Sequence record: OR896824.1
Source: Escherichia phage SmurfNell
Strand: one strand, 5' to 3'
Length of the DNA stretch: 64,000 bases
Part shown: in pieces, positions 1 to 64,000 of the stretch
Layout: each line of letters begins with the position of its first letter
How positions within the stretch are numbered: position 1 is the stretch's first letter
Program-made: the position numbers and the translations under genes
The notes under the pieces: model-generated
The model's input: the letters and a program-made list of their open reading frames with translations, nothing else
The model's database searches: none
Told to the model about the DNA's origin: nothing

Positions 1-181
1 AAACCATGAAGATACCCCAACAATCATTATTGGGGATGGCTTAAGAAAGTTCTGAAAAGCCTGGAGTAATGGCTTGTAAACCCAATCACCACCAAAGAAT
101 AGCTTCTCACTATCTGGAGCATGATGGTGAGAGATGCTCGAATTGAGCACCCCATCAATATCCAGGAAAATCACAGGAGTA

Positions 182-370
182 TTACTTATTTCCACCAGTA
201 GCATCCCACGTCCAGACTTTAACTTCATCAGTAAAAGGAACTGGAACCTTCAATTCACCTTTACCCCACATAACAGATAGGAACAGAGAATAAATGGTAA
301 TCATACCGATTAGGTTGACAAACCATACTAGACCTTTCCAGATACCCTTAAAAATCTTCTTCACCATATT
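182..370 (-). CDS. small membrane protein (hypothetical)
   Basis: ATG preceded by AGGAGG RBS on minus strand; hydrophobic core LVWFVNLIGMITIYSLFLSV; the longer track ORF 182..490 probably starts here. Confidence 0.45.
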   Translation of the reverse strand, partial: NMVKKIFKGIWKGLVWFVNLIGMITIYSLFLSVMWGKGELKVPVPFTDEVKVWTWDATGGNK

Positions 371-507
371 CTCCCTCCTTAATAAGGAACTCTTTCCATT
401 CTGCTGTATCCTCATAGATAACGCAGAAATCATCACTCTTCCATGAGAAGTCATCAGTAGCAAATTCGAAACGGTAGCACCAACTACCATCTGGCCATAC
501 TAAAAGA

Positions 508-1359
508 TCACACATGCTTTTCTGGGACATAAATATTTCCCTCCATAAAAGCTTCAACTTGATCAATAAAGTGTTTATTACCAAAAACTTCGGCAGCTCC
601 AGCACGCCATACAGTAACACCACGTTTCTCATACTCAAGCTGTTCGTCATAACGAACTTGTGGGTTAACAACCATCATCTTAGTTCCACGACATACAGCA
701 GGAAATAATTCCCAGTTGAAGTTGATAACTTGGTTACTACAACCCACCACAATAACCATGTCATTGCTAGTAAGAGTATCAAACAGGTTGATTTGACCCA
801 TGTACCACGGAGCTGTCTCACCAAAGAACACCACGTTTGGTTTTACCCATTCGTAATCTTCAGGGGCAATCGCAGTATACCCAACATCTTCGATGATTTG
901 ATTGCGACCCTGATGATAGATCACCTCTTTCAAGTACCCGTGAGCGTGAATGATTTCATCACGAGGGATACCAGCACGTTCCAGAAGGTCATCAACGTTA
1001 GTAGTGAAGTTCTTCACGCTACCCGCATCATAACGCTGGAACCATTCTGCAATTCGCAGATGGGCAATGTTAGGCTCAACAGTCTGTAGTTCCTGACGAC
1101 GCATGTTGTAGAACTCATGAGTCTTGAGATACAGATCGTTACCATCTTCATCAATGCCAGGGAAACGAGCGCTGAAGTAGTTAGGATCATCTTCACCACA
1201 GAAGCGACGGAAGCCAGCTTCAAAGTTAGGCAAGCTACATACTTCCTCTAGATCGTACTCATCCCACAAAGATTTTCCACTAGCAGTATCAGTACGGAAA
1301 GCACGAACACCACTATCTACACTCAAACCTGCACCACTAACAACAATTAGTCTACGCAT
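508..1359 (-). CDS. SIR2-family NAD-dependent deacylase-like protein
   Basis: 283 aa ORF; N-terminal GAGLSVDSGVRAFR resembles the Sir2 GAGIS..SGIP.FR motif; HG dipeptide in IIHAHGY. Confidence 0.55.
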   Translation of the reverse strand: MRRLIVVSGAGLSVDSGVRAFRTDTASGKSLWDEYDLEEVCSLPNFEAGFRRFCGEDDPNYFSARFPGIDEDGNDLYLKTHEFYNMRRQELQTVEPNIAHLRIAEWFQRYDAGSVKNFTTNVDDLLERAGIPRDEIIHAHGYLKEVIYHQGRNQIIEDVGYTAIAPEDYEWVKPNVVFFGETAPWYMGQINLFDTLTSNDMVIVVGCSNQVINFNWELFPAVCRGTKMMVVNPQVRYDEQLEYEKRGVTVWRAGAAEVFGNKHFIDQVEAFMEGNIYVPEKHV

Positions 1360-1553
1360 TATACGATTCCTTGCTTGAATCCTTCGATGATATTTTGGAG
1401 CAGAATTGCTTCTTCTGGGCGAACCTTCTCTTGCTTAATAAGCATATCCAAACCAGCAATACAGGTAGCTACTCCAGCATTATACCCAGCATTCCACTGC
1501 TCCATAAGCATATTTTCTAAATTACTTTTTAGATTCTGATTCAAGAAGTCCAT
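1359..1553 (-). CDS. hypothetical protein
   Basis: Internal Met of track ORF 1359..1637; its stop overlaps the SIR2-like start codon. Confidence 0.3.
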   Translation of the reverse strand: MDFLNQNLKSNLENMLMEQWNAGYNAGVATCIAGLDMLIKQEKVRPEEAILLQNIIEGFKQGIV

Positions 1554-1725
1554 AAAGTTTTTCCTCCAATTCCATAATACGATTTTCGTAAGAAGCACGC
1601 AGCTTCTCGATGGACAAAGCACGAACTGTAACTTCATCTGAATTGATCGCTAGCTGAGCTAGATCTTCTGTTTCCATACGTCCGTTGTAAATTAAGCGAT
1701 ATTTAAGATGTTTTACGTTTTTCAT
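1522..1725 (-). CDS. hypothetical protein
   Basis: 67 aa ORF downstream of the nrdD operon, charged and helical. Confidence 0.35.
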   Translation of the reverse strand: MKNVKHLKYRLIYNGRMETEDLAQLAINSDEVTVRALSIEKLRASYENRIMELEEKLYGLLESESKK

Positions 1726-1734
1726 TCTTGTTCC

Positions 1735-2016
1735 TTAGTTCTGTACTGTAAATTCATTCTTATCACAGTGAGCATAATAATATCCATACATACGATAAAT
1801 TTTCACAGCCTTAGTAGACCCCTTCGATTCTTCATAATCAATCCAGAGCCACTTGTCTTTACCTACATAATGTACCCGAAACTTCTTAACTTTCTTATCA
1901 TTCCATGTTGCAACAACACGACGATAATCAAATCCGCCCAACCAATCTAGAGCCTTACGTTCTTCACTAGGCTCTCCAAGATAGGAAACATCTACTTTCG
2001 GAAGCAATTCGCTCAT
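1735..2016 (-). CDS. hypothetical protein
   Basis: 93 aa ORF immediately downstream of nrdD on the same strand. Confidence 0.45.
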   Translation of the reverse strand: MSELLPKVDVSYLGEPSEERKALDWLGGFDYRRVVATWNDKKVKKFRVHYVGKDKWLWIDYEESKGSTKAVKIYRMYGYYYAHCDKNEFTVQN

Positions 2017-2114
2017 AGCTTTCTCCTCTCAAATTTATAAATCAATTATACATAAGTTTTAGCTCGAAAGCAAATAAAATAAAAGCCAGGTCGACTAGCA
2101 ACCTGGCTGATTCA

Positions 2115-3989
2115 TTATTTAGCGCGAATGTCCTGATGTTTCACTCGACCCATAACCTCATGTTGTTTACCTGGGTTAAATGGACGAGCACCTGGATTTC
2201 CGAGATATCCACAAACTCGACGAGTTACCTCAAGAGTCTCAGGATCATGGTTGCCACAAATTGGGCATTTGAAACCATCCTCAGAAGCTATAGTTTCACC
2301 CAAGAACCCACATTCCCCACAAGAGTCTACTGGAGTATTAATACCAAAGTAATGAACTTTACTTGCGGCATAGTTAATAACCCATTCCAGTGCATCTGGG
2401 AATCGTTTCATATCCGGCAATTCCACATAGGAAATGCATCCACCAGAAGCAATTGGAGTAAAGTTAGACTCATAATCGAACTTCACGTTTGGAGCAACCT
2501 TACGTTCTACATCAAGGTGATGGGAATTAGTGTAATATCCTTTAGCCAGAATATCTTCATGCTCTGGAAAATACTCACGGTCTAGGCGACAGAAGCGATC
2601 ACATAGAGATTCAGATGGTGTAGCATATAGACTATACCCTAATTGAGTCTCTTCCTTCTTCTGATCAGCACGATCACGCATGTATTGTAGCACACGTTGA
2701 ACGAACTTGACACAAGACTCAGACATTGTATCTACATCTTTACCAAACATGAACTGCAACATTTCGTGGCAGCCTATATATCCTAGAGATACAGAAGCAC
2801 GCTTGTAGAAATGATCAAACACATATTCATCTGGCCCCAGACGTAATCCAAAGGCTCCTGACATATAGAGGATGGGTGCAGCTTTAGCTTGGATGTATTT
2901 TAAGCGATCAACCCTCCACTCCAATGCTTTTAACGCGGTATCCACACGCAGCTCAAGTAGATCGAAGAATAGATCAATATTTCCTTCCGCTTCGATAGCG
3001 ATTCGAGGAAGGTTTACGGAAACAACACCTAAGTTATTACGGCCAGAAGTTTCACCATCTTCCGCAGCAGCTAGGAATGATCGACAGCCCATAGAGACTT
3101 TGTAGTCTCCCGTAACTTCTACAACCTTATCATAACTGATGTAGTCAGGATACATACGTTCAGCAGTACATTTCATAGCTAACTTCTTGATATCATAGTT
3201 AACATCACCAGGTTTCATATTTACGCCATCACGCAAAACAAATACCAGTTTAGGGAAGATAGCTGTACGTTTATTGATACCCAAACCATCCATACGCACT
3301 TCTAAGATTGCTTTCTGTACAAGACGTGCTTCCCAGGAAGTTCCTAGACCAAAACCAAAGGTAATAAATGGACTCTGACCATTAGAGTTGAACATCGTAT
3401 TGATTTCATACTCTAGACCTTGACAGGCATCGTAAACTTCTTTCTCAGTCATTTCCGTAGCCATTACAGATGCTTTGGCTTCATCCTTAGTCCAACGCTT
3501 TGCAAACGCATGATTCTTATCATAAGACTTACGAACATAAGGAGCCAGTACTTCATCTAATCGGTCTACAGAAGTACCACCATATTGATGGGAGCTAACC
3601 TGAGTAATAATCTGAGCTGTAATAGCAGCCGCAGTAGTAATGGAGTTTGGCGTACTGATTTCAGCATTACCAACCTTCATACCGTTTTTCAACATATCTT
3701 CCAAAGCAACCAGGCAACAGTTAGTCATACCTAACACAGCGTAATCAGCATCATGGAAGTGAATATCACCAATCATGTGAGCATTTCGAATCTGGATTGG
3801 CATTTCTTCCAGAATCAGATATTTACTCAATTCCCCTGCAAGCATGTCCCTTTGTGTAGGGAAACGTTCTGAGGGCTTATTGGCATTATTAAACAGCAGC
3901 TCTTCATCTGCTGACCCTTCGATAATCTCTTTGCAGTTTCTAATTAACGCCTGCATTTCTTTATACTTTAGTTCTTCATTGCGATTCAT
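2115..3989 (-). CDS. nrdD: anaerobic ribonucleoside-triphosphate reductase (class III RNR)
   Basis: 624 aa; C-terminal glycyl radical motif RVCGYLG preceded by a CGECGF...CPICG zinc ribbon. Confidence 0.85.
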   Translation of the reverse strand: MNRNEELKYKEMQALIRNCKEIIEGSADEELLFNNANKPSERFPTQRDMLAGELSKYLILEEMPIQIRNAHMIGDIHFHDADYAVLGMTNCCLVALEDMLKNGMKVGNAEISTPNSITTAAAITAQIITQVSSHQYGGTSVDRLDEVLAPYVRKSYDKNHAFAKRWTKDEAKASVMATEMTEKEVYDACQGLEYEINTMFNSNGQSPFITFGFGLGTSWEARLVQKAILEVRMDGLGINKRTAIFPKLVFVLRDGVNMKPGDVNYDIKKLAMKCTAERMYPDYISYDKVVEVTGDYKVSMGCRSFLAAAEDGETSGRNNLGVVSVNLPRIAIEAEGNIDLFFDLLELRVDTALKALEWRVDRLKYIQAKAAPILYMSGAFGLRLGPDEYVFDHFYKRASVSLGYIGCHEMLQFMFGKDVDTMSESCVKFVQRVLQYMRDRADQKKEETQLGYSLYATPSESLCDRFCRLDREYFPEHEDILAKGYYTNSHHLDVERKVAPNVKFDYESNFTPIASGGCISYVELPDMKRFPDALEWVINYAASKVHYFGINTPVDSCGECGFLGETIASEDGFKCPICGNHDPETLEVTRRVCGYLGNPGARPFNPGKQHEVMGRVKHQDIRAK

Positions 3990-4182
3990 TATACTCTCCT
4001 TCTCTAACTAAGACTACTATTATAACTCATTCGAGGGCGGATGTCAATATAATTTTTCTCTTAGACATTGTATTTTGATCTGTGCTAAGAAAATTGATCA
4101 GAATGTCAAAATTTTATTGACACCACCATAACTTTTGTATAAGATATACACATAACTTAAAAATTTTGACAAGGAAATAAAA

Positions 4183-4674
4183 ATGAATACTGAAATAACA
4201 CAAGACCTACTAAGAACCTACTTTGACTATAAAGATGGAGAATTGTTTTACAAACCAACCTATAAAACCCCTGCGGGAAGAATATCCAAAAAAGCAGGTA
4301 AATCTGCCAGACTAACTCCGTGTAACGGGTACTATCGTATAAATGTACCAAGAATAGGTGTACAGAAAGAACATAGGATGATTTTCCTATATCATGAAGG
4401 ATACCTACCAGAAGTAGTAGATCATATTGATAGGGATAAAGAAAATAATAGGATAGAGAACCTTAGGGCATCTAATCTTCAGGATAACGCTATTAATCGC
4501 TCCATAAGTAAGAGTAATACCTCTGGTATTGTGGGTGTACATTATGATGAATCATATGGTAAGTGGGTTGTAACGTATAGGGGTAAGTACTTTGGAAGAT
4601 TCGATACTAAAGAAGAAGCTGCCGAAGTTAATGCTAATGTTCGTGCCCTTGATCAAACCCGTATAAATAGTTGA
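4183..4674 (+). CDS. HNH homing endonuclease with AP2-like DNA-binding domain
   Basis: HRMIFLYHEGYLPEVVDHIDRDKENNRIENLR HNH motif; C-terminal GIVGVHYDESYGKWVVTYRGKYFGRF AP2-like repeat. Confidence 0.75.
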   Translation: MNTEITQDLLRTYFDYKDGELFYKPTYKTPAGRISKKAGKSARLTPCNGYYRINVPRIGVQKEHRMIFLYHEGYLPEVVDHIDRDKENNRIENLRASNLQDNAINRSISKSNTSGIVGVHYDESYGKWVVTYRGKYFGRFDTKEEAAEVNANVRALDQTRINS

Positions 4675-4757
4675 GTATCTAGTACCACACATCTCCCAAT
4701 AAAAGCAAGCAAATTTTTTATTTAAAAGCAATATCATAGGCTTATTTAAAATTGTAG

Positions 4758-4786
4758 TTGCTTTCTCCCGTATATATTGGTATAAT
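4758..4786 (+). promoter_or_regulatory. sigma70-type early promoter (TTGCTT-17-TATAAT)
   Basis: -35 TTGCTT and extended -10 TGGTATAAT with 17 bp spacer upstream of phoH. Confidence 0.6.
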
Positions 4787-4859
4787 ATATTTGTAAGTTG
4801 ATAAACAAGATCTTTTTGTTGATCCTCTGTTAGCGAAGTACACTATAGGAGTGTTATTT

Positions 4860-5612
4860 ATGGGAAAAGCACGTCAAAAAAGAGAGAACCGCAATGGTTC
4901 AAGAAAGCGTGGCAACAAGTACGAGAGCAACGTAATTCAAGCAGATTTCTCTGGTGATTACGCCAATCCAGTTGCTAAACCCCTAGTTGGTAAAAACCGT
5001 GAGCAAAAATCATATATCAATATGATCAAGAACAACACAGTGACTGTGGGTATTGGTGAACCAGGTACTGGTAAAACCTTTATTCCATCCGTTCTTGCAG
5101 CTCAGGAACTCGTAGACATTCACTCAGATATTGAGCAAGTGATCCTCGTGCGTCCGAACGAACCTCTAGGTAAATCTCTTGGTATGCTCCCAGGTGATCT
5201 GGCAGAAAAGCTAGAGCCTTGGTTAGAGCCAATAGCTGATGGCATGAAATGGGCAATCGGTGATCACGCCTACAAAGGATATGTCGAACGTCAGAAAATT
5301 AAATTCCTGGCTATCGAACATGCCCGTGGCCGAACTTTCAACAACTCCTATGTAATTGTCGATGAAGCTCAGAATATCTCCGTTGAAGCAATGATCTGTC
5401 TCCTGACTCGTGTAGGACAAGATTGTCGTTTAATTATCTGTGGGGATATAGCGCAGAAAGACATCAAGGGTGATTCAGGTCTAGCACTTCTTATGGAAGT
5501 CTATGAGAAGTATGAAAACTCTCCTTTCTCTATGATCGAACTGATCGACAACGTTCGCTCACCAGAGTCTAAAGCATTCTACGATATCTTTAAGGATATG
5601 GGGAAGGTGTAA
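4860..5612 (+). CDS. phoH: PhoH-like ATPase
   Basis: Walker A GIGEPGTGKTF; ATG at 4860 with AGGAG RBS (track start 4851 is GTG). Confidence 0.8.
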   Translation: MGKARQKRENRNGSRKRGNKYESNVIQADFSGDYANPVAKPLVGKNREQKSYINMIKNNTVTVGIGEPGTGKTFIPSVLAAQELVDIHSDIEQVILVRPNEPLGKSLGMLPGDLAEKLEPWLEPIADGMKWAIGDHAYKGYVERQKIKFLAIEHARGRTFNNSYVIVDEAQNISVEAMICLLTRVGQDCRLIICGDIAQKDIKGDSGLALLMEVYEKYENSPFSMIELIDNVRSPESKAFYDIFKDMGKV

Positions 5613-5613
5613 T

Positions 5614-5856
5614 ATGGGAAACGTCGTACATCTGCACCGCAAAACTAAGATCCACCGTACTTCACTGAGTGCTGCTAATATGATTACACGTAAGGAAGGG
5701 GAAGAAAGTCCTAAGACTACCCTAGCGTGGAAAATTGTAGCCTCTAATCCAAATCGGCCTTTTAATTATAATGAACTTTCAACATCAGTAGATATTCTTC
5801 TGAGGGCGAATGCGAAAGCAAAAGTAATTAATCAAGCCGAAAAACTAGACTGGTAA
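5614..5856 (+). CDS. hypothetical protein
   Basis: 80 aa ORF, start overlaps the phoH stop. Confidence 0.4.
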   Translation: MGNVVHLHRKTKIHRTSLSAANMITRKEGEESPKTTLAWKIVASNPNRPFNYNELSTSVDILLRANAKAKVINQAEKLDW

Positions 5857-5911
5857 TATAGAAGGCCTGGGTATGAAAATATCCGGGCTCTTTTTATCTG
5901 TAAAATTGTAC

Positions 5912-5940
5912 TTGCAAAATGACCCAAAACAAAGTAGAAT
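5912..5940 (+). promoter_or_regulatory. sigma70-type promoter (TTGCAA-17-TAGAAT)
   Basis: -35/-10 hexamers with 17 bp spacer upstream of nrdA; implies the real nrdA start is the ATG at 5979. Confidence 0.45.
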
Positions 5941-5978
5941 ATTTCCTAAATCCTGATAACTACAAAAAGGAAAGCCAA

Positions 5979-8309
5979 ATGAGCCATCGCATAGAAAAAG
6001 TAATTAAACGTGACGGTACTGTAGAAGACTTTGCTCCTGAAAAACTCAATGGTTGGGCAGTGTATGGCTGCAAAACAGTTGATGTAAGCTGGTCATCCAT
6101 CACTATGGCTGCTCAAAAAACTCTACCTAAAGGTGTTGTAGACTCCGACACCCTAATGGATGCGTTAATTAAAGCCGCTGAAGGTCTTATCAAAGATAAC
6201 CCAGCATATGACGTGCCGGCTAAGGAATTACGTCTTGCGCAGATGCGTAAACGTCTATATGATTCCTTCGAGCCTCCTTCTCTGCGTTTCTTCCACGATC
6301 ATATGGTTAGTGTTGGAGCTTGGGAAGACATGAGTGCATGGATTACTGATGAACAATTTGAAGCTCTGAATCAAGTTATCGACCATGATCGTGATCGTTT
6401 ATTCACCAGTGGTGGACTGAAACAGTTCTTCGACAAGTATTCCCGTCGTAATATTGCAACTGGTGAAATTTATGAAACTCCGCAGTTTGCCTACATGGGT
6501 ATGGCAATGGCGATGCTATCTCAACCTAACTGGACAATTCTAGATGCAATCGACCTCTACAATGCAATGTCGCTCCACAAAATCAACGTTCCTACGCCGC
6601 CACTGGTTGGCCTGCGCTCTAGTGACCGTGGATTTGCTAGTTGCTGCCTCGTGGATTCCACTGACACGCTGGATTCAATCGACACAGCCGAGCACATCGT
6701 CTTCAAAATGGTCGCAGCCAGAGCGGGAATCGGGTATCATCTTGAAAGCCGATCAATTGCTGATCCGGTGCGAAATGGGGCATTCCCGCATTCCGGAAAA
6801 CTGCCATATTATAGACACATTGACCGATCAGTAAAAGCTAACACTCAGCAAACCCGTGGTGGTTCTGCTACTGTGTCTTACCCATACTTCGATCCTGAAA
6901 TCATTCAGTTGATGCAGGTTAAACAGCAACGTGCTACAGACGAGAATAAAATCGATAAGATGGATTACTCTCTGAGCTTTAACAACCTTCTGTTAAAACG
7001 TTACCTGAAAAACGAAGATATTACGCTAATGTCCTACTTCTACGCACCAGAAGTTCATAAAGCGTTTTATGGTGAAGATGAGGCTAAGTTTGAAGAAATC
7101 TACGTGGCAGCGGAGAAACGTGTGGCATCTCTTACAAAGATCGACCACGAAGGAAAAACAATTCCAGCAGCTCCTAGAATCTCTGCAAAAGAAATCCTAG
7201 ATACTTGGTTACGTATCCGTATGGAAACAGGGCGTATGTATGCTCATCACATTGGTGAATCTAACCGTCATGGTAACTTCCTTGACCCGATTCGTATGAC
7301 CAACCTTTGTGTTGAAATTACTCAGCCAACCCGTCCATTCCATCACATTACGGAACTGTATAAGACCCAAGATCAGTTAGACGATATGCGTCCAGAAGAT
7401 ATTGGTGAAGTATCTTTGTGTAACTTAGGTGGTGTTGTACTAGGTCGCATGGAATCTCTAGCTGAATGGGAGAAAACTTGCTACATCCTTCTGAAATTCG
7501 TTGATACAATCATCGAGATTCAGGACTACCCATTCCCAACCATGGAATACACGGCTAAGAAACGTCGTAACGTTGGTATTGGTCTGATGAACGCGGCAGG
7601 TGCAATGGCAGCAGAAGGTTTGGCTTACGAAGGTGTTGAAGCCCGTAACTGGATTCACCGTGAAGCTGAAAAGCTGTCCTACTTCCTGCACAAAGCCTCT
7701 GTACGTCTGGCTAAAGAACAAGGTGCATGTGACTGGTTTAATCGTACTAAACCATCCAAAGGAACTCTGGTAATCGACACGTACAAGAAAACTGTTGATG
7801 AACTGGTAACTGTAGGTCTAGAAATGGATTGGGAATCTCTGCGTGCAGATATTCTGAAATATGGTATGCGCAACTCTGTTCTGACTGCTCAGATGCCGGG
7901 AGAAAGTTCCTCTGTACTGCTAGGTGTTACTAACTCTATCGAGCCGCCTCGTAAGATTGTATCTATCAAGGGTAGTGCAGTGAATAAAGTAATTGCAATT
8001 GCTCCAGGTGCAACCGATTGGGATACATTAATGAGTTATAAACTGGCTTATGATGTAGATCGTATCGAGTGGATCAAATGGGTAGCAACCATGCAGAAAT
8101 TCTTCAGTCAGTCTATCAGTACGAATATGTACTATGACTACACCAAGTTTGAGAATGAAATCATTCCTGGTCCAGTAGTAGTTCGTGATTTCATGACTGC
8201 TGTTAAGTACGGCTGGAAAACTTGGTACTACGCTAACTTCAACACTGAAAATGGTGGTGGAGCTGGTGAAGAAGCAGCAGGTTGTGCATCAGGTGGTTGT
8301 ACTATTTAA
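5979..8309 (+). CDS. nrdA: ribonucleoside-diphosphate reductase alpha subunit (class Ia)
   Basis: ATP-cone-like N-terminus VIKRDGTVEDF; active-site NLCVEI motif; start set at second ATG with AAAGGA RBS (track ORF begins 5919). Confidence 0.85.
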   Translation: MSHRIEKVIKRDGTVEDFAPEKLNGWAVYGCKTVDVSWSSITMAAQKTLPKGVVDSDTLMDALIKAAEGLIKDNPAYDVPAKELRLAQMRKRLYDSFEPPSLRFFHDHMVSVGAWEDMSAWITDEQFEALNQVIDHDRDRLFTSGGLKQFFDKYSRRNIATGEIYETPQFAYMGMAMAMLSQPNWTILDAIDLYNAMSLHKINVPTPPLVGLRSSDRGFASCCLVDSTDTLDSIDTAEHIVFKMVAARAGIGYHLESRSIADPVRNGAFPHSGKLPYYRHIDRSVKANTQQTRGGSATVSYPYFDPEIIQLMQVKQQRATDENKIDKMDYSLSFNNLLLKRYLKNEDITLMSYFYAPEVHKAFYGEDEAKFEEIYVAAEKRVASLTKIDHEGKTIPAAPRISAKEILDTWLRIRMETGRMYAHHIGESNRHGNFLDPIRMTNLCVEITQPTRPFHHITELYKTQDQLDDMRPEDIGEVSLCNLGGVVLGRMESLAEWEKTCYILLKFVDTIIEIQDYPFPTMEYTAKKRRNVGIGLMNAAGAMAAEGLAYEGVEARNWIHREAEKLSYFLHKASVRLAKEQGACDWFNRTKPSKGTLVIDTYKKTVDELVTVGLEMDWESLRADILKYGMRNSVLTAQMPGESSSVLLGVTNSIEPPRKIVSIKGSAVNKVIAIAPGATDWDTLMSYKLAYDVDRIEWIKWVATMQKFFSQSISTNMYYDYTKFENEIIPGPVVVRDFMTAVKYGWKTWYYANFNTENGGGAGEEAAGCASGGCTI

Positions 8310-8317
8310 TAAAAACA

Positions 8318-8345
8318 AGGAGATCTTCGGGTCTCCTTTTTCTTT
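8318..8345 (+). terminator. rho-independent terminator
   Basis: 8 bp stem AGGAGATC/GGTCTCCT with TTCG loop followed by a T-run. Confidence 0.6.
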
Positions 8346-8355
8346 GAAATTTTAC

Positions 8356-8385
8356 TTGCTAATCGCTACCAGATTTGCTATAATA
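8356..8385 (+). promoter_or_regulatory. sigma70-type promoter ending 5 nt before the HNH start codon
   Basis: TTGCTA-18-TATAAT; ATG at 8391 lies 5 nt downstream of the -10, implying a leaderless transcript. Confidence 0.45.
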
Positions 8386-8390
8386 TCTAT

Positions 8391-8888
8391 ATGAAATTAA
8401 CACAGAGTAGATTAAAAGAGCTAATCTCCTATGACCCTGAAACTGGCGAATTTACCTGGCTCCCAAGAAAAACTTTAGCAAAGCATTTATGGAACGCTAA
8501 AGCAGGAACCTATGATAAATTAGGGTATCTTCGTATAAAAGTTGAAGGAGTTCAATATTTAGCTCATCGCCTAGCCTTCTTGTATATGACTGGAGAAATA
8601 CCAGAAGGAAAAATTGACCATAAAGATACTAATCCGTCTAATTGCGCCTGGGATAATCTCCGTGAAGCCACGAGTTCTCAAAATTCTATGAACTCGTGTG
8701 CAAGATCGGATAACCAGCTTGGAATGAAAAATATTCGTGTAAAAGGCACTTCATTTCAGGTTAGGATAGGCAAAGACGGCAAATCTTATACAAAAACTTT
8801 TAAAACCCTAGAAGAAGCTATAGAATGGAGAGACACCAAACTACTAGAACTTCATGGGGACTTTGCAAACAACGGAGAAGCTAAATGA
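8391..8888 (+). CDS. HNH homing endonuclease (free-standing, between nrdA and nrdB)
   Basis: EGKIDHKDTNPSNCAWDNLREAT HNH motif; C-terminal AP2-like repeat; stop overlaps the nrdB start. Confidence 0.75.
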   Translation: MKLTQSRLKELISYDPETGEFTWLPRKTLAKHLWNAKAGTYDKLGYLRIKVEGVQYLAHRLAFLYMTGEIPEGKIDHKDTNPSNCAWDNLREATSSQNSMNSCARSDNQLGMKNIRVKGTSFQVRIGKDGKSYTKTFKTLEEAIEWRDTKLLELHGDFANNGEAK

Positions 8889-10030
8889 CTACTTTACTTA
8901 ACTTAGAATGGGAACATACTAACGCTGATCTTTTCCTCGGTGATTCTTTGGGTATCGCAGATTATGTGCGTGTGGCACACCCCGAACTAGAGCGATTAGC
9001 TCTGTTGCAGCGTTCCCAGTTCTGGACTGAAACTGAAATTAGTCTTGAAGCTGATAAAAAGCAGTGGGGTAATCTCCCGCGTGATATTCAGGAAATTACT
9101 CTCCTGAACTTAGCATGGCAAACCCAAACAGATTCTTTCATTAGTCGTGCTCCTGAAGCAGCTATTATGCCACTTGTAAGCCGTCCTGAACTGGAAGGTA
9201 TGCTCAAGCAGTGGAGCTACTTCGAAGATCTGCACAGCCGTGCGTATAGTAATATTATTCGTAACGTTCTGACTGATCCAGCAGAATTTATTGATTCTGT
9301 AACTAAAAACCAAGAAGCATTTGCACGTATCGCAGATTCTGTTGAACTGTTTGATGAATTGTATCTGTTAGGTCAGTATTTCCTTGCAGTACGTGATCAT
9401 CGTGGTGATAATACTTATCCAGAAACTGAGTTCCCTGAAGTTAAACGTGAAACTCAGGCTAAGCTGTTAGATGCTTACTTTGCAATCTACGGTCTGGAAG
9501 CAATGCAGTTCTACGCATCCTTTGCATGTACCTTTGCTCTAGCAGAGAACGATATTCTGCAAGGTATTGCCAAGAACCTGCAACTAATTGCTAAAGATGA
9601 AGCTCTGCACACTCAAATGTCTAAAGCTATCATCCAGATTATGTTTCAGCAATTTGATAAAGATCTGGTAGATGAAGCATTAGCTAAAGCACCAGCACAA
9701 CTCCTAAAAACTCTGAAAACTGAGATTGAATGGGGTCACTTTATCTTTAAAGGCCGTAGTCTGATTGGTTTGAACGCAGAACTGCTTGAAGAATATCTTT
9801 ACTTTGTAGGACGTAACGCATTTATGCACATTGGTGTAGAATGGCCAAGCCACTTACCTGTAATTACTAAGAACCCTATTCCGTGGATTATGAACTGGTT
9901 GGATACTACATCTTTACAACCTGCTCCGCAAGAGATTCAGATTGGTGCAGCATATCGTGTAGGTCAGGTAACTGAAACCTCTGCTGATACTCTGAAAGAT
10001 CTTGGCAACGAATTTGAGGGTATGTTCTAA
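8885..10030 (+). CDS. nrdB: ribonucleoside-diphosphate reductase beta subunit
   Basis: 381 aa, size and position typical of NrdB directly downstream of nrdA. Confidence 0.75.
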   Translation: MTTLLNLEWEHTNADLFLGDSLGIADYVRVAHPELERLALLQRSQFWTETEISLEADKKQWGNLPRDIQEITLLNLAWQTQTDSFISRAPEAAIMPLVSRPELEGMLKQWSYFEDLHSRAYSNIIRNVLTDPAEFIDSVTKNQEAFARIADSVELFDELYLLGQYFLAVRDHRGDNTYPETEFPEVKRETQAKLLDAYFAIYGLEAMQFYASFACTFALAENDILQGIAKNLQLIAKDEALHTQMSKAIIQIMFQQFDKDLVDEALAKAPAQLLKTLKTEIEWGHFIFKGRSLIGLNAELLEEYLYFVGRNAFMHIGVEWPSHLPVITKNPIPWIMNWLDTTSLQPAPQEIQIGAAYRVGQVTETSADTLKDLGNEFEGMF

Positions 10031-10560
10031 TGATAGCAGCAATCTATGCAACTGGGCCGAATGGGGAGTTCGGCCTCAATGGTAAACTCCCTTGGGGTTC
10101 TTTCAAAGAAGAACTAGATATCTTCTATGCTACTTTGGATTCTCTAGCACCTGACAATATTATTGTAGGAGCAGGAACTTGGTTAGCATTCCCTGAGACT
10201 CTGCAAAAAAGAATACTAGGAGATTCTGACCTATTTATTTATGCAAATAGACCACTACCTAACTCTGTAGGATCAGCCACACGCATAAGTAACATTGGAT
10301 ACAGTCTACCTGATTTCCTCAAGGAAGAAGTAACTGTAGTATTAGGGGGAGCAACTCTGCTTCTTGAAATGTATGTCAAAAATCATCTAGATATGGCGTA
10401 TATCTCTACTATTACTTCAGCTACACCATTATCTGCTGATGTACATCTGCATCATCACATTACTTTAACTAATTCAATGGCAACTAGAATGGACTATGTG
10501 GCAGGACAGAATGCAGATAAAACGCTTTCATTCTTACAAGAATTGGTGATATTTAAATGA
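10030..10560 (+). CDS. dihydrofolate reductase
   Basis: N-terminal [22 protein letters not shown] matches the DHFR signature; start overlaps nrdB stop. Confidence 0.75.
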
Positions 10561-11411
10561 AGCAATATATTGAAACTGGAAAACGTATTCTTGAAGAGGG
10601 TGTATGGGTAACGAATCCTAGAACAGGGGTTCGTTGCCTAACCATTATTGATGCAGACTTTACCTTTAACGTAGGAGCAGGAGAACTGCCGCTAGTAACT
10701 ACTCGTAAAGCATTTGCTAAACAAGCAATAATGGAAATGATCGGATATCTCCGTGGGTACGACTCAGCAGCACAATTCCGCGCTATTGGTGTTAATACAT
10801 GGAATGCTAATGCAAATGAAAATATTGCCTGGCTAGGTAATCCATTCCGTAAAGGCGAGGATGATATGGGACGAGTCTATGGTGTTCAAGGACGTCATTG
10901 GACTAATTCTGATGGTATGGTATTTGATCAGTTAGCCAAAGTCTATCATAATTTGAAAAGAGGGATTGACGATCGTGGAGAAATTTTAACTTTTTGGAAC
11001 CCTGGGGAATTTCGTAGAGGATGCCTACGTCCGTGTATGCATACCCATCAATTCTCTATTTTAGGTGATACACTATACCTAAACTCTTTCCAGAGGTCTA
11101 ATGATTTCTTGCTGGGCCAAGTATTTAATATGGTGCAATGCTATGCACTTCTAGCTATTATGGCACAGATTACAGGTCTTAAGCCAGGTATTGCTCGTCA
11201 AAAGATTATTAATCTTCATATCTATGAAGATCAGTATAATGTTCTGATGGAGCACAAGCAATTCGATCGTGAACCTTTTGCACCTCCTACTTTAGAAATC
11301 AATCCAAATATTAGAACTTTGGATGATGTATTAACGTGGGTAAGTAAGGATGATTTTACTGTTCGTGGCTATGAACACCATCCTGCTATTGCATACCCAT
11401 TCACAGTCTAA
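10557..11411 (+). CDS. thyA: thymidylate synthase
   Basis: 284 aa; RPCMHTHQF active-site Cys region and RSNDF...GQVFN motif; translationally coupled to the DHFR gene. Confidence 0.7.
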
Positions 11412-11415
11412 TTCA

Positions 11416-11441
11416 AATAGCCCTTCGGGGCTATTATATTT
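11416..11441 (+). terminator. rho-independent terminator
   Basis: TAGCCC-TTCG-GGGCTA hairpin followed by T-rich tract after thyA. Confidence 0.55.
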
Positions 11442-11450
11442 AAATTTCAT

Positions 11451-11479
11451 TTGCTTACTGAGTGAAATTCAAATATAAT
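11451..11479 (+). promoter_or_regulatory. early promoter (TTGCTT-17-TATAAT)
   Basis: consensus hexamers with 17 bp spacer. Confidence 0.6.
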
Positions 11480-11509
11480 ATACTTCTAATTTGACAGAAG
11501 GATTTAATA

Positions 11510-12088
11510 ATGACAGCCATAGTAGCATTTAAATATAAAGATAAAGTATACTTAGCTGGTGATCGTATGGGTTCTAATGGCTATACGAAACTGCTGGTTA
11601 AAAATCCGAAAGTATTCAAAATCTCTGATGATTTGTACTTCGGATACACTAGTTCCTTCTACATGGGACAATTACTAGAGCATAGCTTTACTGTACCACC
11701 ACGTTTAGCAGATATTTCCGATGATAAATATTTATATACGGAAATAGTACCTAAATTACGTGATATGTTTAACCAGAAAGACTTTGGCGAAAAGAAAAAT
11801 GAAAAATATGCTGAACCTAATCTGGGACAATTTATTATGCTCTACAAAGGAAGAATCTTTATTTTCCAATCTAATGCTTCTATTCTAGAAGTTGAATATG
11901 CCGGTGTAGGCTGTGGAGGAGAAGATGTACTTTCCAGTATTCGTACAGGTTTAGCTATTGCGGATTGTCGAGCCACAGATTTAGATGTAGATGATATATT
12001 TGAAATCATTGATCTGGCTTTTACGCATTGTGCAGATTATATGTGTGGTGTATCTTCCCAACATGATGTTTTAGTAATTGGAGAATAA
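11510..12088 (+). CDS. Ntn-hydrolase / HslV-like (proteasome beta-type) peptidase
   Basis: N-terminus MTAIVAFKYKDKVYLAGD parallels the HslV TTIV...AGD start with Thr2 as likely nucleophile. Confidence 0.5.
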   Translation: MTAIVAFKYKDKVYLAGDRMGSNGYTKLLVKNPKVFKISDDLYFGYTSSFYMGQLLEHSFTVPPRLADISDDKYLYTEIVPKLRDMFNQKDFGEKKNEKYAEPNLGQFIMLYKGRIFIFQSNASILEVEYAGVGCGGEDVLSSIRTGLAIADCRATDLDVDDIFEIIDLAFTHCADYMCGVSSQHDVLVIGE

Positions 12089-12090
12089 AT

Positions 12091-12360
12091 ATGTCTATTC
12101 TTTTATCTGCTTTAGAAGCAAAACAAAATACTATTGCTAGTATTAAAAAGGAAGTAATTGACTTAGAGTCACTTATTGCCGTAGAGATTGACAAAGCCAT
12201 CAAAGATAAAGAATTTAATTGCCACATCCAGGGACTGACTGAATACTCAGAAAACGCTAGAAATAGCGTTATGCAAAAACTTAGCAAACTAGGTTATGTT
12301 GTGGAAGCTAAGTATGAACAGCGTGAAGGTTTTTGGCTTGAAATTGATTGGAGCAAATAA
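12091..12360 (+). CDS. hypothetical protein
   Basis: 89 aa ORF, stop overlaps the RNase H start. Confidence 0.45.
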   Translation: MSILLSALEAKQNTIASIKKEVIDLESLIAVEIDKAIKDKEFNCHIQGLTEYSENARNSVMQKLSKLGYVVEAKYEQREGFWLEIDWSK

Positions 12361-12836
12361 TGTCGGTTTTCCACATATATACAGATGGTGCATGTAAAGG
12401 CAATCCTGGTTTAGGTGCGTGGGGATTCGTTGTCTATAATGATAATGATGATCGTATTGGCTCTAAATCTGGCTTCAGCCCTAAAACTACTAATAACGAA
12501 ATGGAACTTACTGCAATTGTAGAAGTTCTTCGTTGGTCTACTAAGAAAGATAATCGTCCAGTAATTATCTACACTGATTCTGCTTACTGCAAAAATGGTA
12601 TGGAAAGCTGGATGTGGTCTTGGCAGAAGAAAGGCTGGAAGAAGGGAGATGGTGAAACTCCTCTTAATCTAGAACTCTGGCAAGAAGCATTTAAACTAAC
12701 TCAACAGTATATTAACTTCCATGATACCAATCCAACCTTTGTTAAGGTTAAAGGTCACTCAGGTATTCGTGGTAATGAAGAAGTTGATGCTCTATGCAAT
12801 ACTGTAATTACTGAGCAAGAACTTGCTGAGATGTAA
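12360..12836 (+). CDS. ribonuclease H
   Basis: YTDGACKGNPGLGAWG matches the RNase HI DGSC.GNPG motif; ATG at 12360 (track start 12348 is TTG). Confidence 0.8.
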   Translation: MSVFHIYTDGACKGNPGLGAWGFVVYNDNDDRIGSKSGFSPKTTNNEMELTAIVEVLRWSTKKDNRPVIIYTDSAYCKNGMESWMWSWQKKGWKKGDGETPLNLELWQEAFKLTQQYINFHDTNPTFVKVKGHSGIRGNEEVDALCNTVITEQELAEM

Positions 12837-12856
12837 TAAATAATTTAAAAATTCAC

Positions 12857-12885
12857 TTACTTAAAGCCCTCGAATTTAGTATAAT
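12857..12885 (+). promoter_or_regulatory. early promoter with embedded inverted repeat
   Basis: TTACTT-17-TATAAT; AAAGCCCTC (12863-12871) in the spacer is complementary to GAGGGCTTT (12904-12912) covering the RBS. Confidence 0.5.
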
Positions 12886-12912
12886 ATTCGTATTGAAAGT
12901 GAGGAGGGCTTT

Positions 12913-13191
12913 ATGCGAATTTACAACTCAAATTCATTAGGATTTAAACCTTTGAGAAAACGCGCACAATCTCCGCGTCAGATCAGAAAGGCAAATATTG
13001 GTGAGCCAGAAACTAGGCTTCCACCACCTCCGGAGCAGCGTCTAGTTTATCTAGATGAAGAATTAGCCGAAAGGGAACGCAAAGCTCAAGAAGAAATTGA
13101 GCGTAAGAAACTGTGTACTGCTCCTGCATATAACAAGGGTGGTTATCAGTACGTTTCCAGTGAGGAACAAGCTAAGATGATCGGCAGATAA
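12913..13191 (+). CDS. hypothetical protein
   Basis: 92 aa ORF with GAGGAGG RBS. Confidence 0.5.
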   Translation: MRIYNSNSLGFKPLRKRAQSPRQIRKANIGEPETRLPPPPEQRLVYLDEELAERERKAQEEIERKKLCTAPAYNKGGYQYVSSEEQAKMIGR

Positions 13192-13207
13192 TTTTTAAAA
13201 AATTCAT

Positions 13208-13236
13208 TTGCTAAACGCTTCAAAATTTCGTATAAT
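13208..13236 (+). promoter_or_regulatory. early promoter (TTGCTA-17-TATAAT)
   Basis: consensus hexamers followed by conserved ATAAATTGA box. Confidence 0.6.
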
Positions 13237-13274
13237 ATATCTCATAAATTGATCAACAAAAAGGAAAACAAATA

Positions 13275-13790
13275 ATGGCTAAGCAGAAAAACGCAAAAAC
13301 TCAGGCAGCTCCGGCAGTTAAAACTTTCGCTCAGACCGAAGCCAATCGTAAGGCTCGTCTGGAACGTCATCTGCGTAAGCATCCTACTGATGCTCAGGCT
13401 CAGACTGCCCTGAAGTCTGCGGCTCCGGTTCGCCAGAAGCCGAAGGCCAAGAACTCTACTCGCGCAACTGCTAAGCAGGTTGTGTTCATCAAGGGTGAAG
13501 GTCATAAGTCTGTACCGGTAACTCTGAGCTTTAACGGCGGTGCTGAGATGTTCGCCCGCAACGGTATGGCTCTGAAAGACTACGAAAAAGCAGTCAATCA
13601 GAAGCGTAAGCCAATGGCTGACGTAATGCGTGAATCCCGTGGACAGTTTGGCTCCGTTAAACCGAATATTTTCGGTGTAGAGTATAGCCGTGACAACGTT
13701 CGCGCTCTGTGCTACGGTATCGGTATTAAGTTTACTGGTGCTTCTGATCGTAAATCCGCTAAACCTACTCGTAAGCGTAAAGCGAAGTAA
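13275..13790 (+). CDS. basic hypothetical protein
   Basis: 171 aa, K/R/A-rich, codon usage suggests high expression. Confidence 0.55.
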   Translation: MAKQKNAKTQAAPAVKTFAQTEANRKARLERHLRKHPTDAQAQTALKSAAPVRQKPKAKNSTRATAKQVVFIKGEGHKSVPVTLSFNGGAEMFARNGMALKDYEKAVNQKRKPMADVMRESRGQFGSVKPNIFGVEYSRDNVRALCYGIGIKFTGASDRKSAKPTRKRKAK

Positions 13791-13851
13791 TGATTGATGG
13801 GGCGAAAGCCCCATATACTAACTCTTTCTCTGACTAATTAAGGATATTTTT

Positions 13852-14067
13852 ATGTTCTCTAAGAAACCACGTTCCGTTACTGAAATCGTTGCTTCCTTTA
13901 CCACTATTACTGATGAACTTCAAGCTCGTATTGAAGCTGACCAGAAAACTGCTGCTGATATTCAGAAACAGCAGGAAGAACTCGCTCTGAAACTGGCTGA
14001 AACCAATAAGAGTGAAAAATCTGCTCAAACTATTAAGGAAAATATCCTTAAACTGCTGGGCAAGTAA
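13852..14067 (+). CDS. hypothetical protein
   Basis: 71 aa helical ORF with RBS. Confidence 0.45.
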   Translation: MFSKKPRSVTEIVASFTTITDELQARIEADQKTAADIQKQQEELALKLAETNKSEKSAQTIKENILKLLGK

Positions 14068-14073
14068 TTTAAA

Positions 14074-14099
14074 TCAGGGGGCGAAAGCCCCTCTTATTT
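14074..14099 (+). terminator. rho-independent terminator
   Basis: AGGGGC-GAAA-GCCCCT hairpin followed by T-rich tract. Confidence 0.5.
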
Positions 14100-14108
14100 G
14101 GAGAAACT

Positions 14109-14321
14109 ATGCGTAACTTCGTTGCAAAGAATGATTTTAACCGTGCTAGCACTCACAAGTCTGCTAGAGACTACACTCGTCTTTCTAAACATGAGCTTCT
14201 AGAAGAAATCATGGAAGAAAACTGGGATGTTAGTGAAAATGGAACAGACCTGTTTGAAGAAGAGGAACTTCCTCTGAAAGACCCCAAACAGTGGGAGTCT
14301 ATTAAAGAGACAGCTCTTTAA
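14109..14321 (+). CDS. acidic hypothetical protein
   Basis: 70 aa ORF. Confidence 0.4.
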   Translation: MRNFVAKNDFNRASTHKSARDYTRLSKHELLEEIMEENWDVSENGTDLFEEEELPLKDPKQWESIKETAL

Positions 14322-14351
14322 TAGTTTTCTACAACAATAAAGGACATAATT

Positions 14352-15053
14352 ATGAAATTCAAGCCCTTTGGTATGCTGGACATTGAATCTCTAGGTACTC
14401 CAGGAAATTGCGGTACTACTCATATTGCAATGCCTTCTTTCGCTTTTGTAGCGATGCACGGAATTGATAAAGATCCTGATCTGGTATTCGTTACTCTAGA
14501 CGTTCAAGATCAGCTTAATGCGGGTGCTAAGGTAACTGCCTCTACTATTGCATTCTGGATGGATCAAGCTAAAAACAGTCCATCTGCGCTCCATATTATG
14601 GAGGCTCTAAATGGTCGTAATCCTAAGCTGATTGCCTTCCGTGATGGTAAGCATCACTGCACTAATGACGTAGGCTCTAATTATGCTGCCTTCTCTATGG
14701 CTCAGAACATTATGGAATTGTCTCTAGGAGATAATGCTCTGTATTACGGCAATGGCCCAGAGTTTGATATGACAATCTACTCTGCAAATACGTTCCATGC
14801 CGGAACCCATGAAGAAATAGTTCCGTGGAAATTCTGGAACTTAGGTAACGTTCGATCTTTCCGTAATCAGTGGATGCAAGCTGGTTATAGCTATAAAGAT
14901 CTAGAAGCCGAAGGTGCTAGCTGGGCAAAAGCTAAAATGGAAAAGATGGACACCATTCGTTATGGAATCTATCCTGTGAAGCATGATCCAGCATTCGATG
15001 CTTTAGTTGAAAGTTATTGTGTAGCCGTCATGATCGAAAAAATCAAAATTTGA
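14352..15053 (+). CDS. DEDD-type 3'-5' exonuclease-like protein
   Basis: LDIESLG (Exo I-like), YGNGPEFDM (Exo II-like) and HDPAFDA (Exo III-like H-x4-D) motifs. Confidence 0.45.
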   Translation: MKFKPFGMLDIESLGTPGNCGTTHIAMPSFAFVAMHGIDKDPDLVFVTLDVQDQLNAGAKVTASTIAFWMDQAKNSPSALHIMEALNGRNPKLIAFRDGKHHCTNDVGSNYAAFSMAQNIMELSLGDNALYYGNGPEFDMTIYSANTFHAGTHEEIVPWKFWNLGNVRSFRNQWMQAGYSYKDLEAEGASWAKAKMEKMDTIRYGIYPVKHDPAFDALVESYCVAVMIEKIKI

Positions 15054-15054
15054 T

Positions 15055-15083
15055 TTGCTTTCAGCTCCAAAATTCTGTATAAT
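15055..15083 (+). promoter_or_regulatory. early promoter (TTGCTT-17-TATAAT)
   Basis: consensus hexamers plus ATAAATTTGAGAGAAC box. Confidence 0.6.
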
Positions 15084-15123
15084 ATATTCATAAATTTGAG
15101 AGAACAACAAAAGGAAAATAATT

Positions 15124-15306
15124 ATGCCAGTATCTAAAAACGTCCGTAAAAATGGTAAAGTAGCAAAACGTAACCTGGGTCTGCGTCGTATGGCTGAGCG
15201 TCAGTCCGGCATCCAGAAAATCTTTAATGTACTGAATCGCGCCAACCCGAATATTGATAACAGTTCTGATACTGTTCTGCGCACTCTGCTGGCAATCGGT
15301 CTGTAA
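15124..15306 (+). CDS. small basic protein
   Basis: 60 aa, K/R-rich. Confidence 0.4.
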   Translation: MPVSKNVRKNGKVAKRNLGLRRMAERQSGIQKIFNVLNRANPNIDNSSDTVLRTLLAIGL

Positions 15307-15360
15307 TAGGCCGTTTTTAAAACAAATTCAAATCTCAAACTTCATATAAGGAAGCAAATA

Positions 15361-15999
15361 ATGACTACTCGTATCTCTAAAACTCGTGCTCTGGCAACTA
15401 TCAAGTCTCTGGAAGCTAAAATCCGTAAAGCTACTGAACAACAGCTTTTGATCGCTGTTGGTGAAGGTAAGGACAAGAACCAAGTTGTCGTTGGCGCTGC
15501 AATCGAAGTAGATGCTCTGTCTACTCGTATTAAGACTGATTTCCAGTCTCTGCTGGATATGATGTCCCAGCGTGATCAGCTGAAAGCTGCGCTGATCAAG
15601 AGCAATGCTGAAACTGTTGTAGAGATCGGTTCTCGCTCTATGACTGTTGCGGAAGCAATCGAAGCTAAGCGTTCTATGGAACTCAAAGCTCAGTTGCTGG
15701 CTAACATGCGTAAGCAGTTCCATGCTGCTACTGTTAAGTTTAACACTCAGAAGGCTCAGTTTGACGCCAAGTATGAGCGTCTGCAGGATACCATGGCTAC
15801 CCGCGACAAGAAGACTTCCGAGGATGAAGTTAAGATGCAGCTTAACCTGCTGGAACTCAAGAACACTCCGTTCCTGATCGATCCGCTGGAGCTAGAAAAG
15901 CTGATCAAGCAACACGACGAAGAATACCAGGACTTTGCAACTAACGTTGACTTTGTTCTGTCTGAGTCCAACGCCTCTACTTTCATCGAAGTAGAGTAA
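15361..15999 (+). CDS. hypothetical protein
   Basis: 212 aa helical ORF with AAGGAAG RBS. Confidence 0.55.
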   Translation: MTTRISKTRALATIKSLEAKIRKATEQQLLIAVGEGKDKNQVVVGAAIEVDALSTRIKTDFQSLLDMMSQRDQLKAALIKSNAETVVEIGSRSMTVAEAIEAKRSMELKAQLLANMRKQFHAATVKFNTQKAQFDAKYERLQDTMATRDKKTSEDEVKMQLNLLELKNTPFLIDPLELEKLIKQHDEEYQDFATNVDFVLSESNASTFIEVE

Positions 16000-16378
16000 T
16001 AATTTAAAAGACTAGTAAATCGGTAGACGAAAGCCCAAGCATCTTACCTCGCAGCAGCGGTTGAAATACGAGGTTAAATAAGACCGCTGACCATACTATA
16101 AAGTATAATCTATTGGAGATTATGTTTATTACACCAGCCTCTTAAGCTGAACTGTAAAAACGGTCGTTGGTAGTACCAACACAACTTCAAAGATCAACGC
16201 TCAAGTATGAAAGCTGAAAAGTTAAAAGAACTCAAACTTCTAACCTTCTAAAGCTAAAAGATGCAAAGTATTCGTTGATGATTCAAACCCTAGATCAAAG
16301 GTACATGGCTCATAAGATATGGCCTGTGGCGCCTCTAGGCTGTTTATCGGTTCACTAGTCTCTCAATTTAAAAATGTA

Positions 16379-16408
16379 TTTGCTAATTAGTTTAGTTTTC
16401 TATATAAT
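16379..16408 (+). promoter_or_regulatory. early promoter (TTGCTA-18-TATAAT)
   Basis: consensus hexamers plus AAATTGATGAGACGAGG box. Confidence 0.55.
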
Positions 16409-16438
16409 ATATTTTTAAATTGATGAGACGAGGCTATT

Positions 16439-16756
16439 ATGATTTTTCATATTCTGATTGATGATGTTCGTGACCTGCATGGGATGGATATTATCATTCG
16501 AACCCCCGAAGCCGCTATTGAGTTTCTGAATACAACCGATACCACCGGACATTTCGTTTATATGGATAATGATCTGGCTGTAGATGGTATGGAAGGTTAT
16601 CAAATTCTTCGTTTACTCCTAGAATTTGGACAGAGACCCAAGAAAGTGGTACTAGTAACCTCGAACCCTGTAGCTAAGCAGAACATGCGTAATGATTTGC
16701 TTGACGAAGGGTATCAAGAAAGCCCTAATCGTATTGAGTACGATTGGCCGGAGTAA
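16439..16756 (+). CDS. hypothetical protein
   Basis: 105 aa ORF. Confidence 0.5.
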   Translation: MIFHILIDDVRDLHGMDIIIRTPEAAIEFLNTTDTTGHFVYMDNDLAVDGMEGYQILRLLLEFGQRPKKVVLVTSNPVAKQNMRNDLLDEGYQESPNRIEYDWPE

Positions 16757-16761
16757 ATAAA

Positions 16762-17211
16762 ATGAAGGCAGCTTTGCTTCTAATAGCTGCCCTAACCTAT
16801 AGCTTCAATAGTCATGCTACCTACGACTCAAAGCAGATTGATTGCATTGCAAAAAATATCTACTTCGAAGCACGAGGTGATGGCACAAAGGGAATGATTG
16901 CAGTTGCACAGGTTACTAAAAACCGTGTAAACTCCGGTAAATTCCCTGATTCTTACTGTAAAGTAGTATATCAGTCTAACCAATTCAGCTGGACAGCTAA
17001 AAAACCTAGGGTTGATAAAACAGATGAGACTTGGCAAGTTGCTAAGAACTTAGCTAGAGTGATATACTACGTTGATTTACCACAAGATCCAACACAGGGG
17101 GCGTTATACTTCCATAGCGGTAAAGATAAACCGTACTGGACAAAGAAGTTTAAGAAAACAACGAAGATTCAAGGCCATACGTTCTACAAGCCTGTGGTTA
17201 AGAAAACTTAA
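16762..17211 (+). CDS. secreted cell wall hydrolase (SleB-like)
   Basis: Signal peptide MKAALLLIAALTYSFNSHA; IAKNIYFEARGD...AVAQVTKNRV...QFSW pattern of the cell wall hydrolase family; ATG at 16762. Confidence 0.55.
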   Translation: MKAALLLIAALTYSFNSHATYDSKQIDCIAKNIYFEARGDGTKGMIAVAQVTKNRVNSGKFPDSYCKVVYQSNQFSWTAKKPRVDKTDETWQVAKNLARVIYYVDLPQDPTQGALYFHSGKDKPYWTKKFKKTTKIQGHTFYKPVVKKT

Positions 17212-17219
17212 AAATTCGA

Positions 17220-17248
17220 TTGCTTAAAGACTTAAATTTCTGTATAAT
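17220..17248 (+). promoter_or_regulatory. early promoter (TTGCTT-17-TATAAT)
   Basis: consensus hexamers plus ATAAATTAATGAGAGG box. Confidence 0.6.
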
Positions 17249-17279
17249 ACTTTCATAAATTAATGAGAGGAAGCGAAAT

Positions 17280-17450
17280 ATGAAATCAGTTGTAATTATT
17301 GGTGTTAATACCCGTGGTATCCGTACTACGAAAACAGTTAAAACTACTAACGTTGCTGAAATTACTACAAACCCTAAGAAGTTTGATTTCGCCAAAGTCT
17401 CGGCAGTTATGACAGAACAATCTTTTAACCAAGCACTGGGAATTAAATAA
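17280..17450 (+). CDS. small hypothetical protein (56 aa)
   Basis: ORF below the track cutoff, found by reading downstream of the promoter; stop overlaps the next start. Confidence 0.4.
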   Translation: MKSVVIIGVNTRGIRTTKTVKTTNVAEITTNPKKFDFAKVSAVMTEQSFNQALGIK

Positions 17451-17893
17451 TGGAAGAAAATATTCTAAATGTTTTGCGTAGGGCTTTGCAGGAATCTAAG
17501 ATTGATGGCTCTGATAAAGAGGTAGCTAAAAGCTACCAGACCATAATCGAAGATCTTCAGCGTGTTGATAAAGACTTCATTACTTCTGAACAGTTTGTGT
17601 CTTATCTCAAAGCTCAGCTGAAAAGCATTAATCAGACGAAAGCTAAACTTCATGGTCAAGACCTTGATAATTATAGCTTGCAGTCTGCTCAGTATGAATA
17701 TATACTGAACAAATGGCTACAACAGTATCTGCCGCCTCAGCTTTCTGATTCTGAGATTCGCAAATACTTTGCAGAATTAGTTAAGTTGAACCCTGGGATT
17801 ACGAAGAGTATGCTGATGAAAGCGATTAAGGAAGAATTCCCTGGTCGTTATGACGGTGGCATCGCTGCTCAGGTTGCTGGCGAATTTAACTAA
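17450..17893 (+). CDS. hypothetical protein
   Basis: 147 aa ORF. Confidence 0.5.
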   Translation: MEENILNVLRRALQESKIDGSDKEVAKSYQTIIEDLQRVDKDFITSEQFVSYLKAQLKSINQTKAKLHGQDLDNYSLQSAQYEYILNKWLQQYLPPQLSDSEIRKYFAELVKLNPGITKSMLMKAIKEEFPGRYDGGIAAQVAGEFN

Positions 17894-17901
17894 AAATTGA
17901 T

Positions 17902-17930
17902 TTGCTAAACGCTTCAAAATTCTGTATAAT
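17902..17930 (+). promoter_or_regulatory. early promoter driving a non-coding region
   Basis: TTGCTA-17-TATAAT; no ORF of 60 aa or more follows for about 850 nt. Confidence 0.6.
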
Positions 17931-17936
17931 AGATTC

Positions 17937-18789
17937 ATAAATTAGAGAACAGCGAGCCGATTACGCTGAGTGAGTTTAGTGATTCCTACTAGGATAGCTA
18001 CTCCACTGAATAGAGTCGGTGAGTTGGAGACTAGTAAGTACTCTGAGAGAGGCTACGAGCTAACGCTTATTGCTATTGATAGGGAACTGAAAATCTGCGG
18101 AAAACTCGGGAGCTGTCCCGAAATCTCGTAAACTCTTCTCTAGTTTATGTTAGTGGGGTGTCGAACTGACTTATGTGATAACACTGCCGTCCTAGTATAA
18201 ACGGTAATATCAAACCGTAACTGGTGGAAGATGCAGGTTCGAATCCTGCGGTCGGAAAGAATCAGATAACTCGGGCTTATACCGGATAAGCATTCGCTGC
18301 TGTAGTACATACTATGACGGTTCAGGAGGTACGCCTCCTGATCAGTATTAGGTTAGAATCGAAACAGCTAAACCACGAGGAAACCTGACGGCCTCAACCA
18401 AACTCGGAACTCGGGATCACTGCCTAGTGTGTACCCCGTTTAACCTGAGACTAGGCATCCAGCTTCGCATCGAAAATCGGAGGTGCGATTCTAACAGACC
18501 GCGTGAATATGAGAGTGGGAAACGCTGACATGAGAGATGTCACTAATGGTGCCCAATAGTACAGGTAATTCGCGATAATTCCTGTTGAGCGGCAGCAGTA
18601 GGCTGGGAGTCATGACCTAAGCCTAACCGAGTTCTTCACATACGGAGAACATAACCACAAAGTCACCCTGACTTAAACTGGAAGATATTGTCTGACGGAA
18701 GGGCTGCAGAGCTTAATCTGAGGGGGCTGACCCTACCTACCGTCGGGTATCTTTAAGAGCTTTTATAAGAGTTCTTAAAAATACCTAAA
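17937..18789 (+). ncRNA. promoter-driven structured non-coding region (candidate RNA gene or tRNA precursor leader)
   Basis: No ORF of 60 aa or more on either strand; many GC-rich hairpins; tRNA-like T-arm GCAGGTTCGAATCCTGC at 18233-18249 without a matching acceptor stem. Confidence 0.3.
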
Positions 18790-18864
18790 CGGGGTGTAGT
18801 CTAAGGGATAGGCAGGAGTCTTCTAAATTCCTTTATGCAGGTTCGAATCCTGTCACCTCGGCCA
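18790..18864 (+). tRNA. tRNA-Arg (anticodon UCU)
   Basis: Hand-folded cloverleaf: acceptor CGGGGTG/CACCTCG, anticodon loop CTTCTAA, T-loop TTCGAAT, encoded CCA. Confidence 0.65.
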
Positions 18865-18890
18865 ATTTTATTAACTGCTAGGAAAATAAA

Positions 18891-19091
18891 GTGAAAACAC
18901 GATATATAGTAAAAGTAGTAGGTGAACATTCACAAGTAAATACCACCGATGTTACAGCGCTAGCATTTGAAGTAGTCTCCGGTATAGTCATATTTCATAA
19001 CGGAGATATCAAAGCTCCTGAATTTGCTGTGGATGCTAGCCTGTTTATTTCTGCAACTAAAGTAACTGTAGTAGCTAACCCTTCTAAATAA
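18891..19091 (+). CDS. hypothetical protein
   Basis: 66 aa ORF with GTG start directly upstream of the SPFH gene. Confidence 0.3.
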   Translation: MKTRYIVKVVGEHSQVNTTDVTALAFEVVSGIVIFHNGDIKAPEFAVDASLFISATKVTVVANPSK

Positions 19092-19102
19092 TAAGGAAAT
19101 AT

Positions 19103-20047
19103 ATGTTTACTAAAAACACTAAAGAACTGACTTCCGATCAAAAAGTAATTCGTACTATTAAACGTTGGGGCGTTGGTGCTGTAGTTGGTCTTGGCGCTCT
19201 TATTCTGGCTCTCAATTCCTATACAGTTGTTCAGGACGGTACGGTTAAAACTCAGACTTTCCTGGGTAAAGTTAGTCCTAATCCTGTATTGCCGGGGTTC
19301 CATATTGTCAACCCATTCGCCTCTTTTGATACTTTTAGTACGAAAGATATTTCTATGAAACTGGATAAACTTCAGGTTCCTAGCCAGGATAAGTTTAAGT
19401 CCACTGTTGACATTACCGTTATGTTGCAGTTTGATGGTGCTAAAGCTCCTATGAACCGTGTTAACGCAGGTACTCAGGATCAAGCTCTGAACAAGTACGT
19501 TGAAGAGAAGATGCTATCTACGATTCGTGAGTTTGGTAAGTCTGTACCAAAAGCACAAGATCTGTTCGACGCTAAGATTCAGGCTCAACTGCAAACTGCT
19601 ATTCAGCAAGAAGTAGAAGAGTACGCGCGTCCTTATGGTTACACGGTTAAGCAAGTATTCCTTCAGGATATTACTCTGCCACCTGTAATCATGGAACAGG
19701 TACAAAACACAAAAGTTCGTGAAGAACAAGTTAACGCCGCTAAAGCTGAATTGGCTCGTGTTGAACAAGAAGCACAGCAGAAAGTTAAGCAAGCTGAAGC
19801 TGATCGTTCTGCTCGTGAAAACATGGCAGTAGCTAACGAACGTGACGCAGATGCTAAACTGTACGCAGCTAAGAAAGAAGCTGAAGCTAACGCCGCGCTG
19901 CAACGTACCATTACTCCTGAAATGATTCGTTGGAAGCAGCTGGAAGTTGAAATGCTTCGTGCTGAAAAATACCAAGGTGGTGTACCGCAGACTATTGTTG
20001 GTACTGGCTACGATGGTCAAATGATCATGGATATGCGTAACAAGTAA
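19103..20047 (+). CDS. SPFH/band-7 (prohibitin/HflK-like) membrane protein
   Basis: N-terminal TM helix WGVGAVVGLGALILAL, central SPFH-like region, C-terminal Ala/Glu/Lys-rich coiled coil. Confidence 0.55.
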   Translation: MFTKNTKELTSDQKVIRTIKRWGVGAVVGLGALILALNSYTVVQDGTVKTQTFLGKVSPNPVLPGFHIVNPFASFDTFSTKDISMKLDKLQVPSQDKFKSTVDITVMLQFDGAKAPMNRVNAGTQDQALNKYVEEKMLSTIREFGKSVPKAQDLFDAKIQAQLQTAIQQEVEEYARPYGYTVKQVFLQDITLPPVIMEQVQNTKVREEQVNAAKAELARVEQEAQQKVKQAEADRSARENMAVANERDADAKLYAAKKEAEANAALQRTITPEMIRWKQLEVEMLRAEKYQGGVPQTIVGTGYDGQMIMDMRNK

Positions 20048-20069
20048 TAGTTACACGTAATCTTCGAAC

Positions 20070-20106
20070 CAAGCCCGCGTTTCCTCCGAGAGCGCGGGCT
20101 TTTCTG
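20070..20106 (+). terminator. rho-independent terminator
   Basis: AAGCCCGCG...CGCGGGCTT hairpin followed by TTTCTG. Confidence 0.55.
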
Positions 20107-20259
20107 TATTTAAGGCAAAAGAAAAGCCCATAAGTTATTCAACTAAGGTCTTTAGTATTTAATTCTTTAATTCTTTAGAATCATATACTATTATTGTAGC
20201 AACAACGTGCTACCACTAAATGCCTTGAGATTTTTCCACTAAAAAGTTTAAAAATTCGA

Positions 20260-20288
20260 TTGCTTGAACGCTAAATTCTCTGTATAAT
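20260..20288 (+). promoter_or_regulatory. early promoter (TTGCTT-17-TATAAT)
   Basis: consensus hexamers plus ATAAATTTGAGAGAGG box. Confidence 0.6.
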
Positions 20289-20318
20289 ATATTTATAAAT
20301 TTGAGAGAGGAATCAAAT

Positions 20319-21374
20319 ATGATTAAGACTGGTCTAGTAATTGGTAAGTTCGCGCCATTAACGCGTGGTCATATTAACCTAATAAACACAGCAGCAACTA
20401 TGTGTGAACGAGTTATTGTTGTAGTTAGTCATGATAATCGTTGGCTGGATAAGCAGAACACACGTGATCAGGAAGTATTACAGTTAAAGAATCGACTTCG
20501 TTGGTTAGAACAAACTTACGCGGATATTGAGCACATTTCGGTAGAGTACATTATTGAAGATGATATTCCTGAATATCCGAATGGTTGGCCGGAATATGCT
20601 AGAATCCTTAATGAAAATTACGGACATTTGCCTGAGATCACCGTTTTCTCTAGCGAACTAGACTATGATGCAGAATATAAGAAATATCTGCCGAAGTTTG
20701 GTCATTATATTGTAGATTCTGATCGGACTCGTGTTCCAATCTCAGCTACAATGATTCGTAATGATCTTATGAAGTATTGGGAGTTTCTTCCTAGCGTAGT
20801 TCGTAAAGATTACGTGCGTAAGGTTGTAATCATTGGGACTGAAAGCTCGGGAAAGACTACTTTAACAAAATACCTTGCGAAGCTATACAACACTTCGTGG
20901 GTAGAAGAATATGGCCGAACGTATTGTGAAGTTGATCTAGTTGGTAACGAAAATCTACTTATCAGTGAAGATTACAGTAAAATTGCGTTCAGACACAAAG
21001 AGCTAGAGTTTGAGGCAGAACGTACTGCAAATAAGATCATGTTTGTAGACACAAATGCTTTTATTACTGAGTTCTACCACAGACTTTATGAACATCGTAA
21101 GAATCCTGTGGTTACAGCAATTGCAAAAGAAGAACATTACGATTTAGTAATTGTTCTAGCGCCTACTGTTAAGTGGGTAGATGATGGTTTACGTATTAAC
21201 TCCGATCGTTCAATTACTTCTGAACTGTTCGAGCAGATGAAGAAAGAATTTCCAAATCAGTTCCCTGAAGGGCGTACTGTTTACATCGACTCCCCGGACT
21301 ACAAAGTTCGTATGGACGAAGCAGTAAACGCAGTAGACTGGCTGATTCATCACTTTAACGTTGGAGAGTTTTAA
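20319..21374 (+). CDS. nadR: NadR-like bifunctional NMN adenylyltransferase / ribosylnicotinamide kinase
   Basis: N-terminal GKFAPLTRGHINLI (nucleotidyltransferase HxGH-type motif) and central Walker A IIGTESSGKTT; ATG at 20319. Confidence 0.65.
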   Translation: MIKTGLVIGKFAPLTRGHINLINTAATMCERVIVVVSHDNRWLDKQNTRDQEVLQLKNRLRWLEQTYADIEHISVEYIIEDDIPEYPNGWPEYARILNENYGHLPEITVFSSELDYDAEYKKYLPKFGHYIVDSDRTRVPISATMIRNDLMKYWEFLPSVVRKDYVRKVVIIGTESSGKTTLTKYLAKLYNTSWVEEYGRTYCEVDLVGNENLLISEDYSKIAFRHKELEFEAERTANKIMFVDTNAFITEFYHRLYEHRKNPVVTAIAKEEHYDLVIVLAPTVKWVDDGLRINSDRSITSELFEQMKKEFPNQFPEGRTVYIDSPDYKVRMDEAVNAVDWLIHHFNVGEF

Positions 21375-21375
21375 T

Positions 21376-22053
21376 ATGACTAACTATCTTGTAAATGACT
21401 TTAAAAACTGGAAACCTTTGGAATATCTGTGGCTGTTTATAGCAGTCGCCTTTATTAGTTTAGCAAACTATAATGGTACAGCTCTAGATTGGGCTACTGC
21501 AATAACCAATGTGGTTTGTGTTATTCTGGTTGCAAAAGGACGTGTTTCCAACTATATTTGGGGCTTAGTGGGTGTTCTTACATATGGTATTACAGCTTTA
21601 AACGCAGATCTTTATGGTAACGCTGCACTAAACCTGCTATACTACGTTCCTATGCAGTTTTATGGAATGTACTTATGGCATAAAAATAAGCCAAGTAATC
21701 TGCCAGATGTTCCAACTAAGTTTCTGACTAAAGCCCAAGCTCTGCTGACTCTAGGGATTCTAGCAGTAGCCACGTTAGGGTATGGTAGTTTCTTAGCTAC
21801 TACAGCTGATCCATTCCCAATGCTCGATGCATTTACTGCGGTTGGTAGTGTGATCGCTATGTGGCTTATGGTTAAGCAGTATGCCGAGCAGTGGCTGATC
21901 TGGATTGCTATTAACATTGGTACTGTGTACATTTGGCTTGTAACTGCTCAATCTACAGGTGCATCTTATGCAATCCTAGCAATGTGGCTAGTATTCTTAG
22001 GTAACTCTATTATGGGAGCCTATAAAGGATACTTTGTACGCGTTAACAAATAA
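21376..22053 (+). CDS. pnuC: nicotinamide riboside transporter PnuC-like
   Basis: About 225 aa polytopic membrane protein rich in Trp/Tyr, translationally coupled to the NadR-like gene. Confidence 0.55.
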   Translation: MTNYLVNDFKNWKPLEYLWLFIAVAFISLANYNGTALDWATAITNVVCVILVAKGRVSNYIWGLVGVLTYGITALNADLYGNAALNLLYYVPMQFYGMYLWHKNKPSNLPDVPTKFLTKAQALLTLGILAVATLGYGSFLATTADPFPMLDAFTAVGSVIAMWLMVKQYAEQWLIWIAINIGTVYIWLVTAQSTGASYAILAMWLVFLGNSIMGAYKGYFVRVNK

Positions 22054-22100
22054 AGTAGTTATAGCCCTCGCTTAGAGGGCTATTATACAGAAATTTTCAC

Positions 22101-22129
22101 TTGCTTAATATAGAAAATTTCTGTATAAT
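22101..22129 (+). promoter_or_regulatory. early promoter (TTGCTT-17-TATAAT)
   Basis: consensus hexamers plus ATAAATTCGAGAGAGG box. Confidence 0.6.
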
Positions 22130-22159
22130 ATATTTATAAATTCGAGAGAGGAATCAAAC

Positions 22160-22456
22160 ATGAAACGCATTGTACTTGCATTGACTCTAGTATCTACTTC
22201 TGTATTTGCTGCTCCGCAACAGGAACTTTGTCAAGTTCAGGTTTGTAATAAGCTAGAACGATTTACTCTAAACATTTGGTCCCATATTAAAGATAATATG
22301 GGTGAACAGTGTTTTGATATTGTTCTGCCAAAAGAACAGGCTATTCCTGGTGCTGTTCTTAGCTCAGAATCACGTTGGTGGCAGGGTTCTTCTATCAATC
22401 CAACTAAGAAGTCAGTGACACGTATCAAACAAGTATATCAGTGCAAGGTTCAGTAA
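22160..22456 (+). CDS. secreted/periplasmic hypothetical protein
   Basis: Signal peptide MKRIVLALTLVSTSVFA; several Cys. Confidence 0.5.
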   Translation: MKRIVLALTLVSTSVFAAPQQELCQVQVCNKLERFTLNIWSHIKDNMGEQCFDIVLPKEQAIPGAVLSSESRWWQGSSINPTKKSVTRIKQVYQCKVQ

Positions 22457-22464
22457 AATTTCAC

Positions 22465-22493
22465 TTGCTTAATGTCGAAATTTTCTGTATAAT
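22465..22493 (+). promoter_or_regulatory. early promoter driving a tRNA operon
   Basis: TTGCTT-17-TATAAT, 15 nt upstream of tRNA-Ser. Confidence 0.6.
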
Positions 22494-22507
22494 ATATTCA
22501 TAAATTC

Positions 22508-22601
22508 GGAAGATTAACCCTAATGGTAAGGGAGCTGTTTGCTAAACAGCCAGTAGCTGTGGAGACACGGTGTGCCAGTTCGAATCTGGCATCTTCCTCC
22601 A
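22508..22601 (+). tRNA. tRNA-Ser (anticodon GCU), class II
   Basis: Acceptor GGAAGAT/ATCTTCC, anticodon loop TTGCTAA, long variable arm, T-loop TTCGAAT, CCA. Confidence 0.7.
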
Positions 22602-22606
22602 GATTT

Positions 22607-22684
22607 GGTTCTCAAGCTCATTTGGTATGAGCCGTCGCCTCATAAGCGAAAGGTAGGTAGGTTCGAATCCTCCGGGAGCCACCA
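22607..22684 (+). tRNA. tRNA with CAU anticodon (Met, fMet or Ile2)
   Basis: Acceptor GGTTCTC/GGGAGCC, anticodon loop CTCATAA, T-loop TTCGAAT, CCA. Confidence 0.7.
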
Positions 22685-22701
22685 ATTAATTAGGAGACTA
22701 T

Positions 22702-22887
22702 ATGTCACGCTTTCGAGAAATTGCTCAAGAGCTAGAAGAATGTGCCTGCCCAAAATGCTTCGGAGCAGGTGAATGGAACGATGCTGAACCTGGTGATACA
22801 TGGTATAATACATACGTTTGTACACATTGTAATAGTTCTGGTATTAATCCTGAATGCGGTATTTCTCTAGATATTGAGCGAGGCTAA
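22702..22887 (+). CDS. zinc-ribbon small protein
   Basis: CACPKC...CTHCNSSG double Cys pairs. Confidence 0.45.
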   Translation: MSRFREIAQELEECACPKCFGAGEWNDAEPGDTWYNTYVCTHCNSSGINPECGISLDIERG

Positions 22888-23221
22888 GATGGATATCTAC
22901 ACTACACCAGCAGTAAACCTGATTGGCTCTTGCCTTGTGCATTTCCGCTTCTTCCAAACGGATGATAGCAAAGAGGAGTATACCTATCCTCTGATGGATT
23001 TTCAGATTGAGGACTTCTTCCGTGAAGTGCGTAATATCTCTGAGAACTTCTATTATGGCATGGATAAGGAAGACTTTGACATTAAGTTCCCTATAATCTC
23101 TCGTTATTTCCTAGAGCAGTCCGATGCTCGGTTTGAGAAGATTGAACACATGGAAGTAGCCTGGGCTATCCAGTTCGAAATTACTGGCTTTGCTCGATAC
23201 ATTCAAGGTTACGAACTATGA
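22874..23221 (+). CDS. hypothetical protein
   Basis: 115 aa ORF. Confidence 0.45.
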   Translation: MSEAKMDIYTTPAVNLIGSCLVHFRFFQTDDSKEEYTYPLMDFQIEDFFREVRNISENFYYGMDKEDFDIKFPIISRYFLEQSDARFEKIEHMEVAWAIQFEITGFARYIQGYEL

Positions 23222-23313
23222 AATTAAAAGATTATTATATTGGTTGGTTTGTAGGACTAATAGTAGGATTTTCACTGGGCTACAACTTGTATCAACTGAT
23301 AAACTGATTACAT

Positions 23314-23390
23314 GGGGGTGTAATCGAATTGGCATAGGTACTGGACTTAAAATTCAGGTTTTGTGGGTTCGAATCCCACCACCCCTACCA
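23314..23390 (+). tRNA. tRNA with UAA anticodon (Leu-type), class I architecture
   Basis: Acceptor GGGGGTG/CACCCCT (G1-U72), anticodon loop CTTAAAA, 5 nt variable loop, T-loop TTCGAAT, A73, CCA. Confidence 0.55.
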
Positions 23391-23542
23391 AATTAAGGAA
23401 ATAAAAATGAAAGCTATTAAGAAAGCACTACGTAAATTTATGTACTGTCGTTTTCATAGCATCAAGTCTTCGACTAATGGTACGACTTATGATCGCTATG
23501 ATCCTAAGTTTGGCTTACATTCTAAATAACTGGAGAAAACAA

Positions 23543-23749
23543 ATGGCTAATCCTGAAATTACAGCACAACGCTTTATGCTGAAAGGAATTATTGCTGAAG
23601 CAGGCATGACAGAAGAAGTTGCAGATTTTCAAAAGCAATTCCTCAATATTCTCACTCAAGCCAAAGAGCTAGGAGAGAAAGAACATGACGCAGCTGTTAT
23701 GGCAATCACGTTGGTTGGGCTTGATCTGGCAGAAGAATCAGGAGTTTAA
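23543..23749 (+). CDS. hypothetical protein
   Basis: ATG at 23543 with GGAGAAAA RBS, inside track ORF 23477..23749. Confidence 0.45.
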   Translation: MANPEITAQRFMLKGIIAEAGMTEEVADFQKQFLNILTQAKELGEKEHDAAVMAITLVGLDLAEESGV

Positions 23750-23779
23750 CTCCTCCAAGCAGAAATTTTAAAAATGTAC

Positions 23780-23809
23780 TTGCTTTTTACTTAAGATTTC
23801 TGCTATAAT
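23780..23809 (+). promoter_or_regulatory. early promoter (TTGCTT-18-TATAAT)
   Basis: consensus hexamers plus ATAAATTGATGAAGGAG box. Confidence 0.55.
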
Positions 23810-23839
23810 AGTTATATAAATTGATGAAGGAGTTAACGA

Positions 23840-24115
23840 ATGTCAAAACGTGTTACTGCAACTGGTGTTGAAAGTGCTGTTTGTAAATCCTGGGGTGGCT
23901 GGGAAGGTGAGATTGAATGGCTTTATTTCTACGACGTAGAACTTCTGCCGGAAGTCAAAGCTAAATGTGTGGAAGCCGGTATGGCTCCTGATGCAAAGGC
24001 TGATATCGAAATCACCATGCCTAAGCTAGAAGGTCGTGTAATTACGCTCAATGATGATTATGAAGAAGTGTTCGAGCTTCCCTTCAAACTGAGTGTCACT
24101 CCTAGCTTCGAGTAA
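23840..24115 (+). CDS. hypothetical protein
   Basis: 91 aa ORF. Confidence 0.5.
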   Translation: MSKRVTATGVESAVCKSWGGWEGEIEWLYFYDVELLPEVKAKCVEAGMAPDAKADIEITMPKLEGRVITLNDDYEEVFELPFKLSVTPSFE

Positions 24116-24151
24116 CTGATATAGCACTGAGCAAGTTCTTTAAAATTTGAC

Positions 24152-24180
24152 TTGCTCAGTCCTTCAAATCTTGATATAAT
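24152..24180 (+). promoter_or_regulatory. early promoter driving a tRNA operon
   Basis: TTGCTC-17-TATAAT upstream of tRNA-Tyr. Confidence 0.55.
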
Positions 24181-24243
24181 AGTTATCTAATTTGGAAACA
24201 TATTTAAAAGTGTTTAAACTAGTATTTGAATATTTCTAAATAT

Positions 24244-24334
24244 GTTGGATTAGTATCGTAGAGGTAGCGAAGCAGACTGTAAATCTGCCGACTCGGAAGG
24301 GTCTCGGGTGGTTCGACTCCATCATCCAACACCA
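24244..24334 (+). tRNA. tRNA-Tyr (anticodon GUA), class II
   Basis: Acceptor GTTGGAT/ATCCAAC, anticodon loop CTGTAAA, long variable arm, T-loop TTCGACT, CCA. Confidence 0.7.
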
Positions 24335-24341
24335 AATTTAA

Positions 24342-24418
24342 GTCCTGTTAGACAAACTGGTAAAGTCACTACCCTTTCAAGGTAGGATTTGCGGGTTCGA
24401 TCCCCGCACAGGACGCCA
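24342..24418 (+). tRNA. tRNA-Glu (anticodon UUC)
   Basis: Acceptor GTCCTGT/ACAGGAC, anticodon loop CTTTCAA, T-loop TTCGATC, CCA. Confidence 0.75.
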
Positions 24419-24425
24419 ATTTCTG

Positions 24426-24503
24426 CATTCCTAGAGTGTTACTGGACAGCATGTCGGTCTCCAAAACCGTACGGTCTAGGTTCGAGTCCTAGTAGGTTTG
24501 CCA
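24426..24503 (+). tRNA. tRNA-like element, possible tRNA-Trp (anticodon CCA); acceptor stem unresolved
   Basis: T-arm CTAGG-TTCGAGT-CCTAG and encoded CCA at 24501-24503; candidate anticodon loop CTCCAAA; no canonical 5' acceptor strand found by eye. Confidence 0.3.
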
Positions 24504-24509
24504 ATATTT

Positions 24510-24584
24510 GCGACTTTAGCTGAGATGGATTAGCGTCTCCCTGAAAAGGAGAAGAGGTACGATCGTTACGTACAGGTTGCACCA
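24510..24584 (+). tRNA. tRNA-Phe (anticodon GAA) with atypical T-loop
   Basis: Acceptor GCGACTT/AGGTTGC, anticodon loop CTGAAAA, T-arm GTACG-ATCGTTA-CGTAC, CCA. Confidence 0.6.
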
Positions 24585-24595
24585 ATTTGAAGGAG

Positions 24596-24874
24596 ATGCT
24601 GATGCATCCTGAAAACTTCTTTATTTACTGTGCGGATAAGTCATTAAAACGCAGAATTAACAAAGTCTACCATTATCGTGCTAGTCAACAGCCTTATGTT
24701 TATGCTTTTGATGGAGAAACCATTCCACTAAAGCAGTTGGCATGTGATTACATGGTCTTGAAGAACTTTGATGAGACAAAGATCTCAAGCGTTCATAATC
24801 GACAGAATCCATTAACGTGGAAGTATAAGAAGAAAAAGAAAGGCATCAAATTTCTGAAAAATGTAGTTGCTTAA
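24596..24874 (+). CDS. hypothetical protein
   Basis: ATG at 24596 after GAAGGAG RBS, 12 nt after the tRNA-Phe CCA. Confidence 0.5.
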   Translation: MLMHPENFFIYCADKSLKRRINKVYHYRASQQPYVYAFDGETIPLKQLACDYMVLKNFDETKISSVHNRQNPLTWKYKKKKKGIKFLKNVVA

Positions 24875-24895
24875 ATCCTTAAAGTTCTGTATAAT
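24867..24895 (+). promoter_or_regulatory. early promoter (TTGCTT-17-TATAAT)
   Basis: consensus hexamers plus ATAAATTGAACTGGAGAAG box. Confidence 0.55.
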
Positions 24896-24924
24896 TATTA
24901 CATAAATTGAACTGGAGAAGCAAC

Positions 24925-25149
24925 ATGACAGAACAAGAATTAAAAGAACGTAAGCTGGTAATGCTTCGCTTACTAAACATTTTCTCTGGTATGGATGGTG
25001 GTATTGACTTCGTTCAACTACGCACTTTTGTAGAAGAAGCTGAAGGCGAATCTATTACTAAAATCCTTAAACATATGGGTTTATTACTAGACGCTGCTAA
25101 TGTAGCTACTGAATATAAATTAGAAGATCTACCGGAGCGTGTTTCATGA
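24925..25149 (+). CDS. hypothetical protein
   Basis: ATG at 24925 (track start 24907 is TTG). Confidence 0.45.
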   Translation: MTEQELKERKLVMLRLLNIFSGMDGGIDFVQLRTFVEEAEGESITKILKHMGLLLDAANVATEYKLEDLPERVS

Positions 25150-25337
25150 AAATGTTAGTTAAATTTAAGTGTTGTGGTTCTGAACATATTTTCACTCGTT
25201 ATAGAGAGTTTAAGATGTGTGAGTGTGGTAAGTCAGGCTATGATGCTGGAGATGGCTATTATGCTAGATCTATAGGACATTCTAAAGATCTAGAGTTTAC
25301 TAATCTCGAAAAGCAAGATAAATCGACCGTTGGCTGA
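25146..25337 (+). CDS. zinc-ribbon small protein
   Basis: CCGSEH...CECGKSGYD Cys pairs; 3' end overlaps the tRNA-Cys 5' end. Confidence 0.4.
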   Translation: MKMLVKFKCCGSEHIFTRYREFKMCECGKSGYDAGDGYYARSIGHSKDLEFTNLEKQDKSTVG

Positions 25338-25399
25338 ATGGCTTAGGCGGAGGCCTGCAAAACCTCCTTATGTGAGTTCGAATCTCATGCGGTCGTCCA
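25324..25399 (+). tRNA. tRNA-Cys (anticodon GCA)
   Basis: Acceptor CGACCGT/GCGGTCG, anticodon loop CTGCAAA, U73, T-loop TTCGAAT, CCA. Confidence 0.6.
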
Positions 25400-25406
25400 A
25401 ATTTTA

Positions 25407-25489
25407 GGGTCGTTAGCCAAGCGGTTTGGCGGTGGACTGTTAATCCATGTCGAAAGACAACGTAGGTTCGAATCCTACACGGCCCGCCA
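25407..25489 (+). tRNA. class II-type tRNA carrying a GUU (Asn-type) anticodon
   Basis: Acceptor GGGTCGT/ACGGCCC, anticodon arm GTGGA-CTGTTAA-TCCAT, 13 nt variable arm, G73, T-loop TTCGAAT, CCA. Confidence 0.55.
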
Positions 25490-25591
25490 TATTCTGTGTA
25501 GAGTTAAGTAAACCGGTAGCCAACCAGCTATCATTACTGATATTGAATTCAGTCACAGATACCATTTTCATTAATAACTGAGGAAATAGAT

Positions 25592-25777
25592 ATGACAACT
25601 CGTGCAATTGCTCGACTAGAAGCTGATCGTGATAGTCTGATTAATAATATTAAGGTTTGGGATCAAGAAATTGAAAACCAAAAACTGACATTAATTCAAG
25701 ATATGCAGCAACAGAATGCCCGTCGTGAAGCTCTAAAAGAGGTTGAGGAAGCTATCGAAAAACTCAAAACTGAGTAA
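25592..25777 (+). CDS. hypothetical coiled-coil protein
   Basis: 61 aa ORF with GAGGAAA RBS. Confidence 0.45.
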   Translation: MTTRAIARLEADRDSLINNIKVWDQEIENQKLTLIQDMQQQNARREALKEVEEAIEKLKTE

Positions 25778-25786
25778 ATAAATTAT

Positions 25787-25863
25787 GCGATCGGGGCTGG
25801 CTTGGTAATGGTACTCCCCTGTCACGGGAGAAAATGTGGGTTCGAATCCCATCGGTCGCGCCA
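25787..25863 (+). tRNA. tRNA-Asp (anticodon GUC)
   Basis: Acceptor GCGATCG/CGGTCGC, anticodon loop CTGTCAC, T-loop TTCGAAT, CCA. Confidence 0.75.
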
Positions 25864-25939
25864 ATTTTTGCAGGACGCTGGTATAGATAACCACCGCGTG
25901 GGAAGTGTCTATATTTAGAGCACTGCAAAACATAATAAT

Positions 25940-26015
25940 ACATCCATAGCTCAATGGTTAGAGCTACCGCCTCTTAAGCGGAGGGTTCTAGGTTCAAGTC
26001 CTAGTGGGTGTACCA
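25940..26015 (+). tRNA. tRNA-Lys (anticodon CUU)
   Basis: Acceptor ACATCCA/TGGGTGT, D-arm GCTC..GAGC, anticodon loop CTCTTAA, T-loop TTCAAGT, CCA. Confidence 0.6.
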
Positions 26016-26228
26016 AACATCAGAGTAGCGTGATGTACTGCAAAGACCCAAAGTCCGGGGTGGACTTCTTGATTCAAAGGAGCAGGCATTAATTATCATT
26101 CTAGCGTGGTGGAGAGGGGACACCAGCTTGCCGAGGGTAGAAGCTCGTTCGATTCGAGTGAAAGAATGGTTCTCGTAAATCCGCACAAGTGATAGCAGGT
26201 TCAAGTCCTGCCTAGATTGACTTATTAT

Positions 26229-26302
26229 GCGTTCGTAGTTAAAAGGTATAATTTTTGGTTGCCAACCAGAAGTTGAGGGTTCGATTCCCTCCGACCGCAC
26301 CA
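26229..26302 (+). tRNA. tRNA-Gly (anticodon GCC)
   Basis: Acceptor GCGTTCG/CGACCGC (one mismatch), anticodon loop TTGCCAA, T-loop TTCGATT, CCA. Confidence 0.65.
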
Positions 26303-26550
26303 AATTTAGGTTTCTGCTTCCTAGAGAACTGACGCCTAGATAAACAAGGCGATGAGTTTCCGGCCGGTTCTAGTCGCTGAAAATCCTCCCGACCAGGTAG
26401 GTGTAAGTAAACGAAAGTTTACTTATTAAGTAAGTCCGACACATCGGCGGGTGTGTTCTAGTACTTAAAGAAGGTCTCGCAAACTTTCTCGCTAGCATGA
26501 GTTGATAGCTCGGTGACTTACCTAATAAGTAAATTTATTAAAAAATGTAG

Positions 26551-26579
26551 TTGCTATTTAGCTTAATTCTCTGTATAAT
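26551..26579 (+). promoter_or_regulatory. early promoter driving a tRNA operon
   Basis: TTGCTA-17-TATAAT upstream of tRNA-Pro. Confidence 0.55.
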
Positions 26580-26611
26580 ATATTTTATAAAGTGAGTTAA
26601 CAAAGAATATT

Positions 26612-26689
26612 CTCCGTGTAGCTCAGTTTGGCCAGAGCGTTTCGTTTGGGGCGATAGGGTCGGGGGTTCAAATCCTCCCACGGAGACCA
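26612..26689 (+). tRNA. tRNA-Pro (anticodon UGG)
   Basis: Acceptor CTCCGTG/CACGGAG, D-arm GCTC..GAGC, anticodon loop TTTGGGG, T-loop TTCAAAT, CCA. Confidence 0.75.
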
Positions 26690-26695
26690 AACAAT

Positions 26696-26773
26696 TGCGG
26701 GTTAGATCTCTGGTAGAGATCGCTAGTCTCATAAGCTAGAAAGAGGTAGGTTCGATTCCTGCACCCGCTTCCA
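26696..26773 (+). tRNA. tRNA with CAU anticodon (second copy; initiator-like 1-72 mismatch)
   Basis: Acceptor TGCGGGT/ACCCGCT with U1xU72 mismatch, anticodon loop CTCATAA, T-loop TTCGATT, CCA. Confidence 0.65.
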
Positions 26774-26794
26774 ATTTAATAGAAGGATTTCTAA

Positions 26795-26959
26795 ATGAAA
26801 TTGTTTCGTTTAAAAGTAAGTGATATACGTTCTAGTAAAGATCGTAAGAAGTATCCACTAGCTCACTACGGTAAAGATGAAAACGAAGTGATGGCGGAAT
26901 TTGGTATTAATCATCCTTACTTGAAAATATACTCTATCAAAGAAGTATACATGTATTAA
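26795..26959 (+). CDS. small hypothetical protein (54 aa)
   Basis: ORF with AAGGA RBS between two tRNAs, below the track cutoff. Confidence 0.35.
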   Translation: MKLFRLKVSDIRSSKDRKKYPLAHYGKDENEVMAEFGINHPYLKIYSIKEVYMY

Positions 26960-26961
26960 AT

Positions 26962-27040
26962 AGATCGCTAGCTCAATTGGTTTAGCAGCACCCGGCTTTT
27001 AACCGGAAGGTTCTGGGTTCGAGTCCCAGGCGGTCTACCA
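26962..27040 (+). tRNA. tRNA-Lys (anticodon UUU)
   Basis: Acceptor AGATCGC/GCGGTCT, anticodon arm CCGG-CTTTTAA-CCGG, T-loop TTCGAGT, CCA. Confidence 0.75.
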
Positions 27041-27057
27041 ATTTAAAGGAATTTGTT

Positions 27058-27375
27058 ATGAATATTAACAAAGTTCTAGAAACAATATCAGAAATGTCTG
27101 GTAGAGCTGGAAAACGCTTTACTGAACTATGTATTAAAAATCAAAAAATACCAGAACATCAATGTCATTATTGTCGAGACTGTGAACAATACCATGAAAT
27201 GTGTGTGGTTGAAGATTGGATCTGGGATCAGATAAGAAAAGAACAATCCAAAGATATTGTTCTATGTTTTACTTGTATGGAACGACGTTTAGGACGTAAA
27301 ATTACTCTTAAAGATCTTAAACATGTTCCCTGTAACGCTCCTTACTTCATTGGTTTTAGAATGGAGAGATTTTGA
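27058..27375 (+). CDS. Cys-rich zinc-binding protein
   Basis: CHYCRDCEQYHEMC and CFTC motifs. Confidence 0.5.
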   Translation: MNINKVLETISEMSGRAGKRFTELCIKNQKIPEHQCHYCRDCEQYHEMCVVEDWIWDQIRKEQSKDIVLCFTCMERRLGRKITLKDLKHVPCNAPYFIGFRMERF

Positions 27376-27518
27376 TGATAATCTGGTTTTACTTAATGAA
27401 ACAAAAAGTCAAGCAGTACAACGTATTTTCTGCTGATTTTACTATTGGAATGTTCTTAGCAGGATTATGTGAGTTTCTGTTTGAAGCATTCTTAATCGGA
27501 AGTCTTTTGCTCGGTTAG
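27375..27518 (+). CDS. small membrane peptide (47 aa)
   Basis: Hydrophobic ORF overlapping the previous stop, below the track cutoff. Confidence 0.3.
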   Translation: MIIWFYLMKQKVKQYNVFSADFTIGMFLAGLCEFLFEAFLIGSLLLG

Positions 27519-27582
27519 TTTAATGGGAGAACCCCGTCTTTACACGGCGGTTGCGATAGTTCGATTCTATCACCGAGTACCA
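27509..27582 (+). tRNA. tRNA-Val (anticodon UAC)
   Basis: Acceptor GCTCGGT/ACCGAGT, anticodon arm CCGTC-TTTACAC-GGCGG, T-loop TTCGATT, CCA. Confidence 0.65.
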
Positions 27583-27601
27583 ATTAACTCAAAATAAGGA
27601 A

Positions 27602-27961
27602 TTGCAAATGCAATTATCAAGCAAGGTTCAAGGCTACTTCGGTCATGTAACAATGGAGTTCGCTATCTCTAAAGGTTGGGACTTCGAACAAGATTTAGCT
27701 GAGTTCTACAAAGATATTGATCTGAACGTACCGTACATGGGACTCTCTACTGGTCAGGAAATCACAGAAGCCGATGTATTCAAGGCAAGTCAAGGTGAGA
27801 TAACACCTAGTTTTGCCGAGTTCTGGTTAGGAATTACTCTGAAAGATGATGCACCGGATGGTGGTGTGGTTATGCAGAGTATGCACTCTGGAAGCTCTGA
27901 TTACCTTTTCGTTAGCGACGTTAAGGAAATACAAGAAATCTGCAAAAATGTACTTGCTTGA
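27602..27961 (+). CDS. hypothetical protein
   Basis: 119 aa acidic ORF. Confidence 0.5.
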   Translation: MQMQLSSKVQGYFGHVTMEFAISKGWDFEQDLAEFYKDIDLNVPYMGLSTGQEITEADVFKASQGEITPSFAEFWLGITLKDDAPDGGVVMQSMHSGSSDYLFVSDVKEIQEICKNVLA

Positions 27962-27982
27962 TACTTAATTTCTTGTTATAAT
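27954..27982 (+). promoter_or_regulatory. early promoter driving a structured leader and tRNA operon
   Basis: TTGCTT-17-TATAAT; transcript would start with the TTGATGAGGAGAAATCCTCATCAA hairpin. Confidence 0.55.
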
Positions 27983-28018
27983 ATTTATATAAATTGATGA
28001 GGAGAAATCCTCATCAAA

Positions 28019-28244
28019 GTTCACTAAGGTATTAGCTCGACCTAGGACTGGCTGCCAAAAAGCACGGTTGCAATTAGACCCCTAATGGCGGGGGATACTT
28101 TGCAAGAAGTTCTAGATTAGTCCACTAGATTCAGCGGCAACTGAATAGTGTATCGGGTTTGTGAAGAGCGGTTATCCTCTACTGGCTAATGTCTGAGGGT
28201 AATACGCACGCCGAGCTAATAGCCTTAGTAAACTTAAAGATTTT
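28019..28244 (+). other. non-coding leader between promoter and tRNA-Ala (possible small RNA)
   Basis: About 225 nt without an ORF, GC-balanced unlike the AT-rich spacers. Confidence 0.25.
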
Positions 28245-28318
28245 GGGGATATAGTTTAATGGTAGAACATCTGCTTTGCACGCAGAAGACGAGGGTTCAA
28301 CTCCCCCTTTCTCCACCA
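28245..28318 (+). tRNA. tRNA-Ala (anticodon UGC)
   Basis: Acceptor GGGGATA/TTTCTCC with G3-U70, anticodon arm TCTGC-TTTGCAC-GCAGA, T-loop TTCAACT, CCA. Confidence 0.6.
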
Positions 28319-28324
28319 AAATTT

Positions 28325-28400
28325 GGGGTCATAGGTTATTTGGTTAAACTTACTGCCTTGCAAGCAGTGGAACTCAGTTCAATTCTGAGTGACTCCACCA
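28325..28400 (+). tRNA. tRNA-Ala-like second copy (anticodon UGC)
   Basis: Acceptor GGGGTCA/TGACTCC with G3-U70, anticodon arm ACTGC-CTTGCAA-GCAGT, T-loop TTCAATT, CCA. Confidence 0.5.
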
Positions 28401-28413
28401 AATTAGAGGAAGC

Positions 28414-28875
28414 ATGGCTAGAACAGATATATTGGAAAGAAAGGATGAAATTCTTCTCTGGATAGAAGAAAATCAACCCAAAGCTGAAATTGCTAGAAGA
28501 TTACGCTGCAAAGTTGATACACTGAATACTTATCTGAAAAAGATGGGAATACAATATTCAGGTAACTCTGCTAGAAAAGGTTTTATACGTTCTGAGATAC
28601 AGGATGGGTATATTCCGGCAGTGAATTACTTTTACAAAAATAGCCCAATATCTTCTAGTCAGCTTAGAATAAAGATACTACGTGATGGCTTAAAACCTCA
28701 CAAATGTGAAAATTGTAATTTATCTGAATGGATGGGAGTTCCAATCCCCTTAGAGTTAGAGCATAAAGATGGTGATCATTATAATAATGAGTGGGATAAT
28801 TTAGCTTTATTATGTCCCAACTGTCATACACTAACAGATACACATTCAGGTAAGAATAAAGGAACATACGCGTGA
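28414..28875 (+). CDS. HNH endonuclease with N-terminal HTH, inserted in the tRNA island
   Basis: C-terminal HKCENCN...EHKDGDHYNNEWDNLALLCPNCH HNH motif. Confidence 0.75.
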   Translation: MARTDILERKDEILLWIEENQPKAEIARRLRCKVDTLNTYLKKMGIQYSGNSARKGFIRSEIQDGYIPAVNYFYKNSPISSSQLRIKILRDGLKPHKCENCNLSEWMGVPIPLELEHKDGDHYNNEWDNLALLCPNCHTLTDTHSGKNKGTYA

Positions 28876-28946
28876 TTGATGGAATTGGCATACATACCGT
28901 CCTTAGAAGTCGGGTTTTGAGGGTTCGAATCCCTTGTCACGCACCA
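28870..28946 (+). tRNA. tRNA with UAG anticodon (Leu-type), class I architecture
   Basis: Acceptor GCGTGAT/GTCACGC, anticodon loop CTTAGAA, 5 nt variable loop, A73, CCA; scaffold resembles the tRNA at 23314; 5' end overlaps the HNH stop. Confidence 0.5.
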
Positions 28947-28963
28947 ATTTTGTAGTAAACAAC

Positions 28964-29063
28964 GGAAGAGCAAATCGATAGGTGACGAAAACCGCTTGGA
29001 AAGTGGCTGACTTGTGAAAGCAGGCTTGAGAGTTCGAATCTCTCTTCTTCCGCCAAACAATAG
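28964..29063 (+). tRNA. tRNA-like element, about 100 nt, fold unresolved
   Basis: Complementary termini GGAAGAG/TTCTTCC, T-arm GAGAG-TTCGAAT-CTCTC, G73, CCA; too long for a standard tRNA. Confidence 0.3.
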
Positions 29064-29069
29064 AAGATA

Positions 29070-29151
29070 GGACGTAGTGGTACGTAACCGGTCTTGAAAA
29101 CCGGCCCGCTGTAGTGATACGGTGATGGTTCGACTCCATTATCTTCTGCCA
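29070..29151 (+). tRNA. tRNA-Ser (anticodon UGA), class II
   Basis: Acceptor AGAAGAT/ATCTTCT, anticodon arm CCGGT-CTTGAAA-ACCGG, long variable arm, G73, CCA. Confidence 0.7.
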
Positions 29152-29466
29152 AATCTTGAAGTATGCCGGAATCGGTAGACGGGGCTTCCTAAAGGGCGTA
29201 AGAGGAACATCCACTCCTCATAAGATACCCGAAAACGAGGCTGAGATAAATGGTCTATCTCGTGAAGGTTCAAGTCCTTCTGCTTCTTGATATTCAATGG
29301 CTCAAAGAGTAACGGTGCACCTTTCTAGAGAATTTTCTGGGCGAGAATCCAGAAGTAATCAACTAGTTGTTAGTGTGATGAGTTTCGGAGAGCCGCCACA
29401 ATTGAAGTCTTTAGAATGGGTATCGCCCTTTAGCCCCTCCGAAAGGGATAACTAGAGATTTCAATT

Positions 29467-29543
29467 GTGGCTATATCATAATTGGTTAATGATCCTGATT
29501 GTGAATCAGGCCTATGTGGATTCGAATTCCACTAGCCACCCCA
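29467..29543 (+). tRNA. tRNA-His (anticodon GUG)
   Basis: Acceptor GTGGCTA/TAGCCAC, anticodon arm CCTGA-TTGTGAA-TCAGG, C73, CCA. Confidence 0.75.
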
Positions 29544-29549
29544 AATATT

Positions 29550-29624
29550 GCGTCCTTATTTCAATGGAAAGAATGTAAAGCTACGAACTTTACGATCGGG
29601 GTTCGATTCCCTGAGGATGCACCA
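29550..29624 (+). tRNA. tRNA-Arg (anticodon ACG)
   Basis: Acceptor GCGTCCT/AGGATGC, anticodon arm GTAAAG-CTACGAA-CTTTAC, A73, CCA. Confidence 0.75.
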
Positions 29625-29648
29625 ATTAACTTATATAGGAAATAAAAT

Positions 29649-29849
29649 ATGGCTGATTTCTGCAAAGAATGCTCTATCGATATGTGGGGCAAAGATACTG
29701 GTGATCTTTCTGGTCTGATTACAGAAGCCGAAGTTAAAGAAGGCTATGGTGCTGTTGTAATCTGTGAAGGTTGTGGTATTATTCGTGTTGATCATAATGG
29801 TAAACGTCTAGAAGAACCAGATCCAATTGCCACGGTTCCTGTAGAATAA
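29649..29849 (+). CDS. zinc-ribbon small protein
   Basis: CKEC...CEGCG motifs. Confidence 0.45.
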   Translation: MADFCKECSIDMWGKDTGDLSGLITEAEVKEGYGAVVICEGCGIIRVDHNGKRLEEPDPIATVPVE

Positions 29850-29856
29850 AAATTAT

Positions 29857-29932
29857 TGGGATGTAGATCAATTGGCAGATCGTCGGCCTCTGACTCCGAA
29901 GGTTCCACGTTCGATCCGTGGCATCCCAGCCA
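29857..29932 (+). tRNA. tRNA-Gln (anticodon CUG)
   Basis: Acceptor TGGGATG/CATCCCA with U1-A72 and G73, anticodon loop CTCTGAC, CCA. Confidence 0.65.
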
Positions 29933-29938
29933 AATACT

Positions 29939-30014
29939 TGGAGAGTAGTGTAACGGTTAGCACAACGGCCTTTGACTCCGTTAATGGTAGGTTCGATTCC
30001 TCCTTCTCCAGCCA
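29939..30014 (+). tRNA. tRNA-Gln (anticodon UUG)
   Basis: Acceptor TGGAGAG/TTCTCCA with U1-A72 and G73, anticodon loop CTTTGAC, CCA. Confidence 0.65.
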
Positions 30015-30020
30015 ATTTAT

Positions 30021-30095
30021 GCGTGATTAGTTCAGTGGCTAGAATAACTGGCTTCCAACCAGTAGACACGAGTTCGACTCTCGTATCCCGCACCA
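30021..30095 (+). tRNA. tRNA-Gly (anticodon UCC)
   Basis: Acceptor GCGTGAT/ATCCCGC, anticodon arm CTGG-CTTCCAA-CCAG, T-loop TTCGACT, CCA. Confidence 0.7.
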
Positions 30096-30111
30096 AATAT
30101 AAGAAAACGTT

Positions 30112-30333
30112 ATGGACGTTTTTGAGTTTCGTAATAAAAACCCTAGTAGACGAGTTTTAATTATTGGTGAAACATATCGAGCTTATGAGCAAGAAGATGG
30201 TTCGGTTTTATTAAATGATGAAAAGCAAGGCTATAGTTTTCATCCAGAAGAAACATATGAGGAATTTCGTACTAAGTTTCTTTTACCAGACTGGCTAGCA
30301 ATAGCTGAGCAAAGAGAACCCGAAGATGGCTGA
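30112..30333 (+). CDS. hypothetical protein
   Basis: 73 aa ORF. Confidence 0.45.
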   Translation: MDVFEFRNKNPSRRVLIIGETYRAYEQEDGSVLLNDEKQGYSFHPEETYEEFRTKFLLPDWLAIAEQREPEDG

Positions 30334-30488
30334 TAATCTAAAGCTAAAGGTAGATAAACAAATGAAGTGCGTTGAGGTTGAGTTGGGTGAAGAACGTTTA
30401 AAACTCTCCTTCGAATTCTTACAACAGTTGGCTATGACAGTAATGTCTGATAAGTCTCCTGTATTTGAAAAAGAAATTCCGTTGAAAT
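30321..30488 (+). CDS. small hypothetical protein (55 aa)
   Basis: ORF overlapping the previous stop, below the track cutoff. Confidence 0.3.
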
Positions 30489-30500
30489 AACGGGTTTATT

Positions 30501-30575
30501 GCTCCTAAAGCATTGCTGGCGATGCAGTTGCCTTGTAAGCATCTGAACCGGGTTCGATTCCTGGTGGGAGCACCA
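30501..30575 (+). tRNA. tRNA-Thr (anticodon UGU)
   Basis: Acceptor GCTCCTA/TGGGAGC, D-arm GCAT..ATGC, anticodon loop CTTGTAA, T-loop TTCGATT, CCA. Confidence 0.7.
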
Positions 30576-30590
30576 AATTTAAAAATTCAT

Positions 30591-30620
30591 TTGCCTTCTC
30601 TCTTATTTCTTGTTATAATA
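30591..30620 (+). promoter_or_regulatory. early promoter (TTGCCT-18-TATAAT)
   Basis: consensus hexamers plus ATAAATTAATGAGAGGG box. Confidence 0.55.
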
Positions 30621-30649
30621 TTTATATAAATTAATGAGAGGGAAACCAA

Positions 30650-30943
30650 ATGAAACGTTATCTTTCTGTCGTGTTCCAAACTGGTGGTCAACGCTACACT
30701 TATGAATTTCCTGAGTCCTGGAAAATTAAAGAAGGTGATCAAGTTGTTGTATTAACACCTCGTGAAGGCTTCAAAGTAGTAACGGTTAAACAAGTATTTC
30801 CAAAAGATCACGAACCATCTAAGTCTATTCAGTACAAGATGATTCATGGTCTAGTTCGTAAAGTACCACGAACTGAGGTAGAAGTAGATAAGACTGGTGA
30901 AGCTAAATACCAGTATACTTCTTACTTAGATGAAATGATGTAA
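30650..30943 (+). CDS. hypothetical protein
   Basis: 97 aa ORF. Confidence 0.5.
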   Translation: MKRYLSVVFQTGGQRYTYEFPESWKIKEGDQVVVLTPREGFKVVTVKQVFPKDHEPSKSIQYKMIHGLVRKVPRTEVEVDKTGEAKYQYTSYLDEMM

Positions 30944-30944
30944 T

Positions 30945-31020
30945 GCTCTGATAGTTCAACAGGTTAGAACAGGCGACCGATAATCGTCAAATCTTGGTTC
31001 GATCCCAAGTCGGAGTACCA
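30945..31020 (+). tRNA. tRNA-Ile (anticodon GAU)
   Basis: Acceptor GCTCTGA/TCGGAGT, D-arm GTTC..GAAC, anticodon arm GGCGA-CCGATAA-TCGTC, T-loop TTCGATC, CCA. Confidence 0.65.
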
Positions 31021-31026
31021 AATTAT

Positions 31027-31099
31027 AGTTAGTTGGCAGAGCGGTTATGCACCTCCTTCATACGGAGCGACTACAGTGGTTCAAATCCACTACTAACTA
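31027..31099 (+). tRNA. tRNA with CAU anticodon (third copy), no encoded CCA
   Basis: Perfect acceptor AGTTAGT/ACTAACT, anticodon loop TTCATAC, T-arm AGTGG-TTCAAAT-CCACT; followed by ACTA rather than CCA. Confidence 0.45.
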
Positions 31100-31470
31100 C
31101 TAAACAGAGGATCAGGTAATTGTACCAGATCCTGCTGAGAAGAGAGTCCACATTCTATAAATGGCCGGGCGTGACAGCAGGAAGTAGACTGCAACTCCAT
31201 GCTATCCAGGAGTATAAATGTAGAAGCTAAGACTTTAGATAGCCATTGTCTTAGCGTGAGCAATCACGTAGTTGCAACAGACCTGGAAGATCGCAACGTT
31301 AAAATCAAAGTTCCAGTGCTTATTTATCTAATCGAGACCATCAATCTCACCGGAATGCTAGCACCCCAACAGTAGCTAGTGATTAGATAATAAGCAAGCC
31401 TGCCTTCCAGTTTTTATCTTGCTTCTGGGTTAACAAAAAGCTGAGCCAAATTCTAACATCAGGGAGATCT
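31100..31470 (+). other. structured non-coding region downstream of the tRNA island
   Basis: 370 nt without an ORF of 60 aa or more; higher GC than flanks; hairpins such as GGATCAGG...CCAGATCC. Confidence 0.25.
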
Positions 31471-31471
31471 A

Positions 31472-31840
31472 ATGAAAGCATATCAAAGTCTTAAGTCTGG
31501 CGTAATTAACATTGTTCATAACAATCAGATCATTCAACTATACTCTAAAGATGGTGAACTTAAACAGAAAGTTCTAGTTGAAGATCTAGAAGGTATCACA
31601 CCTCACTTTGACCCTGAGGCCTTTCGCATTGTAGATGTGGAAGTGGTTCCCCAAGTCGAGGGTGGTCAGCACCTAAATGTCAATGTGTTAAGCCGTGATC
31701 AGCTTTTGGATGCGCAGAAACATCCTGAAAAATATCCTCAGTTGACCATCCGTGTCTCTGGCTATGCTGTTCGATTTAACGCATTGACGCGTGAACAACA
31801 GAACGACGTTATTAGTCGTACATTTACTCAGGCGATATAA
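31472..31840 (+). CDS. grcA: autonomous glycyl radical cofactor (GrcA/YfiD-like)
   Basis: C-terminal [12 protein letters not shown]...[21 protein letters not shown] is nearly identical in pattern to the E. coli GrcA glycyl-radical domain (from memory). Confidence 0.8.
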
Positions 31841-31921
31841 TGGGGTTTGGATACGATTTCTCCCAGCTACGCAAGGTAGTCGAGCAAACTCCATTTATCT
31901 CCCAAGTTTTAGGAGAAATGT

Positions 31922-32215
31922 GTGGATCGAGCATTAAGACGCCATCACTGGCAACGTGTGAAAAACAACCGAAAGAAGTATTGGACAGTATTCCCTCATG
32001 AAGAAAGTCCTAAGCGGTTAGGCATTATTACTACCACGCCTTGCATCTGTTCTTGTTGGATGTGTGGGAATCCTCGCAAATACTATAAGAATAGTAAAGC
32101 AGGTATGAAAATCTCGGAGATTAAAAAGATGGATGCAATGATCTTAGGTATCGGATACGGCGAAGGTATTTCAAATGATGAATTTGATGGCTTCGTAGGT
32201 TTCGGTGAAGGTTAA
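31922..32215 (+). CDS. hypothetical protein
   Basis: 97 aa ORF, basic N-terminus, Cys cluster CICSCWMC. Confidence 0.4.
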   Translation: MDRALRRHHWQRVKNNRKKYWTVFPHEESPKRLGIITTTPCICSCWMCGNPRKYYKNSKAGMKISEIKKMDAMILGIGYGEGISNDEFDGFVGFGEG

Positions 32216-32223
32216 TTAATAAT

Positions 32224-32262
32224 AAACCCCGGCTATTGAATAAGTAGTCTGGGGTTTTCTTG
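32224..32262 (+). terminator. rho-independent terminator
   Basis: AACCCCGG...CTGGGGTT hairpin followed by TTCTT. Confidence 0.55.
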
Positions 32263-32279
32263 TATATAGGATTTTCGAA

Positions 32280-32465
32280 ATGAAAATTTTTAAAGTGAAC
32301 TATAGCGGCCTGTGGTTAGGTGGTACAGCTATTGTTGTTGCGGAAACTGCAGAAGAAGCAATCGAACTGGCTAGAAATCATAGAAGTTCTATAGAATTCG
32401 AGAATGTGACAGTAGAAGAACTCCCTAGCAGTGGGGTAGTATACAACGACAACGGAGATTACTAA
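32280..32465 (+). CDS. hypothetical protein
   Basis: 61 aa ORF. Confidence 0.4.
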   Translation: MKIFKVNYSGLWLGGTAIVVAETAEEAIELARNHRSSIEFENVTVEELPSSGVVYNDNGDY

Positions 32466-32523
32466 TGTTATATTTTGAAGTTCGTCCACATTAAGTTAAT
32501 TTAAAAGACTTAATGGAGGTAAT

Positions 32524-32919
32524 ATGAGCCGTACATATCGTAAACAATCTGGTGATCGTCACTGGCGTGATGCACATCGTTCTACTTATAATTTTCATAG
32601 CACTAATATCCGTATTCCGTATATCTACACGGATAGGGATGGTAAGCAGTGGAAATATTATCAAGTTCGATCCAATGAAGCATGGGCTAAAACTTGGGAT
32701 GAAATTGAGAAGGAGATTCAGGAAAATATCATTCGTAACGAGAAGAAAGATGGGCACTGGTGGGATTCTATTAGTAGAAGTGTTAAGTGGCATTCTAACA
32801 AAATGGTTCGTCAGGGAAACCGTCGTGAACTTCACCGTGTGATGAAAGATCCAGAAAATTACGACTATAATCGTGATCATGACCTGCGTAAGCGTGGGTT
32901 ATGGTGGGTTTACGACTAA
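32524..32919 (+). CDS. hypothetical protein (Trp/His/Arg-rich)
   Basis: 131 aa ORF with GGAGG RBS. Confidence 0.5.
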   Translation: MSRTYRKQSGDRHWRDAHRSTYNFHSTNIRIPYIYTDRDGKQWKYYQVRSNEAWAKTWDEIEKEIQENIIRNEKKDGHWWDSISRSVKWHSNKMVRQGNRRELHRVMKDPENYDYNRDHDLRKRGLWWVYD

Positions 32920-32936
32920 TTTCATAAATAATTCAT

Positions 32937-32965
32937 TTGCTAAAACCCTCTCCTTTTGATATAAT
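32937..32965 (+). promoter_or_regulatory. early promoter with embedded inverted repeat
   Basis: TTGCTA-17-TATAAT; CCCTCTCC in the spacer is complementary to GAGAGGG at the RBS. Confidence 0.5.
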
Positions 32966-32995
32966 ATTTATATAAATTGATGAGAGGGCTTTGAA

Positions 32996-33268
32996 ATGAA
33001 AGAAGCAGAAATTAATGAAATGGCTAGAATATTCATCGTTTCCTATATGCAAGGCAGTTGCAATAGTTTATTCGAGTCTGCTATAGTATTTCAGGAAATG
33101 TTAGCCGAGAAAGGCGTACATATGGAAGATACTGAAATTGAAGATCTTCTAATGGAAACTTGTAGTAGTGCTGAAGTCTTCCAGTGTGGTAACTGTAATT
33201 GGTGGTGTCCAGAGCATGATCGTTCTGAAGAAGGTTCCTACTGTTCCGATTGTGAAGGAGAAGAATAA
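32996..33268 (+). CDS. acidic Cys-rich protein
   Basis: CGNCNWWC...CSDC motifs. Confidence 0.45.
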   Translation: MKEAEINEMARIFIVSYMQGSCNSLFESAIVFQEMLAEKGVHMEDTEIEDLLMETCSSAEVFQCGNCNWWCPEHDRSEEGSYCSDCEGEE

Positions 33269-33567
33269 TGAATAAGTTTATTATTGCTCTAGTAATTTCA
33301 GCAGTTAGTTTCGGTTCTCTGGCATCTACCAAAGTTTCTATGAAAAATGGTAATGTTAAAGTTCAGCAGAATGGCATTACCACCGAATATGGTAAAGTAC
33401 GTGATGTAAAAGAACGTAATGGCAAAGTAGAAATATATACTAATAAAAACTTCTCTACTCCGGCTGTTACTGTTAGTAAACGTGGTGAAATCACTACTCA
33501 ACGTACTAATAGTTCTGATTCTTTTACTTGCCGTTATGACTGCGGCTTTGAAGGTGAAGATGAGTAA
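33268..33567 (+). CDS. secreted hypothetical protein
   Basis: Signal peptide MNKFIIALVISAVSFGSLAS. Confidence 0.5.
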   Translation: MNKFIIALVISAVSFGSLASTKVSMKNGNVKVQQNGITTEYGKVRDVKERNGKVEIYTNKNFSTPAVTVSKRGEITTQRTNSSDSFTCRYDCGFEGEDE

Positions 33568-33979
33568 TTTAGACCCTAGAATTAAACATGCAGTTGAAGA
33601 AATCCAAGATCAAATCGATGAGGATTTCACTGTTTGGTCAAGATTTGGTAATGGTGAAGGTTGTCAGCTTTATAGCATGAAAATGGGTATCTCGATTGAA
33701 CTTAGTATCAATCCCGAGGGTAACGTAGAAGCCCAACCCATGTTCAGTGTTCCAGGCTTCTCTGGATTTGTTATGGGCATGAAACTATGTCTACCAAATA
33801 AACATCTTTACCGTGTTATCTGTCAGCTAGAAACAATTAAACATTTCTTGCCAGAAGATAACATTAATGACTACTATCATGAAGTTGTAGCAGCTTACAT
33901 GATGAAAGAACGCAAACGTCGGAGAGCAGAACGTGAAAGAGCTAAATCTCAACAGTCTAGTACAGATTCCAGCAACTGA
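33566..33979 (+). CDS. hypothetical protein
   Basis: Internal ATG at 33566 of track ORF 33482..33979, chosen to avoid long overlap with the previous gene. Confidence 0.4.
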   Translation, partial: NLDPRIKHAVEEIQDQIDEDFTVWSRFGNGEGCQLYSMKMGISIELSINPEGNVEAQPMFSVPGFSGFVMGMKLCLPNKHLYRVICQLETIKHFLPEDNINDYYHEVVAAYMMKERKRRRAERERAKSQQSSTDSSN

Positions 33980-34229
33980 TGCTGTACTAGACTTCCTCAA
34001 GCAGGAACATATTAAGTTCTGGACTAACTATGCAGAACAGTACGAAGAAACTTCTAGTGCAATAACATTCGCGGATAAACGAATAGCTGAGTATACAGAT
34101 CCTAGAGTTAAAAATGGTATGATTACCTTACCACTTTGGGATGTAATGGAAAAGTTTGGTAAAGATTTGTGCCCAGGTTGTATACCATTGTTTGTTACTA
34201 TTCTAATTGACGAAAAGGATCTTAAATGA
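33933..34229 (+). CDS. hypothetical protein
   Basis: 98 aa ORF. Confidence 0.4.
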   Translation: MKELNLNSLVQIPATDAVLDFLKQEHIKFWTNYAEQYEETSSAITFADKRIAEYTDPRVKNGMITLPLWDVMEKFGKDLCPGCIPLFVTILIDEKDLK

Positions 34230-34510
34230 TTATCTCTCCATTTGCTTTGTGGTTTGTTATTGGTGCAGTTGTCGCGATTTACAGTCTGATTGATGATCTG
34301 TATATCTCTAAAAATAAAGATGTTATTCTTTATGTTATAAACAAATATCGTCCGCCAGAATTAGCAGAATTTGACGATGAAAAGATGTTCAAATTCATTA
34401 TGTCAGGTATGCTTATTATGGACACCTTGTTCGGGCCAGTAGCTACTTACTTCTTCTTCCGTAAAACTCGTAAGATGAAAAAGTTTCGCGCTGAAATGCA
34501 GAGCAAGTAA
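34226..34510 (+). CDS. small membrane protein
   Basis: Two predicted TM helices. Confidence 0.45.
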   Translation: MIISPFALWFVIGAVVAIYSLIDDLYISKNKDVILYVINKYRPPELAEFDDEKMFKFIMSGMLIMDTLFGPVATYFFFRKTRKMKKFRAEMQSK

Positions 34511-34626
34511 AGAACTCGCGTAGGACCGAGTTGCGTCACCTGCAACTGTTACGGATAAGGGAGTCGTGCCCCTTAGTGCGGTAAGTGGTGAGTTGGTCGC
34601 TGACCTCAACTTTAACTGGAGATATC

Positions 34627-34977
34627 ATGAGCTTTATTTTATTCATTGTAGCAGCATGGTTTATTATTGGTTTAGGCTATGCTATTGCAGTTATTCGTCA
34701 TCTGGATGAATATTCTGCTGAATGGTTTATTAAGTACCTACGTTTAGACGATCAAGAACACGAGTTCGACAGTGCTGAGGAAAGACAGGCTGTCCAGTCA
34801 ATGACTCCCAAAGAATGCTTGCTATACATGCGTGTTATTGGCTTCTTTGGTTTACTGGTTCTAGGGCCGATCGGTTCCACCATCGCCCCATACAAAGAAA
34901 CAGTTGCCGACATTAAATTATGGAGAACTGCCGGGTCGCTACGTCGTGCTAGAGAATTGAGTACCAAAGAAGATTGA
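34627..34977 (+). CDS. small membrane protein
   Basis: ATG at 34627; TM helices FILFIVAAWFIIGLGYAIAVI and GFFGLLVLGPIG. Confidence 0.45.
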   Translation: MSFILFIVAAWFIIGLGYAIAVIRHLDEYSAEWFIKYLRLDDQEHEFDSAEERQAVQSMTPKECLLYMRVIGFFGLLVLGPIGSTIAPYKETVADIKLWRTAGSLRRARELSTKED

Positions 34978-35063
34978 CATCAAGTCAACTTACTAGCAAA
35001 ATAATAATGACAAAGCCCAGCCTGCACTTTTGCGACTGGGCTATTTTTGTAATAAAATTTTAG

Positions 35064-35092
35064 TTGCATAGATGCCCAAACTTTTGTATAAT
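35064..35092 (+). promoter_or_regulatory. early promoter (TTGCAT-17-TATAAT)
   Basis: consensus-like hexamers. Confidence 0.5.
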
Positions 35093-35123
35093 ATGTTTAT
35101 AGATTGAGGCAAGAGGATTAAAT

Positions 35124-35822
35124 ATGAGAATCATTTCTAAATTCGCCGATGTGTATGACTTGCAGAACAGTTTATTCGACCCCGATCGTGTGTGGGAGCG
35201 TAAAACTGAAGAGTTACTGGTAAAAGTAACTGATGATGCAGAAAAGAACATTGTGCATAATCGCCAAGTATTTCGTGATGGTTCACTATCTTTCCGTGGC
35301 GACTTCGAATACTTTGTAAACCCACTGTTTGTTGCAGGTGAAGTTTACTGGTTACATGAGCTATACTGCTGGCATCCAGCATTTAGTTTCAAAACGTTCA
35401 ACCTCGACGCTATGTTCGATAAAATGGAAGAGATGGGATTACATGCTCGCTCTTACCTACTGGATAAGAGTCGTGTGGATGTTCGTGAAACAATGCGTGA
35501 TTTGCTTGTTGAAGCAAAACCTAAAGCAGAACGTATCTTGTCCGAGCTGCGTGTACCGATTGCATATGTGAAAGGTATTAAGAAGAACGATAACGACGAT
35601 GTTCGTAACTTCGTGATTCAGACTAACATTCGTTTCCATCAGTCCGGTATTCCGTGGCAGGAAATTGAAAGTAACTTATACCGTTTACACCAAGTTCTCG
35701 AACAGTATATCTTCGGTGTACTAGGAACTGGTGAGCCTGATATGATTAAAGTATCAGATAAAGACAGGTTAGCAGCACATGGATTTGATACAAAAACTTC
35801 TTTCAGGAATATGGCAAGGTAA
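35124..35822 (+). CDS. hypothetical protein
   Basis: 232 aa ORF. Confidence 0.55.
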   Translation: MRIISKFADVYDLQNSLFDPDRVWERKTEELLVKVTDDAEKNIVHNRQVFRDGSLSFRGDFEYFVNPLFVAGEVYWLHELYCWHPAFSFKTFNLDAMFDKMEEMGLHARSYLLDKSRVDVRETMRDLLVEAKPKAERILSELRVPIAYVKGIKKNDNDDVRNFVIQTNIRFHQSGIPWQEIESNLYRLHQVLEQYIFGVLGTGEPDMIKVSDKDRLAAHGFDTKTSFRNMAR

Positions 35823-36228
35823 GTGGTATATCCTGGGAGCAGGTATAGCGATAGGCATCGGATTCGGTGCTTATCACTTAGTAAATAAGGTAGAAACTCT
35901 AGCAGGTGATCTTGCAGTAGCTACTAAAAAGATCTCTTCTCTAGAGACTTCTCTTAATAATGTGAAAGCTGAGAGCGAACTTCGTGAGACTCGTATGAAT
36001 CAGTATTTCACAATGAATAATGTTTCCCAAGCAGATCTAGACAAGAAAATTAGTCAGCTTGATAAAGCGCTTAGTCGTCAAGACATTATAGCTGCAAAGC
36101 CTGGATTGGTTACATTAATTGCTAAAAAGCAGAGTAAGGAGTTCGAGGAAAGATTAGCATGTTTAACTGGAAACTTGGAGTACTGCTCGCAGCCGCAATC
36201 ACAATCACAGGCTGTGCAGAAGAAATAA
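35779..36228 (+). CDS. i-spanin-like (Rz-like) membrane protein
   Basis: N-terminal TM helix WYILGAGIAIGIGFGAY followed by a coiled-coil periplasmic domain; 3' end overlaps the lipoprotein gene in another frame. Confidence 0.45.
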   Translation: MDLIQKLLSGIWQGKWYILGAGIAIGIGFGAYHLVNKVETLAGDLAVATKKISSLETSLNNVKAESELRETRMNQYFTMNNVSQADLDKKISQLDKALSRQDIIAAKPGLVTLIAKKQSKEFEERLACLTGNLEYCSQPQSQSQAVQKK

Positions 36229-36512
36229 AACCAGAGCCTTCACATGAGTTAAAGCAAGCTCATGTTGACTGGCCCAAAGGACTTCAGCCGTGTAGCTTTG
36301 ATTTCAAATTCGAAAAGAAATTAGCTACAAATGGTGAAGATGGCGTAGTAGTTGTTGTACCATACAAAGATTGGAATGCAAAAGCAAAATGCGAGGAAGC
36401 AGTTTACTCTTACATTTCACGGCTGACTAGTATGGTTTGCTTCTACCGCCAAGATTTACAAGAAAAACGTTGCTTAGTTTACTATCCACCCATTACAAAT
36501 AGGAAAGATTAA
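36159..36512 (+). CDS. o-spanin-like (Rz1-like) lipoprotein
   Basis: Signal peptide with lipobox LLAAAITITGC; start embedded in the preceding gene. Confidence 0.45.
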   Translation: MFNWKLGVLLAAAITITGCAEEIKPEPSHELKQAHVDWPKGLQPCSFDFKFEKKLATNGEDGVVVVVPYKDWNAKAKCEEAVYSYISRLTSMVCFYRQDLQEKRCLVYYPPITNRKD

Positions 36513-37261
36513 TGTCAGTATTAGTCGGTTTACATGGTGAGGCTGGTGCAGGGAAAGATACCGTTGCAAAATTAATGATTGACTGGTGCAATGACACGTA
36601 TCCAACGTGTTTATCCCGTCGTTACAGTTTTGCTAAACCCGTTTACGAACTTGCATCCGTAATCCTCGGGGTAACTCCAGAGTTTCTGGGAGAGCGCAGG
36701 GGAAAAGAGATTAGTCAATGGTTTACAGTGACTCAATCTCAATTGGAGCGAGCTAGAGACGTATGGTTTAAGTACGGTATTGATAAGTTTGAGGACTTCT
36801 CGTACATTTGGCCGATTTTTGAAGGAAAATACCTTGATCCTCAGCAATTGATTGGACAAGAAGATGATGCACTCTATAGTGTGTTTATCTCCCCAAGAAA
36901 GATGCTACAGCTTGTAGGTACTGAGTTAGGAAGGCAGCTGGTGCATGAACGCATTTGGCTCATAATTCTGGAGCAATCCATCGCTAAAGACGACCCAGAC
37001 GTCGCAATAGTTACAGATGTGAGATTCCCTAATGAAGGAGAGTTAATCCGAGAAACCAATCATCTAGATATGGATTCTTTGTTGATAAATGTAGTACCAG
37101 CAGAGCAGGAATACACTATTAAGACAGATCATCCGTCTGAAAAAGGTATCCCAGCTAAATACATAATCCATGAACTGGTGAATCCGTTCATCGGTATGGA
37201 TAACCTTAAACTAGAAGTGTATAACTTCTGTGACTTAGAGCTAGAACCACTAGTTGGATAA
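36512..37261 (+). CDS. deoxynucleoside monophosphate kinase
   Basis: N-terminal P-loop VGLHGEAGAGKDT resembling the T4 gp1-type dNMP kinase motif. Confidence 0.55.
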   Translation: MSVLVGLHGEAGAGKDTVAKLMIDWCNDTYPTCLSRRYSFAKPVYELASVILGVTPEFLGERRGKEISQWFTVTQSQLERARDVWFKYGIDKFEDFSYIWPIFEGKYLDPQQLIGQEDDALYSVFISPRKMLQLVGTELGRQLVHERIWLIILEQSIAKDDPDVAIVTDVRFPNEGELIRETNHLDMDSLLINVVPAEQEYTIKTDHPSEKGIPAKYIIHELVNPFIGMDNLKLEVYNFCDLELEPLVG

Positions 37262-37273
37262 TTAAGGATCACT

Positions 37274-37873
37274 ATGACTAATAAGAAAGAAGAAAAGACT
37301 AACCTGTTCCACTCCGTTCACCAATCTAACGAGTATACTTTTTTCTTTGACGAGGAACTCGGGCCAGCAGATGAGTATCGTGACTTATCTATGATCCTGG
37401 TGCAGGCTAATGAAGGAGATGTCATTAATCTGATGATTAATGGGCCTGGTGGTTATGTTGATACTGCTGCACAGCTATCTAACCTGATCGCTAACTGTCG
37501 TGGAACGGTTATTGGACACCTGCTCGGTCCTAGTGCTTCTGCTTACTGCACAATCTTCCTGTCTTGCCACGGTTGGGTTGTTCATCCACACTCTACGCTT
37601 ATGGGACATACGTTCTCTGGCGGATTCTGTGAGAAGGGTCAAGAAATCAAGAAAGCCTATGAATCTTACAATCAGTTTGTAGAAGATATGATGCTCGATA
37701 TCTACTTCCCGTTCTTCTCCATCGAAGAAATTGAGGATATGGTAAAAGAGAACAAGAATATCTATCTCAACAGCAAGGAAATCAATAAGCGTATTGAGAA
37801 ATTGGCAGCATACCGCGAGGAGCAATTCAGCAAAGCTCAATGTCCTCACCCTGAGGAACATGGAGAAGTGTAA
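37274..37873 (+). CDS. ClpP-like serine protease
   Basis: INGPGG, GPSASAYC (Ser) and MGHTFSGG (His) align with the ClpP INSPGG...QAASMG...MIHQPLGG pattern. Confidence 0.55.
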   Translation: MTNKKEEKTNLFHSVHQSNEYTFFFDEELGPADEYRDLSMILVQANEGDVINLMINGPGGYVDTAAQLSNLIANCRGTVIGHLLGPSASAYCTIFLSCHGWVVHPHSTLMGHTFSGGFCEKGQEIKKAYESYNQFVEDMMLDIYFPFFSIEEIEDMVKENKNIYLNSKEINKRIEKLAAYREEQFSKAQCPHPEEHGEV

Positions 37874-37881
37874 GTAGTTTT

Positions 37882-37912
37882 AAGCCAGAGTTTAACGACT
37901 CTGGCTTTTCTT
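37882..37912 (+). terminator. rho-independent terminator
   Basis: AAGCCAGAG...CTCTGGCTT hairpin followed by TTCTTTTG. Confidence 0.6.
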
Positions 37913-37976
37913 TTGCCTAAAATTCTTCTTGACAACGACAAAATTTTGTGCTCCAGAAGTGATCTTTAAAAACACG

Positions 37977-38005
37977 TTGTAATTTTCCTCTAGAATTAGT
38001 ATAAT
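37977..38005 (+). promoter_or_regulatory. promoter with embedded inverted repeat
   Basis: TTGTAA-17-TATAAT; CCTCTAGA in the spacer is complementary to TTAGAGGAGG at the RBS of the holin gene. Confidence 0.45.
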
Positions 38006-38029
38006 GGTAATGGTTAGAGGAGGTTACAA

Positions 38030-38686
38030 GTGGAAAAGTTTCTACAACTATTAACGGTACTGCTCCAAGAAGCGAAAGATCCAGCATCGCTTCTTAAACG
38101 TCTGCTAACTATCTTAGTTGCTGTCATTATTTTCTTATTTGTTAGTAATACTAGCGAGGTGATGTCGTTCTTAAAGACTTTCTCCACGTCTGCGGTTTTA
38201 CAGGATGTTCAAACCCAAAGGATAGATAACTTTCCTAATATAGCGAGAGAAAAGAGCATGGTTCTTTTCTCCCAGACGGGTGCGGATGCTGTTTTTGTAG
38301 TCAAGTATAAACCCGATGCTATCAATGATTATTCCAACATTATTGCATGGGAAAGCAATGCGCAATTAGATAGGGCTGACTTGGCCGATAAAGCAGTAAA
38401 TAAGACGTCTGAGATGTATAGACGTCACCTAGAAGGTTTTAACTACGCTTCGGATTTAACTGTAAAGATTAATAAATACATGGGGGCAAATATCCCTTCG
38501 TTTAAAAACGTAACATTTAATTATATTTACACGTGTCCGTACTTCAACCTAAACAACATCTATGCTGGATATATTGGTGTTGCTTGGAAGGATAAACCCG
38601 TAGATAATGCCGACTCGGAACAATTTAACGAGTACTTAACAAAGCTCTGTTCACCACAGCAGAGATCATTAGGTAGATCAATATGA
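38030..38686 (+). CDS. holin-like membrane protein
   Basis: GTG start after GAGGAGG RBS; N-terminal TM helix LLTILVAVIIFLFV; stop overlaps the endolysin start. Confidence 0.45.
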   Translation: MEKFLQLLTVLLQEAKDPASLLKRLLTILVAVIIFLFVSNTSEVMSFLKTFSTSAVLQDVQTQRIDNFPNIAREKSMVLFSQTGADAVFVVKYKPDAINDYSNIIAWESNAQLDRADLADKAVNKTSEMYRRHLEGFNYASDLTVKINKYMGANIPSFKNVTFNYIYTCPYFNLNNIYAGYIGVAWKDKPVDNADSEQFNEYLTKLCSPQQRSLGRSI

Positions 38687-39096
38687 GTTTTAAATTTGGT
38701 AAAAATAGTGAAAAACAATTAGCTACTGTTAAGCCTGAGCTACAAAAAGTAGCTCGTAGGGCTTTAGAACTATCTCCGTATGACTTCACAATCGTACAAG
38801 GTATTCGTACAGTAGCACAAAGTGCCCAAAACATTGCTAACGGTACTTCATTCTTGAAAGACCCTAGCAAGAGTAAGCATGTGACTGGAAATGCCCTCGA
38901 TTTCGCACCATATATTAATGGTAAGATTGACTGGAAAGATCTAGAAGCATTTTGGGCAGTTAAGAAGGCTTTTGAACAAGCTGGAAAAGAACTTGGTATC
39001 AAACTTCGTTTTGGTGCTGACTGGAATGCCTCAGGGGATTATCATGACGAAATCGATCGTGGTACCTATGACGGCGGTCATGTAGAATTGGTTTAA
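38683..39096 (+). CDS. endolysin, L-alanyl-D-glutamate peptidase (M15-like)
   Basis: 137 aa; zinc-ligand pattern HVTGNALDF...DGGH typical of M15C peptidases. Confidence 0.75.
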   Translation: MSFKFGKNSEKQLATVKPELQKVARRALELSPYDFTIVQGIRTVAQSAQNIANGTSFLKDPSKSKHVTGNALDFAPYINGKIDWKDLEAFWAVKKAFEQAGKELGIKLRFGADWNASGDYHDEIDRGTYDGGHVELV

Positions 39097-39107
39097 ATAG
39101 TAAGTTA

Positions 39108-39135
39108 AGGCGGGCTTGTCCCGCCTTTTAAAGCA
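39108..39135 (+). terminator. rho-independent terminator
   Basis: AGGCGGG-CTTGT-CCCGCCT hairpin followed by TTTTAAAG. Confidence 0.6.
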
Positions 39136-39171
39136 AAGGGGGCTTTAAAAACTTAATGATAGGAGAAAGCC

Positions 39172-39588
39172 ATGTTTGCAGAACTATTCACCATGATATT
39201 ACTAGGAGTATGGAAAATAAGCCTAGTAGTTTTCATCTTAATGATAATTCTCACTGTTGTCGCACTAGTTACCCAAAATGATACATTAAAGAAAGTCGTT
39301 CATGGGCTAGAGTATATAATTATGGGCACATTCGGCGTTTGCAAATGCAACTGCCAGAGGAATACGAAATATTGTTGGCTTTGGATGGAGTTAGAGAACT
39401 GCATCACAGTAGCCCTGGCTGTCTCATTCGGTATGATTCTTATGGCCCTTACTCTAGCATTGATACCACTAATGTTAGCTGGGGGAGTCACGGCTTATTT
39501 CACCCTTTTCTCCCCTATACTTATGTATTCAATATATCCAATAACTATGTACTTAGTTAGGAAGAGATTCCCACATCAAGCACACTAA
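39172..39588 (+). CDS. polytopic membrane protein
   Basis: 138 aa with three to four predicted TM helices. Confidence 0.5.
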   Translation: MFAELFTMILLGVWKISLVVFILMIILTVVALVTQNDTLKKVVHGLEYIIMGTFGVCKCNCQRNTKYCWLWMELENCITVALAVSFGMILMALTLALIPLMLAGGVTAYFTLFSPILMYSIYPITMYLVRKRFPHQAH

Positions 39589-39602
39589 TATAAAAAAGTA
39601 GT

Positions 39603-39631
39603 TGACTTTCCACTGAAATTTTTATATAATA
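39603..39631 (+). promoter_or_regulatory. early promoter (TTGACT-17-TATAAT)
   Basis: near-consensus sigma70 hexamers. Confidence 0.6.
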
Positions 39632-39663
39632 TTTGTATAAATTGAATCAGAGGAGTTTCACAA

Positions 39664-40074
39664 ATGTCAGATCGTTACTATACTCAGATGGCTAACCATT
39701 ACAATATGGCTCCGTATGAATTGAACATCGCATTACGTGACCTCGATTCACCAGAGCGTGCAAAACTTGAGAAAAAGGCGGGAATTCGTATGTCTAGCAA
39801 GGGCAAGAAACTTACTCGTATTGACTTAAATACCATGCTAATGGAAGAGCTTGGCGTGAATATTGAAGGTCAGAAGTTGCCTCTCAATGTTCTTGAAACG
39901 ATGCTGGATAAAGTCAAAAAGAAAACCTATAAGAAAGTACAAGTACCGGAAGGCAGGCTAAAAGCCCCTTATCAGGCTGCTGTATCTGAGTGCTTAGGTG
40001 CTACCTTAGATCTTAGCACTGCAACTGTTAAAGTGATGAAGGCATTTTTGGAGGCCATTAATAAACATGAGTAA
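39664..40074 (+). CDS. hypothetical protein
   Basis: 136 aa ORF with GAGGAG RBS. Confidence 0.5.
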   Translation: MSDRYYTQMANHYNMAPYELNIALRDLDSPERAKLEKKAGIRMSSKGKKLTRIDLNTMLMEELGVNIEGQKLPLNVLETMLDKVKKKTYKKVQVPEGRLKAPYQAAVSECLGATLDLSTATVKVMKAFLEAINKHE

Positions 40075-40357
40075 ATTAGTATATCTACTGAAGGGATCTA
40101 CCTGCAATCCTTGTAAACTTTTCGAGCCTGTATTCGATAAAGTAGTACAGGACTACAGTCTAGAAGTTCATAAAGAGACTGATAACACAGAACTTATGCA
40201 GAAATTTGGCGTTCGTCAGGTTCCTGTAGTAGTTCTAGCAGATCGTCTCCCTAATGGTCGTGTGGAAGCCAACCACATTCTGATTGGTCGTCAACTTCGT
40301 AAAGAAACTATGCATGACGCAATAAAAAACTTCCTGGAAGATAATCCAGAAGATTAA
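40067..40357 (+). CDS. thioredoxin/glutaredoxin-like protein
   Basis: CNPC redox motif near the N-terminus and VPVVVL beta-strand. Confidence 0.55.
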   Translation: MSKLVYLLKGSTCNPCKLFEPVFDKVVQDYSLEVHKETDNTELMQKFGVRQVPVVVLADRLPNGRVEANHILIGRQLRKETMHDAIKNFLEDNPED

Positions 40358-40364
40358 TAAATCT

Positions 40365-40397
40365 AACCCAGATCTTAGCTGATCTGGGTTTTTTATT
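40365..40397 (+). terminator. rho-independent terminator
   Basis: ACCCAGATC...GATCTGGGT hairpin followed by TTTTTATT. Confidence 0.65.
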
Positions 40398-40399
40398 AC

Positions 40400-40428
40400 T
40401 TGCTTTCTGCTAAAAATTTTGATATAAT
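40400..40428 (+). promoter_or_regulatory. early promoter (TTGCTT-17-TATAAT)
   Basis: consensus hexamers plus ATAAATTGATGAGAGGAG box. Confidence 0.6.
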
Positions 40429-40459
40429 ATATGTATAAATTGATGAGAGGAGTATCACA

Positions 40460-40840
40460 TTGAATTACGCATATCTTATAATACATAACAACGTGGTCTG
40501 TGGTACTCGTGCTGTAGAGATGGGAATCACAGAAGAAAAGTATAACTCTTTGTCTAAATCGGAGCAAGAATACTATGTTGAACAGGCTGCTTGGGAATAT
40601 GCTGAGGCTTATCCCGAAGAACGTGAAGGCCGTGTTACTATTGTTGTTACTTTGGGGCTGGTGGGCTGTGATACCGAAGTTGATACAGATCTAGAAACAC
40701 TTGAAGAATGGGAAGAATTGGATATTGCAGAACAAAATGCTATCATCCGTCAATCTTTCTGGGAAGCAGTAGACTGTCACGTTGTCTTTGAGCCAAATGA
40801 TACAGAAGCTGAAAAACACACTAATTGGATGACTCGATAA
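40460..40840 (+). CDS. acidic hypothetical protein
   Basis: 126 aa ORF with probable TTG start. Confidence 0.4.
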   Translation: MNYAYLIIHNNVVCGTRAVEMGITEEKYNSLSKSEQEYYVEQAAWEYAEAYPEEREGRVTIVVTLGLVGCDTEVDTDLETLEEWEELDIAEQNAIIRQSFWEAVDCHVVFEPNDTEAEKHTNWMTR

Positions 40841-41703
40841 TGAAAAAAGAATTTAACCTGCACGAAATGTTAGTAGTACCAGACGATGTTAACCTGTTCT
40901 TCGTAGGAGATATTCACGGCTGTAATGATATGCTGGAAGATGCTCTTAAACTAGCAGGATATAAAGAAAAGCGTGACTATGTTGTCTGTGTTGGCGACTT
41001 AATTGACCGTGGCCCGCAGAACTTACAGGTTCTAGCCAAATTCTTATATAACCCACGCTTCCGCAGCGTTCGTGGCAACCATGATCAGTTTATGATTGCT
41101 GGTGACTACGCCAACTGGATGTATAATGGTGGAATGTGGGCAATGAATGATCTGGATACCGATACAATTAAAGGTATCGCAGAAGATATGGCAGTTAAAA
41201 TGCCAGTATTCATGACTGTACTCCATCGTGGCAAGAAATACGGTGTTGTTCATGGTGGAATACCATTCCAATATAAAGATGCGGGATTCGATGTACATAC
41301 ACCTAATTGGGACGATATTATTGATCATATCGCTGCAAGTGAAAATGATCATAATGATCATCCTAGTTATTACATTGAGCCATATCTATGGGATCGTGAT
41401 GTAATTCAGGAAATTGGTTTTCATCTGTCTAAGCAAGGTGCAGAGCACCCCTATTTCCAGCGTTATGCAGGATTTAAAGATGAACTGACTGTGGAAGTGC
41501 CAGAAGTTGAAAGTGTAGATTTCGTATTCCATGGTCACACTGGTGTTCCTTACCCAATTCTGTACAAGAACCGTGTTTATCTCGATACTGGCGGTGTTTT
41601 CAACGGGCAGTTGACGGTTGCGCAAGTTAATGATGAAGCCGGTAAAATCATGACATTTACCACAGATAAAAATGATAGCTGTGGTGTACAGAGGATTCTA
41701 TAA
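40840..41703 (+). CDS. serine/threonine protein phosphatase (metallophosphoesterase)
   Basis: GDIHGC, GDLIDRG and GNHD motifs. Confidence 0.8.
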   Translation: MKKEFNLHEMLVVPDDVNLFFVGDIHGCNDMLEDALKLAGYKEKRDYVVCVGDLIDRGPQNLQVLAKFLYNPRFRSVRGNHDQFMIAGDYANWMYNGGMWAMNDLDTDTIKGIAEDMAVKMPVFMTVLHRGKKYGVVHGGIPFQYKDAGFDVHTPNWDDIIDHIAASENDHNDHPSYYIEPYLWDRDVIQEIGFHLSKQGAEHPYFQRYAGFKDELTVEVPEVESVDFVFHGHTGVPYPILYKNRVYLDTGGVFNGQLTVAQVNDEAGKIMTFTTDKNDSCGVQRIL

Positions 41704-42071
41704 TGGAACGTGAAGAACGTTATGTAGTTATAAAGCTATCTGATATTGAGAAAGCCATAGAATTAGGGCATATCACTCAAAGTAACTTTACTACTTTGGA
41801 GCATATCTTGTCCAAACTATGGTATAGTCGAGCACAACGTGGTAAAGAGGATCTTAAAACAGTCGTAGTAGAGCATGATTGGCCAGAGTACGAAGAAGTC
41901 TGGAAGATGCTAGAGAATCGTGTTGAATTTGAACAAGCACGACAGGAAGAGGTTGACAAAGGCTACCAAGAAGCGAAAGAGCACCATGAGGTTTATGATG
42001 AAATATTCAAACTTCGTGGTATTAGTAGTTATTGTCAGGGTTGGAATAAATATGCGGAGGAAGTTCTGTAA
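41703..42071 (+). CDS. hypothetical protein
   Basis: 122 aa ORF. Confidence 0.45.
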   Translation: MEREERYVVIKLSDIEKAIELGHITQSNFTTLEHILSKLWYSRAQRGKEDLKTVVVEHDWPEYEEVWKMLENRVEFEQARQEEVDKGYQEAKEHHEVYDEIFKLRGISSYCQGWNKYAEEVL

Positions 42072-42277
42072 TGAAGAGATTACTACTATTATCAGTACTA
42101 ATACTAGCTGGATGTGATTCCTACGACGATAATATGAGATTTACTGCAGAAGATACAAAACACTTATGTGATGTAGCTGGAGGTGAGCTAGATTATTCCA
42201 GTATTCAAATTGGACTCACAAAAGGTATATTCTACGATAGTTATACTATTACATCCACATGTGTAAGGAATAAATAA
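42071..42277 (+). CDS. small lipoprotein
   Basis: Signal peptide with lipobox LILAGC. Confidence 0.5.
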   Translation: MKRLLLLSVLILAGCDSYDDNMRFTAEDTKHLCDVAGGELDYSSIQIGLTKGIFYDSYTITSTCVRNK

Positions 42278-42861
42278 TGAAAGTTAAATTCTGGAGTGAA
42301 CTCCACTTAGACCACCCAGGGATTCTTCGTTTTCGCCCCTGGTTTAAGAACATGAAAGAGCACGATGAGTATATCCTAGATACTTTGTCCAAGCACATTG
42401 GCAAGCGTACAAAACTTGTGCTGCTAGGAGATAGTGCCGTGGGGCGAGAAGGGTTGGCCAAGTTGAAGTCGGTTATCCACAACGTGCCTAACCAACTAAT
42501 TATGGGAAACCACGATGCTGAGCGTCAGGGTCTGCATATTAAAGATCTTGTAGACGTTTATGATGATATTCAGGCTCTAGGTAAGCAAACAGGTGGTGGC
42601 AAGAAGTTTTGGCTGTCACATTGTCCATTGCACGAAGCAGAACTTCGTGGTAGGCTAAACATTCACGGACATGTGCACACCAATTCTGTACGTGACCAAC
42701 GCTATATCAACGTCTCCTTTGAAATGAGTAAGACACCTATTTCCTTGGAAGATATCGTATCTGGCAAGTTTCAGACGTGGAACAAGATTGTTGATCCAGT
42801 AACTGGTGTTGTATCTGAAATTGATGCTGGCGATTTGGCGATGGGAGTATACGATGTTTGA
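42277..42861 (+). CDS. calcineurin-like metallophosphoesterase
   Basis: LVLLGDS, MGNHD and GHVH motifs. Confidence 0.55.
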   Translation: MKVKFWSELHLDHPGILRFRPWFKNMKEHDEYILDTLSKHIGKRTKLVLLGDSAVGREGLAKLKSVIHNVPNQLIMGNHDAERQGLHIKDLVDVYDDIQALGKQTGGGKKFWLSHCPLHEAELRGRLNIHGHVHTNSVRDQRYINVSFEMSKTPISLEDIVSGKFQTWNKIVDPVTGVVSEIDAGDLAMGVYDV

Positions 42862-42963
42862 TTTTGATGGAATGACTCGTGATATAGTTGTAGCAGCAGC
42901 AATAATTGTTGTTGTTTCTTTCTTACTTGGCGTAGGAATAGGTATTTTATTATAAAAATTCAG

Positions 42964-42992
42964 TTGCTAAAATACCTTAATTTCTGTATAAT
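42964..42992 (+). promoter_or_regulatory. early promoter (TTGCTA-17-TATAAT)
   Basis: consensus hexamers plus ATAAATTGATGAGAAGGAA box. Confidence 0.6.
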
Positions 42993-43022
42993 TACTTTAT
43001 AAATTGATGAGAAGGAATCAAA

Positions 43023-43454
43023 ATGCAAAAGATTGATAAAGCACTTTTAATCGCAACAGCAGATAAGTTTGAGCAAGTTAAAGCTACTTTTAAGGCAGTC
43101 TTTCAGTCCTATGTTCAAGACAAATCTAACCCTATTTCTGAGCGTTTGATGATGTGGGAATGTTTTGCTTGCAATGCTCTGCTAATTTCCGATTATAATG
43201 GAGAAGTATCTGAGGAATTGCATGAGATCTTTATTAATGAGGATACTCCACGCTATCAGTTAGTGAACTTCCAAGATCTAGCTGAGCAAGTTATTCCTGA
43301 TGATCTTTGGGACAAGTATTACGGTGATCCTGAAGAAGATGGTATGGAACCTGAGAAGTGCATCGAACTGATCTGTAAGGATCACATTGAAATTGCTGAG
43401 AAATTTGAGCTAGTATTTGCTTCTGAGTTCTCAGGTTTCGTTAACGATTGGTAA
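43023..43454 (+). CDS. hypothetical protein
   Basis: 143 aa ORF. Confidence 0.5.
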   Translation: MQKIDKALLIATADKFEQVKATFKAVFQSYVQDKSNPISERLMMWECFACNALLISDYNGEVSEELHEIFINEDTPRYQLVNFQDLAEQVIPDDLWDKYYGDPEEDGMEPEKCIELICKDHIEIAEKFELVFASEFSGFVNDW

Positions 43455-43471
43455 GTAAATAAAAAATTCAG

Positions 43472-43500
43472 TTGCTTCTAGCTTTAAAATTCTGTATAAT
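43472..43500 (+). promoter_or_regulatory. early promoter (TTGCTT-17-TATAAT)
   Basis: consensus hexamers plus ATAAATTAATGAGAGAGG box. Confidence 0.6.
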
Positions 43501-43532
43501 AAGTTCATAAATTAATGAGAGAGGAAATTCTA

Positions 43533-43784
43533 ATGGAAAACATGACTAAAACTGAAATGGCTAACGTTCTGGCAATTCTCCTCGATATGCAGGGTTTTGA
43601 AGGTCAGCTCATGAAGATGTCTATTCCGGCAATGAAAAAGATGTATGATTCTCTGAACAAGAATGCTATGGCATTCAACCTTGCGAAACAAGAAGCACGT
43701 TTTGCGAAAGAGCATCAGGCAACTGCCGAACGTCGTGCAGCATCTTTTGAGCGTGAAGTTAAGCAACTGAAAGGTAAGAAATAA
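43533..43784 (+). CDS. hypothetical protein
   Basis: ATG at 43533 (track ORF begins 43515). Confidence 0.45.
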   Translation: MENMTKTEMANVLAILLDMQGFEGQLMKMSIPAMKKMYDSLNKNAMAFNLAKQEARFAKEHQATAERRAASFEREVKQLKGKK

Positions 43785-44182
43785 TGACTAACGGAAAATT
43801 CTTACTTGTACTAGGGCTGAATGCCCTAGTCTCCCTAGCTATCACACTCGGTGTTAGTGACTTTATGCTTAATCAGCATGAGAAGAAAGAAGCTCTTGAA
43901 CAAGTATACATTAGCCCGGAAGTCAAAGAACAAGCAAAACGTAATAAAATGCTCGCAGAAGCAAACCTTGTGCTTAATCAAGCAGAGTTTGATATAGCTC
44001 TCTCAAAATATTCCGGTGCTAAAGTAAAAGATGCACACGTTATGAAAGACTTGGAAGAAATAAAGCATCAAATTGAAGAGGCCAAAAGATTTTGTAAATC
44101 AATTGACCAATCTTTAGAAAAAATCACGTTTTATAGAACTATAAGCCCATATATTGAATGTGGCAACGGAGTATTTAAATGA
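43784..44182 (+). CDS. membrane-anchored hypothetical protein
   Basis: N-terminal TM helix FLLVLGLNALVSLAITLGV. Confidence 0.45.
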   Translation: MTNGKFLLVLGLNALVSLAITLGVSDFMLNQHEKKEALEQVYISPEVKEQAKRNKMLAEANLVLNQAEFDIALSKYSGAKVKDAHVMKDLEEIKHQIEEAKRFCKSIDQSLEKITFYRTISPYIECGNGVFK

Positions 44183-44460
44183 TTACAGAAATTTTAATTG
44201 GATTGCTGGTTCTCACGACTTTAGCAGCAATTGGTGGAATCATTGGCATTCTTAATGCTAATAAAAATATGGAGAGGATGCGCCTCACCAATGATGGGCT
44301 AGTTAAACGCCTTGTCGAACAGGAAGAAGATATCGAATTAGCCCAAAGACGTTCAGATCTCCTTAAAGAAAAGCTAATGAATATTGAAACTCTTGTTGGT
44401 AACACTAAACTTCCTATTAAAGTCCTGCGCGCTCAGGTAATCACGGAGATTAAGAAATGA
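44179..44460 (+). CDS. membrane-anchored hypothetical protein
   Basis: N-terminal TM helix followed by coiled coil. Confidence 0.45.
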   Translation: MITEILIGLLVLTTLAAIGGIIGILNANKNMERMRLTNDGLVKRLVEQEEDIELAQRRSDLLKEKLMNIETLVGNTKLPIKVLRAQVITEIKK

Positions 44461-44702
44461 TGTTAATTATCTTAGCTTTTTATCTGGTTATTGTTGGTGT
44501 TCTGGTTACTAAGTATCATACCTGGACCCCGAAGAACGTTGGTAAAGTAGCACTGTTTGTTCTGCCAGTTCCTATCATCATCGTTGCAATGCTGTTCACG
44601 ATGTTGGCTGGTAAAGTGACAAAAACTGACGTTAAACGCATTGTAGACGAACTACAGCAATCTTCTGACATGATCGAGGATATTCTGAAAGATGAAGCTT
44701 AA
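44457..44702 (+). CDS. small membrane protein
   Basis: Two TM helices. Confidence 0.45.
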   Translation: MMLIILAFYLVIVGVLVTKYHTWTPKNVGKVALFVLPVPIIIVAMLFTMLAGKVTKTDVKRIVDELQQSSDMIEDILKDEA

Positions 44703-45024
44703 TTTTAGTGAATTAACCCTGCTGGACGAGTTTCTAGGTTTTGTTACTGAACGTGGGTTTATTAATGTAGATCCTCAGACACTAGAAGTCTTGCAATCCA
44801 TCCAGAATAAAACTAAAACAGATCTGGAAGACTTATGGCGACCACTTTCTGAGCTAACTCCTCTTAATATGAAAGTGATTGTTAAAAATATTGAAACTGG
44901 TGAAGAACGTGAGATGGTTCGTAAAGAACTGGCTAATAGTTATTCTCCAGAGTCCCTAGTGATGCATCATGACGATGAACCAGAAACACTTTGGACAGCC
45001 CATTATATGTGGCGTCTGCCTTGA
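44692..45024 (+). CDS. hypothetical protein
   Basis: 110 aa ORF. Confidence 0.45.
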   Translation: MKLNFSELTLLDEFLGFVTERGFINVDPQTLEVLQSIQNKTKTDLEDLWRPLSELTPLNMKVIVKNIETGEEREMVRKELANSYSPESLVMHHDDEPETLWTAHYMWRLP

Positions 45025-45124
45025 TTGATTTAACAACTGTTACGGCAATCCTAATCTTCGGTTTAGTGGTTGCCGTTTTCATAATCGTTGAGCAGGCCAA
45101 AGTAATACGGAGACTTAAAAATAG

Positions 45125-45325
45125 ATGATTAATTTTTATAACCCTAACTTGCAGAAAGCAACGTGGGATTACTTTATAATTCTACCAGCTTTTATGTTAA
45201 GTTGTGCAATCATTAACATTATGTATCAAGAAGCTGGTTGGACAGTCCAAGATTTCCACATTTCACAAGTTCTTCCTTTCATGTATGAAGGCGTTATCGC
45301 AGCAATAAATGGAGTTCGTAAATGA
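45125..45325 (+). CDS. small membrane protein
   Basis: 66 aa with central hydrophobic segment. Confidence 0.35.
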   Translation: MINFYNPNLQKATWDYFIILPAFMLSCAIINIMYQEAGWTVQDFHISQVLPFMYEGVIAAINGVRK

Positions 45326-45789
45326 CAGCACTGCAAAGATTACAGAATTACTGGTTTGATGGCCAATTTAATGATTTATTCATCCAGTTGTTTGTCGAAA
45401 CGAACGGACGTTTTAATTACCGCTTCTTTAATACTTTCCATGAAACGAAGTTCTCGCATACAGAGATTAACGCAGCGATTCAAGATCTCACTGGTTCTAA
45501 GGTAATTCCTTATCGTGATGTAGATTTTGCACCTGACTGTTTTGGTTTTGAACTGTTTAAGAAAGCATATAAGTTCGGTAAGTTCGAAGATGCACGACAT
45601 TGGGTTCATGACTTCTGGTATAATACCGATATCGTCCCTAGCCGTGTACTGATCCTCAACTGGATTGCTAAACAACATCCGCCGAAGGCACAATCGGCAT
45701 TCCTTCCAACTGATACAGGAAATCTTTACCATGACACAAAAGAAAAATCCAGTGCTAGAGCAGATGAAGCAGTTGGAGAAGCAGATTGA
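45322..45789 (+). CDS. hypothetical protein
   Basis: 155 aa ORF. Confidence 0.45.
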   Translation: MTALQRLQNYWFDGQFNDLFIQLFVETNGRFNYRFFNTFHETKFSHTEINAAIQDLTGSKVIPYRDVDFAPDCFGFELFKKAYKFGKFEDARHWVHDFWYNTDIVPSRVLILNWIAKQHPPKAQSAFLPTDTGNLYHDTKEKSSARADEAVGEAD

Positions 45790-46114
45790 GGAAGGAAGCG
45801 TTGATGGACAGTCAATTGTCAATCATGCTTTTGATCTTACAGTAGGATGTGCTAATCCGCTGGTGGCAGGTGAAACAGCAGATATTCTTGGGCTTTTAAT
45901 GGCAGTTGGCCAGTTAATCGAGATTACCCAAGAAGAGCTAGACAATGATGAAGAAGTAACTGTTCATGATGTTCTTGGTGCTCTAGATCTGATTGTTAAT
46001 GCTTATGCCTATAAACGCCGCCACTCAATTGATGAATATCTAGTTTCTCGTGAGATTACCGAATCTCTTCTGGAAACTGCTGATATGGCCTTAAACGGCA
46101 AGCAACTTCACTAA
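45731..46114 (+). CDS. acidic hypothetical protein
   Basis: Internal ATG of track ORF 45665..46114. Confidence 0.35.
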   Translation: MTQKKNPVLEQMKQLEKQIEEGSVDGQSIVNHAFDLTVGCANPLVAGETADILGLLMAVGQLIEITQEELDNDEEVTVHDVLGALDLIVNAYAYKRRHSIDEYLVSREITESLLETADMALNGKQLH

Positions 46115-46158
46115 TCCTAGAGGCCAGGACTTAATTGTTCTGGCCTTTCGTGTATACT

Positions 46159-46677
46159 ATGAGAGATAAAATAAACGAATTACTTTATGAGGAAGCATTA
46201 CAGTTTCCCATAAATAGATTCACTAAATCAGATGGATCTATTAATAGAATTAAACTCAAACAACTTCATCCAGACTTCCAGCAAGATGCACTTAATCTAA
46301 TCTTTATCAGGAGAGCTGTAGAAGCACATGGTAAGTTCTTTGGATATGAAAGAGTTAAGTATAGAACTATGCAACAGCAGGTTGAGATCTATTGCCCAGA
46401 TCACGATGGTTACTTCTTACAAACTGCACGGTCTCACTTAGAAGGACATGGTTGCCGATTATGTGCTCATAAAGTTGTAACACGCTTAACAGAATATGGA
46501 GTGTATACCGTACCAGCACCTTTCCACAAATTTGTAGTTGACGGTGAGCACATAATTTGGTATAATAAAGATCAAAAGTTAAAACAGGAGTTAAAGAAAG
46601 ATGGAGTACGTAGTCTGGTCAAACCCCTTAGCTCTACTCTCCCACAAACTGTTCAAGACGACGTGGGGAAGGAATGA
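46159..46677 (+). CDS. hypothetical protein with Cys/His cluster
   Basis: CPDHDGYF...HGCRLCAH; ATG at 46159. Confidence 0.4.
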   Translation: MRDKINELLYEEALQFPINRFTKSDGSINRIKLKQLHPDFQQDALNLIFIRRAVEAHGKFFGYERVKYRTMQQQVEIYCPDHDGYFLQTARSHLEGHGCRLCAHKVVTRLTEYGVYTVPAPFHKFVVDGEHIIWYNKDQKLKQELKKDGVRSLVKPLSSTLPQTVQDDVGKE

Positions 46678-46887
46678 GATAATTGTTAACGAGAGTCCTC
46701 TTAATCATCAACATCCTTTAGTTCCAGCTCTCTACAAGATTATTATAAATGGTACAGGATACCTAGTAGATGATTTCGGTAAAGAGTTTGTACAAAAAGC
46801 CATAGACAACAATAACATTTCTATGGGCGAATTAATTAATAGAGCATCTAACTTTGATAAGAGTTGGATGTTAATTTGGAGTAACTA

Positions 46888-47121
46888 ATGGAATATGTAT
46901 TAATTATCTTAGCAATTGCATTAGTATTTGCTATTAACACTGCTGTGCATAAGACTCGTGAAGCCAATCAGGTTATTGACGATAACGTGAAGTTGCGTAG
47001 CAAAGTTACTAATCTCAAACAACAGCGTGAAGCTCTGAAGTTATTCGTGGCTCAAGGTAGCCTAGAGCATGCACCGGAAGACTTCATTGTTTATCTTAAA
47101 CGTTACATGGGAATCAAATAA
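46888..47121 (+). CDS. membrane-anchored hypothetical protein
   Basis: N-terminal TM helix VLIILAIALVFAI. Confidence 0.4.
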   Translation: MEYVLIILAIALVFAINTAVHKTREANQVIDDNVKLRSKVTNLKQQREALKLFVAQGSLEHAPEDFIVYLKRYMGIK

Positions 47122-47306
47122 TGGAAACATTACTTCTTATATTACTGGGCGGTTCACTCTTAACCATTCTAGGCTTGATAATTGTATGTAGTCGCCTCAA
47201 TGTTAAGAATCTAGAATTAGATAGTGAGAATCAGATTCTTAACCGAGAAATTAAACAACATAATATCGCAGCTCGTAAGCTGTTAGATAAACTGGAGAAT
47301 AGATAA
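47121..47306 (+). CDS. membrane-anchored hypothetical protein
   Basis: N-terminal TM helix LLLILLGGSLLTILGLIIV. Confidence 0.4.
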   Translation: METLLLILLGGSLLTILGLIIVCSRLNVKNLELDSENQILNREIKQHNIAARKLLDKLENR

Positions 47307-47917
47307 TGTTTACACAACAAACCATTAAAGTAGTTGCAGATCATGAACTCGACACATGGGATTACAGCTTTAAAGATCTGACTGCTACAGTACAGTTTAA
47401 ATCTATGCAACTGTCGTTTTTGCACATTGATCTTCAGGCTTGCAAAGAGTTTCAGGCTAAGCTCATGAATGCTCGTAAGATCTTTGGCACGGCTCGCATC
47501 CCGGCTGATAATCTGATTAATGCACTAATCGATGCTGGATACAAACTCGTGAAGACTGAGGTGAACCGCCCGAGTACTCCAGTAACTATTCGAGATCCGT
47601 GGCAGTCAGGGCCAATCGCAATGCTGAATAATTCTGATAAAAGATTAATGTCGGATTTGCACAATGTTCCGTGTGGTGGCGTGGTAAGTAATACGCAATC
47701 ATATAAGTTTGGGGAAGCATCTAGTGTAGACGAGTGGAATAAAGCTGGAGTTGCAATGATGAGTTTCGCAAAGGATCGCGGAGCACAGGAAGACTCCGGA
47801 GTTTCTAGGAATTCGTACACAATTCGTTTAAGCAATCCTAGCAAAGAAGGTGAGCTTGAAGAAATGTTAACGAAAGTATTCGAAGCTATTGATGCAGATA
47901 AGGCTAGAGGTCGTTAA
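47306..47917 (+). CDS. hypothetical protein
   Basis: 203 aa ORF. Confidence 0.5.
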   Translation: MFTQQTIKVVADHELDTWDYSFKDLTATVQFKSMQLSFLHIDLQACKEFQAKLMNARKIFGTARIPADNLINALIDAGYKLVKTEVNRPSTPVTIRDPWQSGPIAMLNNSDKRLMSDLHNVPCGGVVSNTQSYKFGEASSVDEWNKAGVAMMSFAKDRGAQEDSGVSRNSYTIRLSNPSKEGELEEMLTKVFEAIDADKARGR

Positions 47918-48648
47918 TGAAAGATTTGGCAGTAAAATTTAAGAATATTCTAGCCCTCGCTAAGGGGGCTGATCATCGCTGTTTCTCTGATCTAACCGCT
48001 GGGGAGAAACATGCAGTAATGTTTGTTTGTGAGATGTTCCCTGCTAGATGGGAAGGTGGTAAGATTAAGTATGATAACAAAGCTGCAAAAGCTGACCTTG
48101 CTTACTCTTACGTTGATATGAATAAACTTCTCAAGTCTTTAGACCCAACTGCTAAAGGCCACATGGGAAACTATATTCACGTTATTATTGATGAACCTCT
48201 CCCAGCTTATAGAGAAACATCCGCTAGAGAAGCATTAGAAGCATATCCAGAACAATTATACATTCCACCTAAGAAATGTAAGTTCGATCATCTTCCAACA
48301 TTAGCATTTGAAACTAGCATCACATTTGAAGATATTTATAGAACGATTGGAGCTGTAGTAGCACGGATTGCAGTGGCACATTATCGTGATATAGAACTTA
48401 CTACAGCGGAAGATTATATTCTATATGCTATTCATGATGAAAAGGATTCTTTCAAACGTTTAATGGATGCCCTAGGATTAGGTAGTCTCACTGCGCTTGT
48501 GCTTAACCAGGCTCCTAGAACCAAGCGTTATGCAAAAGGATCTATTACTCTCGAAGAAACAGGATCTACATCTTCATTCCTTGCTACATATATTTATCTA
48601 GCATCTAAAGGAATCTATCTAAAGGCTAGAAAGAATGTCACTATATAA
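47917..48648 (+). CDS. hypothetical protein
   Basis: 243 aa ORF. Confidence 0.5.
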   Translation: MKDLAVKFKNILALAKGADHRCFSDLTAGEKHAVMFVCEMFPARWEGGKIKYDNKAAKADLAYSYVDMNKLLKSLDPTAKGHMGNYIHVIIDEPLPAYRETSAREALEAYPEQLYIPPKKCKFDHLPTLAFETSITFEDIYRTIGAVVARIAVAHYRDIELTTAEDYILYAIHDEKDSFKRLMDALGLGSLTALVLNQAPRTKRYAKGSITLEETGSTSSFLATYIYLASKGIYLKARKNVTI

Positions 48649-48991
48649 AGTATATATTCTTGCAAATAGGGATCTGACGAAGATCCCTAAGAGAACAAAG
48701 ATCGGTATTAGTATGAATCCACATAATAGGATTCAAACACTAAACTTAGATAAGATAGTTTATCGAGGTTTTGACGATCTATATGTGTATGGAATCTATG
48801 AAACCCACAATCCTAGAGATCTAGAAGCCGCTGCACATATCTACTTTAAGAAATACCGCTGTAACTTAAAAGGATTCGAAGGATGCACAGAGTTCTTTGA
48901 TATTCACCCACAACTTGCAGAACGATTCCTATTAAATACAGGAGCCAAGAAGATTTACGAACCCAATATCAATCTCGAAGAGGATGTATAA
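48635..48991 (+). CDS. GIY-YIG-related (T5orf172-type) domain protein
   Basis: N-terminal YKVYILAN...KIGISMNPHNR resembles the GIY-YIG-like T5orf172 signature. Confidence 0.35.
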   Translation: MSLYKVYILANRDLTKIPKRTKIGISMNPHNRIQTLNLDKIVYRGFDDLYVYGIYETHNPRDLEAAAHIYFKKYRCNLKGFEGCTEFFDIHPQLAERFLLNTGAKKIYEPNINLEEDV

Positions 48992-49008
48992 ACGTTAACA
49001 AAATCTTC

Positions 49009-49038
49009 TTGACAACTCATTGTGGCACATGTTATAAT
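49009..49038 (+). promoter_or_regulatory. sigma70-type promoter (TTGACA-18-TATAAT) facing the repeat region
   Basis: Perfect hexamers; no ORF follows. Confidence 0.5.
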
Positions 49039-49078
49039 AATCTCATAGATTAAAAACAACTCTTGTTTTGAACTCTAG

Positions 49079-49190
49079 GGGCGATGATTATTACACTTAG
49101 TATTACGTCTATACGTTGCGACAGCACGAGTATAGATCTAATTACTAAGTCTTCCGTAATACTCACGCGCCCCACGGGTAAGCTCTCATG
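49079..49190 (+). other. large imperfect hairpin, candidate small RNA or processing/terminator structure
   Basis: Nested inverted repeats GGGGCG...AGTATTACG / CGTAATACT...CGCCCC and CTATAC/GTATAG, followed by T-rich tract. Confidence 0.3.
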
Positions 49191-49316
49191 AAATGGGGGC
49201 TACTTTACTTTTTATTTATATGAATATATTTAAAGGCAATATTAACGTTCAAGATGATACACCTGTTGCCGCTCATCTGCTAGGATGGCTCAACACTTTC
49301 TTCTAGACTCCTAAGT

Positions 49317-49420
49317 TTCTAGGAAAACTCTCGCCAACTCAGGCGGTTTTCATGTTCCTAGAAACTCCAGCAATAGGTGGTTTAATACAGGGCGGTTATA
49401 GGGAGGGCGGTTATTTCTAG
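49317..49420. repeat. short direct repeats (GGCGGTT-type and TTCTAGRAA-type)
   Basis: GGCGGTT at about 49333, 49390 and 49405; TTCTAGGA/TTCTAGAA at about 49317, 49356, 49415 and 49477. Confidence 0.45.
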
Positions 49421-49456
49421 GAGACATTTTTTGAAAACACATTTCTGGAAATTACT

Positions 49457-50059
49457 GTCGGATTTGCACACTGTGTTTCTAGAAATTTATGGTCGGATTT
49501 GCACATTGATAGGAGTCTCCAAAGTTTTTAGGAACACTGAAAATAGCAGCATTATTTCGGGCCGAAGGCCCATGTTTGCCTGAGTTTTTTAGAGTCCCAG
49601 GAATTTTCACTTGTCAAGCTATTTTGCCCCATTTTGCTAATAAAATTTCGCAGAATCTCCACTTATCTCAATTCTATCCAAAACATCCCACATTATCCCC
49701 AAAAACGCAGCAAACCGGTGCTGAAGCACCACTACAGCTGCACCCTCCATAGTTCCTCCCAAAAACCTCGTCGGATTCGCACTTCTCCCCAAACCCACAC
49801 AATCACACACCCTCTCATCGAAGTCACAAAAATATTCCTGAAACCATAAATCTGTCTCCTAGCAAACTCATGTCGTATTTGCACATATACGGCTGGATTT
49901 GTGCGCAGCACGAGTCTGCCCGAGTTTTTAGGAAAATTCATTGTCGGATTCGCACACTATAAAAATATTTGCCATCGGATTTGCACACTACCAAAAATTG
50001 TCGGATTCGCACATACACGCTGGCACGTAATCCGTGGGGGCAAATGTCGGATTTGCACA
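49457..50059 (+). repeat. iteron-like array: nine direct copies of 14 bp motif GTCGGATT(T/C)GCACA
   Basis: Copies near 49457, 49492, 49770, 49872, 49893 (degenerate), 49943, 49974, 50000 and 50046, all in the same orientation. Confidence 0.7.
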
Positions 50060-50095
50060 AAAGCGCAGGGCAAATAGAAAATGCCCTGCCTGCCG

Positions 50096-50258
50096 AAATG
50101 CAAATGATAATGAGATTGATTCGCATTTGAGAAGTTGAATGCGAATGCGAATGAGAATAGTTATCATTTGACTACCGGAATACGAATGAGAATGATTCGC
50201 ATTTAGGAAGGGAAACGCGAATGATAATGAGAATGATTCGCATTTAGGAAGCGAAGTG
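50096..50258 (+). repeat. three direct repeats of about 27 bp, GA(A/T)TGAGAATGATTCGCATTTAGGAAG-like
   Basis: Copies near 50108, 50184 and 50228; each contains inverted GCGAAT/ATTCGC arms. Confidence 0.6.
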
Positions 50259-50277
50259 AGAAACACTGTTATTTAAG

Positions 50278-50286
50278 TTATCCACA
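50278..50286 (+). promoter_or_regulatory. DnaA box (TTATCCACA)
   Basis: Exact match to the consensus DnaA box. Confidence 0.5.
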
Positions 50287-50368
50287 GGTTTATTAACAGC
50301 ACGATTTGACTTGACAAAATCCTAGCGATTTTGAGGCGTTTTCAACAGACTTATCAACAGGTTATTCT

Positions 50369-50386
50369 ACTGTATATTTATACAGT
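50369..50386. repeat. 18 bp palindrome ACTGTATATTTATACAGT (copy 1)
   Basis: Perfect dyad symmetry; core repeated at 54387. Confidence 0.6.
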
Positions 50387-50418
50387 ATTTCTGTGTAGTG
50401 AATAACTCTAATATAGCT

Positions 50419-50448
50419 CTAAAACGCTCTGTAACGCATTCTAACGCG
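50419..50448 (+). repeat. 30 bp direct repeat CTAAAACGCTCTGTAACGCATTCTAACGCG (copy 1)
   Basis: Near-identical copy at 54811-54842. Confidence 0.6.
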
Positions 50449-50533
50449 TTTATTTTTGGAGGAGGTATTTTAATAAGGGGAAATTTGTTTGCAGGCAGAA
50501 AAGGCGGGGCCAGATAGTTGCGCCCCGTTATTA

Positions 50534-50728
50534 TTAGTCTGGTAGTCGATGTGTGATCTTTTCGCTTTCGCCGTAGGAGTCTACCAAATGTTGATAGTAA
50601 CCATCGTTATCATAAATCACTTTATCATAATCGCCACGCTCCACCACTTGCCGATTTTCCCGCGTATCAGGCACAAAGAAAGTATCAACGGTAACAGTAG
50701 TTTTAGTTACAACAATTTTATCACTCAT
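50534..50728 (-). CDS. hypothetical protein
   Basis: 64 aa ORF, first gene of the minus-strand cassette. Confidence 0.4.
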   Translation of the reverse strand: MSDKIVVTKTTVTVDTFFVPDTRENRQVVERGDYDKVIYDNDGYYQHLVDSYGESEKITHRLPD

Positions 50729-50858
50729 AACGCCATCGCTCCTAGAATGAGAATGATTATCAATATCATTGTAAAGCCATTACCAAATCGTAAACGCTGG
50801 GAATGTTTCCCAGCGGTATTATTAGATTTATGGCTTTGTGTTTTTCGCCACCAGCTAT

Positions 50859-51071
50859 TCACGGTTTTAAATTCTCTATAGTTAATTTTGCGCGGATAGT
50901 AATTCCGTATAATTCGCCTCCCTTGTTTCTTACATCAGGTAGCCAGTCCCACAATTCAGGGTATCCGCTTAAAATTCCTAGCGATGCAAGATTAGCAATA
51001 AAACCGGCTATAGTAACCGCTTCCAGTGAAATAGTTACACGATTATTAATAACTAAAGTAAACTTTTTCAT
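50859..51071 (-). CDS. hypothetical protein
   Basis: 70 aa ORF. Confidence 0.4.
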   Translation of the reverse strand: MKKFTLVINNRVTISLEAVTIAGFIANLASLGILSGYPELWDWLPDVRNKGGELYGITIRAKLTIENLKP

Positions 51072-51412
51072 TGCGCCACCTTTCGAAACGCTGTTTCGAT
51101 ACTTTCAGCGGTTGATTGAATATACGCGCCTTTCATAATCAGGCGCTCCGTACATACTTTGCGGAAAATGTCAATAAATTCATTTTCATTTTCCGCTATT
51201 AACGCTTCCCCCATAACCTGAATATCGCATGAGTTAAAAGTAAGAAACTGAAAGGCAAGCTCGCGAGCGACAACGGCAGAAACTTTATAATGTGCTTTGC
51301 CTTCATAGATATTAACCACGCCTTTATAAACTGGTGAAAGCTGATTTAAATAGTTTGCTAACAATGCCGGACGGCAATTAGCAACAAAACGATTGCCCTC
51401 ATAAATAACCAT
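51068..51412 (-). CDS. hypothetical protein
   Basis: 114 aa ORF, translationally coupled to the downstream gene. Confidence 0.5.
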   Translation of the reverse strand: MVIYEGNRFVANCRPALLANYLNQLSPVYKGVVNIYEGKAHYKVSAVVARELAFQFLTFNSCDIQVMGEALIAENENEFIDIFRKVCTERLIMKGAYIQSTAESIETAFRKVAQ

Positions 51413-51521
51413 TTGTCAACCTCCTAAAGCTGGGAAAATATCATGTACATTTTTAAAACAAATGCGGCGACGGAACATACAACGCCAACGGTAGCAAACG
51501 CTAGAGCAATATATAAGGATC

Positions 51522-51734
51522 TCATAATACCCCACGAAACGCAGCGTAAAAAGTAGCAAAGTGTTTAACCGTTTCGGCTATCAAATTGCCACGCTTGTCA
51601 AATTTCTTTTCTGTAACACGGAAAGCGTTTTTGTTGCGTGCTACATATTCGATTTTACAATCTGGACGCTCGAACGTGTTAACATCCACCAGCTTAAAAC
51701 CTTTGTAACGGGCAAGGGAAACATTCTTTAACAT
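51522..51734 (-). CDS. hypothetical protein
   Basis: 70 aa basic ORF. Confidence 0.45.
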   Translation of the reverse strand: MLKNVSLARYKGFKLVDVNTFERPDCKIEYVARNKNAFRVTEKKFDKRGNLIAETVKHFATFYAAFRGVL

Positions 51735-51736
51735 TT

Positions 51737-51886
51737 TTATTCCCCTTTACCAGTCATACAGCCTAACAAGTAAGAAAACCCCGCGATACCTGCTCCAATA
51801 ATAACCACGTTAACGCCGAAAGCTATTACAAACAGTGATAAAATAGCGCCCAAGATACTAGCTAGAATAGATCGAAAAATAACCAT
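51737..51886 (-). CDS. small membrane peptide
   Basis: Hydrophobic ORF below the track cutoff, read from the minus strand. Confidence 0.3.
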   Translation of the reverse strand: MVIFRSILASILGAILSLFVIAFGVNVVIIGAGIAGFSYLLGCMTGKGE

Positions 51887-51932
51887 TTTATTAGCTCCTA
51901 GAAATTAGGGGATAATATACCCCCTTTATTAA

Positions 51933-52160
51933 TTACATTAAAACAATTTTTGCCGCTTGCTTTTTAGTGCAATGGTTAGCTTTCAATTCATCCAGCAAAA
52001 ATCCGGCGGTTTGCTGGTCAATCTTGTCATTGTCGTAAAGCCCCTGAATGGTAACATAAGTTTTACCTATGCCGAACTCAGAAACCATAACGCTGACAAT
52101 AGCGGGAACGGATACCCATTCCATACCGTTAAAAATTGCAGAAGATGATGAATGTACCAT
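51933..52160 (-). CDS. hypothetical protein
   Basis: 75 aa ORF. Confidence 0.4.
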   Translation of the reverse strand: MVHSSSSAIFNGMEWVSVPAIVSVMVSEFGIGKTYVTIQGLYDNDKIDQQTAGFLLDELKANHCTKKQAAKIVLM

Positions 52161-52209
52161 TTTAACGCCTCCTAGAAATCAGGGAAAATTTTCAACCCAC
52201 CGTTTCGGT

Positions 52210-52245
52210 GTAAAGGCATTATAACAAAAAAGGTCGCCATAATAG
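52210..52245 (-). terminator. rho-independent terminator (minus strand)
   Basis: AGGTCGCC...GGCGACCT hairpin with a T-run on the minus strand. Confidence 0.5.
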
Positions 52246-52267
52246 GCGACCTTTACAAAACTTTACA

Positions 52268-52762
52268 TTAGACTATTTCTAATGCTTCAACATTAAAACA
52301 GCGTTTTAGTTCTTTCTGTAAAACGGCATATTCATCCCAACGGGAATTATCAGGAATATAAACAAGCTGTTTTAATCGGTTTGCGTATAATAACGCCTTG
52401 TTACCAATTATTTCCGCGCCACCGTGTTTAATAATTAGTTTCATAACGGTATTAATAGGATCGCCACCATTTACATAAGTACCGGACTTACTCAATTGAT
52501 AATGATAAAGACTCGCATATACATTATCATTTTCAATCCATTCCCCTGTTTCTTCATCTTCTTCCCCATCGCTACCGAAACGAGAAGCATTATCATATGC
52601 GTGTTCGTTCGCGAAAGCGTCCAGATCACAGCCAGTGGGAACAAAATGTTCCTCCGTCCAGCCTTCCCCACAATAGCCAGTGTGACAATCAACTAAAACG
52701 ATCATATCGTGTTTAGCTTCACTCACACTTTCTAGCGAAAAGCCATATTTTTCTTCTGACAT
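52268..52762 (-). CDS. acidic hypothetical protein
   Basis: 164 aa, Asp/Glu-rich. Confidence 0.5.
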   Translation of the reverse strand: MSEEKYGFSLESVSEAKHDMIVLVDCHTGYCGEGWTEEHFVPTGCDLDAFANEHAYDNASRFGSDGEEDEETGEWIENDNVYASLYHYQLSKSGTYVNGGDPINTVMKLIIKHGGAEIIGNKALLYANRLKQLVYIPDNSRWDEYAVLQKELKRCFNVEALEIV

Positions 52763-52775
52763 AATTAGTCTCCTA

Positions 52776-53084
52776 TTAATTAGCAGGGAAATAAAGAGAA
52801 TTTGCTACACCGTAAAACCCTTTATTCAAGAAAATTACGTCATCACGGACTATTTCATCCACTCCATAATCCAGCAAAGTTTCACCTGCAAAAATACATA
52901 GCCAGCCATAACCACGATCAAAGAAAGCATGATAATTATTAGCGCTTTCTACATGTTCCCATAAAAAGGGACGCCCTTGCTTTTCCCATACAGGAATATT
53001 GATTTTATCATCTGAATAATTAACGTGGGGGCTATTCGGCATTTTTTCGGCTAATTGCGTCAACATGATTTGATTCAGTTGCAT
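52776..53084 (-). CDS. hypothetical protein
   Basis: 102 aa ORF. Confidence 0.5.
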   Translation of the reverse strand: MQLNQIMLTQLAEKMPNSPHVNYSDDKINIPVWEKQGRPFLWEHVESANNYHAFFDRGYGWLCIFAGETLLDYGVDEIVRDDVIFLNKGFYGVANSLYFPAN

Positions 53085-53135
53085 AATAAGTAGTCTCCTA
53101 ACAATTAACAGGGAAATAATCCCCGCTAGTAATTA

Positions 53136-54137
53136 TTATTCTGTTTCGGTGTTAGTGGTAAAGGTAGAAATATCGATACCTTTTACCATTTCGTCGATCA
53201 TTTCCGCAATATTGAAACTCTGTACCATTTCCAACATTGCCGCTTCCATTGCCGCGCCTGCTACCGCTTTCGCTTTCTGATTAGTCGGGGCGTACTGGTC
53301 AACCGCTACGCTTAACAGGTTAGTGATCACTACGCGACCAATCGGAGTATCAATATAACCTTTAATCATAAACGGCGCTTTTTTAGCCGCTACTTTTGTG
53401 ATTTGAGTCAATGCAATTTTACCCGCTTCCAGTTTAGCAGCGTTTACAACGGCAGATTTGTTAGCAGCAACGATAGAAGATACTTTAGACATAATATTTC
53501 CTTTATTTTCAGTAGTTTGCGCATTTGCGCTTGAAGTTTGAGAGTTTACAGCCTGTTTTGCTACGTTGTCAAGCGGTAAAAGTGTAAATCCAGCATTTGC
53601 AACGTTTGATTCATTCCCATACTCTAAATAATCGTTAGGGATCAACATGTTACCGCTAGCGCGTTCAAAGCACAATACGCCAGTTGTTTCGATTGCGTCA
53701 CTATCAGCACCTTTATAACTGGATGATAATTCACGCCAGATACTATTTAATAACGATCCGACACTATCCAATCTGATATTATTTATTTTTGTTGCTGTTA
53801 CCTGCTCCTTTTCTTGCACGTTATATAATCGCGCAATGTAACCACTATGAGACTCACTATAACCAACAATGATAAAATCAATATCAGTTCCCCGACTATT
53901 ACGGAAAATGTGATAATCACGGTTGAAAATTACTAGCGCCCTTGTCTGGTCTAGTAATAGCGTGAAATCATCGACTGAATAATGAGTATCATTATTATCT
54001 AAAATATCCTCGTGAATTTTTTCAACCATTGCGGCGGTGTGCTGAATACTTGCCGCACTACTACCATCTAGCAGGTTGCGCAAACTACCTTTAACAATAG
54101 TTGCGTTTGCTGGTACTGCAATTCTTACAGTAGACAT
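53136..54137 (-). CDS. hypothetical protein
   Basis: 333 aa ORF, first gene of the leftward unit. Confidence 0.55.
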   Translation of the reverse strand: MSTVRIAVPANATIVKGSLRNLLDGSSAASIQHTAAMVEKIHEDILDNNDTHYSVDDFTLLLDQTRALVIFNRDYHIFRNSRGTDIDFIIVGYSESHSGYIARLYNVQEKEQVTATKINNIRLDSVGSLLNSIWRELSSSYKGADSDAIETTGVLCFERASGNMLIPNDYLEYGNESNVANAGFTLLPLDNVAKQAVNSQTSSANAQTTENKGNIMSKVSSIVAANKSAVVNAAKLEAGKIALTQITKVAAKKAPFMIKGYIDTPIGRVVITNLLSVAVDQYAPTNQKAKAVAGAAMEAAMLEMVQSFNIAEMIDEMVKGIDISTFTTNTETE

Positions 54138-54386
54138 TTCTTTGTCTCCATCATTAATCGGTGAGTGAATGATATAGATAATTGTTCGCTAGGGGCAAGA
54201 AAAAAGAAAAGGTTTTTTATTCCTTGCCTAACGCTTGTTTTTATGCTAATCGCGCGTTTTCTATTTCTAGCTATCTGTAAGCGTACACAAGGCTTTATTA
54301 TAATAAGGGTAGCAGTGAGAAAACGCCGTGTAGCGTGTTCTAGGCCGCTTAAATTTGATTGCGGTTGTTACTGCTACCATTCTACC

Positions 54387-54402
54387 CTGTATATTTATAC
54401 AG
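54387..54402. repeat. palindrome CTGTATATTTATACAG (copy 2)
   Basis: Same dyad core as 50369-50386. Confidence 0.6.
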
Positions 54403-54424
54403 TAGGATAACCTGTATATAAGTC

Positions 54425-54433
54425 TGTGGATAA
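54425..54433 (-). promoter_or_regulatory. DnaA box (TGTGGATAA)
   Basis: Exact reverse complement of TTATCCACA. Confidence 0.5.
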
Positions 54434-54473
54434 GTCGCCAAATCGTCGCCTATTGCGTCAAGTTATTTTGTGC

Positions 54474-54482
54474 TGTGGATAA
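54474..54482 (-). promoter_or_regulatory. DnaA box (TGTGGATAA)
   Basis: Second exact copy 49 bp from the first; one-mismatch copy AGTGGATAA near 54758. Confidence 0.5.
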
Positions 54483-54810
54483 CTTTGTGAATAACCTAAA
54501 TGATAGTGGTTCTCACTTAGCCGATAGTTTCTTATAGTTATTATTTCTCTTTAATTTATATGTATATTATATAATATAAAATAGTTAGTTGGCTAATAGG
54601 TTTTTAGAGTATTAATAGTCTGCTAACTGTTTCGGCTGTTACAATCCACCAGCGTGATCATCATCCTAGCGATTATTAGTCTGCTAATGATCTGATACAC
54701 GTCCAGACTTATTTGTCAATGCAAAATAATAGCAGAAAATACTTTTTTGAAAAATCAAGTGGATAACTCATTAAATTTCATTTTTGCTTTTTGTATAAGT
54801 TATTAACAGC

Positions 54811-54842
54811 CCCTAAAACGCTCTGTAAGCGATTCTAAGCGC
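54811..54842 (+). repeat. 30 bp direct repeat (copy 2)
   Basis: CCTAAAACGCTCTGTAAGCGATTCTAAGCGCC, near-identical to 50419-50448. Confidence 0.6.
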
Positions 54843-55244
54843 CTCAAAGGAAAAGATAAGCAATCATAAGGGGTACACCGAGAAAACCTCACCACGAGGA
54901 TTTTAGATTTTGTCAAGTAGGCAAGAGCAGATATAAATGAAAAAATTACTTGCTAAAATGGTTGTTTTAGTGTTATTCGCGCGCTCGTTTCATTAAATTT
55001 AGTGCGCCGCTGGATGTTTGCGGAGACTGGTTTTCTTTACGTTTCTTTACAAAAATAAGGTTGCGCCCTTCTCGGTATTCTCCTATTATTTATCACGTAG
55101 GGCGGCAATGACGAACTACACGGCGGGGATAACAGCGATTGACAGTCTGTTTGACCTTTCAAAACCCTGCCATGCTCTTTAAAAATTAGGGAACATCTTA
55201 AAGCCTATCGGCGGTAAACTTAGATATTATAAGGAATCGACGAT

Positions 55245-55454
55245 ATGAAACAAACGCTTTTGATCACTGGCAAGCCTATCAAGTCACTTGATAGCAGAAC
55301 AAAAAATTTGTTGACAGTAGCGCAAAGATCGGTAAAATACCGATTCAAGCAATACAAGAAAGGTAAGCAGCAAGGTCTGGAAATGGTGTGGCGTAATATA
55401 ATGATTGATTTATATAACTCACATCAAATCGAAAAAAGTTTAAAAAACGCTTGA
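55245..55454 (+). CDS. hypothetical protein
   Basis: 69 aa basic ORF with AAGGAA RBS. Confidence 0.4.
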   Translation: MKQTLLITGKPIKSLDSRTKNLLTVAQRSVKYRFKQYKKGKQQGLEMVWRNIMIDLYNSHQIEKSLKNA

Positions 55455-55620
55455 CACGCTAGCCGATAGGTTTTAAGATGTTCCCCGTAGTAACTGCTCT
55501 TTAACAATTTGGAAAAACGGTAATGTTTAGGCTAACTCCTAGCGGATTATAATCTAATAGCGTTTCAAAGTATCGAGGCGCTATTGTGGAATAATCCCCC
55601 AATAAACCGGAGTATTAAAA

Positions 55621-55872
55621 ATGCAAAACGTTATTACCGCGCCGAAAGTAGGTCAATCTGTATTCATTCCTTTTGTTACTAAAACGGATGAATTAACCGG
55701 AAAAGTCGAACGTATTAAAGGTGCGGCGCTTGATCCTTTCGATAAAATCGAAGCGGTCTACGCGGAAACGGAACGTAGCAACAACGGCAAGCCTATTTAT
55801 AATGTTCGCGTTAAATCTGGCGACGTTGTAAAGATCATTCAGAAGGATGATAAATGGCAAGCCATAGCATAA
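55621..55872 (+). CDS. hypothetical protein
   Basis: 83 aa ORF. Confidence 0.45.
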   Translation: MQNVITAPKVGQSVFIPFVTKTDELTGKVERIKGAALDPFDKIEAVYAETERSNNGKPIYNVRVKSGDVVKIIQKDDKWQAIA

Positions 55873-55972
55873 ATTAGTGTTACTTTTATATTCCCCTGAA
55901 ATATGGGGAATATATGGATTAACATTAGTTAATCATAATCCCTTAATTAATAATTGAATGGAGTATTAAATT

Positions 55973-56389
55973 ATGTCTAACGTTAAAACCGAAAAAACCG
56001 CAAAATTCTCTTGGAGCGAAGAAAACACCGAAAAAGCTGTTTCTATGTATTCTGAAATGGTTGCTAAAAGCGGCATTGAATTTGCTAACAGTGACGGCCT
56101 AAAAGAAATTGCCGCCGCCGTTGGCGCTGCTAGTCCGGTGTCTGTACGTTCTAAACTGACAAGCGCAAAAGCGTACCAGAAAAGTGATAAACCGCGTAAA
56201 GTTGGCGGCGGGTCTAGTGTCCGTAAAGCTCACTATGTGCGCGTCATTGCTAAACATGCCATTGATAGCGGCATTGTAAAAGACGCTGACGATCTGGCAA
56301 GTCTTGAAAGTGCAAAACTGGAAACGCTGGACGCCGTAGCGCAATTGTTAGGCGTAGCGGAGGAAGTAAAACAGGCCGCAGGTGAATAA
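55973..56389 (+). CDS. hypothetical protein
   Basis: 138 aa ORF. Confidence 0.5.
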   Translation: MSNVKTEKTAKFSWSEENTEKAVSMYSEMVAKSGIEFANSDGLKEIAAAVGAASPVSVRSKLTSAKAYQKSDKPRKVGGGSSVRKAHYVRVIAKHAIDSGIVKDADDLASLESAKLETLDAVAQLLGVAEEVKQAAGE

Positions 56390-56429
56390 ATTTTAATTAG
56401 CGGGGAATATTCCCCGCTATAATTTCCCT

Positions 56430-56675
56430 TTGACCGGAGTTATTAAAATGATTTTCTTTCCTAGTGAAGCGTTTATTTTAGGTTTATTTATAGTTGCCGC
56501 TATATTTATATTTAATTACGGCAAATATATAATCTCTATTATCGGCATTAATTCAGCTTATGCCGCTGATATGTTTAAACGTCAAGCTAATAAACAAAAA
56601 TATCTGGCGATTATATTTTTAACGCTGGCTATTAGTTGCGGGTTTAGTTCTAGTCTTATGCCAATTCTAGAATAA
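56430..56675 (+). CDS. small membrane protein
   Basis: Two TM helices. Confidence 0.45.
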   Translation: MTGVIKMIFFPSEAFILGLFIVAAIFIFNYGKYIISIIGINSAYAADMFKRQANKQKYLAIIFLTLAISCGFSSSLMPILE

Positions 56676-56783
56676 TATTGCAAATTATAACGCCTTTTAA
56701 ATTGTCCTCACTTCAGGCAAGGCGTTATATTTGGCAATATTGCCAGTATTAATATTTATCCCTTTATAGGAGTTGATTTAGTT

Positions 56784-58448
56784 ATGAATATTTCCGCAGA
56801 AAAACAAGCTCAAATTCTGAAAATGGCCGCAGATTTTAACTTCTACGGTAAGCGTTTACGCGCTACTAAATTGGAAGTTTGCGACGATATTTCAAAAGCT
56901 GTTTATGATACGCCGAAACATTCGACCGCAATTTGTGACTGGCTGGAAGCAAATAAGCCAGCGAAACCTAAAGCGGCAAAAGCTGAAAAGGCGATTAAAA
57001 ATGATGATCGCCCCGAAGCGGCGGGAATTGTTTCTAGTACCGTTGAACAATGGGAAGTTAAATCCGGTCGCCGTTTTATTCTAACGTCGATTCAAAATAA
57101 TACTTTCCCGCATAAAAACTTTTTAGCAAGTCTGGAAAAATTCGCTGAATATTGCGGCGCTGAATTGCTGATTAGTAAATTCATTTATAATAAAAATGGA
57201 TTCCAGAACGGGGAAGGGGCAAACGGTATTAAATACGATCCCGCATTTGATAAATATGTTTGTGATAAAAACGTATTTTTAAATAACCGCCGCTTTGCTT
57301 TCATGGCTGAAATTAACGTTTTACCAACGGCAGATTATCCGCTTTCAGGATTCGCAGAAACCGCCACGGCTTTAAATATCGAAGGTCTGGCAATTGGTCA
57401 CGCAAAAATTACCGCTGAAAGTGTTCCCGCGCTTAAAGGTGAAGTAGTGCGCCGTATGTATTCAACCGGAACGGCTACGCTTAAAAACTACATTCAGCAG
57501 AAAGCAGGTCAAAAAGCTGAGGCTTTACATAATTACGGCGCTTTGCTGGTGGAGTTCGACGACGACGGAGAATTTTATTGCCGCCAGCTTGAAACAATGG
57601 ATGAAAGCGGAATGTTCTATGATTTGAATGTTTGCGCTATGCCTACCGGATGTTTTGAAACGTCCGATCATGTTCTAGGCTTGCAATATGGCGATATTCA
57701 CGCCGAAAAACTAGATGATGATTGCGCCGTCGCTTCATGGGCTAGTGAAAACAGCTTGCTTGATATTCTTAAACCGAAATATCAATTTATTCATGATGTG
57801 CATGATTTTACATCGCGTAACCATCACAACCGCGCTAGTGGTGTATTCCTTGCGAAACAATACGCCGCCGGACGTGATAAAGTTATTGATGATCTTATTG
57901 ATACGGGTCGCGTATTAGAGTCTATGGAGCGTGATTTCTCTCAAACAATCATTGTGGAATCTAACCATGATTTAGCTCTTTCACGCTGGCTTGATGATCG
58001 TAACGCTAACATTAAAGATGATCCCGCAAACGCGGAATTGTATCACCGTCTAAACGCTGCGATTTACGCCGCTATTGCTGAAAAAGATGATACCTTTAAC
58101 GTGCTAGATTACGCCTTGCGTAGTGTCGCAGGTTGCGAATTTAACGCTATTTTCCTGACTACTGACCAGTCATTTAAAATCGCTGGCATTGAATGCGGCG
58201 TACACGGTCACAATGGCATTAACGGCAGTCGGGGCAATCCTAAGCAGTTTAAAAAGTTGGGACGCCTTAACACTGGTCACACTCACACGGCTAGCATTTA
58301 CGGCGGCGTTTATACCGCTGGCGTGGCGGGGTCGCTTGATATGGGCTACAACGTGGGCGCGTCAAGCTGGACGCAAACGCATTTAATTACCTATGCAAAC
58401 GGGCAACGTACTTTGATTGATTTCAAAAACGGTAAATTCTTTGCATAA
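56784..58448 (+). CDS. A1-like pre-early protein with metallophosphoesterase motifs
   Basis: 554 aa; GDIH, SNHD and GHTH motifs; size and context resemble T5 A1 (recalled as about 556 aa). Confidence 0.5.
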   Translation: MNISAEKQAQILKMAADFNFYGKRLRATKLEVCDDISKAVYDTPKHSTAICDWLEANKPAKPKAAKAEKAIKNDDRPEAAGIVSSTVEQWEVKSGRRFILTSIQNNTFPHKNFLASLEKFAEYCGAELLISKFIYNKNGFQNGEGANGIKYDPAFDKYVCDKNVFLNNRRFAFMAEINVLPTADYPLSGFAETATALNIEGLAIGHAKITAESVPALKGEVVRRMYSTGTATLKNYIQQKAGQKAEALHNYGALLVEFDDDGEFYCRQLETMDESGMFYDLNVCAMPTGCFETSDHVLGLQYGDIHAEKLDDDCAVASWASENSLLDILKPKYQFIHDVHDFTSRNHHNRASGVFLAKQYAAGRDKVIDDLIDTGRVLESMERDFSQTIIVESNHDLALSRWLDDRNANIKDDPANAELYHRLNAAIYAAIAEKDDTFNVLDYALRSVAGCEFNAIFLTTDQSFKIAGIECGVHGHNGINGSRGNPKQFKKLGRLNTGHTHTASIYGGVYTAGVAGSLDMGYNVGASSWTQTHLITYANGQRTLIDFKNGKFFA

Positions 58449-58500
58449 TTAAATTTAATCGGCGGTTGAAATATACCGCCATTAATAAAAGGTTTATTAA

Positions 58501-58758
58501 ATGAATATTGTATTACCTAAAACACTGGATAAAAAGCAGTATATAACGCCGGATGATATGGAATGCGGCAAGGTATACCAATTCGATTATATGTTGGCTA
58601 GTCCGACGAATACAGGTTGTATTATTGCAGTTGATACCCGTGATAATGACGTATTAACGTTTAATGATTATTCTGACTTTATGGAATGGTTAGATGATCA
58701 AAGTATTACTAATAACGGCGAATTAACGCCGTATCAATTAACAATTGCAATTAAATAA
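58501..58758 (+). CDS. hypothetical protein
   Basis: 85 aa ORF. Confidence 0.45.
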   Translation: MNIVLPKTLDKKQYITPDDMECGKVYQFDYMLASPTNTGCIIAVDTRDNDVLTFNDYSDFMEWLDDQSITNNGELTPYQLTIAIK

Positions 58759-58794
58759 GTTAATCCCGTAATTAAATAATCTGGAGTCATAAAC

Positions 58795-59187
58795 ATGAAA
58801 AACCAAAACATTCCTTTTGATCGTGCTACTTCTTCCATCGTTCTAGTTTATTCTAATGGCGAACGTTATCACGTCGAGGCGGGGCAAGTTAATTTCGATT
58901 TGCTGAATTATAACGACGCTTTGCAGGTTACTACCTTTGCTTATGATACCGGCAAAGTGGCAAGCCATACAAAAGCAAAAGGCGTTTACGCTGATACTTT
59001 GACAGTGCAAACAATTATTATTGATGCGCTTAAATCCGGTCTAGCGTTTGCAGTTGTTAAGCCGTGTCCGGTCTGCAATCCCGAAGCTAGCGCGATGGTT
59101 TACACTTGCGCGGGGATTCGCTCTAGCGTACATGGTGAAGATCTTAGCTTTATCGCCGATGCTCTCGCTTTTGGTCTGGCGTTCTAA
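58795..59187 (+). CDS. hypothetical pre-early protein
   Basis: 130 aa ORF between the A1-like and HAD phosphatase genes. Confidence 0.45.
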   Translation: MKNQNIPFDRATSSIVLVYSNGERYHVEAGQVNFDLLNYNDALQVTTFAYDTGKVASHTKAKGVYADTLTVQTIIIDALKSGLAFAVVKPCPVCNPEASAMVYTCAGIRSSVHGEDLSFIADALAFGLAF

Positions 59188-59274
59188 TAGTTAATTGAAC
59201 ATTGCCAGCTAATCTAATATAATTAGCTGGCAAGATTGAATTAACCTAAATCCCTTAAATGGAGAATGTAACAA

Positions 59275-60009
59275 ATGAATCAAGTCAATATGAATATTAC
59301 CCGCACTTTCCCGCATATTTCCCGCGTTATGATTTGGGATTTAGACGGTACAATCATTAACTCAATGCACCGTGTCGGGCCTTGTTTTGATGATAATGGG
59401 AATTTAGATTTAAATAAATATTCCCGCGAAGCCTGCAAGCATGATTTAATTATGCAGGATTCTTTATTGCCATTGGTTGAATATATGCGCCAATGTATGA
59501 ATGATCCCAATACCTTAAACCTTATTTGTACCGCTCGCTTAATGGGTAAATCTGATTATTATTTCTTGCGTAAACAAAGTCTAAGAGGGCGCGGAAATAG
59601 TAATATTCGCGTATTTTCCCGCGATACATTACATAAATACTTTGAAGCTGGTAAGGTTAGCGAAATATATCACAGCAAAGACGCTGTATATAAGTCTTAT
59701 TACTTTGAACTGTTTAAACAGCTATATCCTAACGCTGATTTTACGATGATTGATGATCATAAAGGTGTATTATCAGCGGCGGCAAGTGCTGGATTTAAAA
59801 CGCTGGACGCTCAAGCCGTTAACGATATCCTATCAATCGGCGTAACATTGATCGGTGAAACCTTTATTGATGAATCGCTTGATGATGATAACGATTATCA
59901 ATTCCTAGCCGAACGTTTAAAAATGTGTTGGGAAGGTATGACCGAGGAAGAACGCGAGGAATATAGTACCACACCTCAACAATTCATTGATAAATTAAAA
60001 GTTGCCTAA
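59275..60009 (+). CDS. HAD-superfamily 5'-deoxynucleotidase-like (Dmp-like)
   Basis: HAD motif I IWDLDGTII near the N-terminus; 244 aa. Confidence 0.5.
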   Translation: MNQVNMNITRTFPHISRVMIWDLDGTIINSMHRVGPCFDDNGNLDLNKYSREACKHDLIMQDSLLPLVEYMRQCMNDPNTLNLICTARLMGKSDYYFLRKQSLRGRGNSNIRVFSRDTLHKYFEAGKVSEIYHSKDAVYKSYYFELFKQLYPNADFTMIDDHKGVLSAAASAGFKTLDAQAVNDILSIGVTLIGETFIDESLDDDNDYQFLAERLKMCWEGMTEEEREEYSTTPQQFIDKLKVA

Positions 60010-60166
60010 CAATTAAAAATAAAATAGTCACACTGTGTAATGATAACATGGTGTGACTATTAGCTTGCTAAGTAAGGGGCGGTAATGAGACTCATTCTCA
60101 TCTAGGGAACCTCTGGGCACACCTTCATGTGTAATCTTATGAGATTTGGCAAAAGTCAAATTAGCG

Positions 60167-60463
60167 CTATTTACGGACTGACTGCTTGAGAATAGACTGC
60201 CATAGAGGGTCAGTCTTAACAAGATTATTGATGTACTCAATAGCTTCATCAAATCTCATAAATCCTTCTGGAATTTCCGAAGACTTAGGAAAAACTTGTA
60301 ACATCTCTTGGGTGATACCCATCTTTTCAAGTTCTTCTTGAGTTATCTCAAACTTACCGAAAAACCGCCCGAATTCTTTCATGAGCTTCTCCTGTCTACC
60401 GGCTTGTCTCCTGATTCTGACATACGAAATCTCCTCCGCGATGCCCGAGATCCATCCGACCAC
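60167..60463 (-). CDS. hypothetical protein
   Basis: 98 aa ORF in a GC-rich patch. Confidence 0.35.
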   Translation of the reverse strand: MVGWISGIAEEISYVRIRRQAGRQEKLMKEFGRFFGKFEITQEELEKMGITQEMLQVFPKSSEIPEGFMRFDEAIEYINNLVKTDPLWQSILKQSVRK

Positions 60464-60616
60464 TCTCGCTCAAACTCCTCCCGTTTCTCCGCAAACCTCC
60501 GCTCCCTTTCCGAAAGCTCCCGCGATACTCCCGCAACATATTCACGATGCTTGTTAATAGCCCCGAGTGTTCCGAAGATTCCCGCAAGTACCCCGATAAT
60601 GAAGATAGCTACAAAG

Positions 60617-60811
60617 CTAAACATCTAATTCCCTCTCAAGTTGGTGAATACGTGCCCGATCATTACATTGGGAGTCCAGTAACTTATCCATATTAATATT
60701 AAGCTGGGTGACTTTATCCTCTAGCCGCTGTATACGGTTGCGATGTGAAGTCATATATCCAACAATCCAGACAAGCCATACTACAAGTGTAATAAATCCT
60801 AACCAATCCAT
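60617..60811 (-). CDS. small membrane protein
   Basis: N-terminal TM helix WLGFITLVVWLVWIVGY. Confidence 0.4.
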   Translation of the reverse strand: MDWLGFITLVVWLVWIVGYMTSHRNRIQRLEDKVTQLNINMDKLLDSQCNDRARIHQLERELDV

Positions 60812-60987
60812 TATTTGTCTCCCCGCAGCTTACGTTCTATACGGGCTAAGTGGTTATCTAGAATGCACTGCCCGATAATTACCACAACTAGTAAAGCAAT
60901 AATCACTACTTCCATTATAACCACCCCGCCATAGCTGCTAACCAAAAGAGTACAAAGATAAAGAATAACACAGTCCCGAATCCGAAA

Positions 60988-61302
60988 CTATTTATCCAAC
61001 TTTCGTACACTTCCCCGCGTCTGTTCTTTCTTCTGTTGTCGTCTGACATCTCTTTGCTTCTCCTGTAGTCCTGGTATTTGGAATATCCTAGCAATTGCAC
61101 GAACCATTATGACCGTCCCGATAAGATCCATTACTTCATCGAAGCCGGATTCTTCTAGTAAGAAGGATGTTCCCATCACATCTTCCATTGTATCTTCTAT
61201 GACGTCTTGAATGATTTCGTTAATTGCATCATGTATTGCTTTAGTCCTGGGATCTATTTCAAAGTTAACAGGTTCCTGAAAGGACTTTTCTTCATCTTGC
61301 AT
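60988..61302 (-). CDS. acidic hypothetical protein
   Basis: 104 aa ORF. Confidence 0.4.
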   Translation of the reverse strand: MQDEEKSFQEPVNFEIDPRTKAIHDAINEIIQDVIEDTMEDVMGTSFLLEESGFDEVMDLIGTVIMVRAIARIFQIPGLQEKQRDVRRQQKKEQTRGSVRKLDK

Positions 61303-61376
61303 TGTGTTTGCTACCTGTACCTCATCCCAGAAATAAAAATTTTTGTTTACTTCGAGATCTTTTTACTTTATACTAA

Positions 61377-61643
61377 TTACAAGTGACCAGATTGTTCTAG
61401 TTTAAATTTGCAATCGCCATATTTGAGATCAAACTGTGACAAATCCCACCACCCAAACTTAGTGCGTAACTGAGTTTTAGGGAATCGGTAGCCCACAGTA
61501 CGTGCTTCTCGAATATCTAAAGCATAGTGTTCTTCACCAACATGACCATAAGACTTCACATATGCCTTACAAAATGGCTCGGGAGCTGGCACACAACCCG
61601 TCAACACTACTGCTGCAACTACGATGGCTAGTAACTTTTTCAT
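61377..61643 (-). CDS. Llp-like lipoprotein (candidate receptor-blocking superinfection-exclusion protein)
   Basis: Signal peptide with lipobox AVVLTGC; divergently transcribed from the adjacent large tail-protein gene. Confidence 0.5.
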   Translation of the reverse strand: MKKLLAIVVAAVVLTGCVPAPEPFCKAYVKSYGHVGEEHYALDIREARTVGYRFPKTQLRTKFGWWDLSQFDLKYGDCKFKLEQSGHL

Positions 61644-61726
61644 AATCGTTCCTCTGTTTAATTTATAAATATATTATAGCAAAATAGAGGGATCTAAGCA
61701 AATACATTTTTAAAGAAGGAGATTGT

Positions 61727-63508
61727 ATGAGTTTTTTCGCAGGAAAATTTAGTGATGGTAAAACTGTATTATCTCTAAACGCTGCTAATGGTGGTGATAT
61801 AAATCAGCACTACTCTCCAAATACTAATAGTATCTTCCACTCAGATATGCCATTTGTCCTAGTTGATGGGACTTACGAGGCTGCTCTAGGTGATGCAGGT
61901 AATGGGTATTTTGTTACTCAGATGCCTTGGGATATTATAAACATTAAATCCAATGATCCTGGTAGAGTTATACTAACTGCTATTGAGATAAACGGTACTC
62001 ATAGAGGATTCCTCAATGGTACTCAATCTCAGGTTGGCCAGATGCTAAACTTTTTTGAAGATCAACCACGTGCTGGCGCTGAGTTAGCTCTAACTTCTGC
62101 TTTTGCAATCGGTGATAGTCTAGCTCATGGTACTTATACGTATAATGGTAGTCTTGGTCATGAGGAATCTATTGCTCGGCAAGGAACTGGAGGTACTTTA
62201 CTACAGTCTTCCGGTTTCCAGATCTATAGACCTGGTGGTGTTTCTGCTGGTGAAGCCATTGCCAGAGCCTGGGCTCTTATTGGGTTTCCTTCAGGAGTTT
62301 CAGTACCTCCACTAGATGCAGCAAATACAGATTATTGGGATCCTAACTGGCAGGCGCCTATTGGATCTGCTGGCAGAGGGCATGATCATTTTTATGTATG
62401 TAACTCTAATATACGTGGATTTGTAGGTAAAAAAGGGGAGATACCTTCTAATGTAAACATTAACTACCAATCCCCCTCCTTTCCTACTAAAGTATATGTT
62501 TGTAGGGGTTCTACGACTAATATGGCTGCGCAAGCCACTAGAAAGGTATATGTACAGGACTGGTATAACGTTACTCCTACTAAGGTTATTTGGTATGTGC
62601 TAAATCTGCGCTATTCTAATGGTAATATGGGAGTTTCTGGTAATCCATTTACTGGTTCTGATATCCTTATTTCTCCCTCTAATTTTACTATTAAAGGGGT
62701 TAGTTTACCAAATACAGGATATAAATTCATTAACCAGAATGCCTTTGGAAACTTAGGCTATCGCCCTGATATGGAGTATGTTGGTAATAATGCTGCATAT
62801 ACTGGAGTTTTTGGTGATAATACTGCACGATGTGAATTTATAGGCTCCAGTAATGGTGGATTGTGGTCACCCATTAACTATGGAGGTGCAGCTTCCCAAA
62901 TTAGCCTTTATAAATTTGGTGTAGGTAAACAATGGTATGTAGATACTAATACTAACTCCATTGGTAATGAACATGGACCTGTATGGAGTCCTAGTACAGT
63001 ACCTTTAAGGTTATTCCCTAGCAATGTTGTCAGTACTTATGTTGGGGATGACCTCAATCCATCTTATCCTGCAGCAGGTGATTACTACCAGCCTTTAGCA
63101 ACAGTCTGGTTAGGACTGCCTAACACCAACTCTACTATCATATTAACTACCGAAGTTATTATGGGCAACATTAACACTGCGGGACAACGTGTTAGTACAT
63201 ACAGTGGGCAGGCCTGGCGTGTACAAGGTAGACGCCAACAGAGTTACACTGCGGGGGATGGTATATTTCACCAAATCCTTACCCTACCACCTGGCTATCT
63301 AGTACCATATCACAGTACAACTTCCTATAGTTACACACAAACTTGGGCTAGTAGACCTAATGAGATGGCTTTTCGTAGAAATGGGTATATTTATACAGTA
63401 AAAAACCTTGGTAACGGTAACGTTGAATTAGGAGTTATTATCCATGCTGCCGAAGCAGCTGCTATCTTCTTACCAAGACTACGTGTAACAGTTCAACGCC
63501 TAACCTAA
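61727..63508 (+). CDS. putative receptor-binding tail protein (pb5/Oad-like by position)
   Basis: 593 aa Gly/Asn/Ser/Thr/Tyr-rich protein; assignment rests on synteny with the lipoprotein gene. Confidence 0.4.
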
Positions 63509-63519
63509 AGGAGGATATA

Positions 63520-64000
63520 TGGCAAATGATGTATTAGTTCCCGATCTCATGTCTCCCGAAGGCATGGATGTTATTGAAGCCTACTTACAGTGTGGTAGTG
63601 ATATTCCTGCCGCTGCTCGTAGTCTTGGGATGTCCGAGATTGCATTTCGTGATATAATGAATCGTGGAGAAGTTAAAAACTATCTCAACGATATATTTAT
63701 GGAAAGTGGCTTCCGTAATCGTGACCGTTTATTCGGAGTTCTTGACGAAGTTATCAAGCGTAAGCTGGAAGAACTTGAAGAAACTGGCATGGGTTCTGAC
63801 CAGGATATCATGGATATTCTCTGGAAGGCGCACAAGATGAAGATGGAAGAAATGAAAATGATGGTAGAACTGGAGAAAGTGAAGGCAGCAGCCCGTACTC
63901 CGGCTAACCAGACTAATATTCAGAATAATATTATTGCTGGAAGTGGTGACGAAAACTATATGAATCTTATTACCGCTCTAGCAGGAGGAGGTAAGAGATA
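63520..64000 (+). CDS. hypothetical protein, 3' partial (possible HTH DNA-binding or small terminase-like)
   Basis: Strong AAGGAGG RBS; runs off the window end. Confidence 0.3.

What the first reader, a model, noticed from the sequence alone, without database searches (positions are those of the whole stretch)
49457..50258. Two adjacent direct-repeat arrays (nine 14 bp iterons plus three 27 bp repeats) in an ORF-free 1.2 kb region
Nine same-orientation copies of GTCGGATT(T/C)GCACA at irregular spacing are followed by three copies of a 27 bp GAATGAGAATGATTCGCATTTAGGAAG-like unit with internal dyad symmetry. Upstream are GGCGGTT and TTCTAGAA repeats. Such density suggests cooperative binding sites for a DNA-binding protein: replication initiator, partition-like protein, injection-stop factor or transcriptional silencer.
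Basis: seen in the sequence. Interest (0 to 1): 0.6.

Follow-up and report, generated by a model that had tools for sequence, protein, structure and literature searches.

The report
T5 injection-stop region repeats, re-examined
The two repeat arrays are real, but they are the long-known, already annotated "direct repeats D and C" of the phage T5 injection-stop region; their function is still unknown, and comparison across the family gives new testable leads (D repeats flank the end of the virion DNA, C repeats look like host Fur sites).

Summary
Observation confirmed with small corrections. There are eight clear same-strand copies of (T)GTCGGATTYGCACA (49456-50059), one degenerate ninth copy, and four (not three) ~20-27 bp dyad units (50109-50245). 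They lie in a ~1.5 kb gene-free gap.

The window is a T5-like phage. The region is homologous to T5 "Repeat Region 3", the injection stop signal (iss) region. The 14-mer is the reverse complement of T5 "direct repeat D" (nine copies annotated in GenBank AY587007). The 27-mer is "direct repeat C" (four copies). The finding is therefore already known, and the literature assigns these repeats no function.

New here:
1. The D array straddles the right end of the ~10.5 kb terminal repeat (window 49592), with 2-3 copies outside and 5-7 inside.
2. All copies are on one strand (221:1).
3. This layout holds from T5 to Vibrio phages (A1 31% identical), although individual copies have moved.
4. The innermost copy is almost always followed by the GCGC nick motif.
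5. The C units score like genuine Fur operators and sit beside DnaA boxes and a near-perfect LexA box.

Best reading: D repeats are polar protein-binding sites marking the genome terminus (packaging or terminus processing, or transfer restart). C repeats belong to a host-protein-binding stop or regulatory module.

The parts
49316..49534 (.). Cluster of TTTCTAGRAA-like short palindromic sites (49316, 49355, 49414, 49442, 49476, 49525; one more at 49925)
   Evidence: local cluster only, not enriched window-wide
49342..49414 (+). GGCGGTT repeats, including two exact AGGGCGGTTAT copies (49389-99, 49404-14)
   Evidence: The pair is conserved in L052, L034, Roth50 and AAS21; Stubb has one copy
49456..49505 (+). 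Outer DRD cluster, outside the terminal repeat: TGTCGGATTTGCACA (49456-70, = T5 DRD8) and GGTCGGATTTGCACA (49491-505, = T5 DRD7). T5 DRD9 is deleted here (44-bp gap at 49326)
   Evidence: Nearly invariant in the 21-phage alignment
49540..49640 (.). Near-invariant block holding the right terminus of the terminal repeat (cut between 49591 and 49592: ...TTTTTTA|GAGTCCCAGG...), with GC hairpin GGGCCGAAGGCCC at 49559-71
   Evidence: T5 LTR end 10139 aligns here. Six independent contigs end exactly here. Sepoy's PhageTerm boundary maps to 49592. Conservation
49550..49924 (+). C-rich, G-poor strand-asymmetric stretch just inside the terminus (homologue of T5 DRA, TTTGGGG-like on the other strand)
   Evidence: GC skew -0.33 to -0.53; alignment to T5
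49769..50059 (+). Inner DRD cluster, inside the terminal repeat. Six copies: 49769-83 (absent in T5), 49871-85 (DRD5), 49942-56 (DRD4), 49973-87 (DRD3), 49999-50013 (DRD2), 50045-59 (DRD1). T5 DRD6 is lost here. Degenerate relic at ~49892-905
50062..50089 (+). Homologue of the T5 major 7.9% single-strand nick site (A^GCGCAGGG, 50062-70), overlapping hairpin GCAGGGCA-N9-TGCCCTGC (T5 palindrome J)
   Evidence: T5 annotation 'major single-stranded nick 1, 7.9%' at 9661-9668. DRD1-(2-4 nt)-PuGCGC in 26 of 28 phages
50101..50251 (.). DRC array: four imperfectly palindromic units AATGAGAATGATTCGCATTT (50109-28, 50150-69, 50185-204, 50226-45), each Fur-box-like
   Evidence: T5 'direct repeat C copies 1-4'. 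Fur weight-matrix scores 12.7-16.1 against a median of 15.3 for real operators; 6 positions >=12 against 0.024 expected
50253..50388 (.). IRC'-spacer-IRD' module: DnaA box TTATCCACA (50278-86), DnaA-like TTATTAACA (50290-98) and TTATCAACA (50351-59), and LexA-type SOS box TACTGTATATTTATACAGTA (50368-87, T5 palindrome D)
   Evidence: DnaA boxes described by Davison 2020. The LexA match (19/20) is not mentioned there
47649..47663 (+). Extra exact DRD copy inside the ORF 47306-47917 (encodes MSDLH); a 2-mismatch copy at 47412-26 encodes LSFLH. Membership of the system is uncertain
   Evidence: A copy at the same relative distance is present in many relatives

Best explanation
This is the T5-family 'Repeat Region 3', the non-coding injection-stop-signal (iss) region at the right end of the long terminal repeat. 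That identification is essentially certain. It consists of two separable modules. Module 1, the 14-15 bp D repeats: a strictly one-stranded (polar) array of sites, (T)RTCGG-AWWY-GCACA preceded by an A-tract, for one sequence-specific protein that binds an asymmetric site. The protein is probably phage-encoded and conserved across the family; candidates are the small terminase and the pre-early DNA-binding protein A2. The array is split into an outer and an inner cluster flanking the exact point where the virion DNA ends (49591|49592), and its last copy abuts the conserved GCGC nick site. I infer that it marks this terminus for the machinery that acts there. The most likely role is recognition of the concatemer junction by terminase, for the initiating cut and for generation of the terminal repeat. 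The left end enters the cell first, so by the last-in-first-out rule the right end should be packaged first. This would work like lambda cosB R sites next to cosN. Module 2, the C repeats: an array of 19-bp dyads that match the host Fur operator. Together with the adjacent DnaA boxes and a LexA box, they form a landing pad for abundant host DNA-binding proteins on the part of the DNA that is inside the cell when transfer pauses. This module, not the D array, is the better candidate for the stop or regulatory signal. Shown: homology, positions, polarity, conservation and motif statistics. Inferred: every protein assignment and both functions.
For: Identity: 517 phage records match, and one labels the stretch 'similar to DNA injection stop signal'. 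Davison 2020 describes the region and gives D and C no role. Terminus: T5 LTR end 10139 maps to 49592, six contigs end there, and Sepoy's PhageTerm boundary maps to exactly 49592. In 21 T5-like phages there are 2-3 outer copies ending 86-87 bp from the terminus and 5-7 inner copies. Polarity: 221 sites on one strand against 1 on the other. Deep conservation with turnover: the same core in two clusters around the terminus block in L052, L034, Klebsiella Roth50 and Pantoea AAS21. The core also flanks or overlaps the known terminus in Vibrio phage AG74 (exact 7,130-bp repeat, 4-5 copies each side) and in V. cholerae phage phi 3, where the terminus is inside the array. Exact copies occur nowhere else in whole T5-like contigs. 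DRD1 is followed by PuGCGC in 26 of 28 phages. Not a DnaA box: A replaces T1 in 95% of copies, C replaces T4 in 24%, and the bases DnaA does not read are invariant. Precedent: TerS binds cooperatively to repeated cosB sites beside the cut site (PMC13595911). Long terminal repeats are made from a recognised fixed position by extension from staggered nicks (PMC5557969). Fur: weight matrix from 11 published iron boxes (PMC10665472). DRC units score 12.7-16.1, and 24 of 25 relatives have a DRC site >=15 (T5 20.3), against a real-operator median of 15.3. The null for the array is 0.024 positions >=12 against 6 observed. LexA box 19/20, chance 0.01. LexA and DnaA boxes are at the same place in Stubb, AG74 and phi 3.
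Against: No binding protein has been identified, and nothing here tests binding. Packaging direction and the terminase recognition site of T5 are not established in the literature I could reach; the right-end-first argument rests on a general rule. No terminase gene is adjacent in the window. The left terminus (60119) has no D repeats, so a D-dependent mechanism would serve only one of the two cuts. Proteus phage Stubb keeps A1, A2 and the nick/Fur/DnaA/LexA module but has only one diverged D-like copy, so a large array is dispensable in at least one lineage. The terminus and the iss are only ~500 bp apart in every phage, so comparative data cannot separate a packaging role from a transfer-restart role. 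The Fur-like array is replaced by unrelated tandem repeats in the Vibrio phages, so the occupant of that slot may instead be a lineage-specific phage protein whose site merely resembles a Fur box. The Fur matrix is built from only 11 sites.
Confidence: 0.42

Rival explanations
1. Both arrays are parts of the injection stop signal proper. The D repeats are bound by the pre-early A2 (or A1-A2) protein, or by a host or membrane component, and act in stopping or, more plausibly, restarting DNA transfer (loading sites for the machinery that pulls in the remaining 92%).
For: The region is the classical iss region. A2 is a known DNA-binding dimer required for second-step transfer (Davison 2020) and is comparatively well conserved (41% between the window and Vibrio AG74, which share the D core). 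Its N-terminal three-helix bundle weakly resembles Myb or homeodomain HTHs that read asymmetric sites (not significant). A strictly polar array suits a directional translocation process. The D copies are the first DNA to enter on restart.
Against: In T5 all D copies lie to the right of the estimated shear point (~9618) and of the 7.9% nick. They are therefore outside the cytoplasm during the pause and cannot be what is held there. The outer cluster lies outside the terminal repeat, and the array is centred on the terminus, not on the stop point, in AG74 and phi 3. Stubb keeps A1 and A2 but lacks the array.
Confidence: 0.3
2. The region is an iteron-type replication origin: D repeats are iterons for a phage initiator (for example the T5.108 'origin binding' helicase), assisted by host DnaA at the adjacent boxes.
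For: The architecture resembles iteron plasmid origins: same-orientation 14-15 bp repeats in irregular clusters plus DnaA boxes. T5 encodes a helicase annotated as origin-binding, matching Pfam Herpes_ori_bp above threshold.
Against: Electron-microscopy mapping places T5 origins near the middle of the genome, and replication genes are not expressed during first-step transfer (Davison 2020). The T5.108 match covers only the helicase core, not a DNA-binding domain. No initiator gene is adjacent. There is no conserved AT-rich unwinding element: the AT-rich stretch at 49200-49225 is unconserved.
Confidence: 0.06
3. The D repeats are weak DnaA boxes, extending the DnaA-box cluster proposed by Davison, so the whole region is a DnaA-titrating or DnaA-anchored element.
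For: The core ATTTGCACA matches 8 of 9 positions of TTWTNCACA. The phi 3 and Roth50 variant TTTTGCAC(A/C) matches 8-9 of 9. Genuine DnaA boxes lie 220-300 bp away.
Against: Position 1 is A in 95% of copies, and the critical T4 is C in 24%. The 'free' position 5 is G in 98%, and the upstream TCGG, irrelevant to DnaA, is the most invariant part. Spacings of 13-380 bp do not fit a DnaA oligomer.
Confidence: 0.05
4. The repeats act at the RNA level or as transcription regulators: a transcribed decoy RNA with repeated protein-binding motifs, or operator sites silencing read-through between the convergent early and pre-early units.
For: One-strand polarity is what an RNA motif would show. A perfect sigma-70 promoter at 49009-49038 points into the region. 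UCGGAU contains the GGA of CsrA-type sites.
Against: A strong structured element with a terminator-like hairpin ends at ~49201, before the arrays. GGA is lost in phi 3 (GGU or AGU). There is no Rfam match. An RNA function does not explain why the array is centred on the DNA terminus.
Confidence: 0.04

Closest known systems
Bacteriophage T5 'Repeat Region 3' / injection stop signal region (direct repeats D x9 and C x4; Heusterspreute 1987, Wang 2005, Davison 2015/2020; GenBank AY587007 features 9194-10409)
   Same: Homologous sequence (76-80% identity over ~1.2 kb). Same order of elements: D7-8, terminus, D1-5, 7.9% nick motif, C1-4, IRC'-spacer-IRD' with DnaA boxes. Same position at the right end of the terminal repeat.
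   Different: Copy turnover only: T5 D6 and D9 are missing here, and one copy (49769-83) is absent in T5. The hairpin after the nick has a longer loop.
Terminase recognition sites beside a cleavage site (lambda cosB R1-R3 next to cosN; from my own knowledge also SPP1 pacL/pacR flanking pacC, and the P1 pac 4+3 hexamers flanking the cut)
   Same: Several short repeated elements within a few hundred bp of the exact DNA end, on one or both sides of the cut; position-specific, not gene-regulatory.
   Different: No terminase binding is shown. The arrays are larger and more spread out (87 bp outside to 470 bp inside). No terS gene is adjacent. The phage has 10 kb direct terminal repeats, not cohesive ends or headful packaging. 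Only one of the two repeat boundaries carries the array.
Iteron-type plasmid origins (for example RK2 oriV: clustered 17-bp iterons plus DnaA boxes; own knowledge)
   Same: Same-orientation 14-17 bp repeats in irregular clusters next to DnaA boxes.
   Different: No adjacent initiator gene. T5 origins map elsewhere. The array is centred on a DNA terminus.
Fur operators ('iron boxes', consensus GATAATGATAATCATTATC; aerobactin-type GATAATGAGAATCATTATT)
   Same: The C units are 19-bp dyads scoring within the range of published operators. T5's own unit TTAAATGAGAATCATTATC shares 15 contiguous bases with a published iron box. Overlapping tandem arrangement as at Fur-polymerising promoters.
   Different: They are not at a promoter for an iron-regulated gene. 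The units are absent from the Vibrio members of the family. Binding is untested.
Short repeat arrays next to the terminal repeats of T7 (SRL/SRR; recalled from Dunn and Studier 1983, not checked here)
   Same: Arrays of short direct repeats adjoining the terminal repeat of a phage with exact direct terminal repeats, suspected to act in concatemer processing.
   Different: Unrelated sequence, much shorter terminal repeat (160 bp), and present at both sides in T7. This is a recollection, not a test.

Membership tests
T5-type iss region / Repeat Region 3 | Sequence homology to T5 9194-10409 | tested here: met
   Global alignment, with long identical blocks; 246 records cover >=80% of the query
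T5-type iss region / Repeat Region 3 | Location at the right end of the long terminal repeat, between convergent pre-early and early genes | tested here: met
   Terminus at 49592. A2, A1 and dmp at 55973-60009. Left end at 60119
T5-type iss region / Repeat Region 3 | Direct repeats D (TGTGCAAATCCGACA) and C, the 7.9% nick motif, and IRD'-spacer-IRC' with DnaA boxes, in the T5 order | tested here: met
T5-type iss region / Repeat Region 3 | Acts in cis to halt DNA transfer after ~8% of the genome | not testable with these tools
   Needs infection experiments. Even in T5 the exact iss is not mapped (PMC10644984)
Terminase recognition (pac/cos-type) site | Repeated elements immediately flanking the mature DNA end | tested here: met
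   2-3 copies outside (86-87 bp) and 5-7 inside in 21 phages. Same in AG74; in phi 3 the terminus is inside the array
Terminase recognition (pac/cos-type) site | Bound by the small terminase and required for packaging | not testable with these tools
   No T5 packaging-signal literature found
Terminase recognition (pac/cos-type) site | Lies in or next to the terminase genes (common, not universal) | tested here: not met
   Neighbouring genes are early or pre-early genes of unknown function and a homing endonuclease. In AG74, terL is ~10 kb away across the terminal repeat
Iteron replication origin | Adjacent initiator gene and a mapped origin | tested here: not met
   No Rep-like neighbour. T5 origins are near the genome centre. 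The T5.108 match is helicase core only
DnaA box (for the D repeats) | 9-mer TT(A/T)TNCACA | tested here: not met
   T1 is A in 95% of 143 unique sites and T4 is C in 24%. Extra invariant bases lie outside or at the free position of the box
Fur box (for the C repeats) | 19-bp dyad matching published operators above chance | tested here: met
   Scores 12.7-16.1 here and up to 22.7 in relatives, against leave-one-out 5.7-24.7 for real boxes. Null 0.024 against 6 positions >=12; P(max>=16.1)=0.001
Fur box (for the C repeats) | Fur binding, iron-dependent | not testable with these tools
   Needs a gel shift or footprint. The Vibrio relatives lack the element

The most novel reading that the evidence does not exclude
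The classical T5 'injection stop region' is really two juxtaposed devices. (a) A family-wide polar array of D sites is the long-sought recognition signal for cutting and packaging at the right genome terminus, and possibly for placing the adjacent nick. (b) A landing pad for three abundant host regulators (LexA, DnaA and, in enterobacterial phages, Fur) is the actual brake or regulatory switch of two-step DNA transfer. That would tie the pause to the host's SOS, replication and iron status.
Probability: 0.25. Interest if true: 0.7.

Novelty: already known. Interest (0 to 1): 0.38.

Why it matters
Two-step DNA transfer by T5 has been unexplained for more than 50 years. [quoted passage not shown] The repeats themselves are not new. 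The comparative picture obtained here divides the region into testable parts: a terminus-flanking polar array conserved from coliphages to vibriophages, and a host-factor module (LexA, DnaA, Fur-like). Each part suggests simple experiments with existing T5 engineering tools. If the D array proves to be the packaging signal, it would also define the terminase recognition site for a large and therapeutically used phage family, and it would improve terminus annotation of their genomes.

Tried and rejected
- Herpesvirus UL9 site resemblance (TTCGCAC within the C-variant of the D repeat): T5.108 matches the Herpes_ori_bp family only in the helicase core, not the DNA-binding domain. Dropped.
- D repeat as a DnaA box: fails position by position.
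- D repeat as a general nick signal: T5's 64.8% nick has no full D copy, and the window's other early regions have none.
- D repeat as a site for other host factors (CRP, IHF, PhoB, NtrC/sigma-54, MatP, marbox, Fis): compared by eye from memory, no convincing match.
- CsrA-sponge RNA idea: GGA is not conserved in phi 3.
- Rfam scan of 48900-50600: only chance-level hits.
- Lineage-specificity argument: after Stubb I first concluded that D was Markadamsvirinae-specific. This was overturned when AG74 and phi 3 proved to carry it.
- The 14-mer scan of viral contigs for the Vibrio variant was too unspecific.
- (megablast of AG74 A2) did not give the second-copy position I wanted.
- Fuzzy-regex anchoring timed out.
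- Single-sequence AlphaFold model of A2 was poor (pLDDT 58), and the Foldseek hits were not significant. This is only a hint of a Myb or homeodomain-like HTH.
- The ORF-internal copies at 47650 and 47413 encode a repeated xSxLH peptide and may be protein-level repeats, so I did not count them as sites.
- Davison 2015 and Wang 2005 could not be read. I therefore cannot exclude that a packaging, Fur or LexA idea was voiced there.
Full report
**1. What is there**

The sequence between the last early gene (stop at 48991) and the first pre-early gene on the other strand (50534-50728) is about 1.5 kb. It holds no ORF longer than 92 aa.

The 14-mer GTCGGATTYGCACA occurs eight times at one mismatch or fewer between 49457 and 50059, always on the + strand. 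A ninth exact copy lies 1.8 kb away inside an ORF (47650). Allowing two mismatches, the 64 kb window has 11 matches against 0.46 expected, and none of 100 shuffles reaches 11. Extended to 15 bases, the copies are at 49456-70, 49491-505, 49769-83, 49871-85, 49942-56, 49973-87, 49999-50013 and 50045-59.

The 27-mer has two near-identical copies. Its 20-nt core, AATGAGAATGATTCGCATTT, occurs four times in direct order (50109, 50150, 50185, 50226). Each unit is an imperfect palindrome.

The GGCGGTT and TTTCTAGRAA elements upstream are present as local clusters.

**2. What genome and what region**

Megablast finds homologous DNA in 517 phage records, all T5-like (Salmonella, Escherichia and Klebsiella phages of the Demerecviridae). 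One record labels the stretch 'similar to DNA injection stop signal on T5st0 mutant'.

The T5 reference record AY587007 annotates 'direct repeat D copy 1-9' (9672-10409), 'direct repeat C copy 1-4' (9468-9637) and 'major single-stranded nick 1, 7.9%' (9661-9668) between them. T5's C repeat is the counterpart of the 27-mer.

A base-by-base alignment gives this map:

| T5 feature | Window position |
|---|---|
| D1 | 50045-59 |
| D2 | 49999-50013 |
| D3 | 49973-87 |
| D4 | 49942-56 |
| D5 | 49871-85 |
| D6 | lost |
| D7 | 49491-505 |
| D8 | 49456-70 |
| D9 | deleted |
| (no T5 counterpart) | 49769-83 |
| 7.9% nick motif | A^GCGCAGGG, 50062-70 |

Davison's 2020 analysis calls this 'Repeat Region 3'. 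It lists the nine D repeats and four C repeats, and it nominates the DnaA-box inverted repeat and the adjoining repeats as the likely stop signal. [quoted passage not shown] Papers from 2023 and 2026 still describe the signal only as a repeat-rich non-coding region, not mapped in most phages.

So the finding is a rediscovery of a known, annotated element whose function is open.

**3. Where it sits relative to the genome ends**

The window contains one collapsed copy of the terminal repeat.

- T5's left-repeat end (10139) aligns to window 49592.
- Six independent contigs, T5 included, end at exactly that homologous base (...TTTTTA|GAGCCACAG...).
- The PhageTerm-determined boundary of Salmonella phage Sepoy also maps to 49592.
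- The other end of the repeat is at 60119/60120.
- A2, A1 and dmp lie at 55973-60009.

The D array therefore straddles the right terminus. Two copies lie outside the repeat, the nearer ending 87 bp from the cut. Six lie inside, the nearest starting 179 bp from the cut.

In all 21 aligned T5-like phages there are 2-3 outer copies at a fixed 86-87 bp and 5-7 inner copies. The 100 bp around the cut are almost invariant. They are followed on the inside by a strongly C-over-G skewed stretch.

**4. The motif**

From 143 unique sites in 25 phages, the motif is (T)RTCGG-ATT(T/C)-GCACA, with an A-tract at -9 to -7. It is asymmetric. There are 221 sites on one strand and 1 on the other.

It resembles a DnaA box (ATTTGCACA against TTWTNCACA) only superficially:

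- The first T is A in 95% of copies.
- The critical fourth T is C in 24%.
- The free fifth position is G in 98%.
- The TCGG outside the box is the most conserved part.

Exact copies occur nowhere else in whole T5-like contigs.

**5. Deeper comparisons**

In more distant relatives the alignment breaks down, but the architecture persists while copies move. Two IMG/VR phages, Klebsiella phage Roth50 (A1 74% identical) and Pantoea phage AAS21 (65%) all show this order: an outer cluster, the terminus block, an inner cluster, GCGCAGG, a C array, then DnaA boxes. Roth50's outer cluster is a regular 27-bp tandem of four.

Proteus phage Stubb (42%) has only one diverged copy (GTCGATTACGCACAT). It sits directly before AG^GCGCAGGG, and the PhageTerm 'repeat end' of that record falls exactly on this nick consensus.

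On that basis I first took the D motif to be specific to one subfamily. That was wrong.

- Vibrio phage AG74 (subfamily Ermolyevavirinae, A1 31%) has about ten same-strand copies of RTCGGATTTGCACCT. They are split by the end of its exactly 7,130-bp terminal repeat, and the last copy is followed by CAG^GCGCAGG.
- Vibrio cholerae phage phi 3 has twelve copies of TC(G/A)GTTTTGCACCTATA at 13-17 bp spacing, with the annotated terminus inside the array.
- The innermost copy is followed within 2-4 nt by PuGCGC(A/G)GG in 26 of 28 phages.
- T5's 64.8% nick lacks a full D copy, so D is not a general nick signal.

**6. The C repeats and their neighbours**

The C unit looked like the Fur operator, so I tested that.

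- Against the consensus GATAATGATAATCATTATC, the window has 32 matches of >=14/19 against 5.5 expected.
- The 7-1-7 form gives 16 matches against 1.9 expected, 12 of them in the terminal repeat.
- A weight matrix built from eleven published iron boxes (PMC10665472) scores the real boxes 5.7-24.7 in leave-one-out (median 15.3) and the C units 12.7-16.1.
- The C array has six positions >=12 against 0.024 expected, and P(max >= 16.1) = 0.001.
- The terminal repeat as a whole has five loci >=15 against 0.06 expected.
- 24 of 25 relatives have a C-array site >=15. T5 has 20.3 and 18.4, the latter sharing 15 contiguous bases with a published operator.

Next to the C array lie the known DnaA boxes. 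T5's 'palindrome D' (TACTGTATATTTATACAGTA, 50368-87) matches the LexA SOS-box consensus at 19 of 20 positions. A second copy of its core is at 54385 in the other inverted-repeat module. Chance expectation is 0.01.

Davison's text mentions neither LexA nor Fur, and no paper in the library links either to T5.

LexA and DnaA boxes occupy the same place in Stubb, AG74 and phi 3. The Fur-like element is present in Stubb but is replaced by unrelated tandem repeats in the two Vibrio phages.

**7. How it most likely works**

Shown:

- Two arrays of conserved, statistically non-random sites.
- The D array is polar, family-wide, centred on the right DNA terminus and abutting the nick.
- The C array is Fur-like and belongs with the LexA and DnaA boxes.

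Inferred: in T5 the D copies lie to the right of the shear point (~9618) and of the nick. They are therefore not yet in the cytoplasm during the pause and are poor candidates for the brake. Their constant association with the terminus, despite copy turnover, points to the machinery that acts there.

The standard model for such genomes is recognition of a fixed position followed by repeat generation from staggered nicks. Terminases typically recognise repeated sites beside the cut. The left end enters the cell first, so the right end should be packaged first, which puts the initiation site where the D array is. I rate a terminus or packaging role at about 0.4 and a role in restarting transfer (A2 or A1-A2 loading) at about 0.3. 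Smaller shares go to origin, DnaA and RNA-level ideas.

The C array together with the DnaA and LexA boxes lies on DNA that is inside the cell at the pause. It is the better candidate for a stop or regulatory module operated by host proteins. The alternative is a lineage-specific phage protein, because Vibrio phages carry a different repeat in that slot.

**8. Limits**

Nothing here tests binding or function.

- The terminus and the stop point are only about 500 bp apart in every genome, so comparison cannot separate packaging from transfer.
- Stubb shows that a large D array is dispensable in one lineage.
- The left terminus has no D copies.
- The Fur matrix rests on eleven sites.
- I could not read Wang 2005, Davison 2015 or Heusterspreute 1987. 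Some of the 'new' points may have been noted there.

**9. Verdict**

The element is already known and annotated (T5 direct repeats D and C in the injection-stop region). Interest is moderate. It comes from the unresolved function and from the testable leads above, not from novelty of the feature.

Noticed in passing
window 50368-50387 and 54385-54404: Near-perfect LexA SOS boxes (TACTGTATATTTATACAGTA, 19/20 to consensus; the core CTGTATATTTATACAG is repeated at 54387), one in each of the two inverted-repeat modules of the terminal repeat. Chance expectation is 0.01. The same box sits at the same place in T5, Stubb, AG74 and phi 3. It is not mentioned in the T5 literature I could read.
   Followed up: partly
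window 50743-50767, 53978-53996, 59881-59905, 60081-60099: Strong Fur-box-like sites elsewhere in the terminal repeat (weight-matrix scores 20.8, 19.0, 18.2 and 19.2; five loci >=15 in 10.5 kb against 0.06 expected, and only two in the other 53.5 kb). The 50749 site (17/19 to consensus) lies just upstream of the ribosome-binding site of the pre-early ORF 50534-50728.
   Followed up: partly
window 49009-49212 (+): A perfect sigma-70 promoter (TTGACA-18-TATAAT with TG) is followed by a 167-nt very stably folded stretch (-58 kcal/mol, z = -6.8) ending in a terminator-like hairpin. This is a candidate small RNA between the early genes and the repeat region. It has no Rfam match and aligns poorly with T5.
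   Followed up: partly
window 49592-60119: The window contains a single collapsed copy of the ~10.5 kb terminal repeat and runs on into DNA that in T5 precedes the right repeat, so the source assembly is circularly permuted. The left-end element AGATGAGAATGAGTCTCATTACCG (60077-60103) is conserved in Vibrio phage AG74, whose genome starts with it.
   Followed up: partly
L071 (Proteus phage Stubb NC_048086) 4346-4370: The 'terminal repeat predicted with PhageTerm' ends exactly at the Pu^GCGC nick consensus (AG|GCGCAGGG). A block homologous to the T5-type terminus lies ~700 bp further out (~3598-3670). The annotated repeat end may be the major nick, not the true terminus.
   Followed up: no
window 47412-47426 and 47649-47663: Two D-like sequences inside the ORF 47306-47917 (phrog_5271, unknown function) encode LSFLH and MSDLH. 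The exact one is conserved at the same distance in many relatives. It is unclear whether these are binding sites or a protein-level repeat.
   Followed up: partly
L074 (T5 AY543070) around 78573: T5's 64.8% major nick reads GGTCGGTGG^GCGCGGGCAAAT, and the 7.9% site reads TGTCGG...AAAA^GCGCAGGGCAAAT. The nick sites may share more than the published PuGCGC core (GTCGG upstream, GGGCAAAT downstream).
   Followed up: no
window 55973-56389 (A2): A2 starts with a W-S-E-E motif. A low-confidence model shows an N-terminal three-helix bundle whose best (non-significant) structural neighbours are Myb and homeodomain DNA-binding domains. A2 is 41% identical between this phage and Vibrio phage AG74, more conserved than A1 (31%).
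   Followed up: partly
L076 (Vibrio phage AG74) 7066-7155; L100 (phi 3) ~7350-7500: In the slot occupied by the Fur-like C repeats in enterobacterial phages, AG74 has six 15-bp tandem units (CTAYATTAGYGATCM, containing GATC) and phi 3 has four ~39-bp tandem units. The slot is conserved but its content is lineage-specific.
   Followed up: no
window 48635-48991: A T5orf172/MUG113-type homing endonuclease gene directly abuts the non-coding region. It is annotated as a putative homing endonuclease in Sepoy and is absent at this position in T5.
   Followed up: no

What the first reader, a model, noticed from the sequence alone, without database searches (positions are those of the whole stretch)
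50270..54850. Minus-strand gene cassette bracketed by matching repeat modules carrying DnaA boxes and an identical palindrome
Both sides of the leftward gene block 50534..54137 carry the same set of elements: TTATCCACA DnaA boxes (50278; 54425 and 54474 inverted; variant near 54758), the palindrome core CTGTATATTTATACAG (50369 and 54387), a shared TTATTAACAGC motif, and a 30 bp direct repeat (50419 and 54811). The cassette lies in a compositionally distinct block next to iteron arrays. This looks like an origin-like or DNA-transfer-control module, or a mobile or recombination-bounded insert, rather than ordinary intergenic DNA.
Basis: seen in the sequence. Interest (0 to 1): 0.7.

Follow-up and report, generated by a model that had tools for sequence, protein, structure and literature searches.

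The report
T5-type injection-stop repeats, with LexA boxes
The two matching repeat modules around this gene block are the already-described inverted repeats of the phage T5 "injection stop" region, but each also carries what looks like a very strong binding site for the host SOS repressor LexA, apparently unreported, which gives a new way to test how T5-like phages pause DNA injection.

Summary
A ~135-nt inverted repeat (50251-50387 and 54385-54521, 76-80% complementary) brackets eleven minus-strand genes in the pre-early region of a T5-like Salmonella/Escherichia phage.

It is not new. The arms align to T5's annotated IRD'-spacer-IRC' (92%) and IRC-spacer-IRD (78%). Davison (bioRxiv 10.1101/866236) described these, with their eight paired DnaA boxes, as part of the candidate injection stop signal. 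Both arms are present in all 39 informative related loci, and the arm sequence matches 532 phage records.

- **Not a mobile element.** The arms do not co-evolve within genomes. The cassette has no recombinase, and its content changes only by internal gain and loss of genes.
- **Pairing not essential.** Primer mapping shows a published viable T5 mutant lacks the cassette and the promoter-side arm but keeps the iss-side arm.
- **Possibly new.** The shared palindrome is a near-consensus LexA operator. Its heterology index is 0.95 on the iss side and 4.76 on the promoter side, against 2.35 for the best E. coli K-12 site. It sits next to DnaA boxes in related Klebsiella, Pectobacterium, Proteus and Vibrio phages. 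The same 20-mer precedes DinI-family genes in 29 unrelated viral contigs. I found no paper making this link.

Function remains untested.

The parts
49449..50070 (+). Array of about 8 copies of GTCGGATT(T/C)GCACA, equivalent to T5 direct repeat D. Five copies contain ATTTGCACA, one mismatch from a DnaA box
   Evidence: families D3-D5; T5 DRD annotation
50098..50246 (.). Four ~32-nt partly palindromic units (AATGATAATGAGAATGATTCGCATTT), equivalent to T5 direct repeats C/E and palindromes E-I
   Evidence: D1, D2, I5, I7. The Fur-box resemblance was tested and is not specific
50251..50387 (+). iss-side arm, equivalent to T5 IRD'-spacer-IRC' (Repeat Region 3). Co-oriented DnaA-type boxes at 50278 (consensus), 50290, 50339 and 50351, plus a weaker fifth at 50362. 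Invariant TTGACA in the spacer
   Evidence: (92% identity to T5 9332-9464, no gaps)
50368..50387 (.). Near-consensus LexA operator TACTGTATATTTATACAGTA, 19/20 to consensus, heterology index 0.95. Equivalent to T5 palindrome D
   Evidence: consensus from PMC8072944
50419..50448 (+). Phased motif copy 1: AACGC-N5-AACGC-N5-AACGCGTT. Its core (GCTCTGTAACGC) starts about 38 nt inside the palindrome
   Evidence: (D6)
50495..50530 (-). Terminator-like hairpin after the last cassette gene, equivalent to T5 palindrome C / putative terminator
   Evidence: -13.5 kcal/mol, z -1.28, weak on its own; for the T5 equivalent
50534..54137 (-). Accessory pre-early operon of 11 ORFs. Includes a 333-aa DUF7566 protein (homologue of T5 gene 011) and a 70-aa homologue of the T5 gene 015 Ung-dependent nickase. 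The rest are of unknown function
   Evidence: gene functions
54169..54198 (-). Likely cassette promoter (TTGCCC-18-TATCAT), equivalent to T5 putative promoter T5P4
54318..54343 (.). Weak copy of the phased motif, equivalent to T5 inverted repeat B'
   Evidence: (D6, 69%)
54385..54404 (.). Second LexA-type operator CCCTGTATATTTATACAGTA, heterology index 4.76
54385..54521 (-). Promoter-side arm, equivalent to T5 IRC-spacer-IRD (Repeat Region 2). DnaA-type boxes on the minus strand at 54486, 54474, 54425 (all consensus) and 54413, plus a weaker fifth at 54402
   Evidence: (78% to T5 6022-6152)
54540..54600 (.). Very AT-rich stretch with promoter-like hexamers on both strands, just outside the promoter-side arm
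54800..54842 (+). DnaA-like TTATTAACA followed by phased motif copy 2 (AACGCTCTGTAAGCGATTCTAAGCGC). Lies in the region of T5 inverted repeat B

Best explanation
The two modules are the T5-family pair of mirror-image non-coding elements in the first-step-transfer part of the terminal repeat. They correspond to IRC-spacer-IRD on the promoter side and IRD'-spacer-IRC' on the injection-stop side. They flank a variable, dispensable accessory pre-early operon.

Each module is an ordered set of binding sites for proteins already present in the host when the DNA enters:
1. Two pairs of co-oriented DnaA boxes, 12 bp start to start, with 40 nt between the inner boxes of the two pairs.
2. A fifth DnaA-like box that overlaps a near-consensus LexA operator.
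3. About 38 nt further in, a conserved 10-bp-phased motif.

[quoted passage not shown] The promoter-side copy is an auxiliary duplicate that lies between the cassette promoter and an AT-rich, promoter-like stretch on its other side.

Shown: the identity with the T5 elements, the site content, the conservation, and the dispensability of the promoter-side copy.
Inferred: protein occupancy and any role in the pause.
For: - Direct alignment to the annotated T5 elements.
- Both arms are present in 39 of 39 informative loci, and the arm sequence matches 532 phage records.
- The iss-side arm is 92.5% identical between genomes, while the genes between the arms come and go.
- Shared columns fall in discrete blocks, and arm-specific differences are fixed. 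Within-genome arm-to-arm identity is 74.9% against 74.6% between genomes. This fits independently maintained protein sites and not DNA or RNA pairing.
- DnaA-type boxes occur at 9-13 per kb against 2.4 per kb background, and nearly all share one orientation on each side (10/11 and 7/8).
- LexA operator: heterology index 0.95 and 4.76. The next best site in the window scores 13.1, and the lowest in 200 shuffles was 5.05.
- The module is retained in Klebsiella, Pectobacterium, Proteus and Vibrio phages.
- The same 20-mer lies 18 nt upstream of DinI-family genes in 29 unrelated viral contigs.
- The pause occurs without phage protein synthesis, and it does not occur in FhuA proteoliposomes. That implies a pre-existing cellular reader.
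- Adjacent and overlapping DnaA and LexA sites have a host precedent at uvrB.
Against: - No binding or genetic experiment exists for these sites. The 2023 BF23 paper says so explicitly.
- The LexA boxes are not at recognisable promoters, which is atypical for operators.
- Four of 31 promoter-side arms have lost the CAG half-site.
- The centre dinucleotide is always TT or AA and never the consensus TA. That hints at a constraint other than LexA affinity.
- A protein bound to DNA that is already inside the cell does not obviously stop further entry.
- T5 lacking the promoter-side arm is viable, so pairing of the two arms is not required.
- From my own knowledge, not tested here: T5 is thought to grow on recA hosts. 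If so, LexA cleavage cannot be an obligatory restart trigger.
Confidence: 0.55

Rival explanations
1. The conserved palindrome and boxes are recognition or cleavage sites for the phage's own A2 DNA-binding dimer or the A1-A2 complex, which restarts transfer. On this view the resemblance to host LexA and DnaA sites is incidental or a form of mimicry.
For: - A2 is a dimeric dsDNA-binding protein required for second-step transfer, and it binds A1.
- Davison proposed A1/A2 cleavage at one of the palindromes, naming PalD among the candidates.
- The centre of the palindrome is more uniform than LexA binding alone would require.
- Some decayed copies keep TGTATATTTATACA but lose the C or G that LexA needs.
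Against: - The pause itself needs no phage protein synthesis.
- A 19/20 match to the LexA consensus, together with canonical TTATCCACA boxes, is hard to attribute to chance.
- A2 has no recognisable domain or solved relative, so nothing predicts its specificity.
- The two views are not exclusive: A2 could displace the host proteins.
Confidence: 0.2
2. The arms are transcription-control elements. DnaA and LexA bound there repress, insulate or time the pre-early promoters, with no role in DNA transfer.
For: - The promoter-side arm lies between the cassette promoter and an AT-rich, promoter-like stretch.
- DnaA and LexA co-repress host promoters such as uvrB, recN and dinJ.
- Deleting the promoter-side arm together with the cassette gives only a small-plaque phenotype.
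Against: - Neither SOS box overlaps a credible -35/-10. The promoter-side box is about 190 nt upstream of the cassette promoter.
- The better-conserved, stronger iss-side copy lies downstream of a terminator, with no known promoter nearby.
- Pre-early shut-off is attributed to A1.
Confidence: 0.15
3. The inverted repeats are recombination boundaries of a mobile or invertible gene cassette.
For: - Inter-arm length ranges from 1.6 to 4.06 kb with variable gene content.
- The block holding the 333-aa and 164-aa gene homologues is flipped relative to the arms in Klebsiella phage Sugarland and apparently in Pectobacterium phage My1.
Against: - No recombinase, transposase or invertase domain.
- No target-site duplication is evident at the outer ends.
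- Both arms are present in all 39 informative loci, with no empty site.
- No concerted evolution of the arms.
- 0 of 29 Markadamsvirinae genomes show an inversion.
- In Sugarland the flip is not a clean arm-to-arm inversion, because two small genes keep the T5 orientation.
Confidence: 0.05
4. The DnaA-box clusters form a DnaA-dependent replication origin.
For: - Clustered, co-oriented DnaA boxes.
- An AT-rich stretch adjoins the promoter-side arm.
Against: - T5 origins were mapped near the genome centre, and replication genes are not on the first-step DNA.
- The promoter-side arm, with its AT-rich neighbour, lies in the region deleted in a viable T5 mutant.
- No AT-rich unwinding region lies next to the iss-side arm.
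Confidence: 0.03

Closest known systems
Phage T5 IRC-spacer-IRD (6022-6152) and IRD'-spacer-IRC' (9332-9462) of AY587007, in Repeat Regions 2 and 3, the candidate injection stop signal (GenBank annotation; Davison, bioRxiv 10.1101/866236)
   Same: Orthologous sequence (78% and 92%), with the same position, orientation, box layout and spacer. The neighbouring DRD and DRC/DRE arrays, the terminator and the flanking variable operon also match.
   Different: This is a different phage, Epseptimavirus-like and closest to SB13 in this region. There is no HNH insertion between Repeat Regions 1 and 2. The cassette is longer (4.0 kb against 3.2-3.4 kb in T5). All eight boxes are intact, whereas T5 has seven.
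E. coli uvrB promoter region, with adjacent and overlapping DnaA and LexA boxes (PMC6015884)
   Same: A composite of DnaA boxes and LexA boxes on one short stretch. One DnaA-type box overlaps a LexA box, which at uvrBp3 makes the two proteins compete.
   Different: At uvrB the sites sit on promoters and control transcription. Here no promoter overlaps them, the LexA site is far closer to consensus, and the element is duplicated in mirror image.
LexA operators of SOS-induced prophage genes (DinI/Tum-type genes of 186-like prophages)
   Same: The identical 20-mer TACTGTATAWWTATACAGTA lies 18 nt before a DinI-family gene in 29 viral contigs.
   Different: Those operators sit directly in front of the gene they would control, in elements that look temperate. 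Here the host phage is strictly virulent, and the nearest gene start is about 250 nt away or absent.
oriC-type DnaA box arrays
   Same: Several co-oriented DnaA boxes at roughly one helical turn (11-12 bp start to start), mixing consensus and one-mismatch sites.
   Different: There is no evidence of an unwinding element or of initiation here. The location is on first-step DNA, and one copy is dispensable.

Membership tests
T5-type IRC-spacer-IRD / IRD'-spacer-IRC' repeats (candidate iss region) | Sequence homology to T5 6022-6152 and 9332-9462 | tested here: met
   local alignments give 78% (promoter-side) and 92% (iss-side, ungapped). One search confirms by BLAST.
T5-type IRC-spacer-IRD / IRD'-spacer-IRC' repeats (candidate iss region) | Two copies in inverted orientation flanking the opposite-strand pre-early operon, with the distal copy next to the DRE/DRD arrays | tested here: met
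T5-type IRC-spacer-IRD / IRD'-spacer-IRC' repeats (candidate iss region) | Eight DnaA or DnaA-variant boxes in four pairs separated by 3 bp, with a constant spacer | tested here: met
   boxes at 50278/50290, 50339/50351, 54486/54474 and 54425/54413, with 3-nt gaps within pairs and 40 nt between the inner boxes in both arms. No indel relative to T5 in the iss-side arm.
T5-type IRC-spacer-IRD / IRD'-spacer-IRC' repeats (candidate iss region) | Lies within the long terminal repeat, at the point where first-step transfer stops | not testable with these tools
   Neither genome ends nor the transfer stop can be seen in a 64-kb window. The homologous DNA is inside the annotated terminal repeats of T5, Sugarland, My1 and Stubb.
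LexA operator (SOS box, gammaproteobacterial type) | CTGT-N8-ACAG palindrome close to TACTG(TA)5CAGTA | tested here: met
   19/20 and 17/20 matches. Consensus taken from PMC8072944 and PMC12527982.
LexA operator (SOS box, gammaproteobacterial type) | Heterology index within the range of sites that bind LexA | tested here: met
   The matrix was recovered exactly from PSOSP Table S1. Scores are 0.95 and 4.76, against recA 4.31, sulA 4.65 and the best K-12 site at 2.35.
LexA operator (SOS box, gammaproteobacterial type) | Overlaps or adjoins the promoter of a regulated gene | tested here: not met
   only weak 9/12 promoter-like matches overlap the boxes. The cassette promoter is about 190 nt away. 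The iss-side box follows a terminator.
LexA operator (SOS box, gammaproteobacterial type) | LexA binding and SOS-dependent effect shown experimentally | not testable with these tools
   No experiment was found in the literature searches.
Mobile element or invertible segment bounded by terminal inverted repeats | Encodes or adjoins a transposase, integrase or invertase | tested here: not met
   no such domain in ten of the eleven cassette ORFs scanned (the 47-aa ORF 51416-51559 was not scanned). for the neighbouring genes.
Mobile element or invertible segment bounded by terminal inverted repeats | Presence/absence or orientation polymorphism of the whole unit among close relatives | tested here: not met
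   both arms in 39 of 39 loci; 0 of 29 inversions within Markadamsvirinae. A partial block inversion appears only in distant genera.
DnaA-dependent replication origin | DnaA box cluster with an adjacent AT-rich unwinding element and origin activity | tested here: inconclusive
   Boxes are present, and an AT-rich stretch lies beside the promoter-side arm only. Mapped T5 origins are mid-genome, and the promoter-side arm is deletable. Origin activity cannot be tested here.

The most novel reading that the evidence does not exclude
The palindrome at the inner end of each arm is a working, very high-affinity LexA operator, so host LexA, together with DnaA, is a reader of the T5-type injection-stop region. 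LexA occupancy would help hold or organise the first-step DNA. Its loss, either by displacement by A1/A2 or by RecA-driven cleavage once A1 destroys the host chromosome, would link host takeover to release of the paused DNA or to the pre-early programme. I found no paper that connects T5-like phages with LexA boxes. Older subscription literature could not be searched.
Probability: 0.25. Interest if true: 0.75.

Novelty: already known. Interest (0 to 1): 0.4.

Why it matters
What stops T5 DNA after 8% has entered the cell has been an open question since the 1960s. The only sequence-based proposal is membrane-bound DnaA acting on these repeats, and it has never been tested.

The finding as handed over rediscovers those repeats, so it adds little by itself. 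Two follow-up results do add something:
- **A second host protein.** LexA has a predicted site on the iss-side arm that is stronger than any in E. coli K-12, and that site is conserved across the phage family. Standard host mutants and small phage edits could test its role.
- **An existing mutant.** Mapping published primers shows that a viable T5 mutant already lacks one arm and the cassette. This rules out an essential role for the pairing of the two arms and directs attention to the iss-side copy.

Tried and rejected
- **Fur boxes in the DRC/DRE units.** They match 14-15 of 19 positions, but equal or better matches are scattered through coding DNA in the window. Rejected.
- **Concerted evolution or pairing of the two arms.** Within-genome identity is 74.9% against 74.6% between genomes, with a permutation p of 0.03 for a 0.3-point difference. 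No meaningful homogenisation.
- **Per-position conservation against the LexA penalty matrix.** Spearman 0.5 with n = 7, and the sites were chosen by a biased filter. Inconclusive.
- **Locating promoter PN25 from my recollection of its sequence.** No match in the T5 terminal repeat or the window. Dropped.
- **Rfam scan of 49000-55300.** Only two sub-threshold sRNA hits inside the cassette and nothing in the repeats.
- **A2 domain or solved-structure search.** Nothing found, so A2 specificity cannot be inferred.
- **IHF consensus.** It matches only where a box happens to read TTATCAACA in this phage, and it is not conserved in relatives (by eye).
- **T5 nick-site link for the GCGC-ending motif.** The BF23 paper gives no nick consensus, and T5 nick 1 (CCCTGCGC) shares only GCGC. 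Unresolved.
- **Davison's 2015 review.** Could not be retrieved.

Full report
**What the window is.** The region 49000-56000 matches 539 phage records. The best are T5-like Salmonella and Escherichia phages of the genus Epseptimavirus, led by SB13 at 96%. Genes A2 (55973-56389) and A1 (56784-58448) lie just to the right on the plus strand. The finding therefore sits in the pre-early, first-step-transfer part of the terminal repeat, in reverse orientation relative to the standard T5 map.

**Check of the observation.**
- The sequence and the repeat finder show one long inverted repeat, 50251-50385 against 54387-54521, at 76-80% complementarity. It flanks eleven minus-strand ORFs at 50534-54137.
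- TTATCCACA occurs four times in 64 kb against 0.56 expected, and three copies are in the arms.
- The 16-nt palindrome occurs only in the two arms.
- TTATTAACAGC is not above chance.
- The "30-bp" direct repeat is really 26 bp at 88% identity.
- Only GC skew differs from the surroundings, and it follows gene orientation. GC content does not differ.

**Identity.**
- The GenBank record of T5 (AY587007) annotates inverted repeats C and D (6022-6152), D' and C' (9332-9462), B and B', palindromes C and D, and the DRC and DRD arrays.
- The window's left arm aligns without gaps to T5 9332-9464 at 92%. The right arm aligns to 6022-6152 at 78%.
- Davison's preprint compares 25 T5-like phages. It describes these 131-bp elements, their eight DnaA boxes in pairs 3 bp apart and their constant spacer. 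It also notes the poorly conserved genes between them, transcribed from the opposite strand, and proposes that membrane-bound DnaA stops injection there.
- The window has that layout. Boxes lie at 50278/50290 and 50339/50351 on the plus strand, and at 54486/54474 and 54425/54413 on the minus strand. The gap between the inner boxes is 40 nt in both arms.
Later papers state that its function has never been tested.

**Comparative behaviour.**
- Using A2 as an anchor I fetched 40 related loci. Every locus that extends far enough (39) has both arms in the same orientation relative to A2.
- The arm sequence matches 532 phage records.
- Between genomes, the iss-side arm is 92.5% identical and the promoter-side arm 85.9%.
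- Arm-to-arm identity is 74.9% within genomes and 74.6% between genomes. Ten alignment columns are fixed but differ between the two arms.
- The arms are therefore two old, independently maintained copies that share discrete conserved blocks. This fits protein-binding sites. It does not fit base pairing or gene conversion between the arms.

**Mobile-cassette idea.**
- Inter-arm length ranges from 1.6 to 4.06 kb, and genes come and go. All shared genes keep their orientation in 29 distinct Markadamsvirinae genomes.
- No recombinase-type domain is present. The recognisable products are a DUF7566 protein, homologous to T5 gene 011, and a homologue of the T5 gene 015 Ung-dependent nickase.
- In Klebsiella phage Sugarland, and apparently in Pectobacterium phage My1, the block containing the 333-aa and 164-aa gene homologues is flipped. 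Two small genes keep the T5 orientation, so this is not a clean arm-to-arm inversion. Davison had already noted the opposite-strand transcription there.

**Experimental evidence already available.**
- A 2026 preprint built T5 ΔLΔR, deleting "hegG to 017". The mutant is viable with small plaques.
- I mapped its primers from the supplement onto AY587007. The homology arms are 5051-5392 and 9082-9418.
- The deletion therefore spans 5393-9081. It removes the whole promoter-side arm, repeat B', the cassette promoter and genes 011-017. It keeps palindrome D and the iss-side arm.
- The bracketing architecture is thus not essential under laboratory conditions. This agrees with Davison's remark that some lineages lack part or all of the promoter-side copy.

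**A LexA operator in each arm.**
- The palindrome reads TACTGTATATTTATACAGTA on the iss side. The LexA consensus is TACTGTATATATATACAGTA (PMC8072944; PMC12527982), so the match is 19/20. The promoter-side copy matches 17/20.
- I recovered the additive heterology-index matrix exactly, with zero residual, from 140 E. coli K-12 sites listed in PSOSP Table S1.
- On that scale the iss-side site scores 0.95 and the promoter-side site 4.76. For comparison, the best K-12 site scores 2.35, recA 4.31 and sulA 4.65.
- The next best site in the window scores 13.1. The lowest score in 200 shuffles was 5.05.
- Across related loci the iss-side site scores 0.95-3.3 and the promoter-side site 0.95-7.1. Four of 31 distinct promoter-side arms have lost the CAG half-site.
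- The unit "DnaA-box pair, TTATcc, SOS-like palindrome" is retained in Klebsiella, Pectobacterium, Proteus and Vibrio phages whose A1 proteins are only 32-42% identical. In the most distant of these the centre varies while CTGT...ACAG persists.
- The exact 20-mer also occurs in at least 69 sites in non-T5 viral contigs. In 29 of them it lies 18 nt upstream of a DinI-family gene, a classic SOS-regulated gene type.
- Davison's text never mentions LexA or SOS, and five literature searches found no link.

Caveats on the LexA reading:
- The boxes are not at credible promoters.
- The centre dinucleotide is always TT or AA and never TA.
- Subscription-only literature could not be checked.

**The "direct repeat".**
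- The motif is three AA(CGC/GCG) pentamers at 10-bp phase. It aligns to an unannotated stretch at about T5 9262-9300, and its other copies fall in the T5 repeat B and B' regions.
- The 22-mer AACGCTCTGTAAGCGATTCTAA is present letter for letter in Vibrio phage VCPH.
- A copy sits about 38 nt inside the iss-side palindrome in several genera.
- The conserved module therefore extends to about 200 nt. What binds this part is unknown.

**How it most likely works.**
- The pause happens without phage protein synthesis, and it does not happen in FhuA proteoliposomes. Whatever reads the DNA must therefore already exist in the cell.
- DnaA and LexA both fit that requirement, both have high-scoring sites here, and the two are known to share and compete for overlapping sites at uvrB.
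- I therefore favour, at about 0.55, the view that the arms are host-protein landing pads belonging to the first-step-transfer control region. On this view the iss-side copy is primary and the promoter-side copy auxiliary.
- That these proteins cause the pause is inference only.
- Rival views, in order of weight: sites for the phage A2 or A1-A2 proteins, pure transcription control, recombination boundaries, and a replication origin.

**Verdict.** The LexA-operator reading and the mapped deletion make the old question of what stops T5 DNA transfer more directly testable.

Noticed in passing
window 50377-50378 and 54394-54395; alignment of 62 arms from L001-L042: The central dinucleotide of the palindrome is TT or AA in every arm (iss side 21 AA / 10 TT, promoter side 27 AA / 3 TT). 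It is never TA or AT, which would make a perfect palindrome and the exact LexA consensus. It flips between nearly identical phages, for example this window against SB13. That suggests small inversions or template switching within the palindrome, not point mutation.
   Followed up: partly
window 50423-50444, 54817-54838, weak copy 54322-54343; L043:3556 (-): The 22-mer AACGCTCTGTAA(CGC/GCG)ATTCTAA consists of three pentamers at 10-bp phase. Within a copy the CGC/GCG state tends to be shared: all three pentamers are CGC in copy 1, and the second and third are GCG in copy 2. It is identical in a Vibrio phage (VCPH, a distant Demerecviridae member) and recurs several times in pre-early non-coding DNA across the family. 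Its binding partner or function is unknown.
   Followed up: partly
L053-L129 (non-T5 viral contigs), e.g. L097:366: The exact T5-type 20-mer palindrome lies 18 nt upstream of a 146-aa DinI-domain (Tum-like) gene in 29 prophage-like contigs.
   Followed up: yes
T5 AY587007 5393-9081 (L002): Primer mapping shows the published viable T5 ΔLΔR mutant lacks the promoter-side arm, repeat B', promoter T5P4 and genes 011-017. It retains palindrome D and the iss-side arm. The length of its first-step DNA has not been reported.
   Followed up: yes
window 56784-58448 versus 49000-56000: The A1 protein is 100% identical to that of Salmonella phage Stitch, while the adjacent 7 kb is closest to phage SB13 (96%). 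This indicates mosaic exchange within the terminal repeat.
   Followed up: no
window 55189-55212 and 55462-55485: A 24-nt inverted repeat (96% complementary) brackets the 69-aa DUF7416 ORF at 55245-55454. It is probably the equivalent of T5 inverted repeats A and A', which overlap putative pre-early promoters.
   Followed up: no
L045 (Sugarland) 6116-9216; L044 (My1) 8019-10487: In Sugarlandvirus and Myunavirus the block containing the DUF7566 gene homologue is transcribed toward A2, not away from it, and there is a divergent promoter region inside the inter-arm segment.
   Followed up: partly
window 49462, 49497, 49877, 49979, 50051: Five of the DRD-type repeat units contain ATTTGCACA, one mismatch from the DnaA box consensus, all on the plus strand. 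They add to the DnaA-type sites beyond the eight described in the arms.
   Followed up: partly

What the first reader, a model, noticed from the sequence alone, without database searches (positions are those of the whole stretch)
52268..52762. Strongly acidic 164 aa protein in the pre-early-like block: candidate DNA-mimic or anti-restriction factor
The protein is Asp/Glu-rich and sits in the block that, in T5-type phages, is delivered first and is credited with protecting the genome from host nucleases. I recall the responsible gene(s) being incompletely defined. Acidic small proteins in first-injected DNA are classic DNA mimics (Ocr and ArdA types).
Basis: inference. Interest (0 to 1): 0.5.

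Follow-up and report, generated by a model that had tools for sequence, protein, structure and literature searches.

The report
Acidic pre-early accessory protein, function unknown
This is a real, conserved gene for a small acidic protein carried on the first-injected DNA of many T5-like phages, but it resembles no known DNA mimic, and phage T5 itself, the model for restriction resistance, lacks it.

Summary
The ORF is real: 52762→52268 on the minus strand, 164 aa, pI 4.55, net charge −17. It has a strong ribosome-binding site, and a strong terminator lies 13 nt past the stop. It is under purifying selection (pN/pS 0.07–0.15). It lies in the T5-type pre-early block, in the operon of the T5.011/DUF7566 homolog.

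Acidity is confined to the N-terminal 100 residues (net −18). That property is conserved across the family (pI 4.05–4.8 in all 76 members), and no position is conserved as basic.

T5 has no homolog. In T5 the T5.011 stop codon joins directly to the terminator that follows this gene in the window, so the gene is a presence/absence cassette. Published data show the Epseptimavirus carriers are more R-M-sensitive than T5.

It is most likely a non-enzymatic acidic binder or decoy for a host or defence protein. An anti-restriction role remains possible, but nothing found here supports it.

The parts
52268..52762 (-). Target CDS. 164 aa, with an acidic N-domain (about residues 7-100) and a neutral C-domain (about residues 102-163). 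Member of phrog_6741.
   Evidence: ORF call. phrog_6741 match, E 2.5e-88. AF2 model pLDDT 89.5, pTM 0.83. pN/pS 0.07-0.15 against SB13 and EPS7 orthologs.
52769..52774 (-). Shine-Dalgarno sequence AGGAGA, 6 nt upstream of the ATG. It lies 1 nt after the TAA stop of the upstream 102-aa ORF.
   Evidence: Read directly from the sequence.
52229..52254 (-). Intrinsic terminator (AAAGGTCGCC-TATTAT-GGCGACCTTT followed by a T-run), 13 nt after the target stop codon. It is homologous to the terminator T5 carries directly after T5.011.
   Evidence: Terminator scan. RNA fold -17.8 kcal/mol, z -4.4. Alignment to T5 7490-7640.
52776..53084 (-). Upstream 102-aa ORF, the second gene of the indel relative to T5. 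It is sporadic (84 phage records) and belongs to phrog_16959, function unknown.
53136..54137 (-). First gene of the operon: 333-aa DUF7566 protein, ortholog of T5.011 (57% identity).
   Evidence: Pfam PF24450, E 5e-140. tblastn against T5.
54169..54198 (-). Sigma-70-like promoter candidate (TTGCCC-18-TATCAT) about 30 nt upstream of the 333-aa gene. T5 has an annotated promoter at the equivalent position.
   Evidence: Consensus scan only. T5 annotation. Weak evidence.

Best explanation
The gene encodes a non-enzymatic, two-domain accessory protein that is made from the first-injected (pre-early) DNA as the last gene of the T5.011/DUF7566 operon. The functional module is the N-terminal acidic domain of about 90 aa. 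It is a small beta-beta-alpha-beta unit with an exposed acidic helix face followed by an acidic loop, and it also exists as a standalone protein in other large lytic phages. It most likely acts stoichiometrically, by binding a positively charged surface of a host or defence protein, probably a nucleic-acid-binding one, and blocking or diverting it early in infection. The C-terminal domain is found fused to the N-domain only in T5-like phages and would provide targeting or oligomerisation. The gene is dispensable and lineage-variable. It is not the factor behind T5's restriction insensitivity. Shown here: the gene is real, it sits in the pre-early block, it is a cassette, its acidity is conserved, and it has no detectable relationship to known mimics or enzymes. 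Inferred: the binder/decoy mechanism and the nature of the target.
For: Real gene under purifying selection, with RBS and terminator. Pre-early position by synteny with T5. Location inside annotated terminal repeats of relatives. In five divergent lineages the homolog sits 1-2 genes downstream of DUF7566, within the dmp/A1/A2 block. Confident compact alpha/beta model. No enzyme-family or Pfam hit. No significant structural neighbour. Only uncharacterised proteins of T5-like phages in BFVD. N-domain net charge is conserved at -10 to -20 with no conserved basic position, and the conserved acidic positions are E37, D48, E53, D57, D65, D69-71 and D79. About 26 standalone ~90-aa homologs match only the N-domain, with 18-33% D+E (most 24-33%). 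They lie in arrays of small early-type genes. The near-invariant Cys31 of close homologs is replaced by V, P, I or Y in distant full-length members, which argues against catalysis. There is presence/absence polymorphism at a precise site among close T5 relatives, which is typical of accessory host-interaction genes. Other highly acidic T5 proteins of unknown function (Ptr1, Ptr2) interact with host immunity (PMC11464382).
Against: There is no direct functional evidence of any kind, and no paper mentions the family. The exposure of E53 and D57 is inferred from helix geometry only. Small acidic ORFs are common in this genome, so acidity alone discriminates poorly. The conserved motifs (TGxCG, YQLSxSG, NGGDP, RLKQLVYIP) could equally mark a ligand or active site in an unrecognised fold.
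Confidence: 0.5

Rival explanations
1. One reading: a DNA-mimic anti-restriction protein that works like Ocr or ArdA. It would be expressed from FST DNA and would protect the later-injected genome from type I (or other) R-M systems.
For: Pre-early expression context. Conserved negative charge with no conserved basic position. N-domain charge density of -0.18 per residue approaches that of Ocr at -0.24. DNA mimics are structurally diverse, so a new fold does not exclude the class. PMC10644984 infers that Epseptimaviruses have some unidentified anti-restriction activity against Eco29kI and Esp1396I.
Against: No Pfam, PADLOC, PDB-sequence, HH or fold similarity to Ocr, ArdA or Ugi. The whole protein is only -0.10 per residue, and half of it is neutral. 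The most acidic segment is a variable loop that is replaced by a zinc-ribbon-like insert in 18 of 76 members. T5 lacks the gene yet is broadly R-M-resistant. Carriers Bas26-29 are the more R-M-sensitive genus. Bas29 (99.4% identical copy) is sensitive to EcoRV and intermediately sensitive to EcoRI and EcoP1 (PMC13250531, PMC8594841). Bas27, which carries a 62%-identical homolog, is restricted by type I EcoR124I when sites lie in the FST (PMC10644984). This phenotype evidence is correlative, and it does not exclude a narrow specificity.
Confidence: 0.15
2. A functional partner, modulator or antidote of the co-transcribed DUF7566 (T5.011) protein. T5.011 is toxic and disorganises the nucleoid when expressed alone.
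For: In all five lineages examined, the full-length homolog lies 1-2 genes downstream of DUF7566 on the same strand, while the gene between them varies. T5.011 toxicity and its nucleoid phenotype are reported in bioRxiv 10.64898/2026.04.02.716235.
Against: DUF7566 occurs in 506 phage records against 338 for the target. T5 runs T5.011 without the target. Conserved order may only reflect vertical inheritance of the operon. Standalone N-domain homologs occur in phages with no DUF7566 nearby.
Confidence: 0.15
3. An enzyme or small-molecule-binding protein of unrecognised fold that uses the conserved TGxCG cysteine and the NGGDP motif.
For: T28, G29, C31, G32, G99 and G100 are invariant among the 25 closer homologs. 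Cys is at least 90% conserved in the short forms.
Against: Cys31 falls below 80% in the non-redundant full-length set and is replaced by V, P, I or Y. The remaining invariant residues are mostly Gly and Ala, which is typical of turns and packing. No enzyme family or fold match was found.
Confidence: 0.07

Closest known systems
T7 Ocr (gp0.3), DNA-mimic inhibitor of type I R-M and BREX
   Same: Small, negatively charged, and encoded on the first DNA to enter the cell. No conserved basic residues.
ArdA and Ugi-type acidic mimics
   Same: Acidic proteins that work by binding rather than by catalysis. This similarity is a hypothesis for the target, not a finding.
T5 Ptr1 and Ptr2, highly acidic early proteins of unknown function that trigger PARIS (PMC11464382)
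   Same: Same phage group. Small, highly acidic, unknown function, no resemblance to Ocr.
   Different: Not homologous, because T5 contains no detectable relative of the target. Ptr1 and Ptr2 are not pre-early genes. PARIS triggering by the target is untested.
T5 pre-early (FST) gene set: dmp, A1, A2, hdi, T5.011-T5.017
   Same: Same block, same operon as T5.011, and inside the terminal repeat in relatives.
   Different: It is not one of T5's 17 pre-early genes. It occupies an indel between the T5.011 stop and its terminator.
phrog_6741 and phrog_1997 (PHROGs, unknown function)
   Same: Full-length match to phrog_6741 (E 2.5e-88). Standalone N-domain relatives hit phrog_1997 and phrog_6741.
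   Different: These families carry no functional annotation, so membership explains nothing about mechanism.

Membership tests
Ocr (Pfam PF08684) | Sequence or profile similarity to T7 gp0.3 | tested here: not met
   No Pfam hit at E<=1. hhalign of the family profile against T7 Ocr gives probability 0.2%.
Ocr (Pfam PF08684) | The Ocr fold as solved in the PDB (elongated helical dimer; that description is from my own knowledge) | tested here: not met
Ocr (Pfam PF08684) | Inhibits type I R-M in vivo | not testable with these tools
   Only indirect evidence is available: carrier phages Bas26-29 are R-M-sensitive (PMC10644984, PMC8594841).
ArdA (Pfam PF07275) | Sequence or profile similarity, or the ArdA fold | tested here: not met
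Ugi / p56-type uracil-DNA-glycosylase inhibitors | Fold similarity to solved inhibitor structures | tested here: not met
DNA-mimic proteins (functional class) | Surface carboxylates arranged like a DNA phosphate backbone | not testable with these tools
   Model coordinates were not retrievable. The only available facts are conserved net charge and conserved acidic positions on one helix plus the following loop.
DNA-mimic proteins (functional class) | High overall negative charge density | tested here: inconclusive
   Whole protein -0.10 per residue, N-domain -0.18, Ocr -0.24. Standalone N-domain relatives have 18-33% D+E, most of them 24-33%.
T5-type pre-early (FST) genes | Located between the genome end (dmp) and the injection-stop region, inside the terminal repeat | tested here: met
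   Synteny map. Terminal-repeat annotation and two copies per record in EscoHU1, pork27, Elw and Kenya-K16. Repeat-rich iss-like region at 49.4-50.3 kb.
T5-type pre-early (FST) genes | Ortholog present in T5 | tested here: not met
   tblastn and family HMM against T5 1-111,000 give a best score of 8.5 bits, against 287 bits for the control. The empty-site alignment agrees.
T5-type pre-early (FST) genes | Transcribed before second-step transfer | not testable with these tools
   Inferred from operon position only.
phrog_6741 | Full-length HMM match | tested here: met
   E 2.5e-88, residues 1-164 of 164.

The most novel reading that the evidence does not exclude
The ~90-aa acidic N-domain (TGxCG ... 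NA-x-x-YG ... acidic loop ... GG motif) defines an undescribed family of phage early proteins with a fold that has no solved relative. It is standalone in diverse large lytic phages and fused to a C-terminal domain in the pre-early operon of T5-like phages. On this reading it is a new structural class of nucleic-acid mimic or decoy that neutralises a host DNA-binding defence or is sensed by it, for example as a PARIS-type trigger. Its presence/absence would then explain part of the differences in defence sensitivity among T5-like phages.
Probability: 0.2. Interest if true: 0.65.

Novelty: new member of a known kind. Interest (0 to 1): 0.35.

Why it matters
T5-like phages are the classic case of two-step DNA injection, and most of their pre-early genes still have no known function. 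This analysis removes one candidate from the long-standing question of how T5 resists restriction, because T5 lacks the gene. It also defines a conserved acidic protein family with an unrecognised fold. The family occurs as a clean cassette that is present or absent among near-identical phages. Empty-site phages include T5, NR01 and Spc35. Phages such as chee24, EC100 and Lindwurm carry only the 164-aa gene, and Epseptimaviruses carry the two-gene version. That natural polymorphism makes the function directly testable, by knock-in or knock-out and plating on defence panels.

Tried and rejected
1. A weak single-sequence PDB hit to phiKZ174 (9xph_G, E 0.11) is treated as chance. It was not recovered with the family profile or by Foldseek-PDB.

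3. A weak DUF7167 hit for one short homolog (E 0.0034, below the Pfam cut-off) was not pursued, since the family is a DUF anyway.

4. A possible paralog in the window, the very acidic 106-aa ORF at about 40520 with a 'VGCDTE...AEQNA' stretch, was rejected: hhalign probability 0.6%.

5. A core metal site formed by C26, H27, C31, H39 and C45 was rejected, because all of these except C31 vary even among close homologs.

6. Catalytic Cys31 was rejected, because it is replaced in distant members.

7. The afdb50 fold library was unavailable.

8. A literature search for family identifiers returned nothing.

9. A PADLOC scan returned nothing.

10. The neighbourhoods of the standalone short homologs showed no recognisable anti-defence genes.

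Full report
**Observation.**

The window carries an ATG-initiated ORF on the minus strand from 52762 to 52268, encoding 164 aa. An AGGAGA Shine-Dalgarno sequence lies 6 nt upstream of the ATG, and 1 nt after the stop codon of the preceding 102-aa ORF. A strong intrinsic terminator lies at 52254→52229, 13 nt past the stop: a 10-bp GC-rich stem followed by a T-run. It folds at -17.8 kcal/mol with z = -4.4. Against the SB13 and EPS7 orthologs, pN/pS is 0.07 and 0.15. The gene is therefore real and under constraint.

The protein has 30 D+E against 13 K+R, giving net charge -17 and pI 4.55. Two qualifications apply.
- Ten of the 102 ORFs of at least 80 aa in the window have a lower pI, so it is not an outlier in this genome.
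- The charge is entirely in residues 1-100 (net -18). Residues 101-164 are neutral (net +1).

**Genomic context.**

The window is an Epseptimavirus-type T5-like phage, 96.9% identical to Salmonella phage SB13 over 51000-54500. tblastn with T5 first-step-transfer proteins gives this map:
- Minus strand, 50537-54128: T5.017, T5.015, the Ung-dependent nickase, T5.013, T5.012 and T5.011.
- Plus strand, 55108-60006: T5.009, 008, 007, A2, 005, A1, 002 and dmp.

The target is the last gene of the unit 333 aa (T5.011/DUF7566) → 102 aa → 164 aa → terminator. In relatives with annotated ends, the gene lies inside the terminal repeat and occurs twice per record. All annotated orthologs are 'hypothetical protein'.

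**Absence from T5.**

T5's FST region has orthologs of every neighbour, but none of the 164-aa or 102-aa ORFs. A family HMM and tblastn over T5 positions 1-111,000 give at best 8.5 bits, against 287 bits for the window control.

Alignment of the intergenic DNA shows that T5 joins the T5.011 stop (…TAATAATTA) directly to CTAATGTAAAGTTTTGTAAAGGTCGCC…. That is the very terminator that follows the target in the window. The two genes are therefore a clean indel of about 0.86 kb.

A search with T5's junction shows three states among close relatives:
- Empty site: T5, NR01, Spc35, AKFV33.
- An insert of about 549 bp holding only the 164-aa gene: chee24, EC100, Lindwurm, BUCT632, HASG4.
- The two-gene version, in Epseptimaviruses.

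Across the phage collection, DUF7566 is found in 506 records, the target family in 338, and the 102-aa ORF in 84.

In four further divergent lineages the homolog again lies 1-2 genes downstream of DUF7566, inside a dmp/A1/A2 block, with a variable gene in between. These are Klebsiella Sugarlandvirus JIPh_Kp127 and three metagenomic T5-like contigs. The simplest reading is an ancestral, frequently lost accessory gene of the pre-early operon.

**The protein.**

No Pfam, PADLOC or PDB sequence match was found. The only family hit is phrog_6741, of unknown function.

An AlphaFold2 model built from 25 homologs is confident, with pLDDT 89.5 and pTM 0.83. It has two lobes:
- An N-lobe: β-β-α, then a loop with a small hairpin, then β.
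- A C-lobe: α-ββ-α-α-β.

The fold searches gave the following results:
- Foldseek against the PDB gives no hit at E≤0.001.
- BFVD returns only uncharacterised proteins of T5-like phages: Shivani, JIPh_Kp127, My1, AAS21 and Vibrio phages.
- Ocr, ArdA and Ugi do not appear in any of these results.
- hhalign of the family profile against T7 Ocr gives a probability of 0.2%.

An exhaustive HMM search of 1.84 billion representatives finds only 57. About 26 of them are standalone ~90-aa proteins that match only the N-domain (query positions 23-103). They lie in arrays of small early-type genes in other large lytic phages.

**Is the acidity meaningful?**

Yes. All 76 family members have pI 4.05-4.8. 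In 35 non-redundant full-length members, the N-domain net charge is -10 to -20 (median -16). No position anywhere is conserved as basic. Conserved acidic positions are E37, D48, E53, D57, D65, D69-71, D79 and E144.

By helix geometry, E53 and D57 face away from the invariant packing residues A55 and A59, so they should be exposed. This point is an inference.

However, the most acidic stretch (GEEDEETGE) is a variable loop. In 18 of 76 members it is expanded by a CxxC…CxxC zinc-ribbon-like insert.

The strictly conserved residues are mostly Gly, Ala and Thr. Cys31 is replaced by V, P, I or Y in distant members. That argues against an active-site role.

**Published phenotypes.**

Three papers bear on the anti-restriction idea.
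- Restriction resistance is a property of Tequintavirus. The sister genus Epseptimavirus, whose BASEL members Bas26-29 all carry a homolog, is more sensitive, irrespective of sites in the FST (PMC10644984; PMC8594841).
- Bas29/SuperGirl, whose copy is 99.4% identical, is sensitive to EcoRV and intermediately sensitive to EcoRI and EcoP1 (PMC13250531).
- Bas27, which carries a 62%-identical homolog, is restricted by type I EcoR124I when sites lie in the FST.

This evidence is correlative and does not exclude a narrow specificity. Together with the gene's absence from T5, it removes the gene as an explanation for T5-type protection.

Two further papers give context.
- Thirteen of T5's 17 pre-early genes are dispensable, and T5.011 is toxic and disorganises the nucleoid (bioRxiv 10.64898/2026.04.02.716235).
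- T5 also encodes unrelated, highly acidic proteins (Ptr1, Ptr2) that trigger PARIS (PMC11464382). So acidic early proteins recur in this group, and they are not all DNA mimics in the Ocr sense.

**Interpretation.**

The best-supported reading (confidence about 0.5) is a non-enzymatic acidic binder or decoy. It would be made from first-injected DNA, and its N-domain would engage a basic surface of a host or defence protein. The C-domain would be a lineage-specific addition.

Three rivals remain:
- A genuine DNA-mimic anti-restriction protein (about 0.15).
- A partner or modulator of the co-transcribed DUF7566 protein (about 0.15).
- An unrecognised enzyme (about 0.07).

**Known families and novelty.**

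It is not a member of the Ocr, ArdA or Ugi families, because their defining sequence and fold features were tested and not met. Whether it works like them is open.

I classify it as a new member of a known kind, namely the small acidic early accessory proteins of lytic phages. It has an unrecognised fold, and its natural presence/absence polymorphism is convenient for experiments.

**Verdict.**

Interest is moderate to low (0.35). The family is uncharacterised and testable. There is no positive functional evidence, and the link to the T5 restriction puzzle is contradicted.

Noticed in passing
window 49440-50290: A non-coding stretch just beyond the T5.017 homolog is packed with at least 7 copies of a GTCGGATT(T/C)GCAC-containing repeat. 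It also has AATGAGAATGATTCGCATT direct and inverted repeats. T5 carries its injection-stop signal (iss) at the equivalent position.
   Followed up: partly
window 52776-53084 (-): The 102-aa ORF upstream of the target is also absent from T5. It is far more sporadic, with 84 phage records, and has distant hits in Vibrio and Pectobacterium phages and in a 366-kb Erwinia phage. It matches only the first half of phrog_16959, positions 1-101 of 196.
   Followed up: partly
window 58501-58758 (+): An 85-aa ORF between the A1 and T5.002 homologs is even more acidic than the target (pI 4.05). It sits in the slot of T5.003 but gives no tblastn match to it. It is a second acidic pre-early ORF that the finding did not mention.
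   Followed up: no
window 51522-51734 (-): This 70-aa ORF is 93% identical to the T5 Ung-dependent nickase, called T5.015 in the literature and T5.014 in NC_005859. It is a known toxic pre-early gene, three genes downstream of the target.
   Followed up: yes
window 50859-51071 (-): This 70-aa hydrophobic ORF has no counterpart in the T5 FST region, and T5.016, T5.003 and hegG have no homolog in the window's pre-early block. The pre-early block therefore differs from T5 at several cassette-like positions.
   Followed up: no
window 32996-33268, 40520-40840, 43023-43454 (+): Three further very acidic ORFs lie in the early region (pI 4.05-4.2), all in PHROGs of unknown function. The 143-aa ORF is 75% identical to T5.033. 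The 90-aa ORF ends in a CxxC…CxxC motif. Whether any corresponds to the PARIS triggers Ptr1 or Ptr2 was not checked.
   Followed up: partly
L004 (Klebsiella phage JIPh_Kp127) 5376-13906: In this Sugarlandvirus, the T5.011-like operon containing the homolog is on the same strand as A2, A1 and dmp. In T5 and in the window the two operons are divergent. This implies an inversion of one pre-early operon between genera.
   Followed up: no
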